Made by a program: the position numbers and the translations under genes
Shown: positions 1 through 64,000 of the stretch, piece after piece
How the letters are laid out: every line of letters starts with the position of its first letter
Position numbering within the stretch: position 1 is the stretch's first letter
Assembly: GCA_963812605.1 (NCBI GenBank)
Contig: CAWEWF010000014.1
Location: 736,001 to 800,000, forward strand
Length of the DNA: 64,000 bases
DNA from: an uncultured Verrucomicrobiae bacterium
Lineage (GTDB): Bacteria; Verrucomicrobiota; Verrucomicrobiia; Palsa-1439
Direction of reading: 5' to 3'
Notes under the pieces: generated by a model
Database searches by the model: none
What the model saw: only the letters and a program-made list of their open reading frames with translations
Told to the model about the DNA's origin: nothing

Positions 1-1
1 G

Positions 2-385
2 CCCTATCAATTCGAAAAACACTTCACGCTCGAAGAAGCACGGGCCCTGCTGCCTGAACTCCGCGCCATTTTCCGGGATGCGCACCGTCGCCGCGATGTC
101 GTACAAACGACGGACAAGGAACTCGGTCGAGACTTGAAGCAATCGGGCGCCGAAGTCGGTGGTGAAAAGGTTTCGGGCCTCCTGATGGACATGCTGCAGC
201 TCAACCTGCAGTTGCGTCGCATCCAGGAGCTGGGTGTGCAGATCAAGGATTTCGACCGCGGACTCGTTGATTTTCCCCACATCCGCGACGGTCGCGAGGT
301 GCACCTTTGTTGGGAACTCGAGGAAGACGACATTGAGTTCTGGCACGACATCGATACAGGCTACGCCGCGCGGGAACGACTGTAG
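2..385 (+). CDS. DUF2203-family protein, start codon just off the window edge
   Basis: Open frame PYQFEKHFTLEEARALLP...IKDFDRGLVDFP...VHLCWELEEDDIEFWH...GYAARERL matches the motifs of this family. Confidence 0.8.
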   Translation, partial: PYQFEKHFTLEEARALLPELRAIFRDAHRRRDVVQTTDKELGRDLKQSGAEVGGEKVSGLLMDMLQLNLQLRRIQELGVQIKDFDRGLVDFPHIRDGREVHLCWELEEDDIEFWHDIDTGYAARERL

Positions 386-415
386 CCGTCCATCAACTCC
401 GTCCTTCACGGACCG

Positions 416-1426
416 CTAGATCCTGCCTTTGTCAGCTTCCTTCGTCGAAAAGGATTCCGGTTTCCAGTCGCCATTCACGTCACGATGAAAAACATCGCGC
501 TGCAGAACCTTGGTGCCATCAGGTTGTCGGACTTCGTGTTCGACGACCTTGCGCTGCGGAACGAGAGGCTCCTGAAGCGCGTTCCCGGTTTTCTCCGAAT
601 AGATCGAACGACCGCTTTCAATCGTTTCCCGGGTCAGGGAACCATTGGGGCCAGTTGTTTCCGTGGTGGTCGTGCGACCGCTCAACTCCCAGCCGGTTCG
701 ACCGGGAGTGAGTGTGGTACTTTCAATCTGTTTGGTCCCACCCTGCGTAGTAATAGAAGTGGTCTCTTGTGCGGTGACCGCGAGCTTCCCGGTAAGATGA
801 TCCGTCTCCACGGTTTTAGAAGTGATGATCTTGTCATTCGGCCCGTGGTCGACGGCCACCTCTTCTTTCTGCGTCTTGAGCACCAGGTTGCCGTTGATAT
901 CCGGAACTCTCTCCTGGCTTGTCGTGGTGGCCGTGCCATTCGCGCCCTTCACCGTGTTCGCGTCCACGACCCGATCCAGGACAAGCTGCCCGCTACTGTT
1001 GCGGGTATACATTTTGGTTTGATCAATGTCCCCCGAGGGTGACTTGGTAACCGTCTCGTCCGTGTGCCGGGAAACGCGATCCTGTCCCTGCCGGTCTTTT
1101 TCGACGACATCGGTAGAACTGACCGACACGTCGGGCGAGAGATCTTTCTTGGTGGCCGTGCTCCGTTGCCACTCAAAGTAACTGCCGTCGTTGAGGCGGG
1201 CCCGCGTGACCGATTCCGTGCGTTGGGTCGTGGGGTCAACTTTCGTTTCCTTGCTCTCTTTGATGAGCGGAACAATATTCCGATCGCCGGTATTGATAGT
1301 GACCTCGGAATGCGTGGCGGAGTTGTCCGCCGATTCGGTGCCGCGGACGATCACCTGCGCGGAAGTCGTGCTGGTGGCCGCGAAAGCAGCTAAACCAAAG
1401 GCTAGAACAATGGTGCGTAGCTTCAT
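416..1426 (-). CDS. Secreted Thr-rich hypothetical protein
   Basis: 336-aa ORF with N-terminal signal peptide (MKLRTIVLAFGLAAFAATSTTSA) and repetitive beta-strand-like segments. Confidence 0.65.
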   Translation of the reverse strand: MKLRTIVLAFGLAAFAATSTTSAQVIVRGTESADNSATHSEVTINTGDRNIVPLIKESKETKVDPTTQRTESVTRARLNDGSYFEWQRSTATKKDLSPDVSVSSTDVVEKDRQGQDRVSRHTDETVTKSPSGDIDQTKMYTRNSSGQLVLDRVVDANTVKGANGTATTTSQERVPDINGNLVLKTQKEEVAVDHGPNDKIITSKTVETDHLTGKLAVTAQETTSITTQGGTKQIESTTLTPGRTGWELSGRTTTTETTGPNGSLTRETIESGRSIYSEKTGNALQEPLVPQRKVVEHEVRQPDGTKVLQRDVFHRDVNGDWKPESFSTKEADKGRI

Positions 1427-1602
1427 AATGGTTTCCTATCTAAAGGCAAACTACCTACATTTCCGGGCATTTCGCAAGTGCCAAAGCTAAATGAATCTAC
1501 CGACAAGCCAAGGCTTTTAATGATGAACTGGAGGTCGTGAGTCGCATAGGGCCGATACCCGATAAGATTATACATGCCCGGACTCCCGGCCTCAACATAA
1601 CG

Positions 1603-2334
1603 TCACCGCTGGCACTGTGGGCAGAAATACGTGCTACGCTGCGCCTGTATCATTCGGCGGATCGCTTTCCCACAACGACGACACGGCTTTCCCGCCCGCT
1701 CGTACGCGGCAAATTGTTGCACCTCGAAAATGCGCGGGCCATACTTGATCGCCTTCCGCAACGATGTCACAATGGCCCGTTCCAGCGCACGCACTTCCCT
1801 CGGGCGCAGCCGATCGGCGCGGCGTCCTGGATGGACCCGTGCCCGCCAGAGCGACTCGCTTGCGTAAATATTACCGACACCCGCCACCATCCGTTGATCG
1901 AGCAGGGCGACTTTGACCGGACGGGAGGTCTGGCGCAATCGCGAAAGATCGCAGCCGTCCGCAATCGGATCAGGTCCCAGCGCGGCCAAAGCTTGTTGAA
2001 GTTTCGTAGATGTCATCACTTGCATCACCCCGAATCGTCGACCATCCTCAAAATACGCCGTCCCCTTCCCCGTTCGAATCGCCACGCGGTACCGCTTCGG
2101 TTCTGTGAACTCGAACCAACCCGTCATGCGCAGGTGCACGAGCAAATGCAGCCCGCCCGACAGGTCGAAGATAATGTTCTTGCCGCGGCGCCAGACACGC
2201 AAAATCCTCCGACCGACAACATCCTGCCGCAGCTTGATCTTGGGATCGCGAACGTCAACCGTCTGTATCCGCGCCCCCTCCAGACGCGGCCGCAGTTGAT
2301 TCACCAGGATTTGCACTTCAGGAAGTTCCGGCAT
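1603..2334 (-). CDS. mutM: Formamidopyrimidine-DNA glycosylase (Fpg/Nei family)
   Basis: N-terminal MPELPEV, HLRMTG, H2TH motif GVGNIYASE, C-terminal zinc finger CRRC...CPQCQ. Confidence 0.93.
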   Translation of the reverse strand: MPELPEVQILVNQLRPRLEGARIQTVDVRDPKIKLRQDVVGRRILRVWRRGKNIIFDLSGGLHLLVHLRMTGWFEFTEPKRYRVAIRTGKGTAYFEDGRRFGVMQVMTSTKLQQALAALGPDPIADGCDLSRLRQTSRPVKVALLDQRMVAGVGNIYASESLWRARVHPGRRADRLRPREVRALERAIVTSLRKAIKYGPRIFEVQQFAAYERAGKPCRRCGKAIRRMIQAQRSTYFCPQCQR

Positions 2335-2371
2335 TGTCGGTTCGCTGTCTTCCACTTCATCACTGTGGCAA

Positions 2372-2403
2372 GCCTGCCCGCCGTAGCTGCGAGTGAAGGC
2401 GGG
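2372..2403. repeat. REP-like palindrome just past the tRNA 3' end
   Basis: CCCGCC-GTAGCTGCGAGTGAA-GGCGGG imperfect inverted repeat. Confidence 0.4.
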
Positions 2404-2490
2404 TGCCCGGGGAGGGATTCGAACCCACACGGTGATGTAACTCACCTTCGGATTTTAAGTCCGATGCGTCTGCCGTTCCGCCACCCGGGC
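2404..2490 (-). tRNA. tRNA-Leu(TAA), canonical housekeeping type
   Basis: Reverse complement folds as GCCCGGG acceptor, GG-containing D loop, anticodon loop CTTAAAA, long variable arm, T loop TTCGAAT. Confidence 0.95.
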
Positions 2491-2726
2491 ATTTAGCTCG
2501 TGCTGATTTTGCGCCCTGCCAATTCTTGCACAGTGCGCACTTCCATGCCAGTCATAATCAGGCGCAAGAGCGGGGTTGGCATGGTACTGCACGACGTTCG
2601 GCTTCGGCAGCGGTGTTTCTGCAACCTGGGCGCAATGAGTCAAAAGGTCTTCCTTCGGCTATGCATTCTTGATAGATTGTTGTCTCGAAATCACTTTCAC
2701 CGTCAGAGCCAAAGGGCCGGTACCCA

Positions 2727-5700
2727 ATGCTTGAATGGTTAAAAGCACAGTTCGGCGGGCACGATTTTCAGAACCGGGCCGGCCTCACTTCGCCGCATCT
2801 CAATCTGCTGGTCGATGACCTCCGGCAACTGGACACCGTACGCGCCGGGTTATCAGGCCGGGCAACCCGATATGTCCTGGATCATGAAGGGGCGGAGGTG
2901 TTGCTGGAATTGGGAGGGCTTAAGGGCTGCGGTACGGCGCTGGATCTCTCCTGCTGCGCCCGTTTCGGTCTTTCAAAGAACAAGAACCAAAGTCGGCAAC
3001 AACTCCTGGGAACCACCGAGTATTCCGACGCGCACTTCTATCTCCGCCTCGCCAAGGTCTATGAAGCCGCTGCTCGCCGCGAACAAAACCATTTCCTGTT
3101 CCCAACGCTGTCTGGTGGCGCCGAGTGGATGGAGATTCTGCTGCGCGAAGCGACGATGCCCAAACCCAACACGTGGCCCCGAAAACATTTGCCACCGGCC
3201 CTTCCAATCGATGTCTTCGAAGCCATGTTGGTGGCCGACGACCGGCCGGCAGATTTGCTCATGCGGGCCGCGTTTTTGCCTGACTTGAAGCATAATTACT
3301 CACTGCATCTGTCAGGTTTGTTCACCTGCCTTAAGGGTTTCGCGGAGAATGTACTGAAACACCCGCAAGTGGTCATCGAGACGATGAACCAAAAGGATTT
3401 CAATCTTCGTGTTCATGCTCTGCACCTGCTCAGCAAGTACCAGGTCCCGTCAGAAATCTTTGCCGGACAAATCGTGGAACTGGCGGTCAGTCAATCCAAG
3501 CAGGTCCGTGAAGCCGCGGAAGTGGTCTTGAACCGGATACCGGAAACTGCGGTGCCGTTGATTGAAAAAATGACCATTGAAGGGACCAACGAACAGCGCG
3601 CTTTGGCCGTGCGTCGGCTGTGGGCGACGCAGGGTGAAACCTGCCGGAGCTTTCTCGAATCGAGAATAGAGCGGGACTCGTCGAAAAAGGTCGCTCAGAT
3701 AATTCGAGATCTGCTGACTGTGCCAGCAACAACGGCCGTCACGGCACAAGAGCCTGCCATTGAACTACCACCGCTGCCACCGGTAAAGGTCCGCGCGCCG
3801 CTTGGGGACGAGGCGCGCGCCGTGTTAATCAACTGCTACGAAGAGGCAAATCACGAAGCGAAACAAGCCCACGCGCGACACGTGGCTACCAGCAAAGGAC
3901 AACATAAGGCCGCTCCGCCCTGGCTGGTGACCCGGTCCAATCTCGATCAGGGATTCGAACTGCTGGAGTGCATGACTTGTTCCAAAATCCAGATTCAGCC
4001 GATTCTCCGACTGCCTGCGTGGTCCTCGGGGTTGAAAGGGATCAAGACCTTCCTGGCCCGGCCCGAGGTCGAGTTGATTCATTGCACGCGGTTGTTGATT
4101 CTGATGGGGATCATTCATCCTTGGGATGAGAATCAGCGGCGCATACTAAGTTGGAATTACGATCAACTACTGAACCATTACCGGCGCCATCATCGACCGC
4201 CGTTTGGCATGCGTGAGTTGGCAGCTGTATTCAAGGCGATCGGCTTAGACGACACGGTGATTGGCTGGGCGAAAGTGGATGCGTCTTACCGGCCCGTAAT
4301 GCAGTGGGAAACCGATGCGATCTGGCCGTACTTCGCCGAACGGGTGAACCTTCTTCAGGAGGCGTTCCAAAATGTGTCCACAGGCGAGCGGTTCGAAGAT
4401 TACCTGCGCCGTGACCGGCGAATCAACGCGTTCGAGATTCTTGCCATGTTTCCCCAACTGCCACCGGTATTCCTGCCCATGCTCTGGGAGGTGGCGCTCG
4501 GTTCGTCAAAGACAGAGCGTCCGCTTGCCCAGCAATGTCTCGACAAGCTGCCGGGCAAGGAAGAGAAGATCGTCAACGCGCTCGCCAGCGGCCAGCAGGA
4601 GACGCGCGCCGTTGCCGCCGAATGGCTGGGCCGACTGAAGACACCAGAGGCGATTCCCCATCTACAAGCGGCCTTGAAGAAGGAGAAAAGTGAAGTTGCC
4701 AAGGGCGCGATGATGGGCGCCCTGGAGGCCATGGGCGTTCCCATTGAACAGTTTCTTGACCGCGCGAGCCTCGTGAAAGAAGCCCAAAAGGGCCTGGCGA
4801 AAGGTGTGCCGCCAGGATTGAGCTGGGTTCCATTTCAACTTCTGCCGGCGGCCCATTGGGAGGACACAGGCGCACCCGTGCCAGCCGAGGTACTTACGTG
4901 GTTCATTGTGCAGGGCTACAAACTCAAAAGCGCCGAACCAAATCCGTTGCTGCGCCGGTATTGTTCGTACTTTCGAAAGCATGAACGCGAGGCGCTGGGA
5001 CAATTCATTCTTCAAAGTTGGATCGCGCAGGACACGTTACCCGCCCACACTCACGAAGAAGCCGCGCAACTGGCCGAACAACAGGCAAACCGATCCCTCT
5101 CGTTCTGGACGCAATACGCCCAGCGGCACGCGAAATTGAATCCCACCCAACCAGTCGCGCAGGCACCGACCAAGGATGATCTGTACCGTCAGTTTCTCAA
5201 CGGATTGTTGTCCAAATGCAAAGCTTCGGCGATTGACCAAAAGGGCGTTTTGGCGCTGGCCGGCGCGTGCTGCGGCGCGCCCGCTGTCCCCGTCGTCAAA
5301 CGGTACCTAAAGGAGTGGTATGGTATCCGCGGCGCGCAATGCAAGGCGTTGATCCAAATGCTCGCGTGGGTCGAGCATCCTGCTGCGATTCAACTGCTGC
5401 TATCGGTGGGAAACCGGTTCCGAACGAAGGGGATTCGGGAAGAGGCTGAAAAGTATGTCCAGTTATTGGCTGAGCGCAAGGGCTGGACGCGCGATGAACT
5501 GGCCGACCGCACTATCCCGACCGCCGGATTCGACGAGGAAGGAAAACTCGAAATCGACTATGGCGCCCGGAAATTCTTCGCGACACTCGGACCTGAGTTC
5601 GAGTTGGTCCTCACCAACGAGGAGGGCAAGGCCATTACTTCCCTGCCGGAACCGCGCCAGGACGAGGACGTAGCGAAAGTCAAGGAGGCCAAACAGAAAC

Positions 5701-6479
5701 TGTCGGCCGCCAGGAAGGAATTAAAGTCCGTACTCCAGTTGCAAAAGGAGCGCTTGTACGAAGCCATGTGCACGCAACGGAGTTGGCCGTTCCACGAGTG
5801 GGAGACCTATCTCAACCGCCATTCCATTGCCGGCCGGTATTGCCAGGGTCTCGTGTGGACCGCGTTCCGTAATGACCAGGCGGCATCGACATTTCGGCCG
5901 CTGGCCGACGGCAGCCTGACCGATTGCGAGGATAATGCGGTCAGCGTCGAGCCAAATGCGGTCATCCGGTTGGCGCATGACTGCAATACAACGGAAGCCT
6001 TGCGACGCGGTTGGCGGCAGCATTTCTCCGACTACAATGTTGCCCCACTTTTCGAACAGTTTGACAAGCAGGGTTACACGCTATCGGAGGAAAACAAGGG
6101 GGAAACAACCATCACCGGCTTCGAGGGCCATCTTGTGGAGGCTTTCAAACTCCGCGGTCGCGCTACCAAACTCGGTTACACGCGCGGTCAAGCCCAGGAT
6201 GGCGGGTGGTTTTTCGAGTACAAAAAGAACTTTCCCAGCCTTGGCTTGGAAGCGATCGTTGAATTCACCGGTAACGGCCTGCCCGAGGAGAACCGTACCG
6301 TGGCACTGCGCAACCTGCGATTTGAGCGGCGCGCCACCGGTGAGTCCACCGAATCCGAAGGTGTTCCGCTAGGTGAGATTCCGCCGGTATTGCTGAGCGA
6401 ATGTTGGAACGATCTGCGCCTGGCTGCCGCTGAAGGGACTGGATTCGACCCCGATTGGGAAAAGAAAACCGCTTACTGA
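2727..6479 (+). CDS. HEAT-repeat and DUF4132 domain protein (YehI/MolR-like)
   Basis: HEAT-like repeats (RAVAAEWLGRL...AIPHLQAAL); C-terminal ELADRTIPTAGFD...ERLYEAMCTQRSW...PLFEQF typical of DUF4132; operon context. Confidence 0.8.
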   Translation: MLEWLKAQFGGHDFQNRAGLTSPHLNLLVDDLRQLDTVRAGLSGRATRYVLDHEGAEVLLELGGLKGCGTALDLSCCARFGLSKNKNQSRQQLLGTTEYSDAHFYLRLAKVYEAAARREQNHFLFPTLSGGAEWMEILLREATMPKPNTWPRKHLPPALPIDVFEAMLVADDRPADLLMRAAFLPDLKHNYSLHLSGLFTCLKGFAENVLKHPQVVIETMNQKDFNLRVHALHLLSKYQVPSEIFAGQIVELAVSQSKQVREAAEVVLNRIPETAVPLIEKMTIEGTNEQRALAVRRLWATQGETCRSFLESRIERDSSKKVAQIIRDLLTVPATTAVTAQEPAIELPPLPPVKVRAPLGDEARAVLINCYEEANHEAKQAHARHVATSKGQHKAAPPWLVTRSNLDQGFELLECMTCSKIQIQPILRLPAWSSGLKGIKTFLARPEVELIHCTRLLILMGIIHPWDENQRRILSWNYDQLLNHYRRHHRPPFGMRELAAVFKAIGLDDTVIGWAKVDASYRPVMQWETDAIWPYFAERVNLLQEAFQNVSTGERFEDYLRRDRRINAFEILAMFPQLPPVFLPMLWEVALGSSKTERPLAQQCLDKLPGKEEKIVNALASGQQETRAVAAEWLGRLKTPEAIPHLQAALKKEKSEVAKGAMMGALEAMGVPIEQFLDRASLVKEAQKGLAKGVPPGLSWVPFQLLPAAHWEDTGAPVPAEVLTWFIVQGYKLKSAEPNPLLRRYCSYFRKHEREALGQFILQSWIAQDTLPAHTHEEAAQLAEQQANRSLSFWTQYAQRHAKLNPTQPVAQAPTKDDLYRQFLNGLLSKCKASAIDQKGVLALAGACCGAPAVPVVKRYLKEWYGIRGAQCKALIQMLAWVEHPAAIQLLLSVGNRFRTKGIREEAEKYVQLLAERKGWTRDELADRTIPTAGFDEEGKLEIDYGARKFFATLGPEFELVLTNEEGKAITSLPEPRQDEDVAKVKEAKQKLSAARKELKSVLQLQKERLYEAMCTQRSWPFHEWETYLNRHSIAGRYCQGLVWTAFRNDQAASTFRPLADGSLTDCEDNAVSVEPNAVIRLAHDCNTTEALRRGWRQHFSDYNVAPLFEQFDKQGYTLSEENKGETTITGFEGHLVEAFKLRGRATKLGYTRGQAQDGGWFFEYKKNFPSLGLEAIVEFTGNGLPEENRTVALRNLRFERRATGESTESEGVPLGEIPPVLLSECWNDLRLAAAEGTGFDPDWEKKTAY

Positions 6480-6487
6480 CTCGATCT

Positions 6488-7588
6488 ATGACATCCGCTA
6501 CCACGCCAAACATCGTACGCCAACCAGCCGAAGTTCAATTCGCTGCGGAACTTGCGGCGCTGGCCACGCAAGATGCCGGGCCGAAACCGCCGGGTTGGAA
6601 GCTGTCGCCGCAATCGGTGCGCAAGTTTATTCTCGGTTCCGGCACGGACATCCGAAGAAAATTCTACGGCGATGACGCGTTGATCGATCGCTGCATCGTC
6701 ACGCTGATCGGCAATCGCGGTCTCATGCTGGTCGGCGAACCCGGAACGGCCAAGTCGATGCTCTCCGAATTGCTTGCGGCTGCCATATCGGGCGACTCCA
6801 CCAACACGATTCAGGGTACGGCTGGTACGACGGAGGACCAGATCAAGTATTCGTGGAACTATGCCCTGCTGCTCGCGGAAGGCCCCAGCGAGCGCGCCCT
6901 GGTGCCGTCGCCACTTTACATCGGCATGAAACAGGGCGCTGTAGTGCGGTTTGAGGAGATTACCCGGTGCCAGCCGGAGATTCAGGATTCGATGGTTAGC
7001 ATCCTGTCGGACAAAATCATGCACATCGCGGAGCTTGGCAATGACCATTCGGTGATGTTCGCCGCGAAAGGCTTCAACGTCCTTGCCACCGCCAACATTC
7101 GTGACCGCGGCGTGCACGAGATGTCCAGCGCTCTGAAACGGCGTTTTAACTTCGAGACCGTCAACCCGATTGCGGACAAGTCGCTGGAATTGCAGTTGGT
7201 GAAGGAACAAGCCGAGATGTTGCTGACAGAAGCCCAGGTCAGCGTCGAATGCTCGCTCGACGTGATTGATCTGTTGGTGACGACGTTCCACGATCTTCGC
7301 CAGGGACAAACGGAGGAAGGCACGGTTGTGGACCGTCCTTCCACTGTCATGTCCACGGCGGAAGCCGTCGCCGTGGGTTTTTCCGCGGGCCTGGACGCGT
7401 ACTATTTTGGTAACGGCAAGCTCCAGAGCGAACACATTGCTCGTCAACTCGTCGGGACGGTTCTCAAGGACAACCCCGAGGACGCCAAGAAGTTGAAGCA
7501 CTACTTCGACGTGGTGGTCAAGGCGCGCTCGAAAAAGAACAAGGCCTGGAGCGCGTACTTCGAGGCTCGCAAGTGGTTGACCGGCTGA
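6488..7588 (+). CDS. MoxR-type AAA+ ATPase (YehL-like)
   Basis: Walker A GEPGTAKS, Walker B region RFEEITRC, ATANIRDRGVHEMSSALKRRF. Confidence 0.88.
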   Translation: MTSATTPNIVRQPAEVQFAAELAALATQDAGPKPPGWKLSPQSVRKFILGSGTDIRRKFYGDDALIDRCIVTLIGNRGLMLVGEPGTAKSMLSELLAAAISGDSTNTIQGTAGTTEDQIKYSWNYALLLAEGPSERALVPSPLYIGMKQGAVVRFEEITRCQPEIQDSMVSILSDKIMHIAELGNDHSVMFAAKGFNVLATANIRDRGVHEMSSALKRRFNFETVNPIADKSLELQLVKEQAEMLLTEAQVSVECSLDVIDLLVTTFHDLRQGQTEEGTVVDRPSTVMSTAEAVAVGFSAGLDAYYFGNGKLQSEHIARQLVGTVLKDNPEDAKKLKHYFDVVVKARSKKNKAWSAYFEARKWLTG

Positions 7589-7593
7589 ACCGC

Positions 7594-10051
7594 ATGTCCT
7601 ACGCACCGGAACTCGAACGCCTCCTTGGTCAGCTCATTAGCGGCGATATCCTGTTCTTTCCGATCCGGCACCATAGTCCGGCCTGTGCCTGGCATCTGCA
7701 GCGGCTAATCGAGCAGTACCGGCGAACGTCGATCCTGGTGGAAGGCCCGGCCAACTTTACTCCGCTTATCCCGTTGATCTTACATCCGCGTACCCGCACT
7801 CCGTTTGCGGTCTACACTACTTACGTGGACACAACCCGTCGCGTCAACAAAAGCCTGGCTAAGGAGCGTGGTGATTTCGGTCCGGCGCGCTTTGCGGCCT
7901 ACTACCCCTTCTGTAACTATTCGCCGGAGTTGGTCGCCTTGCGCTCGGGAATAGCGGCGGGCGCGCGTCTGCAGTTCATCGATCTGGATTATCCTCGCCA
8001 GGTTCTCTCCGAGAAGCCAGCGGATGACCTTCCCGCAGCGCCCCGGGTCGATTCGTTGCTGGAGGAGCGCCATCTCAAACGCAGCGCGTATTTGAAACAA
8101 TTGGCCAAGCGGACCGGCTGTCGGGACCAGGACGAGTTGTGGGACCACTTGTTCGAGGTGAACTATGCCGAGGTTTCGACCGAGACTTTTGTAAAGAACG
8201 TCGCCGCCTACTGCTACATGGCGCGCCACGACTACCTGCCGGACGAACTGGCTGCCGATGGAACACGGGCGCGCGAACAATCAATGGCCAAAGCCATCCG
8301 GGAGGAACGGGCGGCGGGCCGCAGCGGAAACATCCTCGTTGTGACCGGTGGGTTTCACACCGTGGTGCTGCCTGATATGCTTCACAGTGAAACTGACGAG
8401 CAGAAGTTGCCGATACCCGACGGCGAGAGCATTTCGCCGGTACTGATCCGCTACAGCTTTGACCAACTCGATTCGCTGAACGGTTACGCCGCCGGCATGC
8501 CATCCCCGCACTATTACGATCAGTTCTGGGATCGGGCGATCGAAGGCCAGCCGCGCCCGTTCCTGGAAACCGCCGCGAACCTGCTTGTCGAGATCGGCCG
8601 GCTGACACGGGAGAAGTCATTGCCGAACGCGCTGTCCACCGCTGATGAAATCGCAGCCCTGGAGCAGGCGCGGCGCCTGGCGCTCTTGCGCGGTCACGTG
8701 GGCCCGACCCGCGAAGATCTGTTGGATGGCGTGCGCAGTTGTTTCGTCAAGGGTTCGATGGATGCCGAAGGCGCGGTCTTGATGGGGATCGCGCGGCACG
8801 TTCTCTCCGGCACGGCCATCGGCGATATTCCTCCCGAAGCCGGTGCGCCACCGTTGGTGGAGAACTTCCGCGCGGTGGCCATCGAACTGCGTCTCAACAT
8901 TACCGAGTCCGTGCGCCGCAAGCTCTCGCTGGACATCTACCGGAGCGTCGCACACCGGACAATCAGCCGCTTCTTCCATAGTTTGAGTTTTCTTCAAGCG
9001 CCCTTTGCGGCCCTGGTCGCCGGGCCGAACTTCGTGCAGGGCACGGGACTGCAGCGCCTCCAGGAACACTGGGATTACTTCTGGAGTCCACGCACGGAGA
9101 GTGCCCTGGTCGAAGCCTCGGTGTATGGTTCGACGGTTGAAGAGGCTGCCGCCAACCGACTGCGACAGGACGTCATCAATTTGGAGCAACAGGGCCGCGG
9201 CCGTAGCGCCCTGGAAGCGGTCAGGATGCTGGTCATGGCGTGCCGGATGGGGCTGCATCGGCATACGAAGCAGTTGCTCGATCTCATCGCCGGCAATGTC
9301 GTGGAGGATTCCTCTTTCGTGTCCGTCGTGCAGGCAATGAACCAGCTTTTGTTGCTGTGGCAGTCGCGCGAGCCGTTGGAAGCGCATCATCTGCCGGAGA
9401 TTCCATCCCTGTTGCGCATCGCCTACGAACGCGCGTGTTATCTCGTGCGCGGCCTTGCCAGTTCTCCGCAGGAAGAAATCTACAGCGTCCTCCAAGCCTT
9501 CAACACCATTCGCGAAGCGCTGGCCGCCGTGAAAGACGATCTTCTGGACGCGGACCTCTTCTGGCAGGAAGTGGCCGCGCTGCCCGCTATCCGCCCGGCC
9601 AATTCGGCGGTAGTGGGTGGCGCCGCCGGGCTCGTTATACGGCGACAACCGCCTTAGCGAGAAGATGTTGCTCGAAATGATGCTCGGTCATTTGGATGCA
9701 GCAACCTCCGACAACCGATCAAAGGTCGGATTCGTCATCGGGCTGCTGCGAACGTGCCGGGAGGTGGCCTGGCAACAACACGCGTTGCTCGAAGCCATCG
9801 ACCAACTTCTTGCCTCGTGGGACGAGCACGAGTTCATTCGTCTTTTGCCGGAGCTGCGGATTGCGTTCGCCGGCCTCACACCGCGTGAGACCGACCGCGT
9901 GGCCGGTGCCGTTGCCGGGCTACACGGGCAAAAGGATCTCGGTGAGTTGATTCATTACGACATCAACCAGGCCGCTTTGTCCTTTCATCTGAACGTCACG
10001 CAGGAAGTGCTGCGCAGTCTGGAGCACGATCAATTGGCTGACTGGGCATGA
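7594..10051 (+). CDS. DUF5682/YehM-like protein, split by a frameshift near 9640
   Basis: IRHHSPACA, LVEGP, VTGGFH and GYAAGMPSP motifs; C-terminal part continues in ORF 9617-10051. Confidence 0.8.
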
Positions 10052-11178
10052 GTGTGATCTCCTCCAATCCGTTGAGCCGGTGGCGGCTGGTGCTGGGCAA
10101 GTATGCCGCCGATCGCCTGCCGTCCGGGCTCTCGGAGACGGAACAACGCATCGAGACCGCTCTCGATTATCTGTACTCACGCGAGTATCGGGGCCGCGGG
10201 ATGCGCGAAAAGGAAAAGGAGCCGGGCTCACTGGATGCCTCCCAGTTGAATATCCCCGCCTGGCTCGCCGAAGTACGGGAACTTTTTCCGAAAGAGACCG
10301 TGGAAGTCATCGAGAAACACGCGCTCGACCGTTATGGCATGACGGAATTGGTCACCGACCGGGAGGTCCTGAAAAAGCTCCAGCCAAATCTCGATTTACT
10401 CAAGGCCATCCTCACGTTCCGCGGGCATATGAAAGAAGACGTACTCGCCGAAGCGCGGCGGCTGGTGCGGCACGTTGTCGAGGAGATCAAACTGAAAATG
10501 GAACCGGAAGTTCGACGGGCTTTGGCCGGCAAGCTCAATCGATTTCGGCATTCCAATCTCAAGGTTGCGCAGAATTTCGACTGGCGCGGCTCGCTGCGAA
10601 AGAACCTCAAGAATTATGACCCGATCCGGCAGAAGATCATAGTGCAGGACGTGCAATTCTTCTCGCGCAACGAACGCCGGCTGCCCTGGCACATTATCCT
10701 GTGCATCGATCAGAGCGGCAGCATGGCCAGTTCGGTCATCCACAGCGCCGTGATGGCGGGTATTCTGACGAGTCTGCCCATGCTACGGGTGAAACTGGTC
10801 GTGTTCGACACTTCGATCGTCGATCTCAGCGAGCATGTGGACGATTCGGTGGAAGTTCTGATGAACGTACAACTCGGTGGCGGCACGGACATCGGGCAGG
10901 CGCTGACCTATTGCGAAGGTTTGGTCGAGAACCCCAAACGCACGGTCGTGGTGTTGGTCAGCGACTTCGCCGAAGGCGCATCGCCGGCGCGGCTGCTGGA
11001 TACATGCCGACGCTTGCGCGAGGCCGGCGTCATCCTGTTGGGACTGGCTGCGCTCGACGAACAAGCCAACGCGTCCTACGACGTGAAGATGGCCGAACGG
11101 CTGGCTGAAATCGGCATGGAAATCGCCGCACTGACCCCGAAACGATTGGCCCAATGGCTGGCGAAAGTCATATCCTAG
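10048..11178 (+). CDS. VWA domain protein (YehP/CoxE-like)
   Basis: RWRLVLG N-terminus, MIDAS motif DQSGSM, LGGGTDI, VLVSDFAEG. Confidence 0.88.
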   Translation: MSVISSNPLSRWRLVLGKYAADRLPSGLSETEQRIETALDYLYSREYRGRGMREKEKEPGSLDASQLNIPAWLAEVRELFPKETVEVIEKHALDRYGMTELVTDREVLKKLQPNLDLLKAILTFRGHMKEDVLAEARRLVRHVVEEIKLKMEPEVRRALAGKLNRFRHSNLKVAQNFDWRGSLRKNLKNYDPIRQKIIVQDVQFFSRNERRLPWHIILCIDQSGSMASSVIHSAVMAGILTSLPMLRVKLVVFDTSIVDLSEHVDDSVEVLMNVQLGGGTDIGQALTYCEGLVENPKRTVVVLVSDFAEGASPARLLDTCRRLREAGVILLGLAALDEQANASYDVKMAERLAEIGMEIAALTPKRLAQWLAKVIS

Positions 11179-13257
11179 GCAAACTGCAAACGCTGCTGGT
11201 GTCGTTCGATGACAGAGCGTTTGAAGCGTTGGCGAGCCGTGGGCTGTTGCGACGCGCGCAGAAGGATTTGGAGGGCGGCGTTCCTGTCGAGATTACCGGC
11301 GATGTGCCCGCTGGTCTTGCGGTCAAGGTTGCCAATTTCACTGTTACACTTCCCGAAGCTGGTCCCGCGAAAGCCAAATGCACGTGTCGTTCCCCGGGCA
11401 TCTGTCAGCATATTCTGATGGCCTGCCTGTTTCTCCAACGCACCGCTGCACTCCCCAAGCAAGCTGACCTCCTGACAGTGGAAGCGACTACTACCGGACG
11501 CGGGCGCGATGAACTGTTGGCATTCACCGCCGAGCAACTCGGGCAATGGGCTAGCAAGCCGGCATTGCGGGCGGCGTTCGCATTGCTCGCGGCGCAACCA
11601 CCAATCCAGATGGAAACCAAAGGCGCGATCATTGTCCGTTTCCCTGATCACGGTGCGGAGTGCCGCTATGTTGCCGGTGGCGGATTGGATGGAATGGTTG
11701 TGACCGCACCGCAGGGTGCTTCCATGAAGTTTGCCGTGGCAGCGGTGTTGGCGTTTCAGCAGTCCCAGGGCCTCAAGCTACCCGAAGCCGCAACGGCGGC
11801 ACCTGCCCTGGCGGAAACCCGGGGCGCACCACGCACGCGAGATGAAGTCCTCGGTACCAGCCGTCAACTCCTTGAAGAGTCTGTGTGCGTCGGTCTTTCC
11901 CACCTCTCGATCTCATTTGAGCAGCGGTTTGCCACGCTGGCGGTTTCCGCGTTGGGAGTCAATCTTCCTCGATTGTCACTGGCGCTGCGCGGAATTGGCG
12001 ACGAGATTTCGCTGATCGTCAAGCGCGACGCGCAGGCTGATGAAGCGCGCCTGCTGCAATCAGTGTCACGCGCCCACGCACTTTGTCATGCTTTGCGTAC
12101 AACCATTCCCCCGCCACGAGCCGACTTGATCGGGTGGCATCGCACCCAATATGAGGAGGTCGGCCATTTGGAACTACACGGTGTCGCCGCCTACCCGTGG
12201 CGGACAAGTTCTGGTTACGAAGGATTAACGGTTCTATTTTGGGAGAACACAGCCTGCCCGGTGGTACTCGTGGTCGGAAGCCCGACCACGCCACCAAGCC
12301 GGCAGTTTCAATCCCCGCGACCGCTACAAACAAGAAAGTCCATGGCAGGGCGCGACCAGTCCTGACCAGCTTTCGCGCTCGAGCTTCAAGCTCATGCATG
12401 CGCGACGGAATCCCCTGGGCCGATTGTCTGCTTCTGCGAAGAGCCGAGCGTTGATCGTTGGCCCGACATCGCCCGTGACGCTCAACTTTGGCAATAAAAT
12501 CTTCTCGCACTGGAGTTCTCTCCAGCAGTACGCGTGCGAACTCTCGCCTATCGGTCTCGGGGAGTTCAATCCACTCGAGGAGATTGTGGTCTTGCAACCG
12601 GCAAACTGGGGCCGGCGACATTTCGATCAGGTTTCACAGACTTTCACCTGGGCCATCCTCGACGAAGACGGTGACGCGCTGACCCTGGAAGTGCGGTTTA
12701 ACGACCTGAACGACATCACCATCAAGTTTCTTGAGAATCTCAATCCCCGCACTCCGCGCGTGAGCGCGTTAATCGCCAAAATCTCGCGTACCGGCCTGAC
12801 AATCGCTGCGCAACCGATTTCGTTGGTCATGCCGGATGCGACGGGCACGGCGATTCTGAATCTTGGATTCGATGCCGCGCCCCGCCAGACGGTCCTGGCA
12901 AAGATAAAAGACCTGGTAAACACCATGGCTGACGAAGAGCCTCTGCTGGCTGATGAAGAGGGCGAGGCAGAGGAGTTCGTTCTTCTGGGTTCCAGCTTCG
13001 ATCAGCTCGTCACCAATCTGGAATCATTGCTTCAGAAGATCGCGGAACGCGGCTGCCGAACTCTTACTACGGTAGCCAGCCATGAACTGAGCGCGACCGC
13101 CGCAAACATGGAAGCCGCAGGGTTCAACATTCTTTCAAAAGCCATCCATCACTTGATCGGCAACACAAAGTGGCCAGCGCCGGATCTGCTCCAACTTCGC
13201 TACCTCTGCCTCGTTCATCGTCAGGCCGGTCAGCGAGTTGCTGCGCGCAGGACATGA
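11154..13257 (+). CDS. SWIM zinc-finger protein (YehQ-like), frameshifted near 12260
   Basis: CTCRSPGICQH SWIM motif; coding continues into ORF 12394-13257; start codon uncertain. Confidence 0.72.
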
Positions 13258-13373
13258 TTTGTCCATCGCATCTGACTGACAAACCAGATGCGGGTACAAG
13301 AAAAAAACTTTCTTGAATGTGTTGAGAAGGTAGAGGTTACACCGGTCTTTTCAATGTCGTGAACAAAAAGTTG

Positions 13374-13402
13374 TTGACGAATGACCCTTGGGAAGTTAGC
13401 TT
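13374..13402 (+). promoter_or_regulatory. Putative sigma70 promoter of the tRNA/RNA-repair locus
   Basis: TTGACG (13374-79), 17-nt spacer, TAGCTT (13397-402), A-tract upstream. Confidence 0.6.
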
Positions 13403-13424
13403 ACGCAAGTTTTTGAGGACAGAC

Positions 13425-13568
13425 ATGCGAACGCTAAGACCACAACGTAAATGCGCGACAGCGAGGATGCTTATATCCTCGTTGACCCGTAGTGGTCTGT
13501 TCCCGTCCTTTGTGTCATTAGGCCATTACGTCGCCAAAGATAACACGGGAGGGCCGGGAAGCAGGTAG
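13425..13568 (+). CDS. Putative 47-aa leader peptide (attenuator uORF)
   Basis: GAGGA Shine-Dalgarno at 13415-19; MRTLRPQRKC...GGPGSR*; last codons are complementary to the terminator 5' arm. Confidence 0.6.
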   Translation: MRTLRPQRKCATARMLISSLTRSGLFPSFVSLGHYVAKDNTGGPGSR

Positions 13569-13591
13569 TTGTCACGTCCAGATGTTCCGTG

Positions 13592-13624
13592 AACCCTGCT
13601 TCCGAAAGGAACGCAGGGTTTTTT
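13592..13624 (+). terminator. Intrinsic terminator (attenuator)
   Basis: AACCCTGC-TTCC-GAAA-GGAA-C-GCAGGGTT followed by a T tract. Confidence 0.85.
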
Positions 13625-13687
13625 ATTGTCGCTATGCCGAAAAACGAAAGGAATCACAGTTAAAATGAAGATTTAAGGTGAAAAGAA

Positions 13688-14049
13688 TGCCGCGCCACCA
13701 GCGTCAACTGGCAGCGCGGCGGGATCGGTCACTACAACAGGACTCTTGTGAGGGCCACTGAGGAGCAACCTTGTACAAGGTTAGCCTCCTTGGTGCGAAG
13801 GTGTCAAGGGCTCGCCCTTTGCCCGCCGAACTGTCCTGCCGGAGTTGAACGTTTCCCACACCAATCAATAACAACGCCAAGGGCTTCATGGGAGGTGTGC
13901 CCGAAACACCAAAACGTTCCACCGAGAAATCCCGTGGCCACGCCAGCGTCAGGCTGGTGTGAAGGTGTTCGTTCTTTGTTGTGATCAGGGCAGGAACACA
14001 GGGCAACCAATCGAGTGCCGCATGAGGCGGCATTGTGTTCCTGCCCCCA
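13688..14049 (+). ncRNA. Unassigned large structured RNA heading the tRNA array
   Basis: Nested helices: 13689-13720 hairpin; 13727-43 pairs with 13971-86; internal hairpins; terminal 13-bp stem followed by CCA; no convincing ORF. Confidence 0.6.
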
Positions 14050-14057
14050 TTTTCCGG

Positions 14058-14131
14058 GCGCTTGTGGTTTAGCAGCAGAACACCGCGTTGCCAACGCGGA
14101 GGTGCGGGTGCGACTCCCGCCGAGCGCTCCA
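14058..14131 (+). tRNA. tRNA-Gly(GCC)
   Basis: Cloverleaf, acceptor GCGCTTG/CGAGCGC, U73, CCA encoded, T loop TGCGACT. Confidence 0.88.
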
Positions 14132-14142
14132 ATTCCAGTGCT

Positions 14143-14216
14143 ACGGCGTGCGCCAGTTCGCGCAGTTGAGTCTCCAAAACTCGGCGTGGTTGGGGCGGCA
14201 CCAACACGCCGTGCCA
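14143..14216 (+). tRNA. tRNA-Trp(CCA), degenerate D arm
   Basis: Acceptor ACGGCGT/ACGCCGT, G73, anticodon loop CTCCAAA, T loop GGCGGCA, CCA. Confidence 0.75.
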
Positions 14217-14220
14217 GTTT

Positions 14221-14296
14221 GGGGACACATGTGCCGTAGCGGCGAGACTGCCTTGCAAGCAGTTTGTGGTGGGTGCAACTCCCACTGTCTCCACCA
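14221..14296 (+). tRNA. tRNA-Ala(TGC)
   Basis: GGGGACA/TGTCTCC with G3:U70, A73, anticodon loop CTTGCAA, CCA. Confidence 0.85.
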
Positions 14297-14308
14297 GTTC
14301 GGACCCGC

Positions 14309-14399
14309 GGGTGATGTTCCGGTCAACGGTCTGTAGAACCGTGGTCGCTAAAACAAGGTCGGAAGACGACGAGTGGAGCGTTACCACCATCACCCACCA
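14309..14399 (+). tRNA. tRNA-Tyr(GTA)-like, no D arm, enlarged variable arm
   Basis: GGGTGAT/ATCACCC, A73, CCA; anticodon arm ACGGT-CTGTAGA-ACCGT; T loop AGCGTTA. Confidence 0.7.
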
Positions 14400-14406
14400 G
14401 TTTCAC

Positions 14407-14482
14407 GACTCGGAAGAGGAACAGCAGACTCGCCTGCCTGTCTAGCGGGAGATAACGGGGGCAGCACCCGTCCGGATCGCCA
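14407..14482 (+). tRNA. tRNA-Asp(GTC)
   Basis: CCTGC-CTGTCTA-GCGGG, G73, T loop GGCAGCA, CCA. Confidence 0.8.
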
Positions 14483-14487
14483 TTTCG

Positions 14488-14562
14488 CGGGCACGAGGAA
14501 GATAGCAATCCGCCCGGTTTGGAACCGGGAGACACTCGGGGCAGAACCGAGGTGCCCGACCA
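14488..14562 (+). tRNA. tRNA-Pro(TGG)
   Basis: CGGGCAC/GTGCCCG, A73, CCCGG-TTTGGAA-CCGGG, CCA. Confidence 0.87.
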
Positions 14563-14569
14563 ATTTCCA

Positions 14570-14645
14570 CTCCCCGTAGTTCAGATTATAGAATGCCGAG
14601 CTTCTAACTCGGAGGTCGCAGGTGCGAGTCCTGCCGGGGAGACCA
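14570..14645 (+). tRNA. tRNA-Arg(TCT)
   Basis: CTCCCCG/CGGGGAG, CCGAG-CTTCTAA-CTCGG, CCA. Confidence 0.88.
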
Positions 14646-14653
14646 GTTTTGAT

Positions 14654-14728
14654 TCCATCGTGGGATAACAGTAGTCCACCGTCCTGTTAAGGCGAGAGGT
14701 CGTGGTGCGAATCCACGCGATGGAGCCA
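14654..14728 (+). tRNA. tRNA-Asn(GTT)
   Basis: TCCATCG/CGATGGA, G73, anticodon loop CTGTTAA, CCA. Confidence 0.87.
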
Positions 14729-14729
14729 G

Positions 14730-14821
14730 GGAGTCCAGGCCGATACAAGCTGGCGGCACTCGTCTTGAAAACGAGATCTGGCGCAAGCCAGAGGCGGGAG
14801 CATTACCTGCGGACTCCGCCA
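14730..14821 (+). tRNA. tRNA-Ser(TGA)
   Basis: GGAGTCC/GGACTCC, G73, long variable arm TCTGGC-GCAA-GCCAGA, CCA. Confidence 0.88.
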
Positions 14822-14853
14822 ATTCAGAAACAACAACCGAAGGAGATAAGGCC

Positions 14854-15033
14854 ATGTACACCACCAAGACAGAAACGGTCGCTCGGATCCCCATCCAACG
14901 CTGGCGAAATACGCGCTTTGTCGTACCGGTGCGGGAAACGCGACGCCATCGGTCGCTGGCAATACCGGATCCGCCACACCGGAAGAGGACGCGTCGCGGA
15001 TCATTCACCGAAACTGACGCGCGCGCCCCATAA
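14854..15033 (+). CDS. Small Arg-rich protein (59 aa) inside the tRNA array
   Basis: AAGGAG Shine-Dalgarno at 14840-45; MYTTKTETVARIPIQRWRNTRFVVPVRETRRHRSLAIPDPPHRKRTRRGSFTETDARAP*; too short for the ORF track. Confidence 0.5.
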   Translation: MYTTKTETVARIPIQRWRNTRFVVPVRETRRHRSLAIPDPPHRKRTRRGSFTETDARAP

Positions 15034-15075
15034 CGCGCATTGTTTACCATGCCTGTCGCAAACGATGCGCCCTTC

Positions 15076-15149
15076 CCTTCCGTAGCTCAAGAGCAGAGCG
15101 GTCGGCTGATAACCGACAGATCACGGAGCGTTACCGTGCGGAAGGACCA
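15076..15149 (+). tRNA. tRNA-Ile(GAT)
   Basis: CCTTCCG/CGGAAGG, GTCGG-CTGATAA-CCGAC, T loop AGCGTTA, CCA. Confidence 0.87.
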
Positions 15150-15151
15150 AC

Positions 15152-15226
15152 GGCTCGGAAGCTCTCGGAGGAGAGCGTCCCGCTGAAAACGGGAAAGGGG
15201 CGGTGCAACTCCGTCGCGAGCCACCA
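15152..15226 (+). tRNA. tRNA-Phe(GAA)
   Basis: TCCCG-CTGAAAA-CGGGA, A73, CCA. Confidence 0.86.
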
Positions 15227-15235
15227 CTTTGTTTT

Positions 15236-15309
15236 GTTCTCGAAGTGTAAGAGATCTGCACGTCCCGTTGCGAACGGGAAGGTTCGGGGTGCGAATCCCT
15301 GCGAGAACA
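15236..15309 (+). tRNA. tRNA-Arg(GCG)
   Basis: GTTCTCG/CGAGAAC, TCCCG-TTGCGAA-CGGGA; CCA not encoded. Confidence 0.83.
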
Positions 15310-15338
15310 CTTTACCCCGAATTCTTTCGGGCCAGTTT

Positions 15339-15415
15339 GCCTCTGTGGCCGAGACTGTCCAGGCACGGCTTTCGTAAAGCCGACCACATCGGTGCAATTC
15401 CGATCGGAGGCCCCA
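15339..15415 (+). tRNA. tRNA-Thr(CGT)
   Basis: GCCTCTG/CGGAGGC, CGGCT-TTCGTAA-AGCCG, CCA. Confidence 0.85.
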
Positions 15416-15422
15416 GTTTGCT

Positions 15423-15497
15423 GGTGACCGTGGTGTAAGAGCAGCACCGCAGACCGTGAATCTGCAGGAGCGGGTGTAAGTCCCGTCGGTCGCCCCA
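15423..15497 (+). tRNA. tRNA-His(GTG)
   Basis: G-1:C73 pair, GCAGA-CCGTGAA-TCTGC, CCA. Confidence 0.87.
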
Positions 15498-15505
15498 ATT
15501 CGTTC

Positions 15506-15578
15506 GTCCCGCGAGGGAGCCAGTGAACCCGCCTGTCTGCAAAACAAGCACTGTGCGGTGCGACACCGCAGCGGGACT
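15506..15578 (+). tRNA. tRNA-Cys(GCA)
   Basis: GTCCCGC/GCGGGAC, U73, anticodon loop CTGCAAA; followed by TCA. Confidence 0.8.
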
Positions 15579-15588
15579 TCAATTTCAT

Positions 15589-15663
15589 GCCTCCAAAGAA
15601 TAGACAGCGATTCGCGTCATCGGTAATGACGACAGCACAGTGCGATTCTGTGTGGAGGCTCCA
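15589..15663 (+). tRNA. tRNA-Thr(GGT)
   Basis: GCCTCCA/TGGAGGC, CGTCA-TCGGTAA-TGACG, CCA. Confidence 0.85.
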
Positions 15664-15670
15664 ATTCGAT

Positions 15671-15749
15671 GCGGCAGTGATGTTGAACAGAATGAGCATG
15701 GCTGCCTTCCAAGCAGCTCGTGTGGGTGCGACTCCCATCTGCCGCACCA
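15671..15749 (+). tRNA. tRNA-Gly(TCC)
   Basis: GCGGCAG/CTGCCGC, GCTGC-CTTCCAA-GCAGC, CCA. Confidence 0.86.
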
Positions 15750-15755
15750 CTTCGA

Positions 15756-15829
15756 CGCGGGTGAGTAGCGTGGCACTACAGGAGGCTCATACCCTCCAGA
15801 CGCCGGTTCAATTCCGGCACCCGCTACCA
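15756..15829 (+). tRNA. Initiator-like tRNA-Met(CAT)
   Basis: C1/U72 mismatch, GGAGG-CTCATAC-CCTCC; the only array tRNA with a canonical TTC T loop, paired with a GG D loop. Confidence 0.82.
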
Positions 15830-15836
15830 ATTTTCT

Positions 15837-15911
15837 CGCTCCGTAGCACAAACGCAGTGCGCCGGTTTCATACGCCGGAGATTGCCAGTGCGAACCTGGC
15901 CGGAGCGACCA
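15837..15911 (+). tRNA. Elongator tRNA with CAT anticodon (Met; Ile2 not excluded)
   Basis: CGCTCCG/CGGAGCG, CCGGT-TTCATAC-GCCGG, CCA. Confidence 0.8.
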
Positions 15912-15915
15912 GTTC

Positions 15916-15990
15916 GGGTCGCAAGCATTGCAAGCGATGCAGCGGATTCTTACTCCGCAGAACACGGGGCGGTACCGTGGCGGCCCACCA
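15916..15990 (+). tRNA. tRNA-Lys(CTT)
   Basis: GGGTCGC/GCGGCCC, GCGGA-TTCTTAC-TCCGC, T loop GGCGGTA, CCA. Confidence 0.84.
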
Positions 15991-15998
15991 ATCCATTC

Positions 15999-16073
15999 GC
16001 CTGCGTGGCCGAAAAGTCAGGCACCGGTTTTGTAAACCGACCCATGCAGGTGCGACTCCTGCCGCAGGCTCCA
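15999..16073 (+). tRNA. tRNA-Thr(TGT)
   Basis: GCCTGCG/CGCAGGC, anticodon loop TTTGTAA, CCA. Confidence 0.86.
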
Positions 16074-16079
16074 ATTGAT

Positions 16080-16154
16080 TGCCTCGTGGTGTAACCAGCG
16101 GCACATCCGTCTCTGAAACGGAAAGTCCGGGTGCAATTCCAGGCGAGGCAGCCA
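16080..16154 (+). tRNA. tRNA-Gln(CTG)
   Basis: U1:A72, G73, TCCGT-CTCTGAA-ACGGA, CCA. Confidence 0.87.
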
Positions 16155-16161
16155 TCGTCAC

Positions 16162-16236
16162 GCCGCACTAGCCCAATGCAGAGGCACCAGTCTTAGAAAC
16201 TGGACAGTCCTGGTGCAAATCCAGGGTGCGGTACCA
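16162..16236 (+). tRNA. tRNA-Leu(TAG), short variable loop
   Basis: CCAGT-CTTAGAA-ACTGG, 5-nt variable loop, A73, CCA. Confidence 0.85.
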
Positions 16237-16240
16237 ATTC

Positions 16241-16316
16241 GCTCCCGTAGCTCAAAGTATAGAGCGCCCGGCTTCGAACCGGGAGGTTGCAGGTGAGATT
16301 CCTCCCGGGAGCACCA
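16241..16316 (+). tRNA. tRNA-Arg(TCG)
   Basis: GCTCCCG/CGGGAGC, CCCGG-CTTCGAA-CCGGG, T loop TGAGATT, CCA. Confidence 0.86.
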
Positions 16317-16325
16317 ACGTCCGAA

Positions 16326-16397
16326 GCTCGTGTAGCCCAACGCAGAGGCAGTCGGCTTAAACCCGATCCAGTGCCGGTGCAATCCCGGCCACGAGCA
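16326..16397 (+). tRNA. tRNA-Leu(TAA), short variable loop
   Basis: GCTCGTG/CACGAGC, GTCGG-CTTAAAC-CCGAT; followed by CCG. Confidence 0.84.
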
Positions 16398-16402
16398 CCG
16401 AT

Positions 16403-16478
16403 ACCGACGTAGCCCAACAGCAGAGGCACCAAGCTCAAACCTTGGCCAGTGTGGGTGCGACTCCCTCCGTCGGTACCA
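16403..16478 (+). tRNA. tRNA-Leu(CAA), short variable loop
   Basis: ACCGACG/CGTCGGT, CCAAG-CTCAAAC-CTTGG, CCA. Confidence 0.85.
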
Positions 16479-16484
16479 ATTCAC

Positions 16485-16577
16485 GGAGCATGAACCGGGC
16501 AAGCGAACCGGGACTGTTTGCTAAACAGATCGACCCGCATCCAGCGGATTGAGGCGCAAGCCCTCCGTGCTCCGCCA
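16485..16577 (+). tRNA. tRNA-Ser(GCT)
   Basis: GGAGCAT/GTGCTCC, G73, anticodon loop TTGCTAA, long variable arm, CCA. Confidence 0.82.
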
Positions 16578-16587
16578 GTTCCTTCTC

Positions 16588-16676
16588 CCGCCCGTAGTTC
16601 AAAGAGAACCGTCCGCCTTATAAGCGGAATCGCACTGGATGAGTGCCAGGCCTCGGAGCGTTACCGAGCGGGCGGA
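16588..16676 (+). tRNA. tRNA with TAT anticodon (Ile UAU) and a long variable arm
   Basis: CCGCCCG/CGGGCGG, TCCGC-CTTATAA-GCGGA, variable arm GCACT-GGATG-AGTGC; no CCA. Confidence 0.8.
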
Positions 16677-16677
16677 T

Positions 16678-16755
16678 GGCCGTGATCGCGAAGCAGCTCC
16701 AGCGACCTGTCTTTCAAGCAGGATCCAGCGGGTGCGAGACCCGCCACGGCTGCCA
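16678..16755 (+). tRNA. tRNA-Glu(TTC)
   Basis: GGCCGTG/CACGGCT, G73, CCTGT-CTTTCAA-GCAGG, CCA. Confidence 0.85.
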
Positions 16756-16757
16756 AC

Positions 16758-16834
16758 GGACTCGAAGCCACAGCAGACCGGCACCGGACTTTTAATCCGG
16801 CAGGGTGAGGTTGCAACTACCTCCGGGTCCACCA
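16758..16834 (+). tRNA. tRNA-Lys(TTT)
   Basis: GGACTCG/CGGGTCC, CCGGA-CTTTTAA-TCCGG, CCA. Confidence 0.86.
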
Positions 16835-16860
16835 ATTTCGCTCGTATTGCCCAATGCGTT

Positions 16861-16934
16861 TGCCGAGTCGTCCAATAGTAGGACATCTCGCTTTGAACGA
16901 GAAGATCGTGGTGCGAATCCACGCTCGGCAGCCA
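16861..16934 (+). tRNA. tRNA-Gln(TTG)
   Basis: TGCCGAG/CTCGGCA, G73, TCTCG-CTTTGAA-CGAGA, CCA. Confidence 0.88.
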
Positions 16935-16939
16935 ATTCC

Positions 16940-17013
16940 CGCCCGATGGTGAAATAGGATCACGCCTGGCTTACATCCAGGAATCCGGGGAGCATAACCT
17001 CGTCGGGCGACCA
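16940..17013 (+). tRNA. tRNA-Val(TAC)
   Basis: CGCCCGA/TCGGGCG, CCTGG-CTTACAT-CCAGG, T loop AGCATAA, CCA. Confidence 0.86.
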
Positions 17014-17023
17014 GTTTGATGAT

Positions 17024-17109
17024 TTGCGGAAGTGAGACGGGAGTTCCTTCGGAGCTCAATCACCGAGCACTGGCCTGTTAAGCCAGCCTCCCGGCAGGAT
17101 ACTCCGCAA
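17024..17109 (+). ncRNA. Y RNA-like gene 1 (D arm plus GTT anticodon arm module)
   Basis: Ends pair (TTGCGGA/TCCGCAA); shares the AGTGAG..GGAGTT.CTTC scaffold; lies upstream of TROVE. Confidence 0.7.
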
Positions 17110-17123
17110 TGCTCTTTCGGCGA

Positions 17124-17255
17124 TTTGAGGTAGTGAGATCGGAGTTACTTCGCATGACAAGCGAGAGGTTGCCGGTTCGATTCCGGTCGCGGCCAGCAAT
17201 GGCTGCGTAGCTCAATGGTAGAGCGCTTACGTCTCTGATCGATTTTCTCCTCAAA
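17124..17255 (+). ncRNA. Y RNA-like gene 2 (YrlA-type permuted tRNA-like domain)
   Basis: Scaffold stem plus T arm GCCGG-TTCGATT-CCGGT, loop-closed acceptor CGCGGCCA-GCAA-TGGCTGCG, D arm GCTC-AATGGTA-GAGC. Confidence 0.82.
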
Positions 17256-17258
17256 ACT

Positions 17259-17358
17259 TTTTGGGGTAGTGAGATTCGGGTTACTTCATGGTCCTGTTGG
17301 TTCGAATCCAACCTTCAGCCTTCCGGCTGATGTTCCCGGGTCGGTTTACTCCTCAAAA
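17259..17358 (+). ncRNA. Y RNA-like gene 3 (T arm plus acceptor-like hairpin)
   Basis: Same scaffold; GTTGG-TTCGAAT-CCAAC, then TCAGCC-TTCC-GGCTGA. Confidence 0.75.
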
Positions 17359-17380
17359 CAATCCAAACACAACCAAATCC

Positions 17381-17477
17381 GTGAGGCAGTGAGGTCAGGG
17401 CTACTTCGAAACTGGGATGGGTGAAAACCCCACCAGTCTGGCCGCAAGGCCGTTTCCCCGGCCGGTTTACTCCTCAC
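17381..17477 (+). ncRNA. Y RNA-like gene 4 (two-hairpin module)
   Basis: Same scaffold GTGAGG-CAGTGAGGTCAGGG-CTACTTC...CCCCGGCC-GGTTTACT-CCTCAC; ends 21 nt before the TROVE start codon. Confidence 0.7.
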
Positions 17478-17498
17478 ACAACCTGAAAGGAGCACGCA

Positions 17499-18931
17499 AT
17501 GAGATTCAACCTGCTCAAGAGACGCCGCACGGGCGCCGATACCGTCAACTTCGCTGGAGGCGAGGCGTTCACGGAATCCCCAAAGCTGGAACTGGCGGCG
17601 CTAATGTTGACCGCGACACTGCAGAACGACTTTTATCGTTCCGCCAACGCCACTGCTACGCGCTTGAAGGAACTCATCGGCAAGATCGACGACAAGAAGT
17701 TTGTCGCCAAGACTGCGCTCTACGCCCGCAACAAGGCGGGGATGCGTTCGGTTTCACATCTGACTGCCGGTGAGTTGGCCCGCACCGTGAAGGGGCAGCC
17801 GTGGACTGCGAAGTTCTACGAACAAGTGGTCCGCCGCCCGGATGACGCGTTGGAAATCCTCGCGTACTACCTGGCGATGCACGGTCGGCCCATCCCAAAC
17901 GCGTTGAAGAAGGGCCTGGGCGCTGCCTTGGCGCGTTTCGACGAGTACCAGTTGGCCAAGTATCGCAAGAGCGCTGCGGAAATCTCGCTCGTGGACGCGG
18001 TAAACCTCGTTCACCCGAGACACACCGAGGCATTGAAGAAGCTGGTCAACGGCACTCTCGCGCCGGCAGAAACCTGGGAAACCAGACTGACGGAGGCGGG
18101 TGCGGCGGCGGAGTCGGAAGACGAACTCGCCGAGTTGAAGAAGGACGTGTGGACGAAGCTGATCGAGAGTCGCAAGCTCGGTTACTTCGCGCTGTTGCGC
18201 AACCTGCGCAACATTCTCCAAGCCGCGCCTGAGTCAATGGATGCGGCCATCACAATGTTGACGGATGAGAGGCTCATCCGGCGCTCGTTGGTGCTGCCAT
18301 TCCGTTATCCTCACGGCGCTCGAAGCAATGCAGGCGACTAAGCCTGCCGAATGTCAGCAAGGTACTCGTTGCTCTCAGCGAGGCGGTGGACAAGTCTCTT
18401 GTTAACGTGCCGCAGTTCGATGGCAAGACGCTGGTTGCGCTGGATGGCTCTGGTTCGATGCAGGGGCGTCCCCTGAAGATCGGCTCGCTGTTTGCCGCAA
18501 CGCTGGCGAAGGCCAACGATGCGGACGTAATGCTGTTCAGTAACGACGCGAAGTATGTCTCCCTGAACCACCGTGACAGCACGTTGACGCTGGCGCAGTG
18601 GCTGGAGAGCCAGGCCCAGTCGGCGGGAACCGACTTCCATTGCATCTTCCAGACGGCGAAGCGCGGTTATGATCGCGTGATCATCCTGTCGGATATGCAG
18701 GGTTGGATCGGTCACTACGCTCCGACCAAGACCTATGAGGCGTACAGGAGACAGTTCGGGGTTGACCCGAAGGTTTTCTCGTTCGATCTCAAGGGTTACG
18801 GCACGTTGATGTTCCCCGAACGCAGCATCTATTGTTTGGCCGGCTTCTCCGACAAGACAATGGACATGCTGAAGTTCCTCGACTCGGATAAGTCCGCATT
18901 GCTTCGAGAAATCGAGGCCGTCGAGTTGTAA
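17499..18931 (+). CDS. rsr: Ro60/Rsr TROVE-domain RNA-binding protein with C-terminal VWA; two apparent 1-nt insertions near 18309 and 18340
   Basis: VNFAGGEAF, YARNKAGMRS, FDEYQLAKY, ETWET, YFALLRNLRN, LPFRY, DGSGSM, GTDF, IILSDMQ. Confidence 0.88.
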
Positions 18932-18935
18932 CCTC

Positions 18936-18978
18936 GGGAGCTTCCTGACCACGGTTGGGAAGCTCCCTTCTCTTTCCA
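18936..18978 (+). terminator. Hairpin or possible terminator after TROVE
   Basis: GGGAGCTTCC...GGAAGCTCCC followed by TTCTCTTT. Confidence 0.55.
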
Positions 18979-19063
18979 GTAATTTGAAGCATCCGGCAAC
19001 GACAACCGAGCTGCGTCGTCTGTCATTACACAAATCAACCCGCTCGGAGAAAGGAGCCACATC

Positions 19064-19307
19064 GTGAGATTCAACATCCTGAAGAGACGCAGCACGAACG
19101 CCGATTCCGTCAACTTTGCCGGCGGGGAGGCATTTACCGAGTCGCCAAAGGTGGAACTGGCGGCGCTGATGTTGGGCGCAGGCAACCAGCTTGGTCTTGG
19201 GCAACCACCATTGACATTGGTTGCGTTTTCACTAATCCGCAATCGCGAAGTTCCTCGACTCGGACAAGACGGCGCTGCTGCGAGAAATCGAAGCGGTGGA
19301 GTTGTAA
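19064..19307 (+). pseudogene. Internally deleted second TROVE copy
   Basis: MRFNILKRRSTNADSVNFAGGEAFTESPKVELAALML matches the TROVE N-terminus; 19248-19307 encodes KFLDSDKTALLREIEAVEL*, matching its C-terminus. Confidence 0.85.
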
Positions 19308-19380
19308 ACAAACCCGGTGGAGGAGTAGCTTGAAGGCGTGCTCCTCCATCCCATTGAATGATAGGAAAGGAAACACCAAC

Positions 19381-20550
19381 ATGAAGCCAGTAATCTTCGG
19401 TCAGCATGACGAGGCGACGATCCGGCAGATCGAAACCTGCCTGGCGGCGGGCGGCGAAAAGGCCGTGCTGTGCGCGGATGGCCACAAGGGCTACGCCCAA
19501 CCAATCGGCGGCGTGGTCGCCTACAAGGACAAGGTGTCGATCTCGGGTGTCGGTTTCGACATCGCCTGCGGCAACCTTGCCATCCGCACCGACGCCATGG
19601 AAGCCGACATCCAGCCAAAGATGGACGCGATCATGGACGACGTGGTGCGCCACATCTCGTTCGGCGTCGGCCGCACGAACAAGAACAGGGTTGACCATGA
19701 ACTGTTCGACGACGAAGCGTGGAACATTCGCGCGATTGGCCAACTGAAGCACCTGGCGCAGGAGCAGCTCGGCACGGTCGGCAGCGGCAACCATTATGTG
19801 GATGTCTTTGCCGATGAGGGTGGCGTGGTCTGGGTCGGCGTGCACTTCGGTTCGCGCGGGCTCGGTCACCGGTCGGCGACGCACTTCCTGAAGGTTGCGG
19901 GTGGAAAGGACGGCATGGATGTACCACCTACCGTTCTCGATCTGCGGGTTCAGGTCGGTCAGGATTACCTCGCGGCGATGAGGCTGGGCGGTCGTTACGC
20001 CTACGCCGGCCGCGAGTACGTCGCCCGTTTCGTCGTGCGTGAGATTCTCCAGGCGAACATCGTGGAAGAAGTTCACAACCACCACAACTTCGCCTGGGAA
20101 GAAGAACACTACGGCGAAAAGTTCTGGGTCGTGCGCAAGGGCGCTACGCCGGCGTTTCCCGGTCAAAAGGGATTCGTCGGCGGCAGCATGGGCGACGACG
20201 CCGTAATCATCGAGGGCATTGACACGGCAAGATCGCGCGAGGCCTTGTTCTCGACCGTCCACGGCGCTGGACGCGTCATGTCGCGCACGGCAGCCAAGGG
20301 CAAGTTCGAGAACGTCGGCGGAAAGCGTATCCGCCAACCCGGGCGAATCCGTCATGATGAAATGATGGCCTGGCTCAAGAACAAGGGCGTCGTCCTGCGA
20401 GGTGGCGACCTTGACGAAGCGCCCCAGGCCTATCGTCGCCTGACGGATGTACTCGCGGCACAGGGTCGCACGATTCGCGTTCTCCATACGCTCCGCCCGC
20501 TGGGCGTGGCCATGGCCGGACGAAACATCGTCGATCCCTACAAGGACTGA
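19381..20550 (+). CDS. rtcB: RtcB RNA ligase
   Basis: ADGHKGY, GFDIACG, GTVGSGNHY, HFGSRGLG, HNHHNFAW, VVRKGATPA, GGSMG, STVHGAGR, DEAPQAY. Confidence 0.95.
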   Translation: MKPVIFGQHDEATIRQIETCLAAGGEKAVLCADGHKGYAQPIGGVVAYKDKVSISGVGFDIACGNLAIRTDAMEADIQPKMDAIMDDVVRHISFGVGRTNKNRVDHELFDDEAWNIRAIGQLKHLAQEQLGTVGSGNHYVDVFADEGGVVWVGVHFGSRGLGHRSATHFLKVAGGKDGMDVPPTVLDLRVQVGQDYLAAMRLGGRYAYAGREYVARFVVREILQANIVEEVHNHHNFAWEEEHYGEKFWVVRKGATPAFPGQKGFVGGSMGDDAVIIEGIDTARSREALFSTVHGAGRVMSRTAAKGKFENVGGKRIRQPGRIRHDEMMAWLKNKGVVLRGGDLDEAPQAYRRLTDVLAAQGRTIRVLHTLRPLGVAMAGRNIVDPYKD

Positions 20551-20617
20551 AGGCAAGCTGCCCGCGGTTGGAGCGATGTCAGCCACATCCTGTGCATTGT
20601 TCCAACCTCCCCTTTTC

Positions 20618-20692
20618 GCTCCCATAGCTCAACAGACAGAGCCTTCCTCTCCTAAGGGAAAGATTTGGGTGCAACTCCTGATGGGAGCACCA
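20618..20692 (+). tRNA. tRNA-Arg(CCT), array type (T loop TGCAACT)
   Basis: GCTCCCA/TGGGAGC, TTCCT-CTCCTAA-GGGAA, CCA. Confidence 0.86.
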
Positions 20693-20746
20693 TTTATTTG
20701 GCGATCACAACAAATAGCGAACACCATCGAGGAACAGAGGAATGAT

Positions 20747-21334
20747 ATGAACGACATACTAAATAAAGCGACGGTATTGGTACTGAATCGCAACTGGCAG
20801 GCCATCAACGTGCGCACGCCGGCAGAAGCGTTTTGCCAGATGGCAATCAACGCGGCAACCGGCTTGGACATCGAGGGCGAGGATCGCATGGGTCCCGTCC
20901 CGTGGGATGGGTGGCTCAAGCTGCCGATTCGGCCCCACGATAACGCCGTCGGCACACCACGCGGACGTATTCGTGTGCCCACGGTCATCGTGTGCGCGAA
21001 CTACGCGTGGGTGCCCCAGAAGCGACCGAAGCTCTCCGCGCGGAACATCCGCGAGCGCGACGGTCACCGCTGCCAATACACCGGCAAAGTATTGCGCGCG
21101 GAAGAGGGCAGCATTGACCACGTCCTTCCCCGCTCACGCGGCGGGAAGACGACATGGGAGAACTGTGTCTTCGCCAGCAAGCAGATCAATACAAAGAAAG
21201 GCAATCGACTGCCCCAGGAAGCTGGGCTGCAACTCTTGGCGCGTCCCCGAGTACCGCGGGCGCTGCCGGTGACCCTGACCATTCGCAATGCCCACGGTAT
21301 TCGAGACTGGAAGCCCTTTCTGGGTGATTCATGA
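20747..21334 (+). CDS. HNH endonuclease (McrA-like)
   Basis: VLVLNRNWQA, RDGHRCQYTG, SIDHVLPRSRGGKTTWENCV...NTKKGNRLP. Confidence 0.9.
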   Translation: MNDILNKATVLVLNRNWQAINVRTPAEAFCQMAINAATGLDIEGEDRMGPVPWDGWLKLPIRPHDNAVGTPRGRIRVPTVIVCANYAWVPQKRPKLSARNIRERDGHRCQYTGKVLRAEEGSIDHVLPRSRGGKTTWENCVFASKQINTKKGNRLPQEAGLQLLARPRVPRALPVTLTIRNAHGIRDWKPFLGDS

Positions 21335-22645
21335 CGCCGGGAATTTCTTCGGAGGCTGCTCGTGGAGTTTGCCGAGCCTGCGAATCCCGGGCCACATCCA
21401 GGCGGTCAGTGCCACCACAACAATCGTTCCGACCCCGCCACTGACTACCGAGGCCACCGGGCCGAAGAAACGGGCGACGGTGCCGGACTCGAACTCGCCC
21501 AATTCGTTGGAGGCGCTGATGAAAACGCTGTTGACCGCGGAAACACGGCCGCGCATTTCATTGGGCGTGCGCAACTGTACCAGGCTGTGCCGCACCACGA
21601 CGCTGATGTTGTCCGCTGCTCCGCACGCAGCCAACATCAGGAGCGACAACCAGAATGATGAAGAAAGGCCGAACACGATGGTCACAATACCGAACACCAA
21701 CACTGCCAGCAGTAGCGCCCGACCAGCCTGACGCAGTGGCGGCAAATGCGATAGTGTGACAGCCATGCAGATTGCTCCGACGGCCGGCGCCGCGCGCAGC
21801 CAGCCCAAACCGGTCGGCCCCACGCGCAGAATGTCCTTGGCGTAAATGGGTAACAACGCCGTAGCGCCTCCCAATAGGACCGCGAAGAGATCCAGGGTAA
21901 TGGCGGCCAGAATGAGTCCGTCATTGAGCACGTACCGGAACCCCGCCAAAACTGTTTTGAGCGAAGCAGTCTCCGTCAATTGCGTTACGGGACGGGCGGT
22001 GATCGCCGCCACGCAACAGCAATTCACCAGGGCCATGCCCGCGTCCACGAGATAGACCCCCATGGTCGCCTTTTGCAGACCAATCATAAACCCACCCAAT
22101 GCTGGTCCCAAAACGGAAGCGAGTTGATAGCTGGTGCTCCTCCAGGTAACGGCGCTGCTAAAGACATCGTTCGGCACCAACTGGGGGAGCAACGCTTGGC
22201 TGGCCGGCCAAAAGAAAGCCCGGCCCATCGCGCCGAGCAGCAGCATCGCATACATCCATCCGATGGGGCCGCGCGCATGAGAGGTAATCGCCAAACCCAG
22301 TGAGGCCATGGCCATCACCAGCACGCCAACCAGCACGATCCATCGTCGATCCAGGCGATCGGCTAACTGGCCGGACGGGAGGGCCAAAAGTATAATCGGC
22401 AGGGCCTGGACCAGGCCAACCCACGCAAGGGCCATTGCCGAACCGGTACGCTCATAGAGTTCCCAACCGACCGCGACAGACTGCATATTGCTGCCGATGC
22501 TGATTGCCAGATTCCCGAAAAGGTAAAGGCGATACTCGCGCAATCGCAAGGGCGCATAGGGATCGTGGGGTTTCTGCTTGCCCGCCACCGATGTCTCGGG
22601 TAGCGGAGTCTCAAACAATTCCTCCGGATCGGGAACTTCATCCAT
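21329..22645 (-). CDS. MFS transporter (MFS_3/EntS-like)
   Basis: About 12 hydrophobic segments, GQLADRLDRR, LDLFAVLLGG, MRGRVSAVNSVFI. Confidence 0.88.
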   Translation of the reverse strand: MDEVPDPEELFETPLPETSVAGKQKPHDPYAPLRLREYRLYLFGNLAISIGSNMQSVAVGWELYERTGSAMALAWVGLVQALPIILLALPSGQLADRLDRRWIVLVGVLVMAMASLGLAITSHARGPIGWMYAMLLLGAMGRAFFWPASQALLPQLVPNDVFSSAVTWRSTSYQLASVLGPALGGFMIGLQKATMGVYLVDAGMALVNCCCVAAITARPVTQLTETASLKTVLAGFRYVLNDGLILAAITLDLFAVLLGGATALLPIYAKDILRVGPTGLGWLRAAPAVGAICMAVTLSHLPPLRQAGRALLLAVLVFGIVTIVFGLSSSFWLSLLMLAACGAADNISVVVRHSLVQLRTPNEMRGRVSAVNSVFISASNELGEFESGTVARFFGPVASVVSGGVGTIVVVALTAWMWPGIRRLGKLHEQPPKKFPAS

Positions 22646-22766
22646 GCAACGAAGTCTTTACCATTTACTCTGGCAAGCGGCAAACTGTTGAGATGGAATC
22701 CTGGCGGTGAAGGCAACGCACGAGTAGTCGCCTTTCGGAATGCGCAATGAGGCCGACCCAGCGACT

Positions 22767-23531
22767 TCAATCCTTGAAAAACGTCACTTTGCCGGTTTCG
22801 AGGTCGTAGATGCCCCCAACCAGTCCGATCTGGCCCCGCTCGATCATATCGTTCAAAATGGGATCTTGCTCGCGAATGGCCTTGAGAGTAAGGCGCACAT
22901 GCATCTCCGCGACTTTTTCGACAAAGTCGCGATTCTTGGACGAACGCGCCTCCCCCGGCGCAGTTTGCACGGCATTGACCGCAGGCTGAATGCGGGCGAG
23001 TAGCGAAGTCAGATGCCCCAGTTGCACATCATCACATGCGCCCTTGATCGCGCCGCAATTGGTGTGACCGATGACGGCGATCAGCTTCGCTCCGGAGACC
23101 TTCGTCGCGAACTCCAGGCTGCCGAGAATGTCGTCGTTGATGATGTTCCCGGCGACGCGGGCGCTAAAAATATCGCCTAGGCCCTGATCGAACATAAATT
23201 CGGGCGCGGTACGCGAATCCAGACAGGTAACCACCGCGGCGAACGGATATTGGCCACCGCTCGTTTGTTTGATCTGGCGTTGAAGATCGCGATGGATCAT
23301 TTGGCCGGAGACGAAGCGTTCGTTGCCGGCTTCCAGCACCGCCAGCGCTTGAGCGGGTGTAATGGCGGCCTGGTTCTCGCGGGTCTGAGTGGTGACCGCA
23401 GTCGAACTACCGTTGCCATTCGGGGTCGTGCATCCAGTGAGGAACAGCGCATTCGCAAGGAATGCCAGAAGCGTGACGATTTTTGACGTTCTGCGACTAA
23501 AAGAGATAGATCGGAGTTGCGGCTTCGTCAT
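22767..23531 (-). CDS. Beta-class carbonic anhydrase, lipoprotein signal
   Basis: CLDSR and GHTNCGA zinc motifs; LTGC lipobox. Confidence 0.9.
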   Translation of the reverse strand: MTKPQLRSISFSRRTSKIVTLLAFLANALFLTGCTTPNGNGSSTAVTTQTRENQAAITPAQALAVLEAGNERFVSGQMIHRDLQRQIKQTSGGQYPFAAVVTCLDSRTAPEFMFDQGLGDIFSARVAGNIINDDILGSLEFATKVSGAKLIAVIGHTNCGAIKGACDDVQLGHLTSLLARIQPAVNAVQTAPGEARSSKNRDFVEKVAEMHVRLTLKAIREQDPILNDMIERGQIGLVGGIYDLETGKVTFFKD

Positions 23532-23669
23532 TGCGTAAATGTTCATCAGGGTCGTACCTAATGATGCGCCTAAAATGTCACAAGCGTCGCATGCCTTTCG
23601 GACATGCAACGCTTGTTGTTCAATCGCTACGACTCACACCCAAGGTGAGAATCGATTTTGAACGAATCG

Positions 23670-24362
23670 CTAGCTGCGAACCAGCTTGCGTCCACGAAGG
23701 AAAATGCCGAAACCGATTCCCATGGCTACGAGCACCCATGTGCTAGGTTCAGGAACTACAATAACTCCAGAATACGACGCCGTCTGGACGCTGGTCGCGG
23801 CGGCCAGTTGCATGAGCGTTTGCGCAGGGTTGAATTGGAAGGTCACGACATCGGATGCAGAGCCCGCTGCTGCCAGAGTACTCAAGTCGCTATTTGCGCC
23901 ACCATAAGTAATGCCGGTGAGATTGACGCTGCCCTGAAGGTCAAGGTCCCCACCCGTGCCGATGGTCGTGATATTAATCCAATGGATTGAACCCGTAAGA
24001 TCGACTGAGTTAGCGTCCGTAATGTGCAGCGTAGCCGAACCGAATACCGGCGCCATCTGCACTGGGCCGAACGGGGTATTAAAGTTTGTAATTGTCCCAA
24101 TCGTGAATAAATCGGTATTGATCAGATAGCCTTGGAGACCCACTGAAGGCCCGTTTCCACCGTCGAACTGAGTGACGTTAAACTGATAGCCGTTGGTGTT
24201 GCTCGAGAAGGTAAATGTGCCCCCGATAAAGTTCACGCTTGTCCCGGGCAAATTGGCAAAACTAAGAGATTGTGCGTTTGCTTGGAACGAAAGGGAAAGC
24301 AATGCCAAAGTAGCTACAACACAGGAACGAAAACCCGCCCACCATTTAGAACTCGCCATCAT
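23670..24362 (-). CDS. PEP-CTERM surface protein
   Basis: Signal peptide; C-terminal VPEPST, transmembrane helix and basic tail. Confidence 0.85.
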   Translation of the reverse strand: MMASSKWWAGFRSCVVATLALLSLSFQANAQSLSFANLPGTSVNFIGGTFTFSSNTNGYQFNVTQFDGGNGPSVGLQGYLINTDLFTIGTITNFNTPFGPVQMAPVFGSATLHITDANSVDLTGSIHWINITTIGTGGDLDLQGSVNLTGITYGGANSDLSTLAAAGSASDVVTFQFNPAQTLMQLAAATSVQTASYSGVIVVPEPSTWVLVAMGIGFGIFLRGRKLVRS

Positions 24363-24926
24363 AATCACCCAGCCTCGCTGATCCCTCAACGACTGTTAGG
24401 TTTCGTAAGCTACCCCCTTGGCTGCCGCAAGTCTCCATCCATTCCAACGGGGGCCCTTTTCTCGCTGTCACGAGTTGTAGGGGAAACCATGTAGGAACGC
24501 AAGCGAAAAATGCATTTTTTAAAAGATTTTTCTGGAGAAGGCCAAAAATGTGGATTTCGCCTGGCAATCCATCGCCAAGATCCGAGGTCAGGCGCGGTGA
24601 TTCTGGCAGTGTGAATTGACCCACGTACCAACGTATATAAGGGTTGCACGATGATACACATATCCAGTAGTGTGAAACTCGCTACGCGCGACCGCGATCA
24701 AAGCCGATCATCATTCTCCCACCCGCTCCCACCCGAATTCTGGGAGCTCTATCCAAAAAGATTGTGGAGATTCGCACGGAAGAAGATGGAAGTTGGTCTG
24801 ACTGCGCTCTAAATCCTTCGCTAAACCTGTTTCTCGATCCCTAGCCGAAGCGGGCAAATCTATGAGATAGATAGCAAGATCACGGATCGAGTCATCGGAG
24901 CACGCAACGGTTGCAGCCTTGTTCGC

Positions 24927-25892
24927 TTACGGATGGGCACCGACGCGGTAGAATTGTTGGGGGCCAGCACTGGAACCGCAGTTGAAATTGGTCAGCCCGC
25001 CAGTGCCCGGAACATTGCTAAAAATGCTGCTCCACGTCCCCGATACCAAGTCCGTAGTGGTTTGCACGTCATAATGAGCATTGGTGGAGGTGGTCAGACC
25101 AACCAGAACATTCGCGCCATTGAAAGAGATCCCCGAAATGTTGGGCACAGGCACGGCAACCAGTACGATGTTGTCGATCCCACCACTGCCGCCGGTACCC
25201 AGGTCGCTTGTGGCACCGATACTGATCTCCGCCTGATTGATGGGCCGGTGAAAGCCAATGGGCGCGTTGCTGGCCAGGGAGACGCCGTTAACAGTCAGGT
25301 TGAACGTAGCCGCCGGTAGATTCAGGCGGAAACTGATGGTTTGGAGGTTGCTGCGAACCAGGCTTGTCGAAAATGAGTACAATACCGTAGGCGAATTGGT
25401 GAGGCCATCCAGCGACTGCACTTGCATGATATTGGTGGAGGTCTCGGGAAAACTCAGGGCGATCAACGTCACGTTGGACCCCGGCGGGCCGGATTGTCCG
25501 AAGGCGACTGTGGCGCCGACTGTTGTATCGAGCATCAATTGCATATCCAGGGTCACGACACTCGAGGAGACATTATCCATCTGCATCGAGAAATTACCGA
25601 CGCCCTGACCGGCGTTGTTGCATACGAGCGGTTGATTGGTCAGATTGGCTGTGAAAGCGCCGACTATGAAAGAAGAAACCCCACTAGGGTTTGATCCACT
25701 CACGGCATAGGCGGAAAAGTCATTGGGTGGGCCACTCGCGTTGGTATAGGCTGTCCCTTGCGTAAATTGACTAAAGTTGATGCTATACAGGGTCTGGGCG
25801 TTGGAGTTTCCAAGACCCAGCAGTTGGATCAGAAGGCCAATAGCCACGGGAAGCCAAGATCTCTTAGTAGGCGTCTTTAGGGTCAATCCCAT
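24927..25892 (-). CDS. Secreted protein with a C-terminal TTDLVSGTW...QFYRV domain
   Basis: Signal peptide, Ser/Thr/Asn-rich body, C-terminal motif of a type common in verrucomicrobial exoproteins. Confidence 0.7.
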   Translation of the reverse strand: MGLTLKTPTKRSWLPVAIGLLIQLLGLGNSNAQTLYSINFSQFTQGTAYTNASGPPNDFSAYAVSGSNPSGVSSFIVGAFTANLTNQPLVCNNAGQGVGNFSMQMDNVSSSVVTLDMQLMLDTTVGATVAFGQSGPPGSNVTLIALSFPETSTNIMQVQSLDGLTNSPTVLYSFSTSLVRSNLQTISFRLNLPAATFNLTVNGVSLASNAPIGFHRPINQAEISIGATSDLGTGGSGGIDNIVLVAVPVPNISGISFNGANVLVGLTTSTNAHYDVQTTTDLVSGTWSSIFSNVPGTGGLTNFNCGSSAGPQQFYRVGAHP

Positions 25893-25931
25893 TACGCAAC
25901 CCTTTAACCCCCGTTGCCTCAGAGGATGCGG

Positions 25932-26639
25932 TTATTGCCGTCGGCGGCGCAATAGAGCGAATCCGGCAAATCCTGCCGCCACCAAAACCAGCACGCTCGG
26001 CTCAGGAACCTGCGTGAATGTCTGGTCGATTTCCGAAATACTCGCGAACGCCGGCAAGGTAGCATCGACAACCACATCCTTGGAGAGGGCCAAGAGCGGC
26101 TGGGGCGGTGTAATCGCCAAACTGTCTGAGAATTTATTCGACGTTGCCGTGGCAAAAACAGACATCTCCCCGGCAAACAAGTTGTTGGTTTCCACTTCTT
26201 CCGTAACTTCTGCGAAACCCGGGCCGCCGTTCACCGACCCAATGAAAGACAAATTCGCCGCCGAAATCAAATTGGCTGAATTGGTCACGCTTACCTGATA
26301 ATTGAGAATCAAGTCCGCGCCCCCAGCTGTAGCGTCGATCGGGCCGCTGAATCGAATGCCAAAGTCGCCGTTCTTGGTGATTGGGGTAACGCCTATCTCA
26401 CCGGCAGTGAAATCGAGACTTTGGATACTGAAATCCGTGAAGTCCTTGTCGCCAACGACAAGGTCTCCGCCAGTATTCGTCAGACTCGCCAAACTAACGG
26501 TTGGGCCATCGATGACTGTTTGCGCCAAGGAAGCGGGCGCATATGCAAGAGTAACGGCAAACGCGATACAAATGAGGAAGATGCCTTGGTTGGAAAAAGG
26601 GCCCCGAACTTCTCGCTGATTGACCCGCTCAATCGCCAT
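25932..26639 (-). CDS. PEP-CTERM surface protein
   Basis: C-terminal VPEPSVLVLVAAGFAGFALLRRRRQ. Confidence 0.88.
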   Translation of the reverse strand: MAIERVNQREVRGPFSNQGIFLICIAFAVTLAYAPASLAQTVIDGPTVSLASLTNTGGDLVVGDKDFTDFSIQSLDFTAGEIGVTPITKNGDFGIRFSGPIDATAGGADLILNYQVSVTNSANLISAANLSFIGSVNGGPGFAEVTEEVETNNLFAGEMSVFATATSNKFSDSLAITPPQPLLALSKDVVVDATLPAFASISEIDQTFTQVPEPSVLVLVAAGFAGFALLRRRRQ

Positions 26640-27029
26640 ATTTTTACCCGTACCTAACTGATCCCGTGACGACGTTTACGTTTAGCAATCCATGCCCGCC
26701 GTTCCCAAATCTTCGTGAGTCAGGGAATTACTTTCTCGCTGGGACAAGTTGTAGCGGAAGCAGGGGAGAAACGCAAGAGAAAAACGCAGCGATTAACAGG
26801 TTTTTACGGCGACTGGCGGGTGCGTAGAACGAGCCTGAAAGCGCTAAAGCGGGGACTCGCGGTGCTTGATGTGCCTGCACCTGAATGGCGTCCGGGCTCT
26901 AATGTTGTATCTATTTTGTCAGCAATATGATACATAAGTCTCAAAACTTGGAAATACTACAATCGATACACTCTTTCTACTGCTGCACCCGCACTTCCGT
27001 CCTCTTTGACGCGAGGTGCTATAAAACCC

Positions 27030-27473
27030 TCATTGATTCGGGCTTGGGTTCAGCATCTCGTCGAGACGTTCCCTTTTCTGCTCCTCTTCTTGATCATGTG
27101 CCCTGCCCTTGCGAATGATGTGGCTGGCGACAAGATCCTTCCCGATCTCTGCGTAGGTCACACCGACAGCATCCCCGGCCTTCAATTCAGTCAGTACGGC
27201 GCTGGCATTCGTCAGGATATCGATTTGACAGTCAGGCGTGACTTTGAACGTCTTGGATAAGGGCCAATGCTCAACGGTAATGAACCCGGCCTCGGCATCG
27301 ACCCTGCCAATCGTACCTTCAAATTCAGTATTCGCGGGTACGGTTTTGCCTTTGTCTGTCACGGTGGCCGACGCCGGTGTCGGTTTGAGCACGGATGACT
27401 GCTCCGCGCACGAGAACGATAGAAGAATCGCGACGCCGAGCCCAATGGTAATTTGAATCACGGAGCGTTTCAT
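27030..27473 (-). CDS. Putative lipoprotein with an OB-fold-like domain
   Basis: LSFSC lipobox-like signal; EGTIGRVD...LKAGDAVGVTY pattern. Confidence 0.6.
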   Translation of the reverse strand: MKRSVIQITIGLGVAILLSFSCAEQSSVLKPTPASATVTDKGKTVPANTEFEGTIGRVDAEAGFITVEHWPLSKTFKVTPDCQIDILTNASAVLTELKAGDAVGVTYAEIGKDLVASHIIRKGRAHDQEEEQKRERLDEMLNPSPNQ

Positions 27474-27667
27474 CGTACAATCTCCTCCCTGGTTCGTGTT
27501 CACGTTCACGACCTCATCTGTAAGCTTCGTCTTATCTCCCCCAATATTCAAGTCCCGGATTTGCAGTTGCAGCCATCGACCGACGAATCGGATGTTTCTT
27601 CTTGAGTCGTCAACCGTTTCAGTTCTATTCTTCCGCCTCACGGCAAATTTAGGGGGCCGCCACCATC

Positions 27668-28726
27668 ATGAAAAGACATGCTCGCTCACTCGTCAACTTG
27701 GTCGCCGTCGGTGTTTTCAGCATCGCATGTGTTCCCATTTCTCGCGCCGATGGCCCCTACCATCTTTTGAAGGAAATTGCCATTGGCGGCGATGGTGGTT
27801 GGGACTACCTCTCCATCGATGAGGCCGCTCGTCGCCTCTACGTCTCCCATGCCACCAAGATTGTCATAATCGACATCGACAAGGACGAAGTCGCTGGCGA
27901 GATCGCCGATACCCCGGGGGTCCATGGTCTTGCTCCCGCGCCAGAACTTCAACGCGGCTTTTCCAGTAACGGCCGCGAATCCAAAGCCAGCATCGTCGAT
28001 CTGAAGACCCTCAAAACGCTTTCCAAAGTCGACACCGGCGAGAACCCGGACGCGATCTTGTATGATCCGGGCCAGCAGGAGGTCTACACGTTTAACGGAC
28101 GCGGACAATCGGCCACGGTCTTCGAAGCCAAGACAGGCAAAGTGTTGGCCACCATCGCACTCCCCGGGAAACCAGAATTTGCCGCTGCCGATCCGCAGGC
28201 GGGGCGCGTCTACGACAACATCGAGGATAAGAGCGTAGTGGTTGCCATCGATACCAAGACACATCAGGTCACGAATACGTGGGAGATCGCGCCTGGCGAG
28301 GAAGCTTCCGGCATGGCGATCGACACGGCGCATCATCGACTCTTCCTTGGCTGCCACAACAAACTAATGGTGATGATGGACAGCACCACCGGCAAAGTGG
28401 TCGGCTCGGTGCCCATCGGGGACAGGGTGGACGCCAATGCGTTCGATCCCGGCACCCAATTCGCCTTCAGCTCCAACGGCGACGGCACTGTCACCATCGC
28501 CCACGAGGAATCGCCAGACAAACTCGTCGTGGTGCAAACGCTAACGACCGAACGGGGAGCGCGCACCATGGCGCTCGATCCAAAAACCCACAGGATTTAC
28601 CTCGCTTCCGCCAAATACGAACCGCCGAAAGCGCCCATCTCCGGTGCTCCTCCGCAGCGTCCGAAGATAATCGCGGGCAGCTTCAAGATCCTGGTGTACG
28701 GCATGGATAAAGCGGCAGCTCATTAG
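27668..28726 (+). CDS. YncE/YVTN beta-propeller protein
   Basis: GGWDYL, GVHG, TGENPDAILYDP and GARTMALDP blade repeats; signal peptide. Confidence 0.85.
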   Translation: MKRHARSLVNLVAVGVFSIACVPISRADGPYHLLKEIAIGGDGGWDYLSIDEAARRLYVSHATKIVIIDIDKDEVAGEIADTPGVHGLAPAPELQRGFSSNGRESKASIVDLKTLKTLSKVDTGENPDAILYDPGQQEVYTFNGRGQSATVFEAKTGKVLATIALPGKPEFAAADPQAGRVYDNIEDKSVVVAIDTKTHQVTNTWEIAPGEEASGMAIDTAHHRLFLGCHNKLMVMMDSTTGKVVGSVPIGDRVDANAFDPGTQFAFSSNGDGTVTIAHEESPDKLVVVQTLTTERGARTMALDPKTHRIYLASAKYEPPKAPISGAPPQRPKIIAGSFKILVYGMDKAAAH

Positions 28727-28763
28727 TCCCGGGATTTGGCCGCGCCGGTAAGACTTGGATCCC

Positions 28764-29360
28764 TCACCCACCCTTACCGAACGGAATGGCCAGTTTCAGG
28801 CCGATGAATGCCTCACCGGTTTGGGGGTCGTGGATGGTAACTTCCGATTTGATTTGTGCATGGCCGAATTTGCCAAACATCGGAAGTGAATACTGCGGGG
28901 TCACGTCTTGAAGAGCAGTATCGCCCGATGGTTCATCCGCGATGTTGTGAGTGAACTCCAGACTCTTGGCCCCCTCCTGTGCGGTAAAGGTCATTCGATC
29001 CAGTCCATACTTGGCTGCTTGAAACATTCTTCCGATCGGCGAGGGGCTCGCGTCCTGGATCCCGTATTCGCTCTCGAAGATCATCCACCGGTCCGCCGCC
29101 GTCGCGCATGCGGGCTTCAGGCAATCGCCCAGGTCGCATACCTTCGCCTCCGCGGCAGGGGTTGCGTTCGTTCGTATGGCGGGGCGCGCCGCGCAGGGCG
29201 CCGACAGGAGAGACGGAGAAACGTAATCCACCAGTCGGGTGTTTGGCGTTGCTTGCGCGAAGAGGCAGGGAGCCATACCAAAGTACGCGGCGGTGCCTGT
29301 TACGGCTCCCAAGAGGACCGCCCGTGATGAACCGTTGATGCTTCTCGGCTTCAACTTCAT
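28764..29360 (-). CDS. Hypothetical exported protein
   Basis: 198-aa ORF with a hydrophobic N-terminus. Confidence 0.5.
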   Translation of the reverse strand: MKLKPRSINGSSRAVLLGAVTGTAAYFGMAPCLFAQATPNTRLVDYVSPSLLSAPCAARPAIRTNATPAAEAKVCDLGDCLKPACATAADRWMIFESEYGIQDASPSPIGRMFQAAKYGLDRMTFTAQEGAKSLEFTHNIADEPSGDTALQDVTPQYSLPMFGKFGHAQIKSEVTIHDPQTGEAFIGLKLAIPFGKGG

Positions 29361-29474
29361 CTAAAACACCCTGCCGTAATCTACACCTTTTGCGCCATTT
29401 TACAACTGGGCGCAGGCTCGGCATGAGTGTCAGGTAGCCGCTATCCGGTTGCCATCAGACACCTTACAATCGAT

Positions 29475-29568
29475 CCCCTCACCTTAATCCTCTCCCCCGG
29501 AGGGGAGAGGAAAACATTGCGCCCATCGATCATTCACCTCTCCCCTTGAGGGAGAAGGTTAGGGTGAG
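29475..29568. repeat. Inverted pair of REP-like elements
   Basis: CCCCTCACCTTAATCCTCTCCCC-CGGA-GGGGAGAGG and the inverted copy CCTCTCCCCTTGAGGGAGAAGGTTAGGGTGAG. Confidence 0.65.
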
Positions 29569-29670
29569 TGGTTCTGTCCGTAGTAGGCTGGCATCCCCGA
29601 CGTACCAGTTTTTCCGCGCCGCTGGCCGTTGTAGGCCGCGTGCCCCCACGGGGCGATCTCTCCTGGCGCC

Positions 29671-30072
29671 TTAACCCCGGTAGCTCGCGGAGGAAGTGGG
29701 CGTCTCCCACAGTTGCACTTCGACAACCGGCAGCCCCTCCGCACGGGCGTGATTGAAAATGAGCTTCGCGATATTCTCGGCGGTGGGATTCTCGTCCATC
29801 ACAAAAAACAACTCGCCACGCTGTTTCAGCAGCGGTAGGAGTGGATCATCCTTGTGCAGCAACATCCGATGGTCCAGCGTCTCATCGACCCAATTCTTGA
29901 CGGCTTCCTTGATATCGGAAAAATCCTGCACCATCCCCCGCGCATCCAGCTTGTCCGCCTCGATGTGCACTTCCACCCGTCCGTTATGCCCATGCAAATG
30001 CCGACACTTCCCCGCGTAATTGAGCAGCCGATGCCCATAACAAAAATCAATATGCTTCGTCACCCGGAACAT
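29671..30072 (-). CDS. queD: 6-carboxytetrahydropterin synthase
   Basis: FCYGHRL, CRHLHGHN, LDHR, NPTAENIA, WETP. Confidence 0.9.
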   Translation of the reverse strand: MFRVTKHIDFCYGHRLLNYAGKCRHLHGHNGRVEVHIEADKLDARGMVQDFSDIKEAVKNWVDETLDHRMLLHKDDPLLPLLKQRGELFFVMDENPTAENIAKLIFNHARAEGLPVVEVQLWETPTSSASYRG

Positions 30073-30835
30073 GCCCGCAATGATGCCGCACTTCACTTCG
30101 GAAGGCAATCCTGGAGGGCTGCGTTCCCCGGCGCGTCATTCCGAGCTTGTCGAGGAATCTCTTGCCGTCCCCAATGCAAGGCAGGATCACAGTCTTCTCG
30201 AATTGAACGTCTTGAGCGGCATCGTTAATAATCCCGTTGATCCGATTGTTGCTATCGAAGAACCTTACCCATACCTTCGTGCCCGGAGGGATCTCCGGTA
30301 ACGTGAACGACACGTTGGTTTTGATCGGTTCGTATTCCTTAAAGACTTTCGGCACTAAGTATTCGTCCCTGCCTTCCACTTGTATGACGCAATAGAGGTT
30401 CGGATCGGACCACCAAGCAGAAGCATGACAATCAAATTCGATCGAATAAACCGCGTCGCCAGGGTCACCATATTTCTGTCCTTGAGCTAGAAATAACTCG
30501 AATGCATCTGCCTTCTCAACAGGGCCTGGGGTATCCGCGGCCGTTGGCCAGTAAATGCCATACGTGTAGATCCGGACAACTTTCTGCGCAATGTTCACAG
30601 AAGGCCGTGGATCGTCAGCGCGGATTTGATCTCCGTCGCACCACAATCGAGGTCCAAGCGTGTAGCTCTCCTGCGTGGGCCAGTCTCCAGCCGTTGCGGT
30701 GAACAACCACATACTCCAAAACAAACTGGCACAGACCCAGCCGCGGCGGTTGGGAACAAGCGCTGTTCGCCGGGAGAAACTTGGCGCAGATCTTGTCATA
30801 AATGCGATTACGCCCCAATAGACCGTACACGTCAA
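30047..30835 (-). CDS. Hypothetical protein (lower GC)
   Basis: 262-aa ORF with a possible signal peptide; both ends uncertain. Confidence 0.45.
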   Translation of the reverse strand: MTCTVYWGVIAFMTRSAPSFSRRTALVPNRRGWVCASLFWSMWLFTATAGDWPTQESYTLGPRLWCDGDQIRADDPRPSVNIAQKVVRIYTYGIYWPTAADTPGPVEKADAFELFLAQGQKYGDPGDAVYSIEFDCHASAWWSDPNLYCVIQVEGRDEYLVPKVFKEYEPIKTNVSFTLPEIPPGTKVWVRFFDSNNRINGIINDAAQDVQFEKTVILPCIGDGKRFLDKLGMTRRGTQPSRIAFRSEVRHHCGHVPGDEAY

Positions 30836-30859
30836 ACTAATCCCGCGCCCTAATGGGGC

Positions 30860-31090
30860 GTGCCATTAACGAAACAAGCAGCGGCAGAGTTGAGCCAATT
30901 TGGAGCGAATGTTCGCCGCGAACGAGTGCTTCGCGGTGTAACACAAGAGCGCCTTGCAGAACTCGCTGACTTGAATCTTCGGACCATACAGAAGATTGAG
31001 GCAGGAAAGATCAACATTCTCGTTACAACCGTAATCAGAATTCAACGGGCTTTGACTTGTTCCTGGACTAAGCTGTTGAAAGAGAAGTAG
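30860..31090 (+). CDS. XRE-family HTH regulator
   Basis: TQERLAELADLNLRTIQKIEAGKIN. Confidence 0.82.
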   Translation: MPLTKQAAAELSQFGANVRRERVLRGVTQERLAELADLNLRTIQKIEAGKINILVTTVIRIQRALTCSWTKLLKEK

Positions 31091-31194
31091 TCCCCGCTGT
31101 TGTTGGTCTCGGGTGAAATTGCCTCAAGATTTCCGTGTCTTAGAGCTCGAACATGAGTTGATTTCACGTTCAAAAACTGGCATCTTGCCAGTGC

Positions 31195-31476
31195 ATGAAA
31201 GTCGCCACTCTCAAGGAAGCCAAATCACGTTTGGATGAGCTCGTCGTTCGCGCCGAGCAGGGCGAGACTATCATCATCAAGCGTAACGGCAAAGCTGCCG
31301 TGCGCCTGACGATCCTGGTAGAACCGGAGTTGGAACTCAGTCCTGAGGAAGCGCGGAAGCTCAATGCTTGGGCTAATGGAGAGCGCGCCGCCGGTCGCAC
31401 GCGTGTTTCGGAATCACCGACGGCGTACACCGCCCGTGTTCGCGCGAAGAGCGTACGCAAGGGCAAGTCTCGGTGA
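31195..31476 (+). CDS. Phd/YefM-family antitoxin
   Basis: TLKEAKSRLDELVVRAEQGETIIIKRNGK. Confidence 0.82.
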   Translation: MKVATLKEAKSRLDELVVRAEQGETIIIKRNGKAAVRLTILVEPELELSPEEARKLNAWANGERAAGRTRVSESPTAYTARVRAKSVRKGKSR

Positions 31477-31742
31477 GAATCGAGACCACGCGGCACTACG
31501 ACCGGAAATTCGAATCATTCCCGCAGTCAGTTCAAGACCAGGTTCTCAAGGCCATCCCGTCTTTGGTTGAATCGTTTGGAAAGCCCCACGCACATTTGGG
31601 ATTGCGAAAGCTGGCTGGCCGACTGTACGAGTTCCGTGTCGGACTTCACCTGCGGATCGTCTTCCGCCATGACCGCGACACGCTCTATCTCTTGCTCATT
31701 GGCACACACGATGAAGTGAAACGCTTCATCCGGTCGCTATAG
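31473..31742 (+). CDS. RelE/ParE-superfamily toxin
   Basis: GTGA overlap with the antitoxin; LRKL...YEFRVGLHLRIVF...IGTHDEV. Confidence 0.75.
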   Translation: MRIETTRHYDRKFESFPQSVQDQVLKAIPSLVESFGKPHAHLGLRKLAGRLYEFRVGLHLRIVFRHDRDTLYLLLIGTHDEVKRFIRSL

Positions 31743-31758
31743 CAAACGGTTAATCACT

Positions 31759-32502
31759 TCACGCTCCCGCAATCAAGCGGCCACCGTCGACAACCAGCGT
31801 GTGGCCGGTGATGAAGTCGCTGCCTTCGATCAGGAACAGCACGGAGTTCACAATATCTTTCGGCGACCCGAGCCGCTTGACCACCGTCGCGTCGATGACC
31901 GCCTGCGTCTCCTCTTCCGTGAAATCCGGCGGCAGCAAGATGGGTCCCGGCGCGATGGCGTTGACCTGGACCCGGGGGCCGAGCGCTTTCGCCAGCGATT
32001 TTGTCAGGCAGATCACTCCCGCCTTGGAAACGCAATACGGCAGATAGTCCGCGTACGGCCGAATGGCTGACCAATCGGCGAAATTGATGATCTTGCCGTC
32101 GATCTTCCGCTTCAGCATGTGTCGGCCGACTTCGAGCCCGAACAGAAAAGGCCCTTTCAGGTTGGCGTCGATGTGAAAATCCCAATCGCGTTCGGTCAAT
32201 GTGTCGAAGGGCGTCTTTTGGTACACGGCGGCGCTGGCCACGAGCACATGGATCTCGCCGAAGTGCTTCGCCGCTTTGCCCACTGCCGCGCGAACCTCCC
32301 GCATCTTGGCCTGGTCCGCGCCGACCGCAATGGCATCCACCCCTAGCGCCTTGATTTCCGCGACTGTCCGGCGGGCGTCCGCGGCCGACGAGTTGTAGTG
32401 AACAACGATGTTCGCGCCGCGTCGGGCCAGGCCCAGGGCGATTTCGCGCCCGACCCGTTTCGCCGCGCCCGTGACCAACGCCGTCTTGCCTTTGAGCTTC
32501 AT
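31759..32502 (-). CDS. SDR oxidoreductase (pteridine reductase/FolM-like)
   Basis: TGAAKRVG, YCVSK, VNAIAPG. Confidence 0.85.
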   Translation of the reverse strand: MKLKGKTALVTGAAKRVGREIALGLARRGANIVVHYNSSAADARRTVAEIKALGVDAIAVGADQAKMREVRAAVGKAAKHFGEIHVLVASAAVYQKTPFDTLTERDWDFHIDANLKGPFLFGLEVGRHMLKRKIDGKIINFADWSAIRPYADYLPYCVSKAGVICLTKSLAKALGPRVQVNAIAPGPILLPPDFTEEETQAVIDATVVKRLGSPKDIVNSVLFLIEGSDFITGHTLVVDGGRLIAGA

Positions 32503-32588
32503 AGTGCCGATCAGCTTACCGGAGGCCCGCAATCATACGCAAGGGAAAGAAATTGAAGCGCAGCCAACAACCCGCTATAGTGAAATGC

Positions 32589-32939
32589 ATGAAAGCCAAA
32601 CTACTCGGTTTGTTGCTGGTCTTTGCGCTTCTCCTTCCTTTCCGCGCGCACGCCGAACTTGACGAAGCTCCCCGGGGCCAGAATGCTTTGCGCAAATTCG
32701 GCCGCGGCATCGCCAATGTTCTTTTTGGCATTGTGGAAGTTCCCAATCAGATCACCAAGGTGACTTCGGAACACGGCGGCGGCGCGGGCGCGACCTACGG
32801 CGTGGGAAAAGGCATCGCCCGCTGGATCGGACGCGAATTCACCGGGGTCTATGACATCGTCACTTTCCCCGTTCCGTATCCGAAGGGCTACAAGCCCATC
32901 ATGCACCCGGAATTTCCCGTGGAAGATTATGAGCCGTAG
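32589..32939 (+). CDS. Exosortase-system-associated protein (TIGR04073-like)
   Basis: LRKFGRGIANVLFGIVEVP...GVYDIVTFPVP. Confidence 0.75.
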   Translation: MKAKLLGLLLVFALLLPFRAHAELDEAPRGQNALRKFGRGIANVLFGIVEVPNQITKVTSEHGGGAGATYGVGKGIARWIGREFTGVYDIVTFPVPYPKGYKPIMHPEFPVEDYEP

Positions 32940-33686
32940 CCTCTGGCTTGCGCTCTGTCTTTTCGGCGCGATGGCCAGTGTGCGCGCGGACCAGGATCTG
33001 GCCATCGGCGATGCTGCGCTCGCGAAATTCGATCTCCCTGCGGCCCTCAAAGCCTATCGAGCGGCGCACGCGCAGTCGCCCGACAGCTACGAGGCGACTT
33101 GGAAACTGGCGCGAGCACTCGCCGACACCAGCACGCTTTCCAAGGATCCAGCCGAGCAGAAGCAGTGCTGCATTGATGCCGAGCAACTGGCTCGCACCGC
33201 CGTGAAACTCAATCCCGACGACTCGAAGGGACACGCTTATCTGGCCGTGGCTGTCGGCAAGCTGGCGCTTTATGAAGGCGGTAAACGCAAGGTCGAACTG
33301 GCCAGTGAAGTGCAGACGGAAGCCGAACGGGCCATCAAGCGCAACGATAAGGAAGACCTCGCCTATCATGTCCTCGGCGTCTGGAATCGCGAAATGGTCG
33401 AGTTGAACTGGGTCTTGCGCAAGTTCGCCGAGTTGATCTACGGCAAATTCCCAGCCGCCTCCTGGATGATGCGATACATGATCTCACACGGGCCACCCAG
33501 ATCGCGCCCCAGACGGTGGCGCATCGTGTTGAACTTGGCCTCACTTTCGTCTCGGGACGACAATGGCCGGAAGCCAACGCCAGCTTGGAAAAGGCGCTGG
33601 CCATGCCGAGGGCCTGGGTCACGGACGATTATTACTGGGATAAAGCGCGCCAGGCGCTCCCGCGGGTGAAATCGCATCTCGACTAG
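32929..33686 (+). CDS. Secreted TPR-like protein, frameshifted near 33460
   Basis: Signal peptide and helical repeats; continues in another frame as AHRVELGLTF...KSHLD*. Confidence 0.65.
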
Positions 33687-33693
33687 CGCGTCC

Positions 33694-35058
33694 ATGGCAG
33701 TCCTCCCGGCACAAGTTCTCAGCGTCACCGAATTGACGCACCGCGTCAAAGACCTGCTCGAAGAACGATTCCCGAGTGTCTGGGTCGAAGGCGAGATTTC
33801 CAATGTTCGTTCGCCTTCGTCCGGCCACGTCTATTTCACGCTCAAAGATGCCGGGGCACAATTGGCCGTAGTGGTCTTTCGTGGCGTTGCGGCCAAGGTC
33901 GGATTCAAACTGAAAGACGGCTTGCAGGTCATCACTTTCGGCGACATCAGTGTCTACGAGAAGAGCGGGCAATACCAGCTCGTCGCCCGACAGTTGCTGC
34001 CGAAGGGACTGGGCGCGCTCCAACTGGCCTTCGAAGAGTTAAAGCAGCGCCTCGCCAAGGAGGGCCTTTTTGATTCGTCCCGCAAGCGACCAATCCCCGT
34101 CCTGCCCCAGCGCATCGGCCTGGTCACCTCCCCCACCGGCGCGGCGATCCGCGACTTCCTCAATATCATCAACCGCCGCTTTCCCAATGTGCGCATCGTC
34201 ATCTACCCCGTGCGCGTGCAGGGCGAAGGCGCCGCCGCGGAGATCGCCGCAGCCATCGATGATTTCAACGCCCTCCACGCCTCCGGCCGCCTGCCGCTCG
34301 ATGTGTTGATTGTAACGCGCGGTGGCGGTTCGCTCGAAGATCTATGGGCTTTCAATGAAGAAGTGCTGGCCCGCGCCCTCGCCCGGTCCCAAATCCCAAC
34401 GATTTCCGCCGTCGGCCACGAGATTGATTTCACCATTGCCGATTTTGTTGCGGACCTTCGTGCGCCGACCCCCAGCGCTGCCGCGGAATTGGTCGTGAAG
34501 GCCAAGGAGGAATTCAAACAACGAATGACGCAGTATCAGTCCCGTCTGCATGGCAATTTGCGGCTCCAGGTCGCGGCCGCCCGCCAGCGCTTTTCCGATT
34601 TGGCTTCCAACTACGTCTTTCGCCGACCAACGGAGGTCATTCGCCAATACCAGCAGCAAGTTGACGACTCCGGCCATCGCCTGACCCGGGCCGCCGCAGC
34701 GACTCTTGCTAGCCAGCGAGCAAGATGGGCGACGGCTGCCGGGAAATTCAAGCTCCTCAGTCCCGAGGCGCTGCTGGCCAATGGACGGCAACGCATCGGT
34801 TCCAACGAACAGAGCCTCCGTACCGCGTGGGCCCGCCGCTGGCAGGAAACCGGTCATCGACTCATCCAGGTCAGTGCCAAACTGGAGCTGCTCAGTCCCA
34901 AGGCCACGTTACAGCGCGGTTACAGTATTACGCTCGTCCCCGAAACCGGCGAAATCGTCCGCAGCGTAACCCGCGTCAAGCCAGGGACTAAGATTTCCAC
35001 CAAGGTGCTTGATGGAGCGTTCGGTTCTGTGGTATCTTCCCCATCAGATGTGCAATGA
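33694..35058 (+). CDS. xseA: Exodeoxyribonuclease VII large subunit
   Basis: WVEGEISN, SGHVYFTLKD, RGGGSLEDLWAFN, SAVGHEID. Confidence 0.95.
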   Translation: MAVLPAQVLSVTELTHRVKDLLEERFPSVWVEGEISNVRSPSSGHVYFTLKDAGAQLAVVVFRGVAAKVGFKLKDGLQVITFGDISVYEKSGQYQLVARQLLPKGLGALQLAFEELKQRLAKEGLFDSSRKRPIPVLPQRIGLVTSPTGAAIRDFLNIINRRFPNVRIVIYPVRVQGEGAAAEIAAAIDDFNALHASGRLPLDVLIVTRGGGSLEDLWAFNEEVLARALARSQIPTISAVGHEIDFTIADFVADLRAPTPSAAAELVVKAKEEFKQRMTQYQSRLHGNLRLQVAAARQRFSDLASNYVFRRPTEVIRQYQQQVDDSGHRLTRAAAATLASQRARWATAAGKFKLLSPEALLANGRQRIGSNEQSLRTAWARRWQETGHRLIQVSAKLELLSPKATLQRGYSITLVPETGEIVRSVTRVKPGTKISTKVLDGAFGSVVSSPSDVQ

Positions 35059-35369
35059 AAGGTAAGAAAAAGGGAGCCGAGCCCGTTCCGGCCAGGAACG
35101 GGCTAACGTTTGAGTCGGCCATCCAGCGGCTCGAGAAGATCGTGGCCGATATGGAGGAGGCGGAATTGCCGCTGGAGGACGTTCTCAAGAAGTACGAGGA
35201 AGGGACGCGCTTGGTGCGGTTCTGCAGCCAAAAACTGGACGAAGCCGAGAAGAAGATCGAGGTCCTCACCAAGAAGACCGATGGCAGTGTCGTGTTGGAG
35301 CCGTTTGAAGCCGAACTTGGGGAAAGCGGTGAAGAAGAGTCCGCGGATGAAAGCGGGAAGCTCTTCTGA
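35055..35369 (+). CDS. xseB: Exodeoxyribonuclease VII small subunit
   Basis: TFESAIQRLEKIVADME...YEEG. Confidence 0.92.
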   Translation: MKGKKKGAEPVPARNGLTFESAIQRLEKIVADMEEAELPLEDVLKKYEEGTRLVRFCSQKLDEAEKKIEVLTKKTDGSVVLEPFEAELGESGEEESADESGKLF

Positions 35370-35387
35370 CAAACGAAGGAGCGTGAA

Positions 35388-37337
35388 ATGGGACGTTATC
35401 TTGACATGATCAATAAGCCGGCCAACGTCAAGCTGCTCACGATGGAGCAACTGCAAACGCTGGCACAAGAAATCCGTGACGAACTGATCACGGTGTTGAG
35501 CAAAACCGGCGGCCATCTCGCGCCGAATCTCGGAGTGGTCGAACTGACCATCGCCTTGCACCGTGTCTTCGATTCTCCCAAAGACAAATTTGTCTGGGAC
35601 GTCAGCCATCAGGTGTATGTCCACAAGCTTTTGACCGGCCGGCGCGCGGCCTTTTCCAAGATTCGCCAGACCGGCGGCCCGATGGGGTTCGCCTTTCGCG
35701 CCGAGAGTCCCTACGATTGCTTTGGCGCCGGCCACGCCGGCACCGCGCTTTCCGCCGCGCTCGGGATGGCCGCCGCACGTGACCATGGCAAGACCGATGA
35801 GAACGTCGTCTGCATCGCGGGCGATGCCGCCCTCACCAATGGGATCACCTACGAGGCGCTCAACAACATCAAGGCCACTACCAAGCGTTTCATTGCCATC
35901 CTCAATGATAACGAGTGGAGCATCGCGAAGAACGTCGGCGCGATCGCCGAATACCTCAATCGCATCGTGCGGCATCCGTCTTACGCCGCGGCGCACAAGC
36001 GGATCGATCACTTTTTGGAGCGCTTCCCCCGCGTTGGTCCTGAACTGGCGCAAATCGGCCACAAGGTGGAAGAAGCTGTCAAAGGCATCATTGTCCCCAG
36101 CCTCCTGTTCGAGGAGTTTGGTCTCCGCTACATCGGCCCCATTGACGGGCATAACACCGCATTGCTCATCGAAACCCTGACCTGGGCCAAGCAACAAACG
36201 GTGCCCGTGCTCATACACATCCTCACCAAAAAGGGCAAAGGCTATGAGAAGGCCATCGAAGACCCGCAAACATTCCACGGTTGCGGACCCTTTGATGTCG
36301 CCACCGGTAAGTCCCCGCCGAAGAAGGATGGCGTGCCGCCCAGTTACCAGGATGTTTTTGCCGACGCGCTCGTGCGGTTCTGTGACGTAAACAGCAAGCT
36401 TGTGGGCATCACCGCCGCCATGCCCAGCGGCACCAGCCTCATCAAATTGCAGAAGGCGAAGCCCGACCGCTATTTTGACGTGGGCATCGCCGAGGAACAC
36501 GGGGTCATTTTTGCGGCGGGCATGGCGACCATGGGCTACCGTCCCGTCTGCGCGATCTATTCAACATTCCTCCAACGCGCCTACGATTGTATCATCCACG
36601 ATGTCGCGTTGCAGAACCTGGACGTGATCTTCGCGATGGATCGCGCCGGCCTTTCGGCCAACGACGGCCCAACCCATCATGGCGTCTTTGACATCGCCTA
36701 TGCGCGCTGCATACCGCGGGCCATTCTCATGGCGCCCAAGGACGAGGACGAATTTGTCGATATGCTGTGGACAGCGTTGCAGAACCACGGCCCCATTTTC
36801 GTCCGTTACCCGCGCGGCCCCGGTGAAGGTGTGCCCATCAAGGACCATCCGGCGATCCTGCCGCTTGGCAAAGCCGAGGTCTTGCAGCACGGCACCGACG
36901 TCGCGGTGATCTTCTATGGCGCCATGACCAAGGTGGCACGGGAAACGGTTGCCGCTTTGCAGGCCGACGGCTTGTCTGTTGCCCTGATCAATGCGCGCTT
37001 CTGTAAGCCCATGGACCGTGAGATAATTGAAAAATATGGTCGCATCTGCAAGGTCCTTTGCACCTTGGAAGACCATGTGCTGATGGGCGGGTTCGGCAGC
37101 GCAGTGCTGGAAACACTCGAAGACCTGCGAATCGACATCCCCGTCGCCCGCGTCGGTTGGCCCGATAATTTCATCGAGCACGCGTCCAGCAACAAAGATC
37201 TTCAGGACAAGTACGGCTTGAACTCCAAGACTGCGACTGCCAAGGTTAAGGAATTGCTCGCGGAATCCTCAGCCCAGCATGAGAAGCCCCAGCAATTCCG
37301 CGTGCTGGGCGCCGCCGCCACGGCGCGCACGGCATAA
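35388..37337 (+). CDS. dxs: 1-deoxy-D-xylulose-5-phosphate synthase
   Basis: GGHLAPNLGVVELT, WDVSHQ, FDVGIAEEH, YSTFLQRAYD. Confidence 0.96.
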   Translation: MGRYLDMINKPANVKLLTMEQLQTLAQEIRDELITVLSKTGGHLAPNLGVVELTIALHRVFDSPKDKFVWDVSHQVYVHKLLTGRRAAFSKIRQTGGPMGFAFRAESPYDCFGAGHAGTALSAALGMAAARDHGKTDENVVCIAGDAALTNGITYEALNNIKATTKRFIAILNDNEWSIAKNVGAIAEYLNRIVRHPSYAAAHKRIDHFLERFPRVGPELAQIGHKVEEAVKGIIVPSLLFEEFGLRYIGPIDGHNTALLIETLTWAKQQTVPVLIHILTKKGKGYEKAIEDPQTFHGCGPFDVATGKSPPKKDGVPPSYQDVFADALVRFCDVNSKLVGITAAMPSGTSLIKLQKAKPDRYFDVGIAEEHGVIFAAGMATMGYRPVCAIYSTFLQRAYDCIIHDVALQNLDVIFAMDRAGLSANDGPTHHGVFDIAYARCIPRAILMAPKDEDEFVDMLWTALQNHGPIFVRYPRGPGEGVPIKDHPAILPLGKAEVLQHGTDVAVIFYGAMTKVARETVAALQADGLSVALINARFCKPMDREIIEKYGRICKVLCTLEDHVLMGGFGSAVLETLEDLRIDIPVARVGWPDNFIEHASSNKDLQDKYGLNSKTATAKVKELLAESSAQHEKPQQFRVLGAAATARTA

Positions 37338-37379
37338 AAGGAGACTGAGCAGGATCATCGTGAGTTTGGGGACGCAACC

Positions 37380-38111
37380 ATGCGTGACCGTATCGATACC
37401 CAACTCGTCGCCCGTGGCCTGGCGGAAAGTCGCGAGAAAGCGAAGCGCTTCATTCTCGCGGGAGCAGTGCGCGTTAACGGCCAACTCGCCCACAAACCCA
37501 GCGACCTGGTCGCGGAAGATGCGGTGCTCCTTGTCGAGGCTGCGGAAAAATACGCAAGCCGCGGCGGCTTTAAGCTCGAAGCTGCCCTCGACGCGTTTTC
37601 CATCTCCTGCCGTGGCCTCGTTTGCGCCGATCTCGGCGCGTCCACCGGTGGCTTTACGGATTGTCTGCTCCAGCGTGACGCGGCGCGCGTGCACGCTGTC
37701 GATGTTGGCAAGGGCCAACTCGACTGGAGATTGCGCCGCGATCCGCGGGTCGTCGTGCATGACGGAGTCAATGTGCGCAACCTCACGGTGGCCACTCTTG
37801 GCGAATCCGTTGATCTTGCCACCATCGATGTTTCGTTCATCTCGTTGACCAAGGTGCTCCCTGCGGCTGTCGCCGTCCTCCAGGCCGGCGGCACGCTCGT
37901 AGCGCTTATTAAGCCCCAATTCGAAGCGGGAAAAAAGCTCGTGAAAAAAGGCGGTGTTGTGCGAGACTCGCGGGTGCACGAGGCTGTGACGAAGATGATC
38001 CAGGATTTTGCAACGGAAACGCTCGGGTTGACCCTGCGGGGAGTCACCGCGTCGCCCCTGCTCGGCCCGGCGGGTAACAAGGAATTTCTCATCGTGCTTC
38101 GCAAACCGTGA
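37380..38111 (+). CDS. tlyA: TlyA family rRNA methyltransferase
   Basis: S4 domain, YASRGGFKL, DLGASTGGFTD, LIKPQFE. Confidence 0.93.
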   Translation: MRDRIDTQLVARGLAESREKAKRFILAGAVRVNGQLAHKPSDLVAEDAVLLVEAAEKYASRGGFKLEAALDAFSISCRGLVCADLGASTGGFTDCLLQRDAARVHAVDVGKGQLDWRLRRDPRVVVHDGVNVRNLTVATLGESVDLATIDVSFISLTKVLPAAVAVLQAGGTLVALIKPQFEAGKKLVKKGGVVRDSRVHEAVTKMIQDFATETLGLTLRGVTASPLLGPAGNKEFLIVLRKP

Positions 38112-38986
38112 AACCGCACATTCCAAAGACCGTGGGCGTCGCTGCGCATGCCGGGAAACCGCAATCGCGCGACCGTTTGTTCGAATTGCTTGCCTTGCTC
38201 CACGAGGGCAAGGTCAATGTTCTCCTCGAACAGGAGGCGGCCGCCCTTGTGGCCAAACCGGACTCCGCGCACACCCTCAAGGACATGGGGAAAGTGGCCG
38301 ATCTCATTATCGTGCTCGGTGGCGATGGCACGATTCTTCGTGTCGCTCGTGAACTGGAAGGCTCCGCTACGCCGCTCCTGGGGGTGAACCTGGGTAATCT
38401 TGGGTTCCTCACCAGCGTTCGCGGGGATAAACTGGCTGGCGCGGTGCGTGAGGTCCTTCGCGGCGAGTATCAGGTCAGCGAGCGTCAGGCGCTGCAAGCT
38501 ACGTTAGTGCGCGCCGGCGAGCGCAAGCAAGCCTACCGGGCCCTCAATGATGTTGTGGTTTCCCGCGGCGCGGTCTCGCGTATCGTGCGCCTCCGATTAT
38601 CAATCGACGGCGAGTTGTTGACAGAATATGTATGCGACGGCATGATATTCGCCACGGCCACGGGTTCGACCGCGTATTCACTGAGCGCGGGCGGGCCAAT
38701 TATGGTGCCGACAGCACGGGCGCTGATTATCACGCCAATCTGTCCGCATGCCTTGAGCAACCGCTCCGTTATCGCCGGGGAGAACTCAGTGGTTCGTTGC
38801 CAGGTGGTGGGCGCGGCGGGTGAATTGCTGTTAACAGTGGATGGCCAGGTGCAATTGGGAATGGAAGTGGGTGACGAGGTGGAAGTTAGCCAGTCGCCGC
38901 AGACGGTCCAAATGGTCGCCCCAAAGAATCATACGTATTTTGAAGTCCTAAGAGAGAAATTGAAATGGAGTGGTGCAAATGTCTAA
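38108..38986 (+). CDS. nadK: NAD kinase
   Basis: GGDGTIL, NLGNLGFL, TATGSTAYSLSAGGP. Confidence 0.94.
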   Translation: MKPHIPKTVGVAAHAGKPQSRDRLFELLALLHEGKVNVLLEQEAAALVAKPDSAHTLKDMGKVADLIIVLGGDGTILRVARELEGSATPLLGVNLGNLGFLTSVRGDKLAGAVREVLRGEYQVSERQALQATLVRAGERKQAYRALNDVVVSRGAVSRIVRLRLSIDGELLTEYVCDGMIFATATGSTAYSLSAGGPIMVPTARALIITPICPHALSNRSVIAGENSVVRCQVVGAAGELLLTVDGQVQLGMEVGDEVEVSQSPQTVQMVAPKNHTYFEVLREKLKWSGANV

Positions 38987-39461
38987 AGGACCGAAGGCTT
39001 CTCCGTCAAAGATTGCGTCGCTGTTAAGCCCCGAGGCAATCCGACTGGAACTGCAGGCCAGCCAAAAAACTGAAGCCCTGCGCGAAGTGGCAGAATTGCT
39101 GGCGCAAAGCAAATGCGTCGGCAATTTCGAGGCGTTCTTCAATGAAATCCTGCAGCGCGAGCGTGTTAGCAACACCGCGCTCGGCCATGATGTCGCGATT
39201 CCCCACGCCCGTACGGACCAGTGTTCCGACATTCTGATCGCCGTGGGTCGCAGCCGCGGCGGGATTGATTTCGAAGCCAAGGACGGCCAACCCGTAAGGC
39301 TGATTTTCCTGATTGGCACGCCGAAGCAGATGGTGACCGATTACCTGCGGGTAGTAGGCACTCTCGCGCGTCTCTTACGGCAGGACGATCTGCGTCAGCG
39401 GCTGTTGGATGCATCCGATGCTGCTGGATTCATCAAGATCATCGAGGTGGCCGAGTCGTAA
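38979..39461 (+). CDS. PTS EIIA component (PtsN/fructose type)
   Basis: RERVSNTALGHDVAIPHAR. Confidence 0.88.
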   Translation: MSKGPKASPSKIASLLSPEAIRLELQASQKTEALREVAELLAQSKCVGNFEAFFNEILQRERVSNTALGHDVAIPHARTDQCSDILIAVGRSRGGIDFEAKDGQPVRLIFLIGTPKQMVTDYLRVVGTLARLLRQDDLRQRLLDASDAAGFIKIIEVAES

Positions 39462-39485
39462 CAAGAGACGTCGCATCCGTCCGCG

Positions 39486-40418
39486 TCAACTGTGCAGTGA
39501 GGCCAGGTAGCGCTCTGCATCGATCGCCGCAGCACAGCCCGTTCCGGCCGCCGTGACCGCCTGCCGGTACACACGGTCCACGCAGTCGCCGGCTGCGAAT
39601 ACACCCGGCACGTTCGTATACGTTCCCTTGTGGCAGAGAATGAACCCGTCGGCGTCCCTGTCAATTTGGCCCTTGAAAAGGCCGGTCGAGGGCACGTGGC
39701 CGATGGCTACAAACACGCCTGTGCATGGCAGTTCAGAAGTTACTCCCGTCTTGAGATTTTTGAGTTGCACACCAGTCACCATGTCCTTGCTGGAATCGTA
39801 AATGTCCGTAACCACCGTGTCCCACACCGGCTGAATCTTGGGGTTCGAGAGAGCGCGATCCGCCATGATCTTTGAGGCGCGAAGGCTATCGCGCCGGTGA
39901 ACCAGGTACACCTTCGACGCGAAGTGGGTCAGATAAGTTGCCTCCTCGCACGCGGAGTCTCCGCCCCCGACAACGACCAGGGTCTGTTTGCGAAACATGG
40001 GCAGGGCTCCATCGCACGTGGCGCAATACGTCACGCCCTTGCGCTCCAGCAACTCCTCGTTCTTCAGTCCCAGGTGCCGATGCGAAGCCCCAGTCGCGAT
40101 GATGACCGCCTTCGTTTCGATAACCTCGTCGTGCAGCCACAATCGGAATGGTGGCTTGCTGAAATCAACTTTTGTCACTGTCGTGCCGTAGCGCGTCTGT
40201 GTGCCGAAACGCTCCGCCTGTTTCTGCATTCCCATCATCAGTTCGGTGCCATCGATACCCTCGGGAAAGCCGGGATAGTTCTCGACAATACTCGTCGTGG
40301 TGAGCAATCCACCGGGCTGTTCGCCGGTGAGCAGGAGCGGGTGCAGATCTGCGCGCGCGGTGTACAGCGCCGCCGTCCAGCCAGCGCAACCCGAGCCAAT
40401 AATAACAACGTTTTCCAT
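39486..40418 (-). CDS. trxB: Thioredoxin reductase
   Basis: IIGSGCAG, CATCDG, GGGDSA, FAAGD. Confidence 0.94.
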   Translation of the reverse strand: MENVVIIGSGCAGWTAALYTARADLHPLLLTGEQPGGLLTTTSIVENYPGFPEGIDGTELMMGMQKQAERFGTQTRYGTTVTKVDFSKPPFRLWLHDEVIETKAVIIATGASHRHLGLKNEELLERKGVTYCATCDGALPMFRKQTLVVVGGGDSACEEATYLTHFASKVYLVHRRDSLRASKIMADRALSNPKIQPVWDTVVTDIYDSSKDMVTGVQLKNLKTGVTSELPCTGVFVAIGHVPSTGLFKGQIDRDADGFILCHKGTYTNVPGVFAAGDCVDRVYRQAVTAAGTGCAAAIDAERYLASLHS

Positions 40419-40478
40419 GTGCGGTTCCAATTTTCTCCGAGTAGGATGCTTCGGACAGGCGGCCGGTTGCAGCGACCA

Positions 40479-41102
40479 TCAAGACCGGCCGTGACCGTGT
40501 GGCGCGGCTGGCTTCACGCTGTCGCGGCGAACTTGCTCGGCCAGGATGATGGCGCGAGCCACCTCGACCAGTTTTCGATTCTCATTGCGGGCCGTTTTTT
40601 GCAGTTTGAGGTAGGCGGCTTCTTCGTCGATGCCCGTTTGCCGCATCAGGATGCCTTTGGCGCGTTCGACGATCTTGCGCGATTCCAGGGCCTCGTTCAT
40701 CTGTTGGATTTTTGCCTCCAGCTCCTTTGACTTCTCGAAATTCACCAGTGCCAACTCGATGGCGGGCTTGAGCTGTTCACCGGTGAACGGTTTGACGAGG
40801 TAGGCATTGGCCCCGGCGCCCGCAGCCTCGCTCCCGAGACCGGACTCGGTATGAGCACTGAGGATGATGATGGGCGTCGGTCGTTGGCTCTGGATCAATC
40901 GCGCAGCTTCCAAGCCATCCATTTTCGGCATGCGAATGTCTAGAATAACGAGGTCCGGACTGGTTGCACGCGCGAGGGCCACTGCCTGCTGGCCGTCACC
41001 AGCTTCGCCGACGACCGCATGTCCCATCGCCATGAGTATCTTTCTCACCACCATCAAAGTGAGGCCGTCATCATCGGCAATAAGGACTCGAAGAGATTTC
41101 AT
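40479..41102 (-). CDS. Receiver-ANTAR response regulator (PdtaR/EutV-like)
   Basis: REC domain (ADDD, LDIRMP, KPF) plus ANTAR RKIVERAKGILM...AYLKLQKTA. Confidence 0.9.
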   Translation of the reverse strand: MKSLRVLIADDDGLTLMVVRKILMAMGHAVVGEAGDGQQAVALARATSPDLVILDIRMPKMDGLEAARLIQSQRPTPIIILSAHTESGLGSEAAGAGANAYLVKPFTGEQLKPAIELALVNFEKSKELEAKIQQMNEALESRKIVERAKGILMRQTGIDEEAAYLKLQKTARNENRKLVEVARAIILAEQVRRDSVKPAAPHGHGRS

Positions 41103-41159
41103 TGTGGATCCCAACACCGTCGCTTCTCCGCTCTTATCTTAAGACGAGCCCTCTCAAAG

Positions 41160-43763
41160 TCAAGCCCGCGCCGCGACGAGTGTGGACGGGTTGCGCTCGG
41201 CCGGCCCCGGTCCGTGTAGTACCACCTCAAATCGCAGTTCGGCACAGACCCCACCATCGCGCGAGTGAATTTGCAGATCGCCGCGTAGATTCACTTGCGC
41301 CAATTGCGCCACGATATTCATCCCCTGCCCTTCGAATTCACGCCAGTCCTTGCCATCGCCAAGGCCACCGCCGTTGTCGGCCACCACCAAGTGCACCTGA
41401 CCTTCCTGCTGCCGGCATCGAATCTGGGTGCGCAACAGCTGTCCGACGGGAGGACGGCCATGAAGCAGAGTGTTGGAAACCAGTTCGTTGACAATCAGCG
41501 CCAGTGGTACGGCCTGGTCGGCCCCCAGCCACAACTGCTCTACCTCGACCGTCACCTCGGGCACTCCGCTTGTTCCCGGCGTGGAACTGACGAGCGTGTG
41601 GACAATGGTCGTGATTAACGTATGTAGGTCTACTTTCTCCGGCATCTCTTCGCTCAACAGGTTGTGCACTTGCGCAATTGCCTGGATTCGCGTAATCGCT
41701 GTCCGCAGGAATTCCGTTGTTGGTCCAACCTGGGCCGTGTCGGCTTCCAACTGCAATAATCCCGAGATCATCTGTAGGTTGTTCTTGATGCGGTGGTGCG
41801 CTTCCTCGATGAGCAACTGCAGAAGATGGTTCTTGCGGCCGAGATCCTTCAATAACTGCGCGTTGTCAATGGCCACAGCGGCCCGGCTCGCGAAAGCCTC
41901 CATGAGCTCGAGGTTGGCCGGCGTGAATTCCGCCGTGTCCGCGCCGTGCCTTGTCAGGCTCAGTGCGCCGATAAGTTCATTGCGGGAAATCAAGGGCACA
42001 ACCAGGGCCGAACGAACATCCGCCTCGCGCAGTACCGGACTATATCCATGCTCCACCACTTCCTGGCGCGTGAAGATTCGCCCCTGACGCCGCGGGCGAA
42101 TCTGCCCGAAGAGACCGAGTCTCGCCGGATACCGCATGCCGATGAGCCGCATGAAGTTGGCGCTGGCCGCGACGATCTGCGCCTGTTCGTCCGTCGCATC
42201 GTAATGGGAAATGTAGGCCGCGCCGGCCCCGAGCAGCGCCGCGGCGCGCTCCAGGATTCGTTGCAACAGTGGTTCCAGTTCAAGTTGCTGTGCGCTGCCA
42301 CTGCTGATATCCACCAGCGCGGTGAGCTTCTCGTTCTCACGGAGTTGCGTCTCGTACAACCTTGCGTTGGCCAGCGCGATGCCCAATTGGTTGCCCATGG
42401 CCGTGATCATCTCCACAACTTCAGGGGTAAACACAATCGGTTGGCGATTCACAAGCGCGAGTGTCCCCAGCAATTCCCCTTTCGCCTTCACCGGCACCAC
42501 GATGACCGCCCGGAAGCCGTGTGGCGCCGCCATCGATGGAACAGCGGGCGGGTGCACTGTCATGTCGCCGATCACCACCGCCTGTCCGGATGCCGCAACG
42601 TAGCCGGGCGTACCTTCGCCCCACTTCAGCACGCCGACTTCTTCGACAAACTTGTCGGGCAGTCCCATTTGCACGTACAGGCGCAGTTGCTGGATCTTCA
42701 GATCCGCGAGATAGATAGCGCCGCCATTCATGCCCGCGCTTTCCAAGGCGACCGCCAGGGTGTTGCGGGCAATCTCGTCGATATTCAGGGAAGAATTGGC
42801 CACCCCGGCCAATGCGGTGAGCGCCGCAAGCTGCCGATTGCGTCGGAGCAATTGCTGCTGACGCTGACGGGCCTGGGTAACGTCGCGGACGATGAACTGC
42901 AATTCGATCACGCGCTCTCCTTCACGTGAAAACACGCTGCCGCTGCACTGCAGGTCGATCCACAACCCATCCTTGCGATGAAACCGGTATTCGAGATTAT
43001 GAATGGCTTCCCCCCTCAGCAAGACGCTGAGTGCGCGCCTCACGGTCTCAATATCCTCCGGATGGATATATTCCAATAGACCCGTCCGCGCCACCTCGTA
43101 CAAGGCATAACCAAAGATCCGCGGAAAGGCGCTGTTGGCGAACCGCGGTCGTCCGGACGTGTCCGCGATATAGATCGCATCGTCGGAATTCTCGACCAGG
43201 GCCCGATATTGCTCTTCGCTCGCCCGCAGATCGGCCTGCAACTGCGCGTGGACCATCGCGTTGCCAATCTGGTTGCTGACCACTTCGATAAGATCCACGT
43301 CAGCCTCGTCGAACTTTCGCAACTTGTACGTGCCCAATCCCAGTAATCCAACCACGAACCCATGCGCCCGAATCGGCACCAGCACCGCCGAATGGAACCC
43401 GGCCCGCACGGCGTCGGAAGTGACCAGGCGCGCGTTCACAGTGAAGTCCTCAATGATCCGTGCCTCGCCATTCAGGACGGCATCGATGACCGGGGTGCCC
43501 TTGTGCAGCACGGTCACTTGACGGACGAACGCTTCGTTTAGCCCGCGCCACGCAAACATATGCAGAGCCTTGTCCGTGTCCTGCCAGATATACACCGCGC
43601 CCGCGTCCACTTTCATCACGGCCAGGATGGCATCGAGGGCATTGTCCGCAATTTCCTTGAGGTTGAGGGTGCGGTTGATGGCGTCGGCGACGAAATTGAT
43701 CGCCGTCAAGCGCGGGTCGCGCAAGGGCTTCGGCGGAGACGCGGTGGGATCAGGGAATTTCAT
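41160..43763 (-). CDS. GAF-PAS-GAF-GAF sensor kinase, HisKA_2 type (PdtaS-like)
   Basis: EAHHRIKNNLQMI, NELVSN, DNGGG. Confidence 0.88.
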   Translation of the reverse strand: MKFPDPTASPPKPLRDPRLTAINFVADAINRTLNLKEIADNALDAILAVMKVDAGAVYIWQDTDKALHMFAWRGLNEAFVRQVTVLHKGTPVIDAVLNGEARIIEDFTVNARLVTSDAVRAGFHSAVLVPIRAHGFVVGLLGLGTYKLRKFDEADVDLIEVVSNQIGNAMVHAQLQADLRASEEQYRALVENSDDAIYIADTSGRPRFANSAFPRIFGYALYEVARTGLLEYIHPEDIETVRRALSVLLRGEAIHNLEYRFHRKDGLWIDLQCSGSVFSREGERVIELQFIVRDVTQARQRQQQLLRRNRQLAALTALAGVANSSLNIDEIARNTLAVALESAGMNGGAIYLADLKIQQLRLYVQMGLPDKFVEEVGVLKWGEGTPGYVAASGQAVVIGDMTVHPPAVPSMAAPHGFRAVIVVPVKAKGELLGTLALVNRQPIVFTPEVVEMITAMGNQLGIALANARLYETQLRENEKLTALVDISSGSAQQLELEPLLQRILERAAALLGAGAAYISHYDATDEQAQIVAASANFMRLIGMRYPARLGLFGQIRPRRQGRIFTRQEVVEHGYSPVLREADVRSALVVPLISRNELIGALSLTRHGADTAEFTPANLELMEAFASRAAVAIDNAQLLKDLGRKNHLLQLLIEEAHHRIKNNLQMISGLLQLEADTAQVGPTTEFLRTAITRIQAIAQVHNLLSEEMPEKVDLHTLITTIVHTLVSSTPGTSGVPEVTVEVEQLWLGADQAVPLALIVNELVSNTLLHGRPPVGQLLRTQIRCRQQEGQVHLVVADNGGGLGDGKDWREFEGQGMNIVAQLAQVNLRGDLQIHSRDGGVCAELRFEVVLHGPGPAERNPSTLVAARA

Positions 43764-43841
43764 CGCAGCCGACCACACGACTACCTATAGCAGAAAAGCA
43801 GTGTCTTTTCACCAACTTCTCTTGATAGTATGGGATACCAT

Positions 43842-44222
43842 ATGAGCAATCCCGACAAACTGGAAGAGATTTTTCGCCTGCAGGAGCAACTCAACAAACG
43901 CATCGGCGTGGATACCGCCAACATGACTGACGAACAGCGCCAGCACTGGGTTCTCAACTATTGCCGCGCCATGACGCAGGAGGTCGCCGAATTGACGGAT
44001 AGCGTCCCGTGGAAGTGGTGGGCCAAGTACCAGAAGTTCGACAAACAGAATGCCCGTGTCGAAGTCATCGACCTCTTGCATTTTCTTGTTTCCATCGCCC
44101 AGGTCCTTGAGATGACCCCCGCTGACTTCTCAGAAGCATACGCCAAGAAACACCAGGTCAATCTCGCCCGACAGGACAGCGGCTATCAGATCAAAGACGA
44201 ACACGACAGCAAACACATTTGA
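43842..44222 (+). CDS. Dimeric all-alpha dUTPase-like protein
   Basis: QEVAEL, WKWW, VEVIDLLHF, VNLARQDSGY. Confidence 0.8.
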   Translation: MSNPDKLEEIFRLQEQLNKRIGVDTANMTDEQRQHWVLNYCRAMTQEVAELTDSVPWKWWAKYQKFDKQNARVEVIDLLHFLVSIAQVLEMTPADFSEAYAKKHQVNLARQDSGYQIKDEHDSKHI

Positions 44223-44295
44223 GGGAATCGCGCGTCGTGCTTGGAAATGACAACGGCTTCCCTTTTGAGGAAGCCGTGTCGGCGGTAATTCTTGC

Positions 44296-44784
44296 CTAAA
44301 AGCGTCCTAGGACTCCGCAGCGCCTTCTTTCTTCTTGCTGGGCGCCTTCTTTCGCCTTGGGAGCCTTCGCTTCTTTCGCCTTCGGCTCCTCGGTCTTGCC
44401 ACCCTTCTCCGGCTCGGGCGCGGCGGTAACGGTGCCGGTCCACTCGAGAATGGCTATCTCGGCGGCGTCACCCATGCGCTGGCCGATGCGCACGATGCGT
44501 GTATAGCCGCCGTTGCGATCGCCGTGCTGTTTCCCAAGCTCCGCAAAGAGCTTCTCGACGGCAGGCTTGTGCCGCAGAAACGCGATGGCCTGGCGACGGT
44601 GATGTAGCGAGCCTTTCTTGGCGAGCGTGATCATCTTGTCGGCATAACGACGCGCAACCTTGGCTTTGGCAATCGTGGTCCGGATCCGGCTGTGTTCAAT
44701 CAGGCTGCACACCAGGTTGGCCAGGGTGGCGCGCCGATGCTGGGATTTCATCCCGAGCTTGGCTGTACGTTTACGATGTCGCAT
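44296..44784 (-). CDS. rplQ: 50S ribosomal protein L17 (tail probably frameshifted; true stop about 44307)
   Basis: MRHRK...RNGGYTRI. Confidence 0.95.
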   Translation of the reverse strand: MRHRKRTAKLGMKSQHRRATLANLVCSLIEHSRIRTTIAKAKVARRYADKMITLAKKGSLHHRRQAIAFLRHKPAVEKLFAELGKQHGDRNGGYTRIVRIGQRMGDAAEIAILEWTGTVTAAPEPEKGGKTEEPKAKEAKAPKAKEGAQQEERRRCGVLGRF

Positions 44785-44814
44785 GGCGTTGGGTCCCTTG
44801 TGTCAATCTGACGG

Positions 44815-45864
44815 TTATTCCATCGCCGGTGCCGGGCCGGAAAGTACGGCCTCCACGCCCTTGTTTGGATCCACTGCCTCAAGCAGGGCCGCGTCGAACT
44901 TCATGCCCAGCGTCAGGCCCAGCGCGGAGAGCTTCTCCTTGATCTCATTCAGCGATTTCTTGCCGAAGTTGCGGTACTTGAGCATTTCCTGCTCGCTCTT
45001 CATGGCCAATTGACCAACGGTGGTGATGTTGGCATTGTTCAGGCAGTTGGCCGCCCGCACACTGAGCTCAATCTCGTTGACGCTCATGTTCAGGACCTTC
45101 TTCAGCTTCGCCTGTTCGGCGCTGACCTTCTCGCCCGCCTCTTCGAATTCAATCACAACGTTCTTGTCATAATCACAAAAGACGTCGAGATGATGGCGCA
45201 GGATGTTCGTCGATTGCACCATGGCATCTTCGGGGGTGATGCGGCCATCGGTCCAGACTTCGATGATCAACTTGTCATAATCCGTGCGCTGGCCAACACG
45301 CGTGTCTTCAATACTGTAGCGCACGCGACGCACCGGTGAAAATAACGAGTCGATGGCGATCACGCCGATCGTCTGTTCGGCCTTCTTGTTCTCTTCCGCC
45401 GGGCAAAAACCACGGCCGACTTTGATCTCCAGCTCGGCTTCGAAGTGCATCTTCTTGTCGATGGTGCAGATATGCTGCTCGGGATTGAGTACTTCCACGA
45501 CCTGGTCGCTTTTGATGTCCGCCGCCGTCACGGCGCCTTCCTTGTTGGCCGAAAGATAGACCACGTGCGCTTCGCGGCTGTGGGACTTCAACAACACCCT
45601 CTTCAGGTTAAGCACAATGTCGGTCACATCCTCAACGACCCCGGGAATGCTCGTGAACTCGTGCGGCGCGCCTTCGATTTTAACGGAACTGACGGCGGCG
45701 CCTTCCAACGAACTAAGCAGCACGCGGCGCAGCGAGTTGCCAATGGTATGGCCGTAGCCGGCTTCGAGCGGTTCGGCGATGAACTTGGCGTATGTGGGCG
45801 TGGCGGTGGCGTCATCGCGCACCAACCGTTTGGGCATTTCAAAACGACCTAGACGAACTGGCAT
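44815..45864 (-). CDS. rpoA: RNA polymerase alpha subunit
   Basis: GHTIGNSLRRVLLSS, LSVRAANCL, NFGKKSL. Confidence 0.97.
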   Translation of the reverse strand: MPVRLGRFEMPKRLVRDDATATPTYAKFIAEPLEAGYGHTIGNSLRRVLLSSLEGAAVSSVKIEGAPHEFTSIPGVVEDVTDIVLNLKRVLLKSHSREAHVVYLSANKEGAVTAADIKSDQVVEVLNPEQHICTIDKKMHFEAELEIKVGRGFCPAEENKKAEQTIGVIAIDSLFSPVRRVRYSIEDTRVGQRTDYDKLIIEVWTDGRITPEDAMVQSTNILRHHLDVFCDYDKNVVIEFEEAGEKVSAEQAKLKKVLNMSVNEIELSVRAANCLNNANITTVGQLAMKSEQEMLKYRNFGKKSLNEIKEKLSALGLTLGMKFDAALLEAVDPNKGVEAVLSGPAPAME

Positions 45865-45957
45865 GGTGAACTTCCTCCTGTGAGTCGGGTTTCCCGCGCC
45901 CTAGAAACGCGGACCAACGACTCGTTGTTGCGTCCGTTAAGCGGACGCCGGTTCTGG

Positions 45958-46569
45958 TTATCTAGAATAAAATTCGACGATCAACTGTTCGTTAACGATT
46001 GGCTGAATGTCATCCCGTGATGGAATGCGAACAACCTGTCCTTTGAAGGCATCCCGGGTAAAATTGATCCAACTGGGCACGGGACGCACCTGCGCTGACT
46101 CCAAACTCTTCGTGGCCAATTGGCGGGTGGCAGGGGTTTCACGGACCTCAATCACATCGCCCGGTTTCACATTGAATGACGGGGACGATACCTTGCGGCC
46201 GTTTACGCGAATGTGGCCATGGGTGACCATCTGCCGGGCCGCGGGGCGCGTCGTTGCAAAACCGATGCGAAAAACGACGTTGTCGAGACGTGTTTCGAGC
46301 AACTGGAGCAGCGTTTCTCCTGTAACACCCCGTTTTTTCAGCGCTTTTTCGAACATGCGGCGGAATTGCGCCTCCATCAGTCCGTATTGGTAACGCAACT
46401 TTTGCTTCTCCGCCAAACCCAGGCCGTAATCGCTCTGCTTGCGACGTGACTTTTTCGGCCCATGCACACCGGGTGGATACGCGCGGCGCTCCAGGTACTT
46501 CGATGGGCCGAATATCGGTTGACCGAATCGGCGGCTGATGCGAACTCGTGGTCCTTTATATCGTGCCAT
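45958..46569 (-). CDS. rpsD: 30S ribosomal protein S4
   Basis: EKQKLR, LETRLDNVVFR, IVEFYSR. Confidence 0.97.
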   Translation of the reverse strand: MARYKGPRVRISRRFGQPIFGPSKYLERRAYPPGVHGPKKSRRKQSDYGLGLAEKQKLRYQYGLMEAQFRRMFEKALKKRGVTGETLLQLLETRLDNVVFRIGFATTRPAARQMVTHGHIRVNGRKVSSPSFNVKPGDVIEVRETPATRQLATKSLESAQVRPVPSWINFTRDAFKGQVVRIPSRDDIQPIVNEQLIVEFYSR

Positions 46570-46587
46570 GGTAACGAAATCTCCTGC

Positions 46588-47139
46588 TTAGACGCGGCGG
46601 CGCTTCGGCGGCCGACAGCCGTTGTGTGGGACCGGCGTTACGTCCTTGATTACTGTGATCTCCAAGCCGATGGCCTGCAGCGCGCGGATCGCGGCTTCAC
46701 GTCCGGTCCCAGGCCCTTTTACCCATACCTCAATTTCCTTCAGTCCATGCGCCATCCCCTGCCGCGCAGCGTCCTGCGCCACCAATTGCGCCGCATACGC
46801 CGTGCTTTTGCGGGAGCCTTTGAAGCCGACACGACCCGCGCTCGACCATCCGATCACCTTGCCCTTGAGATCGGTAATCGACACCACCGTGTTGTTGAAT
46901 GTCGCCATAATGTGGGCGATGCCCTGAAAGACATTCTTACTGTGCTTGGCCTTGACGACCTTCTTGGCCACTTCGCCTTCCGCCAGCGCCTCGGCAGCCG
47001 TCGTCGGCACCGTGGACACTACAGGCGCGGCAACGGCTCCCGTCGCCTCGGCCTTCGGCGCGGGGGCGCCGGCCTCGACAGCGGGGGCCGCGGATTTCGC
47101 TTTTGGTTCTTCAGGTTTCTTTTGTGCTTCTTTAGCCAT
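46588..47139 (-). CDS. rpsK: 30S ribosomal protein S11 with N-terminal extension
   Basis: [24 protein letters not shown]. Confidence 0.97.
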
Positions 47140-47165
47140 CGGGCTCCTTCAAATTGGCACCACGA

Positions 47166-47558
47166 TCAGGCCTTGGGGGCCGACTTGGATTCCTTGGCGC
47201 GAACAACGCCGACCGTCTTGCGCGGTCCTTTGCGTGTGCGCGCGTTCGTCGATGTGCGCTGACCGCGTACCGGCAGGCCCTTCTTGTGGCGCGTGCCGCG
47301 GTAACAATTAATGCTCATCAACCGTTTGATATTGGTCTGTAACTCCCGGCGCAGGTCGCCTTCGATTCGATAGGTCTGCAGCACGGTCGACAAGTGCGAA
47401 AGCTGTTCGTCATTCAAGTCCTTCGACCGAACGTTCGGATCAACCTTCGCCTTGTCGCACACCTGCAGCGCGGTCGTTGGACCGATTCCGTAAATGTAAC
47501 GGAGAGCGATCCCGATTTTCTTTTGGTCCGGTACTTCCACACCGATCAAACGTGCCAT
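47166..47558 (-). CDS. rpsM: 30S ribosomal protein S13
   Basis: [18 protein letters not shown]. Confidence 0.97.
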
Positions 47559-47568
47559 AGCTACACCT

Positions 47569-47682
47569 CTACCCTTGACGCTGTTTGTGACGCGGATTGG
47601 TGCAAATGACGCGCACCACTCCTTTGCGCCGCACGACTTTGCAGCGCTCGCACAACCGCTTCACCGAAGGTTTGACTTTCAT
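47569..47682 (-). CDS. rpmJ: 50S ribosomal protein L36
   Basis: Translated by hand: [37 protein letters not shown]. Confidence 0.95.
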
Positions 47683-47707
47683 AGTTCTCTTGTTTCCTTA
47701 CCGCTCG

Positions 47708-47923
47708 TTACTGCCGAAATGTAATCCGGCCCTTGCCCAAATCGTACGGTGACATCTCAATCATCACCTTGTCGCCCGGCAGCAGCCGAATGAAATGCAG
47801 CCGCATCTTACCTGAAATGTGCGCCAAAATTCGATGTTTATTCGGCAACTCCACCCGAAACATCGTGTTCGGCAACAATTCGACTACCGTGCCTTCGACT
47901 CGTATGGGCTCTTCCTTAGCCAC
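47708..47923 (-). CDS. infA: Translation initiation factor IF-1
   Basis: GTG start, [10 protein letters not shown]...AHISGKMR...SPYDL. Confidence 0.95.
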
Positions 47924-48660
47924 GTCAAAATCTCTGCATCTCCGTCCGTTACGAGTACCGTGTGCTCGAAGTGCGCGCTGGGCGCCCCGTCGGCAGACAC
48001 CACGGTCCAACCATCACTCAACATCACCACATCGCTCGTGCCGGCGTTGATCATCGGCTCGATCGCCAGCGTCATTCCCGCCTTCAACTTCGGCCCGTCC
48101 CCGGACCGGCCGTAGTTCGGAATCTGCGGCTCTTCGTGCATTTTCCGTCCCACGCCATGACCGACAAACTCACGCACCACCGAAAACCCGTGCGACTCTA
48201 CCATCGTCTGCACCGCGTACGAGATGTCGCCCACCCGATTCCCCGCCCGCGCCGCCGCGATGCCGGCCTGCAACGCCCGTTGCGTCACCTGTAACAACTG
48301 CTGTGTTCGCGCCTCGACAACGCCGACGGCCACTGTCGTCGCATTATCACCGACAAATCCATCCAAAATGATGCCGATATCGAGACTGACAATGTCACCA
48401 TACTGCACGCGCCGCTTGCTCGGGATGCCGTGCACGACTTCCTCGTTCACGGAAACGCAAATGTGCCCCGGATACCCTTTGTATCCAAGGAACGGGCTTT
48501 TGCCCCCGACCTTCGCGATCAATGCCGCCGCAACGTCATTCAATTCCGCGGTCGTGCGTCCGGGTTGAACCTCCCGTGCCACCGCAGCCAGCGTCTCCGC
48601 CGCCGCGTTGCAGGCGGCCCGCATCCTTTCAATCTCTTCTGGCGTCTTGATCACGATCAC
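47884..48660 (-). CDS. map: Methionine aminopeptidase
   Basis: [26 protein letters not shown]. Confidence 0.95.
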
Positions 48661-49311
48661 GTCGGCAGCAATCCCACAATGTCCGCAAGCACCTTGTCCT
48701 TGGCCTGGCCACCGTCCACGCGCTTCAGGACCCCCGCCCGCTCGTAGTACTTTACCACATCCAGGGTCAACTCGCGGTAGACATCCAGCCGCTTCCGCAC
48801 CGTTTCAGCCGTATCGTCCGCGCGCTGGGTAAGCTGGCCGCCACATTTGTCGCAAATCCCCGCGCGTTGTGGCGGCACAAACTCGCTATGATACAGGCCG
48901 CCGCATTTTTCACAACTCAGCCGGCCGAGCACTCGCCGCACAATGTCGGCCTCCCGGACATCAAGCAGGATGGCAACCGTGACGGGCATCCCTTTCTCGC
49001 CCAGCACACGGTCAAATGCCTCCGCCTGGGCTCGAGTTCGCGGAAATCCATCGAAGATGAAACCGCCCTCCCGGCCATGTTCGTCCAGCCAAAGCCGTAC
49101 GACTTCAATCGTGATTTTGTCAGGCACCAACTGCCCTTTGTCAATGAACTGCTTCGCCGCTTCACCCACCGGCCCACCTTTGCGAATCGCCTCGCGGAAC
49201 ATCTGTCCCGTCGAGACGTGCGGCAGGCCATACACCGTACTGAGCGCGGCCGCCGCCGTGCCCTTGCCCGATGCCGGGCGGTCCCAAAAATACCAGGCGC
49301 TGGTGACCCAC
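48657..49311 (-). CDS. adk: Adenylate kinase, frameshift in the P-loop near 49275
   Basis: LVFLGPP and ASGKGT lie in different frames; HVSTG, DGFPRT, Cys4 lid. Confidence 0.9.
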
Positions 49312-49333
49312 GTCAGTCACCCTCTTACCGCCG

Positions 49334-50678
49334 TTAGAGGCGACCCCGCAATTTGCCTTTGCGCAAAAAACCATCGTAGTGACGCATCACCAGATGCGAC
49401 TCGACCTGGCGCATCGTATCCAACATCACGCCGACCGTAATCAACAAACTCGTTCCGCCAAAAAAACTCGCCGTCAAATACGGCAGCCGAAAATCGTGTG
49501 ACAAAATGTAAGGAATCACCGCAATGACCGTCAAGAAGACCGCGCCGGCCAACGTGATGCGTGTCATCGTATGATCCAGGTATTCCGCTGTCGGCCAGCC
49601 CGCAGATCCCCGGCACGTAGCCACCGTACCGCTTTAAATCGTCCGCGATTTGCAGCGGATTGAATTGCGTGGCCACCCAAAAATACGAGAAGAACAAAAT
49701 CATCGTGCCGTAAATCGTGAGATAGAGCACCTCGCCTTCCGTCAAGGCGCGTGACAGCTTCTGAAATGTCGGCATTTGCAACATGGAAAACAATTTCGCG
49801 GGGAAAAGCAAAATCGCCTGGGCGAAAATAATGGGCATGACACCTGAATAGTTGATTTTCAAGGGCATAAAGGTCTGCCCGCCGCCCAGCATCTTGCGCC
49901 CCACCATTCGCTTTGCATATTGGACGGGAATCTTCCGCTCCGCTTCGGTCACCGCAATGACGGCGGCGGTCACCGTGACCGCCATGACCAGGAGCAAAAT
50001 CGCATGGAGTGCATTAAACTGGCTTTGGGGTCCGATAAACAAACGCCACGTAAGACCGATTGCCCGCGGCAAACGATCGACAATACCCACGGTGATAATG
50101 ATCGACATCCCGTTGCCAATCCCGCGCTCCGTGATTTGCTCGCCCACCCACATCAGCAAAACCGTCCCACTGGTAATCGTAATGACTGTTAAGATCTCAA
50201 AGCCCAGTCCGGGATGGGCCACCAGTACACCCCGGAAGCCTTGAAAAAGTTGCCCCGGGTTTTCGAACATCCTCGCCAAAAACCAGCTCTGGACAATGCA
50301 AAGGGCGACGGTCATATAGCGCGAGTACTGGATGATTTTTGCGCGACCGGTCTCACCCTCCTGCTTGAGGCGTTCCAACGATGGCATCACTGCCGTCAGC
50401 AGCATCATGATGATCGAGGCGCTGATATACGGCATGACGCCAAGGGCGAAGACAGCGCATTGTTGCAGCGCGCCACCGGTCAGCATGTCCGCCAATCCAA
50501 CGATGCTGCCGCCCACTTGCTTTTGCACGTCCGCCATGTAGACGTTCAATTCGGTGGGATTTACGCCCGGGCAGGGAATATTCGCGCCGAGTCGCGCAAT
50601 CGCAACCATGCCGAGCGTAAAGAGAATCCGTCGACGCAGTTCGGGGATTTTCCAGCAGTTGAGGAACGCGGAGAACAT
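49334..50678 (-). CDS. secY: Preprotein translocase SecY, frameshift near 49605
   Basis: LGVMPYISASII, GIGNGMS, GVMPIIFA; C-terminus (GGTSLLITVGV) in ORF 49334-49624. Confidence 0.93.
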
Positions 50679-50698
50679 ACGTGGTCAACAATCGCCCG

Positions 50699-51220
50699 CT
50701 ACTTGTCCCCCGCGGGTGGCTTCGCCGCGGCCGCTGGCACGACCGCTTCCTTATGGTGAATGCTGCGCAGCGGCAGATCTTCACACTGGCCGCCCGCTTT
50801 CGTGATTTTTTCGCGCGCTGCTGCGCTGAAGCGTTGGGCTTTCACCGTCAACTTCTTCTTCAACTCACCATTGCCGAGCACCTTCACGCCTTCAAACAGT
50901 TTGTCAGCAAGACCGGCCTCCGTGAGCGCTTCCGGTGTGACCGTCGCGCCGTTATCGAATGCGTTGAGCTGCTCGACGTTGACGATCGCGTAAATCGTCC
51001 GAAAGTTGGCGTTGTTAAAGCCCCGCTTCGGAATTCGGCGCAGCAAGGGCATCTGGCCACCTTCGAACCCAAGCCGAATCGAACCGCCAGAGCGCGCGGT
51101 CTGGCCTTTGCCGCCCCGGCCGCTCGTCTTGCCGTGTCCCGAACTCTCGCCGATGCCCAGGCGCTTCGTCCGGTGCTTCGCACCGGGCCGCGGCTTCAAA
51201 TTGTGCAATCGCATCGTCAT
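50699..51220 (-). CDS. rplO: 50S ribosomal protein L15
   Basis: [18 protein letters not shown]. Confidence 0.96.
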
Positions 51221-51221
51221 C

Positions 51222-51815
51222 TTAGCTGACCCCCGCGGCCGCTTGTCTCGCCAAACCACGCACGCGGAAAATCTCTTCCCGTGGACGCAACTGCAACAGC
51301 GCATCGATCGTCGCCTTCACTACGTTCACGGCATTGCTCGAACCCAGCGATTTCGTCAACACATCCCGGACCCCGGCGGCTTCGATGACCGCACGCACGC
51401 CGCCGCCCGCGATGACGCCCGTGCCCGGCGACGCGGGACGCAGCAACACGCGACCGCCGCCAAACACGCCAAGTACTTCGTGCGGAATCGTCGAGTTTCT
51501 TCGATTGATCGACACCATGGATTTCTTCGCCTGATCGGTGCCCTTGCGGATGGCATCCGCGACTTCATTGGCTTTGCCGAAGCCCCAGCCCACGTGACCG
51601 CGACGGTCGCCCGCGACCACCAGGGCGCTAAAATGAAAACGGCGCCCGCCTTTGACGACCTTGGCGCTGCGGTTGACATAGACAACCTTCTCAATGATCT
51701 CGCCGCCCCCGCGTTCGAGTTCGACACCCAATTCCTCAACGACCGCCACGGGCAAGCCGTCCTTGTCCTTGGGAGCTATCGGTTTTGCAATCTTCGGTCT
51801 CTTGTCAGGTGCCAT
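51222..51815 (-). CDS. rpsE: 30S ribosomal protein S5
   Basis: [17 protein letters not shown]. Confidence 0.96.
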
Positions 51816-51816
51816 A

Positions 51817-52173
51817 TTAGAATTTCAATCCTGCTTCGCGCGCCGCGTCCGCCAACGCCTTGACACGCCCGTGATACCGCAACCCACCGCGGTCGAAAAC
51901 GACCTCGGTGATCTTTTTCGCCTTGGCGTTTTCCGCAGCCAGTTGCCCAACCTTCTTCGCGCCCTCGACCGTGCCCTTCGCGCCCTTCAACTCCGTCGCC
52001 ACCGTGCTGGCAGCGGCCAGGGTCACGCGCTTGACGTCGTCGATAAATTGGACGTAGATGTGCTTGCTCGTAACGCAAACGCTCATCCGCGGCCGTTGCG
52101 CCGTGCCCCGGATCTTCTGCCGCAACCGCAGATGTCGGCGTTGTCGTGCTTCAACTCTGTTTCTTGGAATCAT
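51817..52173 (-). CDS. rplR: 50S ribosomal protein L18
   Basis: [27 protein letters not shown]. Confidence 0.96.
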
Positions 52174-52187
52174 GCTCTTACACCCAA

Positions 52188-52746
52188 TTAGCCCGCCGTG
52201 GTGACGGTCTTCCCCGCCTTGCGGCGCACTTGCTCGCCGACATAGCGGATACCCTTGCCCTTGTACGGCTCGGGCGGATAGAAGCGCCGAATGCGCGCCG
52301 CCACCTCGCCGACCATCTGTTTGTCCGGACCTTCAATCGTAATCTCCGGTTTCTTGTCCGCGGTGTCCGCCACCGAAACCTTCACACCCTTCGGAATCGC
52401 GAAGACGATCGGATGCGAATAACCGAGGGACATCTGCAAATTCGTTCCCTGCACGGCCGCGCGGAAGCCCACGCCCTCCACATGCAGTTTCTTCATGTAA
52501 CCTTCGTTGACGCCCTTGACCATGTTGGCGATCAAACTCCGCGACAATCCCCAACGGGACTTGCCGACACGGTCAAGCTGCGCCGTGGTCACGATAACCT
52601 TGCCGTCTTTCACTTCGATTTTGATCGGCGAGGGCACGATCCACTCCAACTTGCCCTTCGGCCCTTCGACATGAGATCGCCTGGCCCTTCACCTCGACCT
52701 TGGTCTTGGCCGTGATCTCAACAGGTTTTTTGCCAATCCGTGACAT
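52188..52746 (-). CDS. rplF: 50S ribosomal protein L6, frameshift near 52675
   Basis: MSRIGKKP start at 52746; [11 protein letters not shown]. Confidence 0.93.
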
Positions 52747-52752
52747 AATGCA

Positions 52753-53151
52753 TCACCAAACGTACGCCAAAAGCTCTCCCCCCACCCTGGCCTTCTTGGC
52801 CTCGTGGCCGGTCATAATCCCGCGTGAAGTCGTGAGAATCGAAATCCCCATCCCGCCCAGCACACGCGGTACATCCTGCGAACCGACATACCGCCGCAAG
52901 CCCGGTCGGCTGATGCGCTTGATGCCGACGATCGCTCGCTCCTTGCCAATAATCTTGAGCTGGATCTTCAACACCTGGCGGCCGTTCTCCAGCTTTTCCG
53001 CGTAAAAATCCGCGATATACCCCTGCCGTTTCAGCACTTTTGCAATCTCCGCCTTCAGGCGGGAGTAGGGCACCAGCACGTCGGGTTTGAGCGCGCTGTT
53101 CGCGTTGCGAATCCGCGTCAACATATCGCCAATGGAATCAGTTACGTTCAT
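52753..53151 (-). CDS. rpsH: 30S ribosomal protein S8
   Basis: DMLTRIRNA, SRPGLRRY. Confidence 0.96.
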   Translation of the reverse strand: MNVTDSIGDMLTRIRNANSALKPDVLVPYSRLKAEIAKVLKRQGYIADFYAEKLENGRQVLKIQLKIIGKERAIVGIKRISRPGLRRYVGSQDVPRVLGGMGISILTTSRGIMTGHEAKKARVGGELLAYVW

Positions 53152-53155
53152 CGAA

Positions 53156-53341
53156 TCACCAGCTCGCTTTCACCACGCCGGGGACTTTGCCCTGGCTGGC
53201 CAACTCGCGAAAGCAAATGCGGCAAATCTGGAAACGTCGGATGTAGGCGTGCCGGCGACCGCAGTTCTGGCAGCGGTTGTACTGCCGCGAACTGAATTTT
53301 GCGGGCCGACGCTGCTTCACTTCCCAGGTTACTTTCGCCAT
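53156..53341 (-). CDS. rpsN: 30S ribosomal protein S14, zinc-binding type Z
   Basis: CQNCGR...CRICFRE. Confidence 0.95.
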
Positions 53342-53352
53342 AGCTCGATCCT

Positions 53353-53889
53353 TTAACTGCTGAACGGCATCCCCAGCAGCTTCAAAAGCTCCTTCGCTTC
53401 CGCATCCGTGTTTGCCGTGGTTACAATCGTTACGTCCATGCCCAGGTTGTGCTTGATCTTGTCCAGCTCAACCTCGGGGAAAATCGTTTGGTCTTTCACA
53501 CCCATCGTATAGCTGCCCCGGCCATCGAATCCACGCGGGTTCATCCCGCGAAAATCGCGAATGCGTGGCAACGCGGCGTTGAAGAACCGCTCAAGGAACT
53601 CGTACATCCGCGCCCCCCGCAAGGTCACCTTCGCGCCGACGGGCATGCCTTCGCGAACTTTGAAATTGGAGATGCTCTTCTTCGCCTTGGTGACCAGGGC
53701 CTTCTGGCCGGTGATCGTGGCCAACTCCTGCTGGGCCTCGTTGATCACGTCCTTGTCGTGGTTGGCGTTGACGCCCATGTTGAGCACAACCTTCTCAACC
53801 TTCGGCACCTGCATCCGATTGGTGTAACGACCGCCCTTCAGAAGCTGCTCGACCACATCCTTCTTATAGAATTCGTAAAGCTGGACCAT
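53353..53889 (-). CDS. rplE: 50S ribosomal protein L5
   Basis: [13 protein letters not shown]. Confidence 0.96.
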
Positions 53890-53898
53890 ATAAATCGA

Positions 53899-54177
53899 TT
53901 ACGCCTCTGCGGTTGCCGGCGCCGCATGCTTCTTGCGTCGCGCCTCGTACCGCTCTTGTTTCATCACCTTGGAAATCTGGATCGGCGCTTCCTTGGTAAT
54001 AATCCCACCCCGGGGATTGTCCTGGCTCTTTCGCATCGCCTTTTTGATGACGTTAACCCCTTCGACCAGCACACGGTTCTTTTCCGGATAAGTCGCCAGC
54101 ACCTTGCCGATCTTGCCCCGTTCCTCGCCGGCGATTACCACTACCATGTCGTCGCGTTTCACGTGCAAGTTCTTCAT
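53899..54177 (-). CDS. rplX: 50S ribosomal protein L24
   Basis: KOW motif, VEGVN, EAPI. Confidence 0.95.
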
Positions 54178-54180
54178 GAC

Positions 54181-54546
54181 CTAGAGCACCTCGGGGGCGA
54201 GAGAAATGATCTTCGTAAAGTTCTTGTCGCGCAGCTCACGCGCCACAGGTCCAAAAATACGCGTTCCCTTCGGGTTCTGCTGATCGTCAATGATCACGAC
54301 GGCGTTGTTGTCGAATCGCACGTAGGAACCGTCGGACCGTCGTAGTGGCGAACGCGTGCGCACCACCACACAGGTTACAACTTCGCCCTTCTTCACCGTT
54401 CCATCGGGCGCCGCTTCCTTGACGTGGGCCTTGATGACATCGCCAATCCGCGCATAGCGCTTCTGGTGTCCCAGCACGCCTATCGCCCATGCCACCCGAG
54501 CGCCAGTGTTGTCCGCGACATCCAGATGGGTGCGAATCTGGATCAT
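54181..54546 (-). CDS. rplN: 50S ribosomal protein L14
   Basis: [26 protein letters not shown]. Confidence 0.97.
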
Positions 54547-54833
54547 ACTTCGACCTTCTCAATCCCCGTCGCCTTCTCCACGACCTGTACCAGGCGCCAC
54601 CGCTTCAGCTTGCTCAGCGGCCGGGATTCCACGATGCGCACTTTGTCACCCACGCCGGCCTCGCTTTTTTCATCATGCGCGTAGAATTTCTTGTACAACA
54701 TCATGACCTTCTGGTACCGCGGATGGCGGACACGGCGCGCCACCTCGACGACAATGGTCTTATCCATTTTGTCGCTGATGACTTCACCCACCAACTGCCG
54801 TTTCTTGCTCTCGCTTGTCGCTTGGTCCGTCAT
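54543..54833 (-). CDS. rpsQ: 30S ribosomal protein S17
   Basis: [21 protein letters not shown]. Confidence 0.95.
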
Positions 54834-54867
54834 GTTGAATCCGAAATCTTTCCGTCGGTCTGGGTCT

Positions 54868-55080
54868 TTACCTGGCCGCTGCCGCAGCGGCCGGGAGTTG
54901 TCGCTCCCGCAAAATGGTTTCGATCCGCGCCATGGCACGCCGCACTTCCCGGATGCGACTCGGGCGCTCAAGCCTCGCGGTCTGTTGCTGAAGCCGCAGG
55001 TTGAACAACTCCTGCCGAAGGTCACGTAGTTTGGCCTGTGCCTCCGCATCTGTCAACTCACGGATTTCTTTTGCTTTCAT
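54868..55080 (-). CDS. rpmC: 50S ribosomal protein L29
   Basis: [10 protein letters not shown]...ELFNLRLQ. Confidence 0.95.
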
Positions 55081-55088
55081 GTCGCTGT

Positions 55089-55499
55089 CTACCGCCTGGT
55101 TACAAACCGTGTCGCAATCGGTAGCTTGGACGCCGCCAATCGAAATGACTCGCGCGCCAGGACTTCCGTTACGCCGCCCAACTCGAACAACACATTTCCC
55201 GGCCGCACCACCGCCACCCATGTCTCCGGCGGGCCTTTGCCCTTGCCCATGCGCGTTTCGGGCGGTCGCTTGGTGATCGGCTTGTCCGGGAACACGCGAA
55301 TCCACAATTTCCCCCGACGTTTCATATTACGCGACAGGGCGACGCGACAAGCTTCGAGTTGCGTCGTGGTCACCCAGGCGCGGTCCAAAGCTTGCAAACC
55401 GTATTCGCCAAAGGCGACCGTGGCGCCGCGCCACGCGGTACCAGTACGGCTGCCCCGTTGGGCTTTCCGGTACTTCACTCTTTTGGGCATCATTGCCAT
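55089..55499 (-). CDS. rplP: 50S ribosomal protein L16
   Basis: RMGKGKG. Confidence 0.96.
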
Positions 55500-55533
55500 A
55501 ATTTCGAAATTCCTCGGCGACTTCTTCCCTCCG

Positions 55534-56220
55534 CTAGAGCGACGGGGCCGGGCCCACCGGCAACGGCGTGGCCTGCGGCGGTTGCACCGCCCGCAAGGGA
55601 CGTTCGCCCTTGCAGATCCAAACCTTCACGCCAATCTTGCCGTAAACCGTCTGGGCTTCGGCGAATCCATAATCGATGTCCGCGCGCAACGTGTGCAGCG
55701 GAATTTTGCCGACACGGTACTTCTCGTGCCGCGCCAATTCAGCGCCGCCGAGCCGACCGCCACAGGCGACCTTGATCCCCTGCGCACCAAAATCCATCGC
55801 CGTCTGCACGGACTTCTTCATCGCGCGACGGAAACTGATGCGGCGCTCCAGTTGCAACGCGATATTTTCCGCCACCAACTGCGCGTCGGTTTCCGGTGTC
55901 TTGACCTCAAGAATATCGACGTAAATCTCCTTGCCCGTAAGCGCTGCCAACTCCTCTTTCAGTTTGTCGATCTCCGCGCCTTTGCGTCCGATGACAATCC
56001 CCGGACGAGCGGTCGAAATTGTAATGCGCGCACGGTTGGCATAGCGTTCGATGGCGATCTTCGGGACGGCCGCTGACGCCAGCTTCTTCTTCACGATCTC
56101 GCGAATCTTGATGTCTTCGAGTAACAGTGGCGCGTAGTCCTTCTTGTCGGCATACCACTTGGAGAGCCAGTCCTTGGTGACGGCCACGCGAAAACCAATC
56201 GGATTCGTTTTTTGTCCCAT
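55534..56220 (-). CDS. rpsC: 30S ribosomal protein S3
   Basis: [22 protein letters not shown]. Confidence 0.97.
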
Positions 56221-56223
56221 AAT

Positions 56224-56565
56224 TTATTGTCCGTCTGTCAATATGATCTGGATGTGCGCTGTCCGTTTGATGATCGGACCCGCACTGCCGCGCGCCTTCG
56301 GTTGCCAGCGTTTGAGCCGCGGCCCTTCGTTGGCAACCGCTTCTTTGACGCGCAAGAGCGCCGGGTCGAGCTTGTGACTGTTCGGATCGGTCGCGTTGGC
56401 GATCGCCGACTTCAATGTCTTTTCAATCATCCGCGCCGATTTGCGTGGAATAACCCGCAGCACTTCCAGCGCGCTCGAGGCGCTCAAGCCCTGGATCAAA
56501 CGCGTCACTTCGCCGACTTTCGACGGACTCATGCGCGCATATTTCGTTATCGCTCTTACTTCCAT
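56224..56565 (-). CDS. rplV: 50S ribosomal protein L22
   Basis: LKSAIANA, PKARG, KRTAHI. Confidence 0.96.
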   Translation of the reverse strand: MEVRAITKYARMSPSKVGEVTRLIQGLSASSALEVLRVIPRKSARMIEKTLKSAIANATDPNSHKLDPALLRVKEAVANEGPRLKRWQPKARGSAGPIIKRTAHIQIILTDGQ

Positions 56566-56575
56566 AAAATCACTT

Positions 56576-57333
56576 TCACGAACTCTTCGTCACCCGCGCG
56601 ACATCTCTTGTCTTGAGGGTGACTTTCCTATCCAACCGCTCGATCAACGCGCCGCAAATCCGCTGGCGCACTTCAACGATCCTTAATTCCGCCACTACCC
56701 GATCGCCCCGCACACCGCCAATGGCATACCGACCCGCGCTCCTTGAAGCAACCCGATATTCAATACCACAACCCGCAGATTCGGGTTCACGTCCAACACC
56801 GTCGCCGCTTCCAGCGTCCCCTCGGCGGCTTTCCCCGCGGGAGCAGCCGGTGGTTGTTCACTCGTCGCCAGCAGCGCCCTTGACCGCGCGAGTTCGCCGG
56901 CCACATCCCCCGACTTCTGGATTGCGCCCAGCAATCGCTGCAGTTGCTCAATCAAGCGCTGTCGCTCGGCCTCCGCGAGATACAACGCGCGGACGCTTTC
57001 GACGAGTTGGCGCTGCGCCTGCGTCGTTGTCTCATCGGCAAAATTCACGCCGAGCGTCTGCGCCCGAAGCTGCGCGTCGCTCCACTTTTTCTGGAACAAC
57101 TCGCTCTCCGTTCGGGCAATCGCCAGATTCTCGGTGAGCAGGCGAATGATCGTCTCACGTTGCTCTAACTCCGTCTTGAGCCGTTGATTGTCGCCGGTGA
57201 GTTTTTCAACCAACACCCGCAACTCTTCCATGGCCGCCGCCGGTGGCTGCGCTTCTTCAGCCGCCAACAGCCCTGTTGCTACAAAGAACAAACAAACCGT
57301 GCACACTCTCGTTCGCCTGCCAGGCACGGACAC
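56576..57333 (-). CDS. Exported coiled-coil hypothetical protein between rpsS and rplV, frameshift near 56715
   Basis: Signal peptide, heptad-rich core, C-terminal beta domain continuing as RGDRVVAELRIVEVR...VTKSS* in another frame. Confidence 0.7.
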
Positions 57334-57351
57334 AACCGCCTCCCGGCCGCG

Positions 57352-57630
57352 TTACTTCGCGACCGCCTTCTCAGTATGGGCTCCGTGCGCCTTAAAGGTG
57401 CGCGTCGGCGAAAATTCACCCAGGCGATGGCCCACCATATTTTCCGTCACAAAAACCGGCGTGTGCTGCCGTCCGTTGTGGACCAGAAACGTCTGGCCAA
57501 CAAATTCAGGGATAATCATCGACCGTCTTGACCAGGTCTTGATCGGCTTTTTCTCGCCGGCCTTTAGTGCTTCGACCTTCTTTAGAAGGTGATCATCGAC
57601 AAACGGGCCTTTTTTGAGCGACCGTCCCAT
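57352..57630 (-). CDS. rpsS: 30S ribosomal protein S19
   Basis: [17 protein letters not shown]. Confidence 0.97.
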
Positions 57631-58467
57631 TTATTTCTTCCTTCTCTCCAAAATCAACGAGTTCGAATACTTTTTCTTCCGCCGCGTTTTGCCGCCCTTG
57701 GCCAGCTTGCCCCACGGCGACACCGGGTGATGCCAGCCGCCGCCGCCCTTGCTCTTACCCTGACCGCCGCCCATCGGGTGGTCCACCGGATTGCGTGCCA
57801 TGCCGCGTGAAATGCCGCGACGACCCAGCCAGCGATTACGCCCGGCCTTGCCCAGCATGATGTTGATGTGGTCGGTGTTGCCAATCTGCCCGATCGTGCA
57901 GTAGCATTCACGGTTAATCAGGCGAAGCTCACCCGACGGCATCTTAACGGTGACGTAATCCCCTTCACTGGCTGTGACTTGCGCTGCCATGCCCGCGCTG
58001 CGGCAAATCTGTCCGCCGCGACCTCGATGCAGCTCGACATTGTGAATCGGCATACCGGGAATGATCTTCTTTAGCGGCAGTGCATTGCCCACGGACAATT
58101 CCGCATCGGGACCGCTCATCAGCTTCGCGCCGACTTGCAAACCTAGTGGCGCGATAATGTAACGCTTCTCGCCATCGGCATACTTCAGCAGCGCGATGCG
58201 CGCGGAACGATTTGGATCGTACTCGATCCCCTCGACAATCGCGACGACACCAACTTTATCGCGTTTGAAATCAATAATGCGATAGCGCTGCTTGTGACCG
58301 CCACCGATGCCGCGCGAGGTCATGCGCCCGTGATGATTGCGTCCGCCTGTGCGGCGCCGCGCCACGGTGAGCTTTTTTTCGGGTTTGTGCTTCGTGATCT
58401 CCGAGAAATCGGAAAGCACGGTCCCGCGCAGTGATGGCGTCAACGGCCTAAATGTCTTGAGTCCCAT
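57631..58467 (-). CDS. rplB: 50S ribosomal protein L2
   Basis: [18 protein letters not shown]. Confidence 0.97.
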
Positions 58468-58473
58468 AAATCG

Positions 58474-58758
58474 TCATGCCAAATCAATCTTGTCGCCCTC
58501 TTTGAGGGTGACAACTGCCTTCTTCCAACTGGGCGTGCGCCCGAACTGCGCCGTCCGTTCGCGCCGCGCCTTGCCCTGCACGTGCATCGTGTTCACGTGA
58601 AGCACCTTGACCTTGAACAATTGCTCGACCGCGCGCTTCACATCGACCTTGTTCGCGTGCTTATCGACGACCATCTGATACTGATTCAATTTCTCGATTT
58701 GCGCCGTGCCCTTCTCGGTAACGCGCACGGTCTTGACCACGGTGTAGGGATCCTTCAT
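58474..58758 (-). CDS. rplW: 50S ribosomal protein L23
   Basis: VTEKG, WKKAVVTL. Confidence 0.96.
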   Translation of the reverse strand: MKDPYTVVKTVRVTEKGTAQIEKLNQYQMVVDKHANKVDVKRAVEQLFKVKVLHVNTMHVQGKARRERTAQFGRTPSWKKAVVTLKEGDKIDLA

Positions 58759-58763
58759 CAGTC

Positions 58764-59390
58764 TTATCCCAGGCGCGCGCCCAATTTCTCAAGCGCGGCT
58801 TTGGTGGTCACGATTTTCTCGAAGCGTAACAGCTCGTAGACGTTCACGGAACCCACCGGCTCGACCTGCACATTCGGGAGATTTCGCGCCGCCAACTTCA
58901 AATTCTTCTCCACCTGCTCGGTGACAACGAGCGTATGTTTATTCTTGCCGCCCAGCGCCGTTACAATGGCCGCCAGGTCTTTGGTCTTGTGGGTCGTCAA
59001 ACTCAACTCGTCAACCACAACGATATCGCCCGCCAACAGGCGTTCGCTCAATGCCTTGCGAAACGCCAGGGCCTTCACCTTTTTCGGTACATTGATTGTG
59101 TAATCGCGCGGCTTCGGGCCGAAGACCACGCCACCGCCACGCCACAGCGGCGAGGCGAAGGATCCCGCGCGCGCACGACCCGTGCCCTTCTGCTTCCACG
59201 GCTTCTTGCCGCTACCGTGCACCTCGCTGATTTGCTTGGTGCTCGCTGTGCCGAGACGCTGGTTCGCCATGTAGGCCGTAACCGTGTCATGCACCGCCTG
59301 CGTGCCTTTGCCATTCTTGATGAGCAACTCGTCGGCGAATTCAACTTCGCCCTTGGACTGACCGGAAATGTTAATGACAGGCAGCTTCAT
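58764..59390 (-). CDS. rplD: 50S ribosomal protein L4
   Basis: KPWKQKGTGRARAG. Confidence 0.97.
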   Translation of the reverse strand: MKLPVINISGQSKGEVEFADELLIKNGKGTQAVHDTVTAYMANQRLGTASTKQISEVHGSGKKPWKQKGTGRARAGSFASPLWRGGGVVFGPKPRDYTINVPKKVKALAFRKALSERLLAGDIVVVDELSLTTHKTKDLAAIVTALGGKNKHTLVVTEQVEKNLKLAARNLPNVQVEPVGSVNVYELLRFEKIVTTKAALEKLGARLG

Positions 59391-60040
59391 TTCGCCGCCT
59401 TCGCTACCGGTTTGGTTTTCTTCAACGCATGCCGGACAATAACAAACGCGCCAGTTGCCCCGGGCACCGCACCCTCGATGAACAACAGGTTGTCGGGTTC
59501 GCGCACCTGTACCACGCGTAAATTCTGCGTCGTGACACGGCGGTCACCCATGTGACCGGGCATCCGCATGTTCTTGAACACGCGGCCTGGGAATAGACGC
59601 TGACCAATCGCCCCACCGCGGCGATGCCAGCCCTTCGCGCCGTGGGTCATGTCGCCACCGGCAAACTTGTGGCGTCGCACTACGCCCTGAAAGCCCTTGC
59701 CTTTGCCGACGCCGATCACATCCACGTATTGACCCGACTGAAATTCCTTCACGGTGATCTTGTCGCCAACATTGAATTGCACCGGCTCTTCCGTGCGATA
59801 CTCACGGATAAATCGTGCTGGTGGTGTGTTGGCCTTCTGGCAGTGGCCGATCAACGCTTTGGAAGCGTTCTTTTCCTTGCGGGCGCCCAGACCGATCTGC
59901 ACCGCATGGTAGCCATCATTCTCCGGCGTCTTTTTCTGCAAGACGGTGCAGGGACCCAGTTCAATCACGGTCACGCCAACGAAATTGCCGTTCGCGTCGA
60001 ACAACTGCGCCATGCCAAGTTTTTTGCCGAGAAGTTCCAT
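59387..60040 (-). CDS. rplC: 50S ribosomal protein L3
   Basis: KGKGFQGVVRRH, MPGHMG. Confidence 0.97.
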   Translation of the reverse strand: MELLGKKLGMAQLFDANGNFVGVTVIELGPCTVLQKKTPENDGYHAVQIGLGARKEKNASKALIGHCQKANTPPARFIREYRTEEPVQFNVGDKITVKEFQSGQYVDVIGVGKGKGFQGVVRRHKFAGGDMTHGAKGWHRRGGAIGQRLFPGRVFKNMRMPGHMGDRRVTTQNLRVVQVREPDNLLFIEGAVPGATGAFVIVRHALKKTKPVAKAAK

Positions 60041-60042
60041 GA

Positions 60043-60351
60043 CTAAATCTTGATCGTAATGTCCACGCCCGCGGGAAGGTTCAGTTTCTTCAACTCGTCA
60101 ACCGTTTTGGCCGTCGGGTCAATGATGTCGAGCAACCGCTTGTGGGTGCGCATCTCGAATGACTCCATCGACTTCTTGTCGGCATGCGGCGAACGGTTCA
60201 CGGTGTGACGCCAGATATCGGTCGGCAGCGGGATCGGGCCGGCCACCTTCGCGCCGGTGCGCTTGGCGGTTTCGACGATGTCATGCGCTGATTGGTCGAG
60301 CAAGCGGTGGTCGTAGCCTTTGAGGCGGATGCGTATGCGCTGATTGTTCAT
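60043..60351 (-). CDS. rpsJ: 30S ribosomal protein S10
   Basis: [16 protein letters not shown]. Confidence 0.97.
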
Positions 60352-62516
60352 TTCTTCTGCTGCCCCGCCCTTGGGTTGCTGTTACCGCTGTTTTTGTCCA
60401 AAATGGTGGCCAGAATATTCTCCGGTACCTTCTCAAACGCCGCCGGCTCCATCGAGTAGCTCGCGCGCCCTTTGCTCAGTGAACGCAGGGCCGTGGCGTA
60501 ACCAAACATCTCCGCCAGCGGCACGGTGGCGTGCACAATGGTGGAACTCGCCCGCGATTCGATGTGGCTGATCTTGCCCCGTCGGCTGTTCAGGTCGCCG
60601 ACAACGTCGCCCATGTGCTCCTCGGGGGTAATGGCCTCAACGTCCATGATCGGTTCCAACATGATCGCGCCGGCTTTCCGGGCTGCTTCCTTGAAGGCAA
60701 AACTGCCGGCCATCTTGAATGCGATTTCCGAACTGTCCACCTCGTGGTAGGTGCCGTCGATGATCTGGATCTTGATATCCACCATCGGGTAACCGCCCAG
60801 CACACCGGTCTGCGCCGCTTCGACAATGCCGTCTTCGACCGCGCCAATGTATTCCCGCGGGATCGCGCCGCCGACGACTTCATCCTCGACTACAATGCCG
60901 CTGCCTTTTTCGCCGGGCTCAACAGTAACGACCGCGTGCCCGTACTGACCACGGCCACCCGATTGACGGATAAATTTACCTTCGGCCTCGGCGGACTTGG
61001 TGATTGTTTCACGATAGGCAACCTGCGGTTTGCCCGCGGTCGCGCCAACATTGAATTCGCGGAACATGCGATCTTTGATGATATCGAGATGCAACTCGCC
61101 CATCCCGGAAATGATGGTCTGGCCGGTCTCCTGGTCGGTTGTGAGGCGGAACGTTGGGTCTTCTTCGGCGAGTCGCTGCAACGCGGTAGACATCTTGTCG
61201 CGGTCGGCCTTCGTGTTTGGTTCGATGGCCATGGAAATAACCGGCTCCGGAAACGTGATCGATTCGAGCAGGATTGGATGATCGTCGTCCGAAACTGTGT
61301 CGCCCGTCGTGACGTTTTTCAGCCCGACGAGCGCGCCAATGTCACCCGAGTAACACACATCAATTTCCTGTCGATGATTCGCATGCATCTCCAGCAGGCG
61401 GCCAATACGTTCGCGCTTATTATTACGCGGATTATAGACCGTCATGCCCTTGGTCACTTTGCCCGAATAGACTCGGAAGAAAATCAACCGGCCGGCGTAC
61501 GGATCCGTCCAAATTTTGAATGCCAGCGCGCAGAAAGCGCCGTTATCATTCGCCGAGCGCTTCTCGGGCTCTTTGCTATCCGGGTTCGTTCCGACAATTT
61601 CTGGAATATCAAGCGGGGAGGGAAGGTAATCGACAACGGCATCGAGCAACGGCTGTACACCTTTGTTCTTGAATGCCGCACCGCAAATCACGGGCACCAT
61701 CTCATTCTTGATCGTGAGCCGACGAATGCCGTCCTGCAGTTGCTGCTGGTTGATCTCTTTGCCTTCGAGGTAAAGATGCATCAACTCCTCGTCCTTCTCC
61801 GAGACCGCTTCCACGAGTTTCGCGTGCGCCGCGTCCGCGGCGGCTTTCAAGTCGGCAGGAATATCGACCACCTCAAACTCCGCACCGAGTTCCTCACCCG
61901 ACCAAAGGACGGCCTTCATCCTAACGAGATCGATGACACCCTTGAAATCAGCTTCCTTGCCGATCGGAATTTGAATCGGCACGGCATTCGCCGCCAGCCG
62001 CTCGCGCATCTGCGCCACGGCGGCTTCAAAATCGGCGCCCGTGCGGTCCATCTTGTTGACGAAAGCGATGCGCGGAACCTTGTACTTGTTGGCCTGACGC
62101 CACACGGTTTCCGATTGGGGCTCTACGCCTCCCACCGCGCAAAACACAGCACAGGCGCCATCCAGCACGCGCAGGCTGCGCTCGACCTCGACCGTGAAGT
62201 CCACATGCCCGGGAGTATCGATGATATTGACGCGATGGTCGCGCCAGAAGCAGGTCGTCGCGGCACTGGTGATCGTGATGCCACGTTCACGCTCCTGTTC
62301 CATCCAGTCCATGGTCGTCGTGCCCTCATGCACCTCGCCAACCTTGTAGACCTTCCCGGTATAGAAAAGGATCCGCTCGGTCGTCGTGGTCTTGCCGGCG
62401 TCGATGTGCGCGCAAATCCCAATGTTGCGGGTGCGCTCCAACGGCACGAGTCGGCCTGTCGACGATCTCGACTTGTCTTCGCCTGTCTGTTTCGCTTGTT
62501 CTAGCACGGCCTGCAT
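60348..62516 (-). CDS. fusA: Elongation factor G
   Basis: [24 protein letters not shown]. Confidence 0.97.
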
Positions 62517-62602
62517 TTTCTAATTACTGCTTGTTTGTTGTTCCACCAAATTTCACAAAAGCACAACCATGGCTTGTCCTGACGGGTGAATTCACCTTCG
62601 GA

Positions 62603-63073
62603 CTACCAGCGGTAGTGCGCAAACGCACGATTGGCCTGCGCCATCTTGTGCGTGTCCTCACGCTTCTTCACGGACGCGCCCGTATTGTTTGACGCATCCA
62701 GAATCTCTGCGGCCAGGGCGTCCATCATCGCGGTGCCCTTGCGGGCACTGGCGTACTGGATCATCCAGCGCATCGCCAGCGCTTCCTGGCGATCAGACGA
62801 AACTTCGACCGGCACCTGGTAGTTCGCGCCGCCAACCCGGCGTGACTTGACCTCCAGCCTCGGCTTTACGTTTTCCAACGCCGTCTGCAATACGTCCAGC
62901 GGGCTCTTTTCCTTGGCCTTCTGCGCGATCCGGTCGAACGCGCCGTAGACAATCCGCTCCGCCACGGACTTCTTCCCACTCTGCATGATACAAGTGATCA
63001 GTCGCGTGACGGTTTCGCTGTTGAAACGCACGTCTCTGATTCTCGGTCGTCGATCTGCTCTTCGTCTGCGCAT
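62603..63073 (-). CDS. rpsG: 30S ribosomal protein S7
   Basis: SRRVGGANYQVP, ANRAFAHYRW. Confidence 0.97.
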   Translation of the reverse strand: MRRRRADRRPRIRDVRFNSETVTRLITCIMQSGKKSVAERIVYGAFDRIAQKAKEKSPLDVLQTALENVKPRLEVKSRRVGGANYQVPVEVSSDRQEALAMRWMIQYASARKGTAMMDALAAEILDASNNTGASVKKREDTHKMAQANRAFAHYRW

Positions 63074-63094
63074 ACTCGAATTATCTCAAATTGA

Positions 63095-63505
63095 TCAGGC
63101 CGCCTTTGCGCCCGTATCCTTCTTCGCACCAGTGTCCTTCGGACGTTTGACGCCATACTTGCTGCGACTGCGGCGGCGTTTTTCCACACCCATCGCATCC
63201 AATGTCCCACGCACAATATGATAACGAACGCCGGGCAAATCCTTCACGCGTCCGCCCCGCACAAGCACAATCGAGTGCTCCTGTAGATTATGTCCCTCGT
63301 CCGGGATATACGCAATGACCTCAATGCCATTCGTCAGCCGCACCTTGGCCACTTTCCGCAGCGCCGAATTCGGTTTCTTCGGCGTACGCGTCATCACCTG
63401 GAGACAAACGCCACGCCGCTGGGGACATTTGTCCAGTGCCGGTGCCTTGGACTTCGCCTTCAACTGGCGACGGCCTTTCCGAACAAGTTGATTAATTGTT
63501 GGCAT
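63095..63505 (-). CDS. rpsL: 30S ribosomal protein S12
   Basis: [23 protein letters not shown]. Confidence 0.98.
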
Positions 63506-63604
63506 CTGTTAACCCGTTAAACGCCACTTCCCTAGTGGCTCCAAAGGAACGCGAAACCTAACACACGCTCCGGTGCAACGCAAGACCTTTTGAGCACCCG
63601 ACTT

Positions 63605-64000
<396 letters not shown>

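Follow-up and report, generated by a model that had tools for sequence, protein, structure and literature searches.

A transferable cassette of 32 atypical spare tRNA genes behind a likely ribosome-sensing switch in a soil bacterium, with optional and partly broken RNA-repair genes

Organisation of the locus

The DNA analysed here is a 64,000-nucleotide stretch (the window; positions 736,001 to 800,000 of contig CAWEWF010000014.1, assembly GCA_963812605.1) from a soil Chthoniobacterales bacterium. Positions 13374-21334 form one co-oriented block on the + strand, consisting of a small leader ORF with a terminator, a structured leader RNA, 32 tandem tRNA genes covering all 20 amino acids, four Y-RNA-like units, rsr, rtcB, a 33rd tRNA gene and an HNH gene. 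The first-pass annotation had listed these parts together with a promoter, and its observation is confirmed, the promoter being the weak point. Loci used for comparison are labelled L followed by a number.

The promoter-like site (13374-13402) has a −35 TTGACG at 13374-13379, a 17-nt spacer and a weak −10 TAGCTT. TTGACG is conserved at the same place in the homologous leaders of L002, L029 and L034 and in the congeners, but a consensus scan did not call the promoter, which is inferred. The leader ORF (13425-13568) has 47 codons plus TAG and is preceded by a GAGGA Shine-Dalgarno sequence. It is followed by an intrinsic terminator at 13594-13626, in which the hairpin CCCTGCTTCC-GAAA-GGAACGCAGGG (13594-13618) precedes a T-run. 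The fold energy of the hairpin is −20.1 kcal/mol, and it is conserved in relatives.

The structured leader RNA (13640-14045) comprises a lineage-specific part (13640-13845), a widespread core at about 13846-13990, which includes GGAGGTGTGCCCGAAACACC at 13891-13910, and a closing hairpin at 13985-14045. This RNA is 75% identical to that of L002 over about 400 nt and had no match in Rfam. Two alignments of the family showed compensatory changes in two of three helices, P2 and P3.

The array of 32 tRNA genes (14058-17013) was resolved by combining several methods. ARAGORN found 17 tRNAs in the array plus the separate one at default settings, and 26 plus one at a 90% threshold, while Rfam found 18 at gathering score. 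A covariance model built from array tRNAs gave 29 class-I hits in 14058-17013, plus the one at 20618, at E<=0.0014, but it should be noted that 19 of these 30 hits were training sequences. Three long-arm tRNAs bring the total to 32. Of these, Ser(tga) was identified by ARAGORN, Ser(gct) at 16485-16577 is 78% identical over 93 nt to a Ser(gct) in L098, and Tyr at 14309-14399 rests on a manually drawn cloverleaf only. An insertion inside the array (14826-15072) carries a 59-codon ORF (14855-15034) with a ribosome-binding site. It is absent at this place from L002 and from congeners, and the ORF gave no Pfam hit. The host has a separate canonical set of 47 dispersed tRNAs.

Four Y-RNA-like units lie at 17022-17112, 17116-17256, 17260-17366 and 17380-17482. 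One of them matches Rfam YrlA (17125-17257) at 40.6 bits, below the gathering score of 69 (E=1e-7), and the other three share its terminal stem with 32 invariant columns. Their tRNA-like parts keep a canonical GGTTCGA T-loop. The adjacent rsr gene, a Ro60 homolog (17499-18931), is broken by two +1 frameshifts near 18310 and 18334-18339, leaving TROVE (17499-18341) and the Ro60 vWA domain (18386-18931) on two separate reading frames. L002 has one intact frame, and a 93%-alike soil contig lacks the extra bases. A terminator-like hairpin follows at 18936-18975. At 19064-19333 lies the remnant of a second rsr copy, in which the N-terminal ~40 codons and the C-terminal ~20 codons remain and the middle is deleted (tblastn match of 83% over 29 residues). 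Its 3′ end and the following hairpin match the rsr-rtcB junction of L002.

The rtcB gene (19381-20550) encodes a 389-aa protein of the RNA 3′-phosphate ligase family (Pfam RtcB, E=2.5e-62) and is the only copy in the genome. It is followed by tRNA-Arg(cct) at 20618-20692 and by the HNH endonuclease gene at 20747-21334 (195 aa; Pfam HNH_5, HNH_4 and HNH). A longer ORF starting at 20447 runs through the tRNA and is an artefact. The HNH protein shows sub-threshold similarity to the Cas9 and IscB HNH domains.

The leader ORF and terminator

The last ~10 nt of the leader ORF, GGGAAGCAGG plus TAG (13556-13568), are complementary to the 5′ arm of the terminator and would form the antiterminator strand. 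ORF, complementarity and terminator are present in 5 of 5 verrucomicrobial arrays, and covariation is seen in the window, L002, L029, L034 and L060. Among 100 loci with at least 450 nt upstream, homologous ORFs of 39-66 codons end 23-38 nt before the terminator in 55, and in 42 of these 55 the tail is the best partner of the 5′ arm among all 17-nt windows of the ORF. The remaining 45 of 100 loci gave no ORF-plus-terminator by our detection procedure. Among 13 relatives the frame stays open and indels come in threes, but no constraint was seen at the amino acid level. The many rare codons of the leader (CAI 0.40, 0.16th percentile) are matched by the two other frames, and are thus not evidence for a rare-codon sensor.

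In folds of the nascent RNA the antiterminator is the minimum-energy structure when the tail is free, whereas in full-length equilibrium folds the terminator always wins, so that the switch must be kinetic. No conserved anti-antiterminator was found, and upstream pairing of the tail is no better than in shuffled sequences. The same leader and terminator precede a 637-640-aa MsbA-like ABC exporter in 4 of the 4 congener loci fetched, while 6 of 17 congeners gave leader-only matches.

The leader RNA, the long-range arms and the tRNA elbow

The core of the leader RNA occurs on at least 120 metagenome contigs, and 73 of 96 contigs with at least 600 nt downstream have 2 or more tRNAs within 3 kb. 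On about 20 metagenome contigs the core sits next to a large serine recombinase with two ParB/RepB genes.

A stretch of the leader RNA at 13961-13986, containing the boxA-like GGTGTTCGTTCTTTG, is complementary over 26 nt (88%) to 20703-20728, 19 nt upstream of the HNH start codon, and the two arms enclose the whole RNA block. The same pairing is found in L029, L034, L224, L002 and L060. It was found in 6 of 6 verrucomicrobial-type loci examined. A strict 18-mer test found it in 11 of 35 loci, against 0 of 35 for two controls. The complementary stretch extends into lineage-specific flanks.

The 33 tRNAs of the block have a remodelled elbow, with G at T-loop position 55 in 32 of 33, against 1 of 42 housekeeping tRNAs, and GG in the D-loop in 8 of 33. 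tRNA-Arg(cct) is of the same G55 type. This feature is shared by arrays carrying the leader RNA. In 58 metagenome arrays with the core, 406 G against 56 T were counted, and 1 G against 134 T in 5 arrays without it. An encoded CCA end is present in 29 of 33 tRNAs, and Leu tRNAs lack the long arm. Compensatory stem changes between the window and L002 tRNA-Trp are indicative of selection on the tRNAs. G3:U70 is kept in tRNA-Ala of 6 other arrays, including three of G55 type (L029, L034 and L060), but the tRNA-Ala of the window has A3:U70.

Distribution and linkage

Homology with three congeners starts at 13366-13411 and ends at 21323, with unrelated flanks, and the congener labelled G406 lacks window positions 2492-21344. 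The core was found in 1 of 401 sampled genomes of the phylum, the window's own. The three congeners, of 17, carry the same cassette without Y RNAs, rsr or rtcB, but keep a ~25-nt stub of the first Y RNA, so the module was deleted there. Arrays are carried by 9 of 80 RtcB loci, with rtcB beside or inside the array, and 8 of those 9 have the HNH homolog in or beside the array. L002 and L114 have the same order of parts with an intact rsr. Among the 124 oriented loci bearing the core motif, only L002, L114 and L095 showed Rsr by tblastn. No RtcR or RtcA family hit was obtained in the ~90%-complete genome.

Discussion

The block is a long accessory tRNA array of a type already described, and its association with HNH and rtcB is already in print for cyanobacteria (PMC8421152). 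Four features appear to be undescribed, namely the putative attenuator made of leader ORF and terminator, the leader-RNA family absent from Rfam, the long-range complementarity enclosing the RNA block and the remodelled tRNA elbow.

The cyanobacterial L-type arrays likewise have more than 20 tandem tRNA genes duplicating the housekeeping set, a patchy and horizontally spread distribution, HNH and rtcB as neighbours and a proposed role under translational stress, and both the array and rtcB are induced by translation inhibitors (PMC8421152). There, however, control is by a repressor, TrcR, acting on direct repeats in the promoter (PMC10272220), whereas here a putative leader-ORF and terminator attenuator is present. 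The conserved leader RNA, the long-range arms, the G55 elbow and the Rsr/Y-RNA cargo are not mentioned, and the terms Ro60 and Y RNA do not occur in PMC8421152. tRNA array units of Mycobacterium plasmids and phages and of Acidithiobacillus elements (PMC5966550, PMC4758250) are also arrays on mobile DNA with an embedded HNH endonuclease, and the HNH described here is homologous to that inside the 29-tRNA array of the Mycolicibacterium plasmid pCBMA213_1 (L230). The arrays without the leader-RNA core whose T-loops were scored (L042, L043, L046, L071 and L080) have canonical T-loops, and the only pCBMA213_1 tRNA scored, tRNA-Ala, reads GGTTCGA. No rtcB, Ro60 or inverted repeats are mentioned in the passages searched.

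As in the rsr-yrlBA-rtcBA RNA repair operon of Salmonella (PMC7790460; Chen et al. 2014, PMC4201824), Rsr, YrlA-like tRNA-mimicking Y RNAs and RtcB lie side by side, with more than one Y RNA encoded next to rsr. Here RtcR and RtcA were not found, rsr is broken and the module is embedded in a tRNA array. Chen et al. discarded hits that overlapped tandem tRNA genes, so loci like this one may have been filtered out. The leader resembles ribosome-dependent attenuators, such as trp-type leaders and the antibiotic-sensing bmrB-bmrCD leader (PMC4191407), in having a short translated ORF, an intrinsic terminator and an alternative pairing competing for the terminator's 5′ arm, and a homologous leader also precedes an ABC exporter. 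It differs in that no run of regulatory codons, no conserved arrest motif and no supported region-1 anti-antiterminator were identified, and in that the controlled genes are tRNAs. rRNA operon leaders carry boxA and long-range processing stems that bracket 16S and 23S. The cassette shares with them a long untranslated RNA operon, a leader hairpin followed by a GUUCUUU block (the host rrn leader has GCGTTCTTTGAAAA) and leader-to-trailer complementarity enclosing the RNA genes. However, only the 7-9-nt core matches boxA, such 9-mers occur 78 times in the genome, the enclosed block also holds protein genes in some loci, and Nus-factor binding and RNase III cleavage could be proposed by analogy only.

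The first-pass annotation interpreted the locus as uniting backup tRNAs, RtcB repair and Ro/Y-RNA surveillance under a ribosome-sensing switch, without an RtcR-type activator, and this interpretation is only partly supported. The complete, atypical, co-oriented spare tRNA set, a leader that fits a ribosome-sensing switch, the absence of RtcR hits and the recurrent linkage of array, rtcB and HNH agree with it. That all arms are co-selected and work together as one integrated rescue operon is suggested by their co-orientation within one pair of complementary arms, the same order in L002 and L114 and the published co-induction of an L-array and rtcB (PMC8421152), but appears unlikely given the two frameshifts in rsr, the gutted second copy, the loss of Y RNAs, rsr and rtcB in three congeners that keep array and HNH, the rarity of Rsr among arrays with the leader RNA and the terminator-like hairpin after rsr.

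Alternatively, the block could be a selfish mobile cassette, with the inverted repeats as DNA-level ends or recognition sites, HNH as a homing or mobilising nuclease and the tRNAs as passengers whose expression matters little. Patchy distribution, differing flanks in congeners, the serine recombinases next to the core on about 20 metagenome contigs, signs of decay in the rsr copies and tRNA-Ala, and the report that HNH is the commonest CDS in arrays (PMC5966550) are in line with this view. It remains doubtful, though slightly less so than the other alternatives, since the 5′ arm lies inside the conserved unit, promoter, leader and RNA core sit outside the arms yet always travel with them, HNH lies outside the arms, P2 and P3 covary as RNA helices, tRNA stems keep compensatory changes and anticodon order is conserved across loci. 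One may also speculate that the tRNAs are decoys or sponges for tRNA-targeting toxins or nucleases, with RtcB mending what is cut, an idea raised in PMC8421152. One gene for nearly every anticodon class with conserved anticodons, an elbow that may keep these tRNAs off the ribosome or modification enzymes, and a tRNA-Ala lacking the AlaRS determinant in this genus would fit, whereas G3:U70 in the tRNA-Ala of the 6 other arrays, the retained CCA ends and discriminator bases and the lack of any toxin gene seen in the block make it improbable. Equally unlikely is that the small ORF is an independent gene with its own terminator and that leader RNA and array form a separate unit without attenuation. 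The strong terminator directly after the ORF, its formation in all equilibrium folds and the failure to find an anti-antiterminator speak for this, but covarying tail-to-arm complementarity is unexplained by a plain terminator, the peptide is not conserved as a protein and the same module is reused upstream of an ABC exporter with no other promoter-like gap.

The hypothesis we favour, with moderate confidence, is that the block is a horizontally moving accessory tRNA cassette, a long L-type tRNA array, whose recurring unit runs from the promoter (about 13366) to the HNH stop (21334). The tail-to-arm pairing, by covariation, and the long-range complementarity are what the analysis shows of the mechanism, whereas transcription start, termination, read-through, induction and the steps below are inferred from sequence alone. 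Transcription would start at 13374-13402 and the 47-codon leader would be translated. Ribosomes running to the stop codon would cover the ORF tail, the terminator would fold and the cassette would stay off. When ribosomes stall, are slow or are scarce, possibly owing to ribosome-targeting antibiotics or damaged or uncharged tRNA, the free tail would pair with the terminator's 5′ arm and RNA polymerase would read on. With no anti-antiterminator found, the off state without translation is unexplained by this scheme, and the logic could be simpler or reversed. In the read-through transcript the 3′ block of the structured leader RNA would pair with the site 6.7 kb downstream, just before HNH, enclosing the untranslated RNA block much as rRNA-operon processing stems do, presumably for processing, protection or coupling of HNH expression, although the inverted repeat could act at the DNA level.

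In this view rtcB and the rsr/Y-RNA module are optional cargo placed inside the enclosed block. In this genome rtcB looks intact, but both rsr copies are broken and the Ro arm is probably not working. The A3:U70 pair in tRNA-Ala, the Leu tRNAs without long arm and the 4 of 33 tRNAs without CCA make the use of at least some members in translation doubtful. The 32+1 tRNAs with their remodelled elbow, G55 and loss of G18G19 in most, would nevertheless constitute a second, stress-induced tRNA pool beside the canonical set of the host.

The tRNA genes of the array

All parts listed in the first-pass annotation are present on the + strand between 13374 and 21334, and its observation therefore holds. 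The genome carrying the window (C14:736001-800000; 4.17 Mb, 15 contigs, ~90% complete) has its closest RtcB relatives in MAGs of Verrucomicrobiota/Chthoniobacterales. The array comprises 32 tRNA genes in 2,956 nt, all in one orientation, and is redundant with a host set of 47 dispersed tRNAs on 11 contigs that have canonical T- and D-loops. Its density, orientation and redundancy, together with a patchy distribution consistent with horizontal transfer, are those of an L-type tRNA gene array.

The number of tRNAs recovered depends on the method. ARAGORN at default settings found 17 in the array plus 1, Rfam at gathering score found 18, and ARAGORN at a 90% threshold found 26 plus 1. A covariance model built from 36 array tRNAs, 19 of them from the window, gave 30 hits at E<=0.0014, of which 29 are in the array and eleven, including Thr-ggt, Lys-ttt, Pro and Asp, were not in the training set. 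Three long-arm tRNAs complete the total of 32: Ser-tga was called by ARAGORN, Ser-gct is 78% identical over 93 nt to a Ser-gct in another locus (L098), and Tyr, the weakest call, rests on a hand-drawn cloverleaf with a very short D region. Four of six hand-called tRNAs were not found by ARAGORN even at 55%; three of these (Asp, Pro and Lys-ttt) are supported by the covariance model and Ser-gct by homology, whereas Tyr was reported by ARAGORN only at the 65% threshold, and then as tRNA-Thr(cgt). All 20 amino acids are represented.

The tRNAs are SYSTEMATICALLY odd. Of the 33 tRNAs in the block, 32 have G at the second T-loop position (position 55), as compared to 1 of 42 housekeeping tRNAs, and only 8 of 33 have any GG in the D-loop region, as compared to 42 of 42. 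The one canonical T-loop belongs to Met1, 29 of 33 encode CCA, and the three Leu tRNAs are 75-76 nt long without a long variable arm. The G55 trait defines a lineage. In 58 metagenome arrays that carry the leader-RNA core described below, each with 5 or more tRNAs, 406 of 470 CCA-ending tRNAs carry G55 against 56 with T, and 53 of the 58 loci have a G majority. Five arrays without the core (Propylenella, Terriglobia, Bryobacterales, Acidobacteria) showed 1 G against 134 T. Such arrays of 23-37 canonical (U55) tRNAs with rtcB embedded, and mostly an HNH, occur in Alphaproteobacteria and Acidobacteriota (loci L042 and L043 of Propylenella, L046, L071 and L080), and the linkage of rtcB with arrays is therefore wider than the G55 lineage.

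The genes are under selection as RNAs, since tRNA-Trp of the window and of L002, a related array locus, differ by compensatory changes in the anticodon and T stems. Anticodon order is partly conserved between loci. Some members nevertheless look degenerate. tRNA-Ala(tgc) has A3:U70 instead of the AlaRS determinant G3:U70 in this genus, both in the window (14223-14296) and in the array of congener G403 (L224 1695-1768), whereas six other arrays keep G3:U70. tRNA-Ile(tat) at 16588-16676 is 89 nt long, with an extra arm or insert and no CCA end; a UAU anticodon for AUA is unusual in bacteria. A similar Ile(tat) of 91-92 nt occurs in L029 and L071. A 247-nt insertion inside the array (14826-15072) carries a 59-codon basic ORF with a ribosome-binding site and a terminator-like hairpin (15021-15038); it is absent from L002 and from congeners, and the ORF gave no Pfam hit.

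The leader ORF and terminator

A 47-codon ORF (13425-13568), preceded by a GAGGA Shine-Dalgarno sequence, ends 25 nt before an intrinsic terminator (13594-13626). A consensus promoter and terminator scan called neither the putative promoter nor this terminator. The last 10 nt of the ORF (GGGAAGCAGG) are complementary to the 5′ arm of the terminator (CCTGCTTCC), a pairing that overlaps the ORF and would compete with the terminator. In the related array loci L002, L029, L034 and L060 the ORF (39-45 codons), the stop position, the terminator and this complementarity are all kept while both partners change in step, as in GAGGCAGG with CCTGCCTC and GCCGGGCGGG with CCTGCCCGGC. Among 100 loci with at least 450 nt upstream of the RNA core, near-duplicates included, an ORF plus terminator was detected in 55, and in 42 of those 55 the tail is a better partner for the arm than any other 17-nt window of the ORF. 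Many leader ORFs outside the verrucomicrobial group (e.g. in metagenome loci L097, L120 and L135) lack a Shine-Dalgarno sequence and have instead a conserved ACNTTCAA..CC just before the ATG, so they may be leaderless or use non-SD initiation.

Folding of the window leader showed that, with the tail free, the nascent RNA up to 13612 forms the antiterminator, whereas with the ORF plus 12 nt masked only the terminator forms. In full-length folds the terminator always wins, so any switch must be kinetic. A trp-like region-1 anti-antiterminator was not supported, since in 49 leaders the upstream pairing of the tail was no better than in shuffled sequences and the position of the partner was not conserved. 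Constraint at the amino acid level was rejected because substitutions are spread evenly over the three codon positions (763, 669 and 685). The codon adaptation index of the leader is very low, but it is just as low in the other two frames and was thus rejected as evidence of a rare-codon sensor. What is conserved is the openness of the frame, indels in threes and the position of the stop.

The module is portable. Nine of 17 other genomes of the genus match it, three over the full length with the array and six over the leader and terminator only. In all four of those six that were retrieved (L225-L228, from congeners G420, G412, G406 and G417) the leader precedes a 637-640-aa MsbA-like ABC exporter, which has no ortholog in the window's genome. 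The G420 leader also shares the first hairpin of the array's leader RNA up to the ribosome-binding site of the exporter, which suggests that the control regions of array and exporter were exchanged by recombination near window 13745. By contrast, this leader was found upstream of stand-alone rtcB genes in 0 of 39 loci.

The leader RNA and the long-range arms

The stretch 13591-13983 is 75% identical to L002, and a core around GGAGGTGTGCCYGAAACACC, ending in GGTGTTYGTTCTTT, is invariant in five loci. A search of Rfam 15 at E<=5 gave no non-tRNA hit over 13640-14045 apart from a chance-level ctRNA match (E=1) on the opposite strand, and none in 6 further members. The 20-nt core occurs in 1 of 401 sampled genomes of the phylum, the window's own, but on at least 120 metagenome contigs. 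Of 96 contigs with at least 600 nt downstream, 73 have two or more tRNAs within 3 kb. About 20 others, among them L083, L084, L086, L094, L129, L168 and L188, place the core between a DUF6431 gene and a large serine recombinase followed by two ParB/RepB genes, with no tRNA array, and the RNA, or its DNA, may have a role in a second kind of mobile element. RNAalifold on 40 diverse members gave three hairpins, of which P1 is invariant and so uninformative, P2 has 6 double changes and P3 has many. An alternative long-range pairing inside the core, P1b (AACACCG with CGGTGTT), was dropped since it is not kept in the recombinase-type members.

The 3′ block is one arm of a long inverted repeat. In the window, 13961-13986 pairs with 20703-20728 (26 nt, 88%). 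The corresponding arms are 5618-5640 and 9944-9966 in L029 (96%), 4076-4094 and 9959-9977 in L034 (100%), 1435-1454 and 5439-5458 in G403 (L224; 95%), 4042-4064 and 11232-11254 in L002 (96%), and 7499-7528 and 12858-12887 in L060 (87%). The arms extend into lineage-specific flanks, and L034 changes both arms in step (GTTCG to GTTTG on one arm, CGAAC to CAAAC on the other). A strict 18-mer test found the partner in 11 of 35 loci with at least 2.5 kb downstream, against 0 of 35 for both the reversed and the complemented controls; this is an undercount, since the test misses L029. The 3′ arm always lies 20-45 nt before the first protein gene after the RNA block, which is HNH in the window, L002, L060 and G403, and rtcB in L029 and L034. 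A 1-mismatch copy of the arm sequence GGTGTTTGTTCTTTG lies at C10:176889-176903 of genome G000.

We read the arms as an RNA-level stem enclosing the untranslated block, as in rRNA operons, although a DNA-level role as ends or nuclease sites is not excluded. The host rrn leader has a hairpin followed by GCGTTCTTTGAAAA, with which the GTTCTTT core of the array leader was compared. Only a 7-9-nt boxA core is shared, however, and such 9-mers occur 78 times in the genome, so the boxA reading is kept as a resemblance only.

Y-like RNAs, rsr, rtcB and HNH

Four Y-like units share the stem 5′-UG.GG.AGUGAG...CUUC / UC.C.G...ACUCC.CA-3′. The second unit matches YrlA over the full model length (40.6 bits, E=1e-7), although below the gathering score of 69, and L002 has such a match too; the three further units are linked only by the shared stem. 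The rsr gene is split across two frames, so that an intact Ro60 ortholog with TROVE and vWA in one frame is not found. As compared to the intact L002 gene the reading frame moves twice, after ...LPFRY and after ...EAMQAT, and a 93%-alike soil contig lacks one base at 18310 and a net one base at 18334-18339. The soil contigs are short and low in depth and none at least 99% alike covers the site, so an assembly error is not excluded. A second rsr copy keeps only its two ends (19064-19333) and carries the same rsr-to-rtcB junction hairpin as L002.

The rtcB gene (PF01139, E=2.5e-62) is the only copy in the genome. Profile searches for RtcR (PF06956) and RtcA (PF01137) gave 0 hits in this 90% complete genome, whereas the positive controls did give hits. 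The longest ORF over HNH (20447-21334, 295 aa) runs through tRNA-Arg(cct) and the 3′ arm, and the real start is the ATG at 20747, which has a GAGGAA ribosome-binding site. A second HNH paralog (40% identity) lies away from any array in genome G000 (C6:57452-58024), and the Acaryochloris HNH homolog has no array within 8 kb.

In congeners G410, G421 and G403 the array runs straight into the 3′ arm and HNH, and the segment corresponding to window 17048-20705 is missing. G403 keeps about 25 nt of the 5′ strand of the first Y RNA, and the Y/rsr/rtcB module was therefore deleted there rather than gained here.

Distribution and mobility

The cassette is present in 4 of 18 genomes of the genus, counting the window's own. 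Homology with G410, G421 and G403 spans 13366/13411 to 21323 and nothing else within 12000-23000, in agreement with the limits set in the first-pass annotation, and the flanks differ between genomes. Congener G406 has the MFS gene next to tRNA-Leu(taa) and lacks the whole 18.85-kb segment between them (window 2492-21344). Besides the cassette, this segment holds a DUF4132 / MoxR-AAA / DUF5682 / VWA(CoxE) / SWIM cluster, which is also accessory and was not found in 5 congeners.

Discussion

The locus is real and rich. Its kind, an accessory L-array with HNH and rtcB, is known, whereas its regulatory and structural features appear to be new. L-arrays have been described in several phyla including Verrucomicrobia, with an upstream HNH gene, rtcB in the neighbourhood and induction by translation inhibitors through promoter repeats (PMC8421152), and HNH is reported as the commonest CDS in arrays (PMC5966550). 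YrlA has been reported next to rsr in a study that discarded hits over tandem tRNA genes (PMC4201824). In the open-access literature, supplements excluded, searches on tRNA arrays in connection with RtcB, Rsr/Y RNA, leader peptides and attenuation, the G55/U55 and G18G19 positions, and DUF6431 found no description of the attenuator, the leader RNA, the arms, the G55 elbow or the Rsr/Y cargo, although Figure 6 and the supplements of PMC8421152 and Table S1 of PMC4201824 may list neighbours or Y-RNA loci that bear on novelty.

The interpretation in the first-pass annotation, a single translation-rescue super-operon, is only partly supported, since its unity is weakened by the decay and loss of the Ro arm. 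All functional steps are inferred from sequence alone in the absence of RNA data: induction of the array by translational stress, read-through dependent on leader translation, and, for the putative rrn-like stem, NusB/NusE binding and RNase III cleavage. A leader shared by a spare tRNA set and an exporter is what one would expect of a sensor of impaired translation, but that step too is inference.

One may speculate further, although we consider this reading unlikely on present evidence, that the locus is one member of a widespread, undescribed class of bacterial tRNA arrays. In this class every tRNA would carry a remodelled elbow (G55, no G18G19), and the whole set would be switched on by a ribosome-sensing leader-peptide attenuator and enclosed by an rRNA-operon-like long-range stem formed with a new structured leader RNA. 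In this view the cassette would supply a parallel tRNA pool that is invisible to factors reading the canonical elbow, such as modification enzymes, nucleases or toxins, and would be deployed when normal translation fails.

Accessory tRNA arrays are common, but their regulation and purpose are known for only one cyanobacterium. As default ARAGORN found 17 of the 32 array tRNAs and Rfam found 18, such arrays are under-annotated. This locus and its relatives offer a concrete, mutable candidate cis-acting switch (leader ORF, tail and terminator) amenable to reporters, a new conserved RNA family found on many soil, peat and freshwater contigs, and an architecture that, as inferred here, treats a tRNA array like an rRNA operon. 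They also provide evidence that Ro/Y-RNA and RtcB modules can be cargo of tRNA cassettes and are readily lost, and a natural full set of tRNAs with a non-canonical elbow, which bears on how far the D-loop/T-loop interaction is required for processing, charging and decoding.

Follow-up and report, generated by a model that had tools for sequence, protein, structure and literature searches.

We propose that a compact element of about 250 nt, lying on the forward strand of the window (the whole stretch of 64,000 nt from an uncultured Verrucomicrobiae bacterium that was analysed here), acts as a transcription attenuator of the ribosome-dependent, leader-peptide type, with a spare tRNA array and the RNA-repair genes that follow it under its control. 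We put the probability of this reading, which was built from DNA sequence and its comparison, at about 65%; such an attenuator would probably turn on some 20 spare tRNA genes, together with the RNA-repair genes, when ribosomes lag, and it makes clear mutational predictions. The purpose and control of long arrays of spare tRNA genes are still largely open questions, and the one case that has been studied, that of Anabaena, involves a repressor and a response to translation stress. If true, the placing of a ribosome-operated attenuator in front of arrays of this sort would lend independent support to their being translation-stress modules, and it would amount to a direct feedback from decoding to the transcription of tRNA genes, which we did not find in print; in the literature searched, no paper was found that joins leader peptides or attenuation with tRNA arrays or operons.

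Architecture of the Leader

The element opens with a sigma-70-type promoter (13374-13402) composed of a -35 box TTGACG (13374-13379), a 17-nt spacer and a -10 box TAGCTT (13397-13402), from which transcription of the leader would start near 13410. The TTGAC of this promoter is the same in 11 of 11 close relatives, and the TA of its -10 box is likewise invariant. Of the 21 leaders discussed below, most have a -35 box of the TTGAC(G/A) type with a TAnnnn box some 17 nt further on, and it is at the leader promoter that the similarity between loci sets in. A Shine-Dalgarno motif, GAGGA (13415-13419), stands 5 nt upstream of an ATG at 13425. The same position is purine-rich in genus-level relatives (GAGGA, AAGGA or GGAGA); among the 21 leaders, no such motif is evident in the distant L044, L047 and L049. 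The ATG begins a candidate upstream open reading frame (uORF; 13425-13568) that has 47 sense codons, ends in a TAG stop codon (13566-13568) and is presumably translated. On reading the sequence, the coordinates agree with those of the first-pass annotation, which had described a 47-codon uORF with this Shine-Dalgarno motif and stop codon and had remarked that its peptide lacks a run of any single amino acid; the longest repeat is indeed only two identical residues. The peptide gave no match in either Pfam or NCBIfam.

The final three sense codons, immediately 5' of the stop codon, form the antiterminator 5' strand GGAAGCAGG (13557-13565), which is the perfect complement of CCTGCTTCC (13595-13603). 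The latter is contained in the 5' arm of an intrinsic terminator (13594-13624), made up of the arm CCCTGCTTCC (13594-13603), a GAAA loop, a 3' arm GGAACGCAGGG (13608-13618, that is GGAA(C)GCAGGG, with C13612 bulged) and a tract of six T residues (13619-13624). The central observation of the earlier annotation, that the last nine sense bases are complementary to the 5' arm of the terminator, thus stands without a single mismatch. The arm starts 25 nt past the stop codon of the leader, and the intervening segment holds a noncoding box, TGTCACGTCCA (13570-13580), which is nearly invariant in 10 genus-level relatives and is not so in distant ones; its partner in the minimum-energy fold is the Shine-Dalgarno and start region (13417-13425).

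Two other structures lie within the ORF. The first is a hairpin with a CGAGGAT/ATCCTCG core (13459-13484), present both in single-sequence folds and in the RNAalifold consensus, where six pairs are kept, one of them with changes on both sides in four sequences; it may act as a pause hairpin for RNA polymerase. The second is a conserved stem (13481-13535) in which GTAGTGGTCTG and its flanks pair with TAGGCCATTAC and its flanks. In an RNAalifold consensus of 11 sequences this stem displays compensatory changes at several pairs, for example at 96:148 (AU 4, UA 3, GU 2).

Mutually Exclusive Structures and the Predicted Switch

The terminator hairpin has an energy of -15.8 kcal/mol and is also present in folds of larger regions. 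When its 5' arm is matched against the 194-nt leader, the best duplex is the one with the GGAAGCAGG segment (-16.5 kcal/mol), a value equalled by 2 of 500 shuffled leaders, and the fold of the 236-nt region beats 200 of 200 shuffles (z = -3.48). Folding of the alternative structures, which the first-pass annotation had suggested, indicated that the terminator and the antiterminator are mutually exclusive and that each can fold; the energies in the window are -83.8 kcal/mol with the terminator and -75.2 kcal/mol with the antiterminator forced. Across the family, transcripts that end at the terminator loop have the antiterminator in their minimum-energy fold in 20 of the 21 leaders, and at full length the terminator is the minimum-energy winner in 17 of 21. 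Since the terminator is the more stable of the two at full length, read-through depends on kinetics; in the array-type leaders of this genus, formation of the antiterminator gains only -2.6 to -5.8 kcal/mol.

From this layout we infer the following polarity for the switch. Transcription would begin at about 13410 and a ribosome would load at once on the 47-codon ORF. If translation kept pace, this ribosome would come to stand on the stop codon with GGAAGCAGG held in its P and E sites and in the mRNA channel; the 5' arm of the terminator, 25 nt past the stop, would remain outside the ribosome, pair with its own 3' arm and bring about termination at 13619-13624. If the ribosome were late, stalled within the ORF or absent, a naked GGAAGCAGG would pair with CCTGCTTCC as soon as the arm emerged. 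The antiterminator having formed, there would be no terminator, and the polymerase would continue into a spacer RNA, the roughly 20 tRNA genes, a Ro60-like gene and the gene for RtcB.

The state of the untranslated leader is the point at which a rather unlikely alternative, a three-state switch of the trp or bmrB kind, differs: only a ribosome stalled within the ORF would free the antiterminator, and an untranslated leader would terminate just as a fully translated one does. Some pairing of the requisite sort does occur, as 5-7 of the 9 antiterminator nucleotides pair upstream in most genus-level leaders when the terminator arm is blocked, and the minimum-energy fold of the window pairs 13501-13505 with 13555-13559; in bmrB, moreover, read-through fell and could no longer be induced once translation was abolished (PMC4191407). 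However, no upstream sequestering helix of fixed register is conserved in the leader family (the anti-antiterminator register has 76% of its cells paired, no better than shuffles), and the minimum-energy folds of the partial transcripts cited above select the antiterminator in all leaders except one. A further hairpin reported by the first-pass annotation, between 13501-13512 and 13535-13550, fares no better in this respect: its complementarity is real, but it is only weakly kept in relatives, with 68% of cells paired, a figure that 24 of 500 shuffles equal, and the minimum-energy fold takes the other register just given.

Conservation and Covariation

Comparison among relatives bears out the parts of the proposed attenuator, their arrangement, their conservation and their covariation. 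Full-length matches to the leader element come from 21 genomes of the Verrucomicrobiae and at least 120 metagenome stretches; the named carrier records are all MAGs, and none of the matches came from a cultured carrier. The frame of the leader is kept in 20 of the 21 genomes as an ATG ORF of 39-56 codons in which insertions and deletions are in frame, and the 20 leaders have no in-frame stops as against 34 and 34 in the other two frames. Among the metagenome matches listed, the leader frame is kept in 71 of the 76 loci with enough upstream DNA; it is open for at least 35 codons in 72 of the 76, and the other two frames in 10 and 9 of them. The amino acid sequence itself is scarcely constrained: the median dN/dS of the peptide is 0.72 (33 pairs) and the differences at the three codon positions of the genome leaders number 428, 444 and 453. 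Judged by these counts, the reading frame is kept while the peptide sequence evolves almost neutrally. In the 56-codon class of metagenome leaders, among the matches listed, the corresponding differences are 21531, 25143 and 26961 and the peptide has a recognisable consensus, so that some role for its sequence remains conceivable.

TAG, TAA or TGA occupies the stop position in 20 of the 21 leaders. In the duplex test, 19 of 21 leaders have their stop codon immediately after the antiterminator strand, this pre-stop segment being, of all stretches of the leader, the one that pairs best with the terminator arm; the two exceptions are L022 and L042. The distance from the stop codon to the arm is 23-29 nt in the genome leaders and 22-29 nt in 71 metagenome leaders, among the matches listed. 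The outer stem of the terminator, CCCTGC/GCAGGG, and its T tract are invariant in all 21 leaders.

The two partners of the antiterminator vary together, as is seen in the pairs GGAAGCAGG:CCTGCTTCC, GAGGCAGG:CCTGCCTC, GTAAGCAGG:CCTGCTTAC, GGCAGGCAGG:CCTGCTTGCC, GAGCAGG:CCTGCTC and CCGGGCGGG:CCTGCCCGG. In alignment A4, 95.1% of 144 cells are paired and 3 of 8 pairs have changes on both sides (10 cells), and controls in which the strands were slid have 37-57% of cells paired. Covariation scores 0.281, compared with 0.161 in shuffles, of which 0 of 500 reached the observed value, a count that overstates independence because the sequences are related. The pattern used for the metagenome search itself fixed five antiterminator pairs and the place of the stop codon, and at the positions that it left free 337 of 355 cells pair among the matches listed; there, slid controls reach 17-41%, and none of 1000 trials in which arms were dealt among sequences attained the observed pairing. 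In L039-41, a T to C change in the arm is matched in the antiterminator and unmatched in the terminator's own 3' arm. The test that the earlier annotation had named as capable of refuting it, conservation of the complementarity in orthologs, has gone in its favor, for even in distant relatives changes in the terminator arm go with changes in the pre-stop segment. Each of that annotation's predictions open to computation was borne out. On the evidence of these alignments, the antiterminator pairing is under selection and is maintained by compensatory changes.

Several candidates were set aside. A phylum-wide search of 151 genomes gave one extra full-length model match (L054), which is the C-terminus of a protein followed by a terminator and hence a false positive, and a match to the terminator pattern in Marinomonas (L030) is the same terminator behind an unrelated gene without a leader. 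The metagenome matches L061 and L074 have no ORF and a different arm, and appear unrelated; three others (L060, L084 and L127) have family-like strands without an ATG ORF of at least 35 codons. A blastn search of phage records gave no match. Rfam 15 at gathering scores recognised tRNAs only, with no match to a T-box or a known leader, and at E values up to 1 the region 13250-14100 yielded ctRNA_pGA1 (21.5 bits) and an Aggregatibacter sRNA (19.4 bits), both at the level of chance.

Genes behind the Leader

Between the attenuator and the first tRNA gene lies a structured spacer RNA of 432 nt (13626-14057), conserved in seven array-type loci of which two come from other families; RNAalifold gives it 70 pairs, 27 with compensatory changes, and it has no credible Rfam match at E values up to 1. 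A second promoter inside this spacer is conceivable. A simple consensus scan did not have the leader terminator among its six sites and did not score the leader promoter either; having missed the leader's own promoter, it is too insensitive to judge an internal one.

The tRNA array (14058-17010, forward strand) comprises 17 tRNAs detected by ARAGORN and three more detected by Rfam; a tRNA-Arg(CCT) at 20618 is separate from it. The array accounts for 18 of the 65 tRNAs of the genome, and most of its anticodons duplicate those of housekeeping tRNAs located elsewhere, all but three being present elsewhere too. It is followed on the same strand by a Ro60-like protein encoded in two ORFs (Pfam TROVE, 17499-18341, and vWA_Ro60, 18386-18928) and by the RNA ligase RtcB (Pfam, 19330-20550). 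Strand and gene order suggest that the Ro60-like and RtcB genes would be co-transcribed with the array. The leader of the window has no efflux or resistance gene downstream, its cargo being the tRNAs. A 287-aa protein encoded upstream has no Pfam or NCBIfam match.

RNA libraries touch this region sparsely. A single 283-nt contig from a relative, differing at 20 letters, spans 13512-13789 and so crosses the terminator, which is weak evidence. Nine public metatranscriptomes hold small shares of the stretch. Four of them were compared with it and gave one to three low-depth contigs each, which are not informative on RNA ends, strand or level; in these four, 13300-13511 is without cover.

A same-strand tRNA array stands behind the leader in 11 of the 21 genomes. 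In five others an MsbA/HlyB-like ABC exporter takes this place, with one further copy that is split, this replacement being seen in one genus; the split copy is in G001, which also has the sole frameshifted leader, an exception that agrees with the proposed switch. Behind L039-41 there is a protein of 267-272 aa that has no Pfam or NCBIfam match. Among the metagenome matches listed, 35 of the 50 loci with at least 500 nt downstream have same-strand tRNAs within 3 kb and none has a tRNA on the opposite strand. Both in the genomes and in the metagenome loci among the matches listed, the cargo is invariably on the strand of the leader.

This regularity, and the covariation described above, tell against another explanation, one to which we accord very little probability: a free-standing small gene or sRNA with its own terminator, whose product would be the 47-residue peptide or an RNA of about 215 nt, the genes behind it being separately promoted. 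The compact promoter-ORF-terminator layout would suit such a unit, as would the stability of the terminator in most full-length folds (17 of 21 leaders) and the peptide consensus of the 56-codon class among the matches listed; in Sinorhizobium, both leader peptides and terminated attenuator RNAs are reported to be capable of acting in trans. However, the near-neutral evolution of the peptide speaks against it, neither the peptide nor the RNA matches a known family (Pfam; Rfam), and it leaves unexplained both why the pre-stop segment and the terminator arm covary and why the cargo is constantly on the same strand.

The Probable Signal Sensed by the Leader

If the attenuator operates as proposed, the signal that it senses would be how well the first ribosome progresses overall, which antibiotics, damaged or scarce tRNAs or starvation would slow. 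Codon runs are absent from the ORF, whose composition does not follow the codons of the array; the signal is therefore most likely this overall progress and not the supply of one amino acid. Of 46 in-frame codons, 20 are readable by array tRNAs, compared with 20 of 42 and 16 of 42 in the other frames, and 591 of 2000 shuffles reached the in-frame share; two loci were covered by this test. The pairing of one and the same leader with tRNAs in some genomes and with an ABC exporter in others speaks for a portable sensor of ribosome progress in general. The general sensing of translation failure, which the first-pass annotation had suggested, is helped by this lack of codon matching.

The same results weigh on the idea that the leader is a codon-specific sensor, a multivalent version of the amino acid type of attenuator that would monitor the supply of the array tRNAs or of rare-codon tRNAs. 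The leader of the window does contain seven codons that are rare in the genome (CTA, AGA, AGG twice, ATA, TTA and TCA), for several of which the array has a tRNA (Leu-TAG, Arg-TCT, Arg-CCT, Ile-TAT and Leu-TAA). The array-type leaders of this genus have 7-8 rare codons as against 0-3 in the exporter-type leaders, a contrast that compares two subclades and hence counts as roughly one event. However, array-readable codons are no more frequent in frame than off frame or in shuffles at the two loci, rare codons in 20 leaders total 101 in the leader frame and 126 and 115 in the other two, and an ABC exporter is headed by the same leader family. We therefore regard codon-specific sensing as improbable.

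The sensing of overall ribosome progress can be extended, in a tentative manner that we hold possible though not likely, to the whole locus. The leader would then be a sentinel of damage to the tRNA pool, and the attenuator, the spacer RNA, the array and the repair genes would form a single mobile "translation rescue" cassette. The first ribosome would be slowed, on any of the approximately 47 mixed codons, by antibiotics, by starvation or by anticodon nucleases that come from phage defence, toxins or competitors; a replacement set of tRNAs, together with Ro60-like and RtcB functions for RNA repair, would be transcribed in response and shut off once decoding recovered. Soil Verrucomicrobia would carry such a cassette widely, its sensor having been put to a second use in driving a drug or peptide exporter.

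Comparison with Known Systems

The classical leader-peptide attenuators, such as trpL, hisL and pheL of E. coli, control amino acid operons. The leader described here resembles them in its short ORF, in the use of one strand by both an intrinsic terminator and an antiterminator, and in the proposed masking by a ribosome at the stop codon that leads to termination. It differs in having neither a regulatory codon run nor an enrichment of array-cognate codons; in its family the ORF extends over 39-56 codons, which is long, a stop codon is set immediately against the pairing strand and no conserved helix of the 1:2 type was found. The cargo, moreover, consists of tRNA and RNA-repair genes and not of biosynthetic enzymes.

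A nearer parallel is the bmrB-bmrCD system of Bacillus subtilis, in which ribosome-mediated attenuation controls a multidrug ABC transporter (PMC4191407). The bmrB leader, too, is a long ORF (53 codons) without amino acid runs, associated with alternative stem-loops and an intrinsic terminator, and it responds to impaired translation generally, as we propose for the leader of the window. Its terminator lies within the coding region, whereas the one described here starts 25 nt past the stop codon (a comparison made by description), and its cargo is a multidrug ABC transporter in place of the tRNA array of the window. The likeness to antibiotic-responsive attenuators that the first-pass annotation had pointed out nonetheless gains weight, since this leader family stands in front of an ABC exporter in sister genomes. 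The toiL leader of the topAI-yjhQ operon in E. coli is a multipurpose uORF that senses many translation stresses through the position of the ribosome (PMC12121999). It would resemble our leader in the manner of sensing but, according to the same source, employs occlusion of a ribosome-binding site and Rho-dependent termination instead of an intrinsic terminator and antiterminator pair.

As regards the cargo, the closest known system is the trn operon of Anabaena sp. PCC 7120, a long tRNA array that is induced together with rtcB by translation stress, an induction that agrees with the reading proposed here; PMC8421152 counts the Verrucomicrobia as one of the phyla in which such arrays occur. 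The array of the window, likewise long, supernumerary and linked to rtcB, is of this kind. In the texts of PMC8421152 and PMC10272220, the words attenuat*, leader and terminator do not occur, and the trn operon's regulation is ascribed to a repressor, TrcR, acting at direct repeats that cover the -10 box and start site. Unlike that promoter, the leader promoter has no family of direct repeats between 13300 and 13430; in contrast to Anabaena, the sensing proposed here would be direct, by the ribosome on the nascent RNA.

Organization of the leader

The plus-strand leader of the window begins with a Shine-Dalgarno sequence, GAGGA (13415-19), ahead of an ORF of 47 sense codons (ATG 13425, TAG 13566-68) that encodes the peptide MRTLRPQRKCATARMLISSLTRSGLFPSFVSLGHYVAKDNTGGPGSR. 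The final nine sense bases of this frame, GGAAGCAGG (13557-65), are the perfect complement of CCTGCTTCC (13595-603), a segment within the 5' arm of an intrinsic terminator with a bulge, CCCTGCTTCC / GAAA / GGAA-C-GCAGGG followed by T6 (13594-13624; -15.8 kcal/mol). The coordinates bear out the description in the first-pass annotation. The terminator is present in predicted folds of the leader region and is not among the sites of a simple consensus scan. A duplex search of the entire 194-nt leader identified the GGAAGCAGG segment as the one that pairs best with the arm (-16.5 kcal/mol, matched in 2 of 500 shuffled leaders), and the 236-nt leader region is structured beyond all 200 of its shuffles (z = -3.48). 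A further hairpin had been proposed at 13501-12/13535-50; its complementarity is present, but the minimum-energy fold adopts another register and conservation among the relatives is weak.

Two other sequences lie near the ORF. Just past the stop codon, a box, TGTCACGTCCA (13570-13580), is nearly invariant within the genus despite being non-coding; the minimum-energy fold pairs this box with the Shine-Dalgarno/start region (13417-25), an arrangement that might, if that model is right, shut the leader against later ribosomes. The leader promoter is flanked by a 10-nt inverted repeat, CAAAAAGTTG / CAAGTTTTTG (13364-13373 and 13406-13415; 90% complementary), that could be an operator.

Distribution and conservation of the reading frame

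A DNA search of 41 related genomes located the element in 11. A covariance model built on 11 copies gave full-length matches in 11/45 genomes at the family level, 12/47 at the order level and, in a sampled search of the class, 12/151, nine of them new and from other families. The sampled phylum-level search (151 genomes) yielded no true full-length match beyond those known, its single further match being rejected as a false positive. All searches combined, 21 genomes carry a full-length match, and those with a public record are MAGs of uncultured Verrucomicrobia, Verrucomicrobiae or Verrucomicrobiia. Metagenome contigs, scanned with a sequence pattern, revealed at least 120 stretches with the element, and 80 loci (79 distinct) among the matches listed were analyzed.

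Similarity between loci begins at the promoter, which in the relatives has a -35 TTGAC(G/A), a 17-nt spacer and a TAnnnn box and lies 15-30 nt ahead of the ATG; the genes 5' of the leader vary by locus (HipA, ankyrin or DUF5672). An ATG ORF of 39-56 codons is retained in 20 of 21 leaders, with indels in frame, and these 20 contain no in-frame stops as against 34 in each of the other two frames. Among the metagenome matches listed, the frame is open for at least 35 codons in 72/76 loci (10 and 9 in the two alternative frames), and an ATG ORF of at least 35 codons occurs in 71/76, most commonly with 56 codons. The differences between leaders, by contrast with this open frame, fall evenly over the codon positions (428/444/453; median dN/dS 0.72), and the peptides of different families can hardly be aligned. 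The 56-codon class has a loose peptide consensus and near-equal change by codon position (21531/25143/26961), again among the matches listed. Judging from these comparisons, it is the reading frame that is conserved and not the peptide. The ORF also contains two hairpins, each with compensatory changes. The sole frameshifted leader (L008/L021, in the genome G001) lies ahead of the sole split exporter gene (residues 1-218 and 232-464+), a locus that may reflect either decay or poor assembly.

Covariation of the antiterminator

Across leaders the stop codon, be it TAG, TAA or TGA, adjoins the 3' end of the pairing strand, and the stop-to-arm distance is 23-29 nt in the genome leaders and 22-29 nt in the metagenome loci among the matches listed. 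Variants of the arm are matched by variants of the pre-stop segment: GAGGCAGG:CCTGCCTC, GTAAGCAGG:CCTGCTTAC, GGCAGGCAGG:CCTGCTTGCC, GAGCAGG:CCTGCTC and CCGGGCGGG:CCTGCCCGG. The complementarity on which the first-pass annotation had built its attenuator is thus conserved, with covariation, in orthologous leaders: in an alignment of these (A4), 95.1% of 144 cells are paired, with changes on both sides at 3 of 8 pairs, compared to 37-57% in slid controls, and the covariation score was reached by none of 500 shuffles. In three leaders (L039-41), a T-to-C change in the arm is matched in the antiterminator and unmatched in the terminator's own 3' arm. For the metagenomes, where the test was restricted to five positions unconstrained by the scan pattern, 337/355 cells are paired among the matches listed; slid controls gave 17-41%, and arms dealt among the sequences reached 337/355 in none of 1000 trials. 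Two leaders, L022 and L042, are exceptions, the best partner of the arm lying elsewhere than in the pre-stop segment.

TAG is the stop codon of the leaders in the window's genus and TAA that of the leader in the relative G025; the G025 array includes an amber-reading tRNA with anticodon CTA (L036 593-667 / L034 5773-5847), labeled tRNA-Pyl by ARAGORN.

A proposed switch timed by the ribosome

In partial transcripts that end at the terminator loop, the antiterminator belongs to the minimum-energy fold of 20 of 21 leaders; in the complete transcript the terminator is favored in 17 of 21 (in the window, -83.8 versus -75.2 kcal/mol for the antiterminator fold). Hence the decision would be kinetic, its outcome set by whatever occupies GGAAGCAGG at the moment the terminator loop is synthesized. 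A ribosome at the stop codon would cover exactly GGAAGCAGG and leave the arm, 25 nt onward, free, so that timely translation would lead to termination and a late, stalled or missing ribosome to read-through. Many nascent folds pair part of the antiterminator strand upstream, and no upstream helix sequestering it is conserved in one register among the relatives. In bmrB, as described in the accessible portion of its report, termination increases when the leader is untranslated (PMC4191407).

As for the signal, there is no codon run in the window leader, the share of array-readable codons does not exceed that of other frames or shuffles at the two loci tested, and the frame shows no enrichment of rare codons across leaders. 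Within the genus, array-type leaders (those before tRNAs) have 7-8 rare codons, as defined by this genome, versus 0-3 in exporter-type leaders (4-10 in their other frames), but these types are two subclades and the difference amounts to one contrast at most. The lack of a codon run, of codon matching and of rare-codon enrichment, together with the alternative exporter cargo, favors a general sensor of ribosome progress.

Four metatranscriptome runs gave low-depth contigs at the locus, and one 283-nt contig, from a relative, spans 13512-13789, crossing the terminator. RNA libraries can contain DNA, and for this reason the contig gives no more than a weak hint of read-through.

Cargo and spacer

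The cargo is invariably on the same strand, 3' of the leader. A tRNA array lies within 1.5 kb downstream in 11 of 21 genomes, a 637-648-aa MsbA/HlyB-like ABC half-transporter ~90 nt past the terminator in five, a split copy of the transporter gene in one more (G001), and a 267-272-aa protein without family in three; one has no cargo within 1 kb. Among the metagenome matches listed, 50 loci extend 500 nt or more downstream; 35 of these have tRNAs on the same strand within 3 kb, and tRNAs on the opposite strand occur in none.

In the window the plus-strand order is a 432-nt spacer, tRNAs, a Ro60-like gene, RtcB, one tRNA and an HNH endonuclease. The array (14058-17010) comprises 17 tRNAs found by ARAGORN and three tRNA-like genes found by Rfam (15152-15223, 15424-15494, 16940-17010; 37-48 bits), which ARAGORN missed and which are perhaps unusual or degenerate tRNAs. 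Of the 65 tRNAs in the genome, 18 are at this locus, and since all but three of the array's anticodons recur elsewhere in the genome, the array consists of spare copies. The Ro60-like protein is divided between two ORFs (TROVE, 17499-18341; vWA_Ro60, 18386-18928), a split that stems from a frameshift or stop within the gene, or else from faulty assembly. The HNH ORF, taken from its first start codon (20447-21334), overlaps the end of RtcB and has a tRNA-Arg(CCT) within it, at 20618-20692; its true start probably lies further downstream. HNH endonucleases follow the arrays in three loci, L031 and L034 included. In L031, from a close relative, a calcineurin-like phosphoesterase (5564-6238) and a 166-aa release-factor PCRF-domain protein (6614-7111) behind the array appear to be additional cargo of translation or RNA-repair type.

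Upstream, at 2727-12365 on the plus strand, are DUF4132/HEAT, MoxR-type AAA, DUF5682 (split over 7573-9657 and 9617-10051), VWA/CoxE and SWIM zinc finger genes; a 287-aa plus-strand protein without family separates the SWIM gene from the leader. This unrelated set does not belong to the element, since relatives carry different genes at that position.

The spacer (13626-14057) is conserved in seven array-type loci, other families included, and has no Rfam match. Its predicted multi-helix fold has 70 pairs, 27 with compensatory changes, and on this model the spacer could represent a so far undescribed structured RNA heading tRNA arrays. The Ro60-like gene is located downstream of this spacer. 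A GC-rich hairpin of 14 bp with a T-rich run behind it (13689-13720, minus strand) resembles a terminator of antisense transcription, and is kept with compensatory changes among relatives.

Comparison with known systems

On the sequence comparisons, we regard the leader element as real, conserved, widespread and regulatory. Its architecture, and selection on it, are demonstrated by the comparison; leader translation, the polarity of the switch and the signal sensed are what we infer.

The studied case of a tRNA array is the Anabaena trn operon, which, in the accessible portions of two reports, is induced by translation stress along with rtcB and, unlike the window leader, is controlled via repressor sites in its promoter (PMC8421152; PMC10272220). 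The window's leader promoter, by contrast, is without direct repeats. A term search of the available main text of both papers found no mention of attenuation, leader or terminator, and our literature search, supplements apart, found no paper that connects tRNA arrays with leader peptides or with attenuation.

Leader-peptide attenuators work by the mechanism proposed here, and the nearest known systems are the bmrB-type translation-stress attenuators, as far as the accessible text describes them (PMC4191407), because the window's leader ORF is likewise long and without regulatory codons; the available part of the toiL report (PMC12121999) indicates a similar logic. The element is a new family of a known type of switch, put to a new use in front of tRNA arrays and RNA repair genes.

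What the first reader, a model, noticed from the sequence alone, without database searches (positions are those of the whole stretch)
13688..13986. Unassigned ~300-nt ornate RNA at the head of the array
Seen: hairpin GCCGCGC-CA-CCAG-CGTCAA-CTGG-CA-GCGCGGC (13689-720) and a ~15-bp closing helix (13727-43 with 13971-86). The helix encloses CACTGAGGAG/CTCCTTGGTG capped by the palindrome AACCTTGTACAAGGTT, the hairpin AAGGG-CTCG-CCCTT, a junction closed by GAACGTTT/AAACGTTC with TCCCA/TGGGA and GGTGT-GCCCGAA-ACACC, and a second CCAGCGTCA hairpin (13939-61) repeating the first. Established: large ncRNAs of unknown function such as GOLLD and ROOL occur beside tRNA clusters. Inference: this is a divergent member of such a class or a new one.
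Basis: partly seen in the sequence, partly recalled or inferred. Interest (0 to 1): 0.78.

Follow-up and report, generated by a model that had tools for sequence, protein, structure and literature searches.

The report
Structured leader RNA of tRNA-array operon
This is a real, conserved, folded RNA with no match in the RNA family library, but it looks like the front end of a long tRNA and RNA-repair transcript, built like a ribosomal RNA operon leader, rather than a free-standing giant RNA.

Summary
Homologs occur in Verrucomicrobiota MAGs and in soil, peat and wetland metagenomes, and most helices are backed by covariation. No Rfam family matches the region.

The element is composite:
- Hairpin 1 (13689-13720) belongs to an upstream cassette of a small ORF plus terminator. 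In sister genomes the same cassette precedes an ABC exporter gene.
- A three-way junction spans 13738-13838.
- A core of about 105 nt (13881-13986) carries a covarying pseudoknot.
- An invariant tail lies at 13961-13986.

The proposed 15-bp closing helix is not supported: it has no compensatory changes and its energy is at chance level.

The tail instead pairs with 20703-20728, which is 6.7 kb downstream, after the last tRNA and just before an HNH gene. This pairing recurs, with compensatory changes, in all 7 lineages whose sequence reaches the operon end. The tail contains GUUCUUUG, the boxA core of this genome's own rRNA operon, where boxA also lies inside a leader-trailer helix.

Best reading: a cis-acting, rrn-like leader of an operon carrying the tRNA array, Y RNAs, Ro60 and RtcB. 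The role of the pseudoknot core is unknown.

The parts
13374..13402 (+). Putative promoter: -35 TTGACG at 13374-79 and -10 TAGCTT at 13397-402
   Evidence: GTTGACGA is conserved in 6 of 6 aligned loci. The sigma-70 scan did not call it, so this is read by eye and is an inference.
13425..13568 (+). Small ORF of 47 aa (MRTLRPQR...GGPGSR*), with SD GAGGA at 13415-19. Its last codons, GGAAGCAGG at 13557-65, are complementary to the 5' arm of the terminator.
   Evidence: The frame is open with the same end in 15 of 15 loci where the motif was found. Indels among homologs come in threes. The complementarity is read from the sequence.
13594..13624 (+). Intrinsic terminator: CCCUGCUUCC / GGAACGCAGGG followed by UUUUUU
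   Evidence: The hairpin is in the MFE structure. It is conserved in all loci. The simple terminator scan did not list it.
13689..13720 (+). Hairpin 1, part of the sORF-terminator cassette
   Evidence: 98.9% paired, with 4 pairs changed on both sides. Also present between the cassette and an ABC exporter gene in L007, L010 and L012.
13738..13838 (+). Three-way-junction domain: CAGGAC/GUCCUG closes the CACUGAGGAG...CUCCUUGGUG arm (with the AACCUU/AAGGUU tip) and the GCGAAGG...CCUUUGC arm (conserved GGUGUCAAG)
   Evidence: helices 3-8. Absent from the minimal forms L027, L032 and L040.
13848..13918 (+). Junction of AACGUU/AACGUU (13848-53 with 13913-18) and CCCACA/CAUGGG (13855-60 with 13887-92)
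   Evidence: helices 9 (74% paired, no covariation) and 10 (89% paired, 2 pairs covary).
13881..13961 (+). Conserved core. Pseudoknot GGGC 13881-84 with GCCC 13899-902. P2 is GGUGU 13894-98 with ACACC 13906-10. P3 is CCAC 13919-22 with GUGG 13934-37, with an 11-nt loop CGAGAAAUCCC. P4 is the variable hairpin 13939-47 with 13953-61.
   Evidence: A2: 28 sequences, 25 distinct. CM R1 scores 65-136 bits on 28 loci.
13961..13986 (+). Invariant tail, the 5' strand of the long-range helix. It contains the boxA-like GUUCUUUG at 13971-78.
   Evidence: GUUCUUU is invariant in 28 of 28 sequences. Inverted repeat I1. Own rrn boxA sites.
13988..14046 (+). Spacer hairpin before tRNA-Gly(GCC) at 14058-14131. 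A hairpin is seen in the homologs read, but its sequence is not conserved, and there is no U-tract.
20703..20728 (+). Trailer, the 3' strand of the long-range helix. It lies after tRNA-Arg(CCT) at 20618-20692 and 18 nt before the HNH start codon at 20747.

Best explanation
The 13688-13986 stretch is the structured 5' leader of one long transcript. It is not a free-standing RNA.

Order along the transcript:
- promoter
- 47-codon leader ORF with an antiterminator/terminator pair
- hairpin 1
- three-way-junction domain
- pseudoknotted core
- tail
- about 25 tRNAs
- Y-RNA-like repeats
- Ro60 (TROVE plus vWA)
- RtcB
- tRNA-Arg
- trailer
- HNH

Shown:
- The RNA is conserved and most helices covary.
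- The core is the invariant module.
- The tail is complementary to the trailer 3-7 kb away in every lineage that can be checked, with compensatory changes.
- The tail carries the same GUUCUUUG as this genome's rrn boxA. In the rrn operon that boxA likewise lies in the 5' strand of a leader-trailer helix.

Inferred:
- The operon copies rRNA-operon logic. While it is being transcribed, the single-stranded boxA-like tail recruits NusB/NusE-type antitermination factors, so that RNA polymerase can cross several kb of untranslated, structured RNA without Rho termination.
- Once the trailer is made, tail and trailer form a duplex of about 20-26 bp. This brackets the tRNA, Y RNA, rsr and rtcB part for RNase III-type processing and separates it from the leader and from the HNH mRNA.
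- Entry into the operon is gated upstream by the leader-ORF attenuator, which would couple expression to the state of translation.
- The pseudoknot core probably folds into a compact platform for a protein, or for RNA polymerase, next to boxA. Its partner is unknown.
For: Conservation and novelty:
- Rfam gives no hit.
- Homologs: 4 of 61 related genomes searched (G000 among the 61) hold the full leader, besides the window's own. 7 of 7 genome contigs pattern hits are Verrucomicrobiota MAGs. 24 of 27 metagenome pattern hits are true.
- Covariation is documented.
- The many G.U pairs (for example GU in 12 sequences at one P4 pair) fit the + strand only.

Context:
- tRNA arrays follow the element in 19 of 20 loci scanned.
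- TROVE, Ro60-type vWA, RtcB and HNH lie downstream. TROVE, the vWA ORF, RtcB and HNH recur in L028, RtcB in 5 further loci, and HNH in 5.
- A YrlA match lies at 17125-17257 (40.6 bits, below the gathering score of 69).

Tail and trailer:
- Inverted repeat I1 is 26 nt with 23 WC and 1 GU pair.
- The pairing is found in 7 of 7 loci that reach the operon end, at distances of 2972-7067 nt.
- Six positions change on both sides. Among them, U:A becomes C:G at 13980:20709 in L028 and L040, and C:G becomes U:A at 13970:20719 in L033.
- Duplex energies are -26 to -42 kcal/mol, against shuffled means of about -16.
- Conserved sequence continues outside both arms: the core on the left and HNH on the right.

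Comparison with the rrn operon:
- The own rrn operon has GTTCTTTGAAAA in its leader and GTTCTTTGACAA / GTTCTTTACAAA in the spacer.
- Its leader-trailer duplex (-52.6 kcal/mol) includes that boxA.

Attenuator.

RNA libraries:
- One metatranscriptome contig bridges 13512-13789, across the terminator.
- Others cover 13889-14047 and the first tRNAs, in 4 studies.

Literature:
- L-arrays occur in Verrucomicrobia, are linked with HNH and rtcB, and are induced by translational stress in Anabaena (PMC8421152, passages).
- The boxA consensus is GYTCTTTAANA (PMC5725501, passages).
Against: - No Nus-factor binding, RNase III cleavage, transcript end or readthrough was measured. The RNA contigs are of low depth (2-3.5), come from relatives at 90-99% identity, and may contain DNA.
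- GYTCTTTR occurs 6 times in the window against 6.3 expected, so the match itself is not significant. The argument rests on its invariance and position.
- After GUUCUUUG the tail reads UUGU, not the AAAA/ACAA of the rrn sites or the AANA of the consensus.
- The boxA-like core lies inside a helix, so it can bind factors only before the trailer is transcribed.
- The Anabaena L-array has neither a boxA match at its head nor a comparable inverted repeat, so this is not a general L-array feature.
- In one lineage (L040) the duplex is weaker: 17 of 26 paired, and -26.4 kcal/mol, which some shuffles exceed.
- 15 other loci end before the operon end and cannot be checked.
- P3 never varies, which partly reflects the search pattern that required it.
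- The function of the pseudoknot core is not explained by this model.
Confidence: 0.6

Rival explanations
1. A self-contained, trans-acting large ncRNA of a new class (GOLLD/ROOL-like), closed by the local helix 13727-43 with 13971-86 and merely encoded beside tRNAs.
For: The MFE of the exact interval does draw that closing helix. The pairs are 85% conserved. The core is compact and pseudoknotted with many invariant unpaired bases.
Against: - The closing helix has 0 pairs with both-sided change in the tool count, and its energy is at chance level.
- The same strand has a far better, covarying partner 6.7 kb away.
- Three lineages lack the whole 5' half.
- Hairpin 1 and the 5' strand of the 'closing helix' are homologous to the 5' UTR, SD and start region of an ABC exporter gene in sister genomes.
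- No terminator follows the element.
- There is no Rfam hit.
Confidence: 0.1
2. The pseudoknotted core (13881-13961) is a sensor: a riboswitch aptamer, or the binding site of a specific protein or tRNA. It would decide whether the array behind it is expressed or how it is processed. This could coexist with the leader-trailer model.
For: - The core has near-invariant loops and junctions (AAACG, CGNGAAAUCC, GCCCGAA) around covarying stems, plus a pseudoknot.
- GGUGU occurs twice (13894-98 and 13964-68), and both copies can pair with ACACC 13906-10, which would allow a switch. L026 favours the second pairing, while L016 and L027 favour the first (read).
- The system concerns tRNA damage and repair.
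Against: - No expression platform was found. The hairpin behind the tail has no U-tract and is not conserved in sequence, and no start codon follows.
- No known aptamer model matches.
- There is no evidence for a ligand.
Confidence: 0.15
3. The tail and trailer are DNA-level inverted repeats, either ends of a mobile or invertible cassette carrying the array, rsr and rtcB, or sites for the neighbouring HNH endonuclease. They would not be an RNA helix.
For: - The element is patchy: 6 of 47 genomes of the order (G000 included) and 0 of 150 other genomes of the phylum sample.
- An HNH gene always abuts the trailer.
- Inverted repeats that bind one protein would also co-vary.
Against: - Conservation does not stop at the repeats. 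The core lies outside the left arm and HNH outside the right arm, and both travel with the array.
- No transposase or recombinase lies inside.
- The orientation is the same in all 7 lineages.
- G.U positions (13972:20717 in W and L033; 13971:20718 in L022; 13966:20723 and 13975:20714 in L040) are tolerated as in RNA.
- The genome's rrn operon shows the same arrangement of boxA inside a helix.
Confidence: 0.1
4. A self-cleaving ribozyme or dedicated processing signal that frees the 5' end of the tRNA precursor.
For: A compact pseudoknotted core with invariant unpaired bases, located upstream of RNAs that must be processed.
Against: No ribozyme family matches at E <= 10. RNase P already defines tRNA 5' ends (established knowledge). 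No cleavage data are available.
Confidence: 0.05

Closest known systems
rRNA operon leader (boxB hairpin, boxA, leader-trailer helix processed by RNase III)
   Same: A hairpin is followed by GUUCUUUG, which lies in the 5' strand of a long-range helix. The partner strand lies behind the structural RNAs. In this same genome the 16S leader has exactly this layout. It heads a long untranslated operon. PMC10250234 (search-listing abstract only) names boxB, boxA and boxC and the leader-trailer helix.
   Different: It brackets about 25 tRNAs, Y RNAs and two protein genes instead of an rRNA. The bases after GUUCUUUG differ from the rrn sites. An extra pseudoknotted core and a three-way junction precede it. 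It is gated by a leader-ORF attenuator. Nus binding and RNase III cleavage are untested.
boxA in leaders of CRISPR arrays and of suhB
   Same: A boxA placed before untranslated or regulated RNA outside rrn operons. For suhB, PMC5725501 (passages). For CRISPR arrays, recalled from Stringer et al. 2020 and not read here.
   Different: Those are plain boxA sequences without a trailer partner or an associated pseudoknot domain.
GOLLD and ROOL large ncRNAs
   Same: Structured RNA of unknown function encoded beside tRNA genes (association recalled).
   Different: No match to any Rfam model. The element is much shorter and modular, and it is tied in cis to the operon by the tail-trailer pairing.
L-array (trn operon) of Anabaena PCC 7120
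   Same: A long tRNA array linked with an HNH gene and, in other species, rtcB. It is induced by translational stress (PMC8421152, passages).
   Different: There, control is by direct repeats in the promoter. No leader RNA is mentioned. No boxA match at the head and no comparable inverted repeat were found on the Anabaena locus. HNH lies upstream there and downstream here.
Leader-peptide transcription attenuators (trp- or erm-type)
   Same: The upstream cassette has an SD, a short conserved ORF, a segment at the ORF end complementary to the terminator's 5' arm, and an intrinsic terminator. In sister genomes it precedes an ABC exporter.
   Different: The direction and signal of regulation are not known. 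The cassette lies outside the reported coordinates except for hairpin 1.
Bacterial Y RNA (YrlA)
   Same: It is in the same operon as Ro60. A YrlA-like RNA is present at 17125-17257.
   Different: The leader itself gives no YrlA or Y_RNA hit and lies 3.5 kb from rsr.

Membership tests
GOLLD / ROOL / other Rfam large ncRNAs | Match to the family covariance model | tested here: not met
   cmscan of the whole window at gathering score returns only tRNAs. cmscan of 13000-15100 at E <= 10 gives no hit within 13378-14057.
rrn-type leader | boxA sequence like that of the organism's own rrn operon | tested here: met
   The 8 bases GUUCUUUG at 13971-78 equal the first 8 bases of the rrn leader site and of the site before the 23S. 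They are invariant in 28 of 28 homologs as GUUCUUU. The bases after position 8 differ, and the 8-mer is not enriched in the window.
rrn-type leader | Leader strand complementary to a trailer behind the structural RNAs, kept by compensatory change | tested here: met
   7 of 7 checkable lineages, 17-24 of 26 positions paired, and 6 positions with both-sided change.
rrn-type leader | Binding of NusB/NusE and antitermination; RNase III cleavage of the helix | not testable with these tools
   Needs biochemistry or end-mapping.
Riboswitch | Conserved aptamer with covarying stems | tested here: inconclusive
   The core has the look of one, but no ligand or known class was found.
Riboswitch | Expression platform (terminator or SD sequestration) directly downstream | tested here: not met
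   The hairpin at 13988-14046 has no U-tract, its sequence is not conserved, and a tRNA rather than an ORF follows.
Y RNA (YrlA) | Match to the YrlA model, within a few kb of rsr | tested here: not met
   The YrlA hit is at 17125-17257, not in the leader.
L-array (long tRNA array, PMC8421152) | Long array of tRNA genes linked with HNH and RNA-repair genes | tested here: met
   19 tRNA genes by ARAGORN in the window, of which 17 lie in 14058-16934 and one further at 20618. Rfam adds 3 more (15152, 15424, 16940). RtcB and HNH lie downstream.
Terminal inverted repeats of a mobile element | Homology between genomes ends at the repeats; a transposase or recombinase lies inside | tested here: not met
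   The core and HNH, both outside the repeats, are conserved with the array. The genes inside are TROVE, vWA and RtcB.

The most novel reading that the evidence does not exclude
A tRNA-array and RNA-repair operon that has adopted the architecture of an rRNA operon. A translation-sensing leader-ORF attenuator opens it. A previously undescribed pseudoknotted RNA next to a boxA converts RNA polymerase into a termination-resistant form, or senses tRNA or ribosome status. A leader-trailer helix spanning 3-7 kb then packages about 25 unusual tRNAs, Y RNAs, Ro60 and RtcB as one processed unit. On this reading the pseudoknot core would be a new class of regulatory or antitermination RNA.
Probability: 0.3. 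Interest if true: 0.85.

Novelty: new variant of a known kind. Interest (0 to 1): 0.7.

Why it matters
Long tRNA arrays are known to be switched on under translational stress, but how several kb of untranslated RNA are transcribed and processed has not been described. In the paper library no paper pairs 'leader-trailer' or 'boxA' with a tRNA-array term; the two papers holding boxA beside another of the terms are a Rho review with leader-trailer and a phage-genome paper with one 'tRNA array' mention. The L-array paper does not mention a leader.

An rrn-like leader, a boxA and a leader-trailer helix around an operon of tRNAs, Y RNAs, Ro60 and RtcB would extend Nus-type antitermination and RNase III packaging to RNA-repair systems. 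It would also give a concrete, mutable handle, namely the tail-trailer compensatory pairs. The invariant pseudoknot core is a well-defined new motif for structure probing.

Tried and rejected
- Phage origin: blastn of 13300-14060 against the phage collection found nothing.
- Own-genome copies: the leader and the sORF cassette are single-copy.
- Coding reading of the leader: rejected, because single-base indels occur in the core.
- A proximal closing helix, AACAA 13870-74 with UUGUU 13976-80, was modelled in CM R1. It is 85% paired with few compensatory changes, its energy is at chance level (-10.7 against -9.8 +/- 2.3), and it would cross two other helices in the long form.
- CUUCAU with GUGAAG pairing was rejected: changes at 13961-63 are not compensated (read).
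- My own helix scan on a MAFFT alignment was noisy because of G.U-rich sequence. RNAalifold gave only a partial structure. mafft-qinsi was not installed.
- CM search of 150 other genomes of the phylum found nothing (stricter filters, 24 candidates scored per genome), so no more distant homologs were gained.
- Generality in other L-arrays: the Acaryochloris plasmid HNH locus showed no gap for an array in its gene table (RNA genes are not listed there and no tRNA scan was run). The Anabaena delta-plasmid trn operon has 24 tRNAs but no GYTCTTTR at its head, and only a weak 15-nt, 80% inverted repeat near its two ends.
- RNA runs: only small shares of words (0.04-0.09) were found, and contigs only, so no ends, strand or level can be told. 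The parts without cover say nothing.
- L017 extends 554 nt past rtcB into another gene and shows no trailer there, so it cannot be judged.
- Supplementary files of papers were not opened. The supplementary figures and tables of PMC8421152 on L-array neighbourhoods might bear on whether verrucomicrobial arrays were examined.

Full report
**What is there.** The window is part of a 4.17-Mb, 15-contig genome. Pattern hits in named genomes place the element in Verrucomicrobiota MAGs: all 7 of 7 hits, one of them labelled Methylacidiphilum.

The element lies between an intrinsic terminator (13594-13624) and tRNA-Gly(GCC) at 14058. That tRNA opens an array of 17 ARAGORN-called tRNA genes up to 16934, with one more at 20618. 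Rfam adds three more tRNAs.

Behind the array lie:
- four Y-RNA-like repeats (family D8; a YrlA match of 40.6 bits at 17125-17257, below the gathering score of 69)
- a TROVE ORF and a Ro60-type vWA ORF
- RtcB
- an HNH gene

This is an 'L-array' in the sense of PMC8421152. Passages of that paper say such arrays occur in Verrucomicrobia, are linked with HNH and rtcB, and are induced by translational stress in Anabaena.

**Is it a known RNA?** No. Rfam 15 gives nothing in 13378-14057, either at gathering score or at E <= 10. The phage collection holds nothing similar.

**Is it conserved and structured?**
- DNA search of 61 related genomes (G000 included) found the whole leader in three genomes of the same genus (about 86% identity) and in one genome of another family (72%). 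Seven further matches covered only the upstream cassette or, in G016, also hairpin 1. Three short matches (23-30 nt) are likely chance.
- A pattern from the conserved core found 27 metagenome loci. Three of them (L037, L039, L042) have no flanking similarity and are not matched by the covariance model, so 24 are true.
- I built CM R1 on 23 non-redundant cores. It matched 28 of the 37 sources I gave it. I left out 9 near-identical duplicates, and 9 of the sources I gave (3 chance hits and 6 cassette-only loci) did not match.
- R1 found the element in 6 of 47 genomes of the order (G000 included) and in none of 150 other genomes sampled from the phylum. It is always single-copy. It is therefore a patchy, accessory element.
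- Of 20 related loci scanned, 19 carry tRNA genes. L032 has none called, and only about 2 kb of it lies downstream.

**Structure.**
- On 17 full-length sequences, 85 proposed pairs are 86.5% paired, against 37-46% in slid controls. 21 pairs show changes on both sides, against 8.8 +/- 1.9 in shuffles.
- On the 28-sequence core alignment (25 distinct rows), the variable hairpin P4 covaries at 9 of 9 pairs and P2 at 2 of 5.
Variants are AGGC/GCCU in L043, AGGA/UCCU in the L027 family, and G.U or U.G in L028 and L016. The model did not include this pseudoknot, so the alignment was not fitted to it.
- P3 never varies, but the search pattern required it.
- Frequent G.U pairs fit the + strand. Folding energy does not distinguish the strands.

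**The element is composite.**
1. *Upstream cassette.* In six genomes of the same genus that lack the array at this place, the sORF-terminator cassette stands directly before an ABC-type exporter gene. In three of them it is followed by hairpin 1 and by a GAUCGGUUAC...AAGGAC stretch, or a variant of it. This ties 13689 to about 13745 to that cassette (hairpin 1 recurs there; for the stretch after it the likeness is read by eye).
2. *Minimal forms.* Three lineages (the L027 family, L032 and L040) have the terminator followed within 30-60 nt by the core alone. The core plus tail (13881-13986) is therefore the constant module, and the three-way junction (13738-13838) is an accessory.

**The closing helix and the real partner of the tail.**
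- The proposed closing helix has no pair with a both-sided change. Its energy is no better than shuffles: -16.6 against -13.8 +/- 3.3 kcal/mol.
- A repeat search over 13300-21400 gave as its best inverted pair 13961-13986 with 20703-20728: 26 nt with 23 Watson-Crick and 1 G.U pair.
- The second arm lies between the last tRNA (20618-20692) and the HNH start codon at 20747.
- The same complementarity is present in every lineage whose sequence reaches the operon end: W, L018, L021, L022, L028, L033 and L040. Distances are 2972-7067 nt, and 17-24 of 26 positions are paired.
- Six positions change on both sides. Examples are 13980:20709, where U:A becomes C:G in L028 and L040, and 13970:20719, where C:G becomes U:A in L033.
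- Fifteen other loci end too early to be judged.
- The conserved core lies outside the left arm and the conserved HNH gene outside the right arm, and no recombinase lies inside. I therefore read the pair as an RNA leader-trailer helix and not as ends of a mobile cassette.

**The rrn parallel.**
- The tail contains GUUCUUUG. GUUCUUU is invariant in 28 of 28 sequences.
- The genome's own rRNA operon has GTTCTTTGAAAA in the 16S leader, just after a GC hairpin. It also has GTTCTTTACAAA and GTTCTTTGACAA in the spacer.
- The 16S leader, boxA included, forms a -52.6 kcal/mol duplex with the spacer behind the 16S.
- The gamma-proteobacterial boxA consensus is GYTCTTTAANA (PMC5725501, passages).
- The array leader thus repeats the layout of hairpin, boxA and leader-trailer helix seen in this organism's rrn operon.
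- The 8-mer itself is not enriched, and the bases after it differ. Nus-factor binding is therefore an inference.

**The gate upstream.**
- The 47-codon ORF (13425-13568) has an SD and is open with the same end in 15 of 15 loci. Its indels come in threes.
- Its last codons, GGAAGCAGG, are complementary to the 5' arm of the terminator. A further hairpin (CACGGGA with UUCCGUG) lies between them.
- This is the anatomy of a leader-peptide attenuator. Its signal and direction are not shown.
- One metatranscriptome contig runs from 13512 to 13789 across the terminator. Others cover the core, the spacer hairpin and the first tRNAs. These contigs are of low depth, come from relatives, and may include DNA.

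**Limits.**
- The role of the pseudoknot core is not explained.
- A sensor role is possible: GGUGU occurs twice, and both copies can pair with ACACC. However, no expression platform follows.
- The Anabaena L-array shows neither feature, so the arrangement is specific to this verrucomicrobial lineage.
- No paper in the library pairs leader-trailer or boxA with a tRNA-array term; the only two boxA overlaps are a Rho review and a phage-genome paper.

**Verdict.** This is a real, new, conserved structured RNA. It is most likely a cis-acting, rrn-like operon leader and not a GOLLD/ROOL-type RNA.

Noticed in passing
window 13374-13624; L007-L012: A promoter, a 47-aa sORF and a terminator whose 5' arm is complementary to the ORF's last codons. 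The same cassette precedes an ABC-type exporter gene in six genomes of the same genus. This makes it a portable, attenuator-like control unit.
   Followed up: partly
window 14058-17010 and 20618-20692: The array tRNAs have T-loops reading U-G-C-G/A-A, with G where the near-universal U55 stands. The D-loops I read (three tRNAs shown) lack the GG pair. Family D1 has 11 copies of GGGTGCGACTCCC-like T-arms. Read by eye, and not compared with the housekeeping tRNAs.
   Followed up: no
window ~14143-14216, ~14221-14296, ~14309-14399: Three CCA-ended tRNA-like genes not called by ARAGORN. By eye the anticodon loops read CCA (Trp), UGC (Ala) and GUA (Tyr, with a long variable arm). Rfam gives only a weak tRNA-Sec hit (26.6 bits) for the second. 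A homologous Trp gene is called in L017 and L027.
   Followed up: partly
window 17023-17480: Four tandem repeats beginning GAGGUAGUGAG. The last three end in UUUCUCCUCA or UUACUCCUCA just before the Ro60 gene (families D8 and D12). One scores 40.6 bits on Rfam YrlA, below the cut-off of 69. They are likely Y RNAs.
   Followed up: partly
window 17499-18931 and 19065-19307: Ro60 is read as two ORFs, TROVE (280 aa) and vWA (181 aa), 44 nt apart, and likewise in L028. A second, internally deleted copy of the gene's first 115 nt and last 61 nt lies at 19065-19307 (families D4 and D10).
   Followed up: no
window 2727-12365: A cluster of DUF4132/HEAT, MoxR-type AAA_5, DUF5682, VWA_CoxE and SWIM proteins lies directly upstream of the leader cassette. 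A link with the RNA-repair operon was not examined.
   Followed up: no
L017 ~5220-5560 (minus strand): Between the leader and tRNA-Gly of this homolog there is an insertion of about 330 nt, bounded by inverted repeats of about 27 nt (tactgaccagacggtggtataggatac). It looks like a MITE (by eye).
   Followed up: no
L056 1290-1350 and 3126-3190 (own rrn operon): The 16S leader boxA (GTTCTTTGAAAATTG) is part of a -52.6 kcal/mol leader-trailer duplex with the spacer behind the 16S. Two more boxA-like sites lie in the spacer.
   Followed up: yes
window 13941-13967 with 18569-18595; 13687-13708 with 18427-18445 and 18583-18602: Hairpin 1 and hairpin P4 share GCCAGCGTCA (13697-13706 and 13942-13951). 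The reverse complement of its first nine bases (GACGCTGGC) occurs once inside the Ro60 vWA ORF (18587-18595); a second site there (18427-18434) matches only CCAGCGTC. These show as inverted repeats I2-I4, 78-84% complementary. This may be chance.
   Followed up: no
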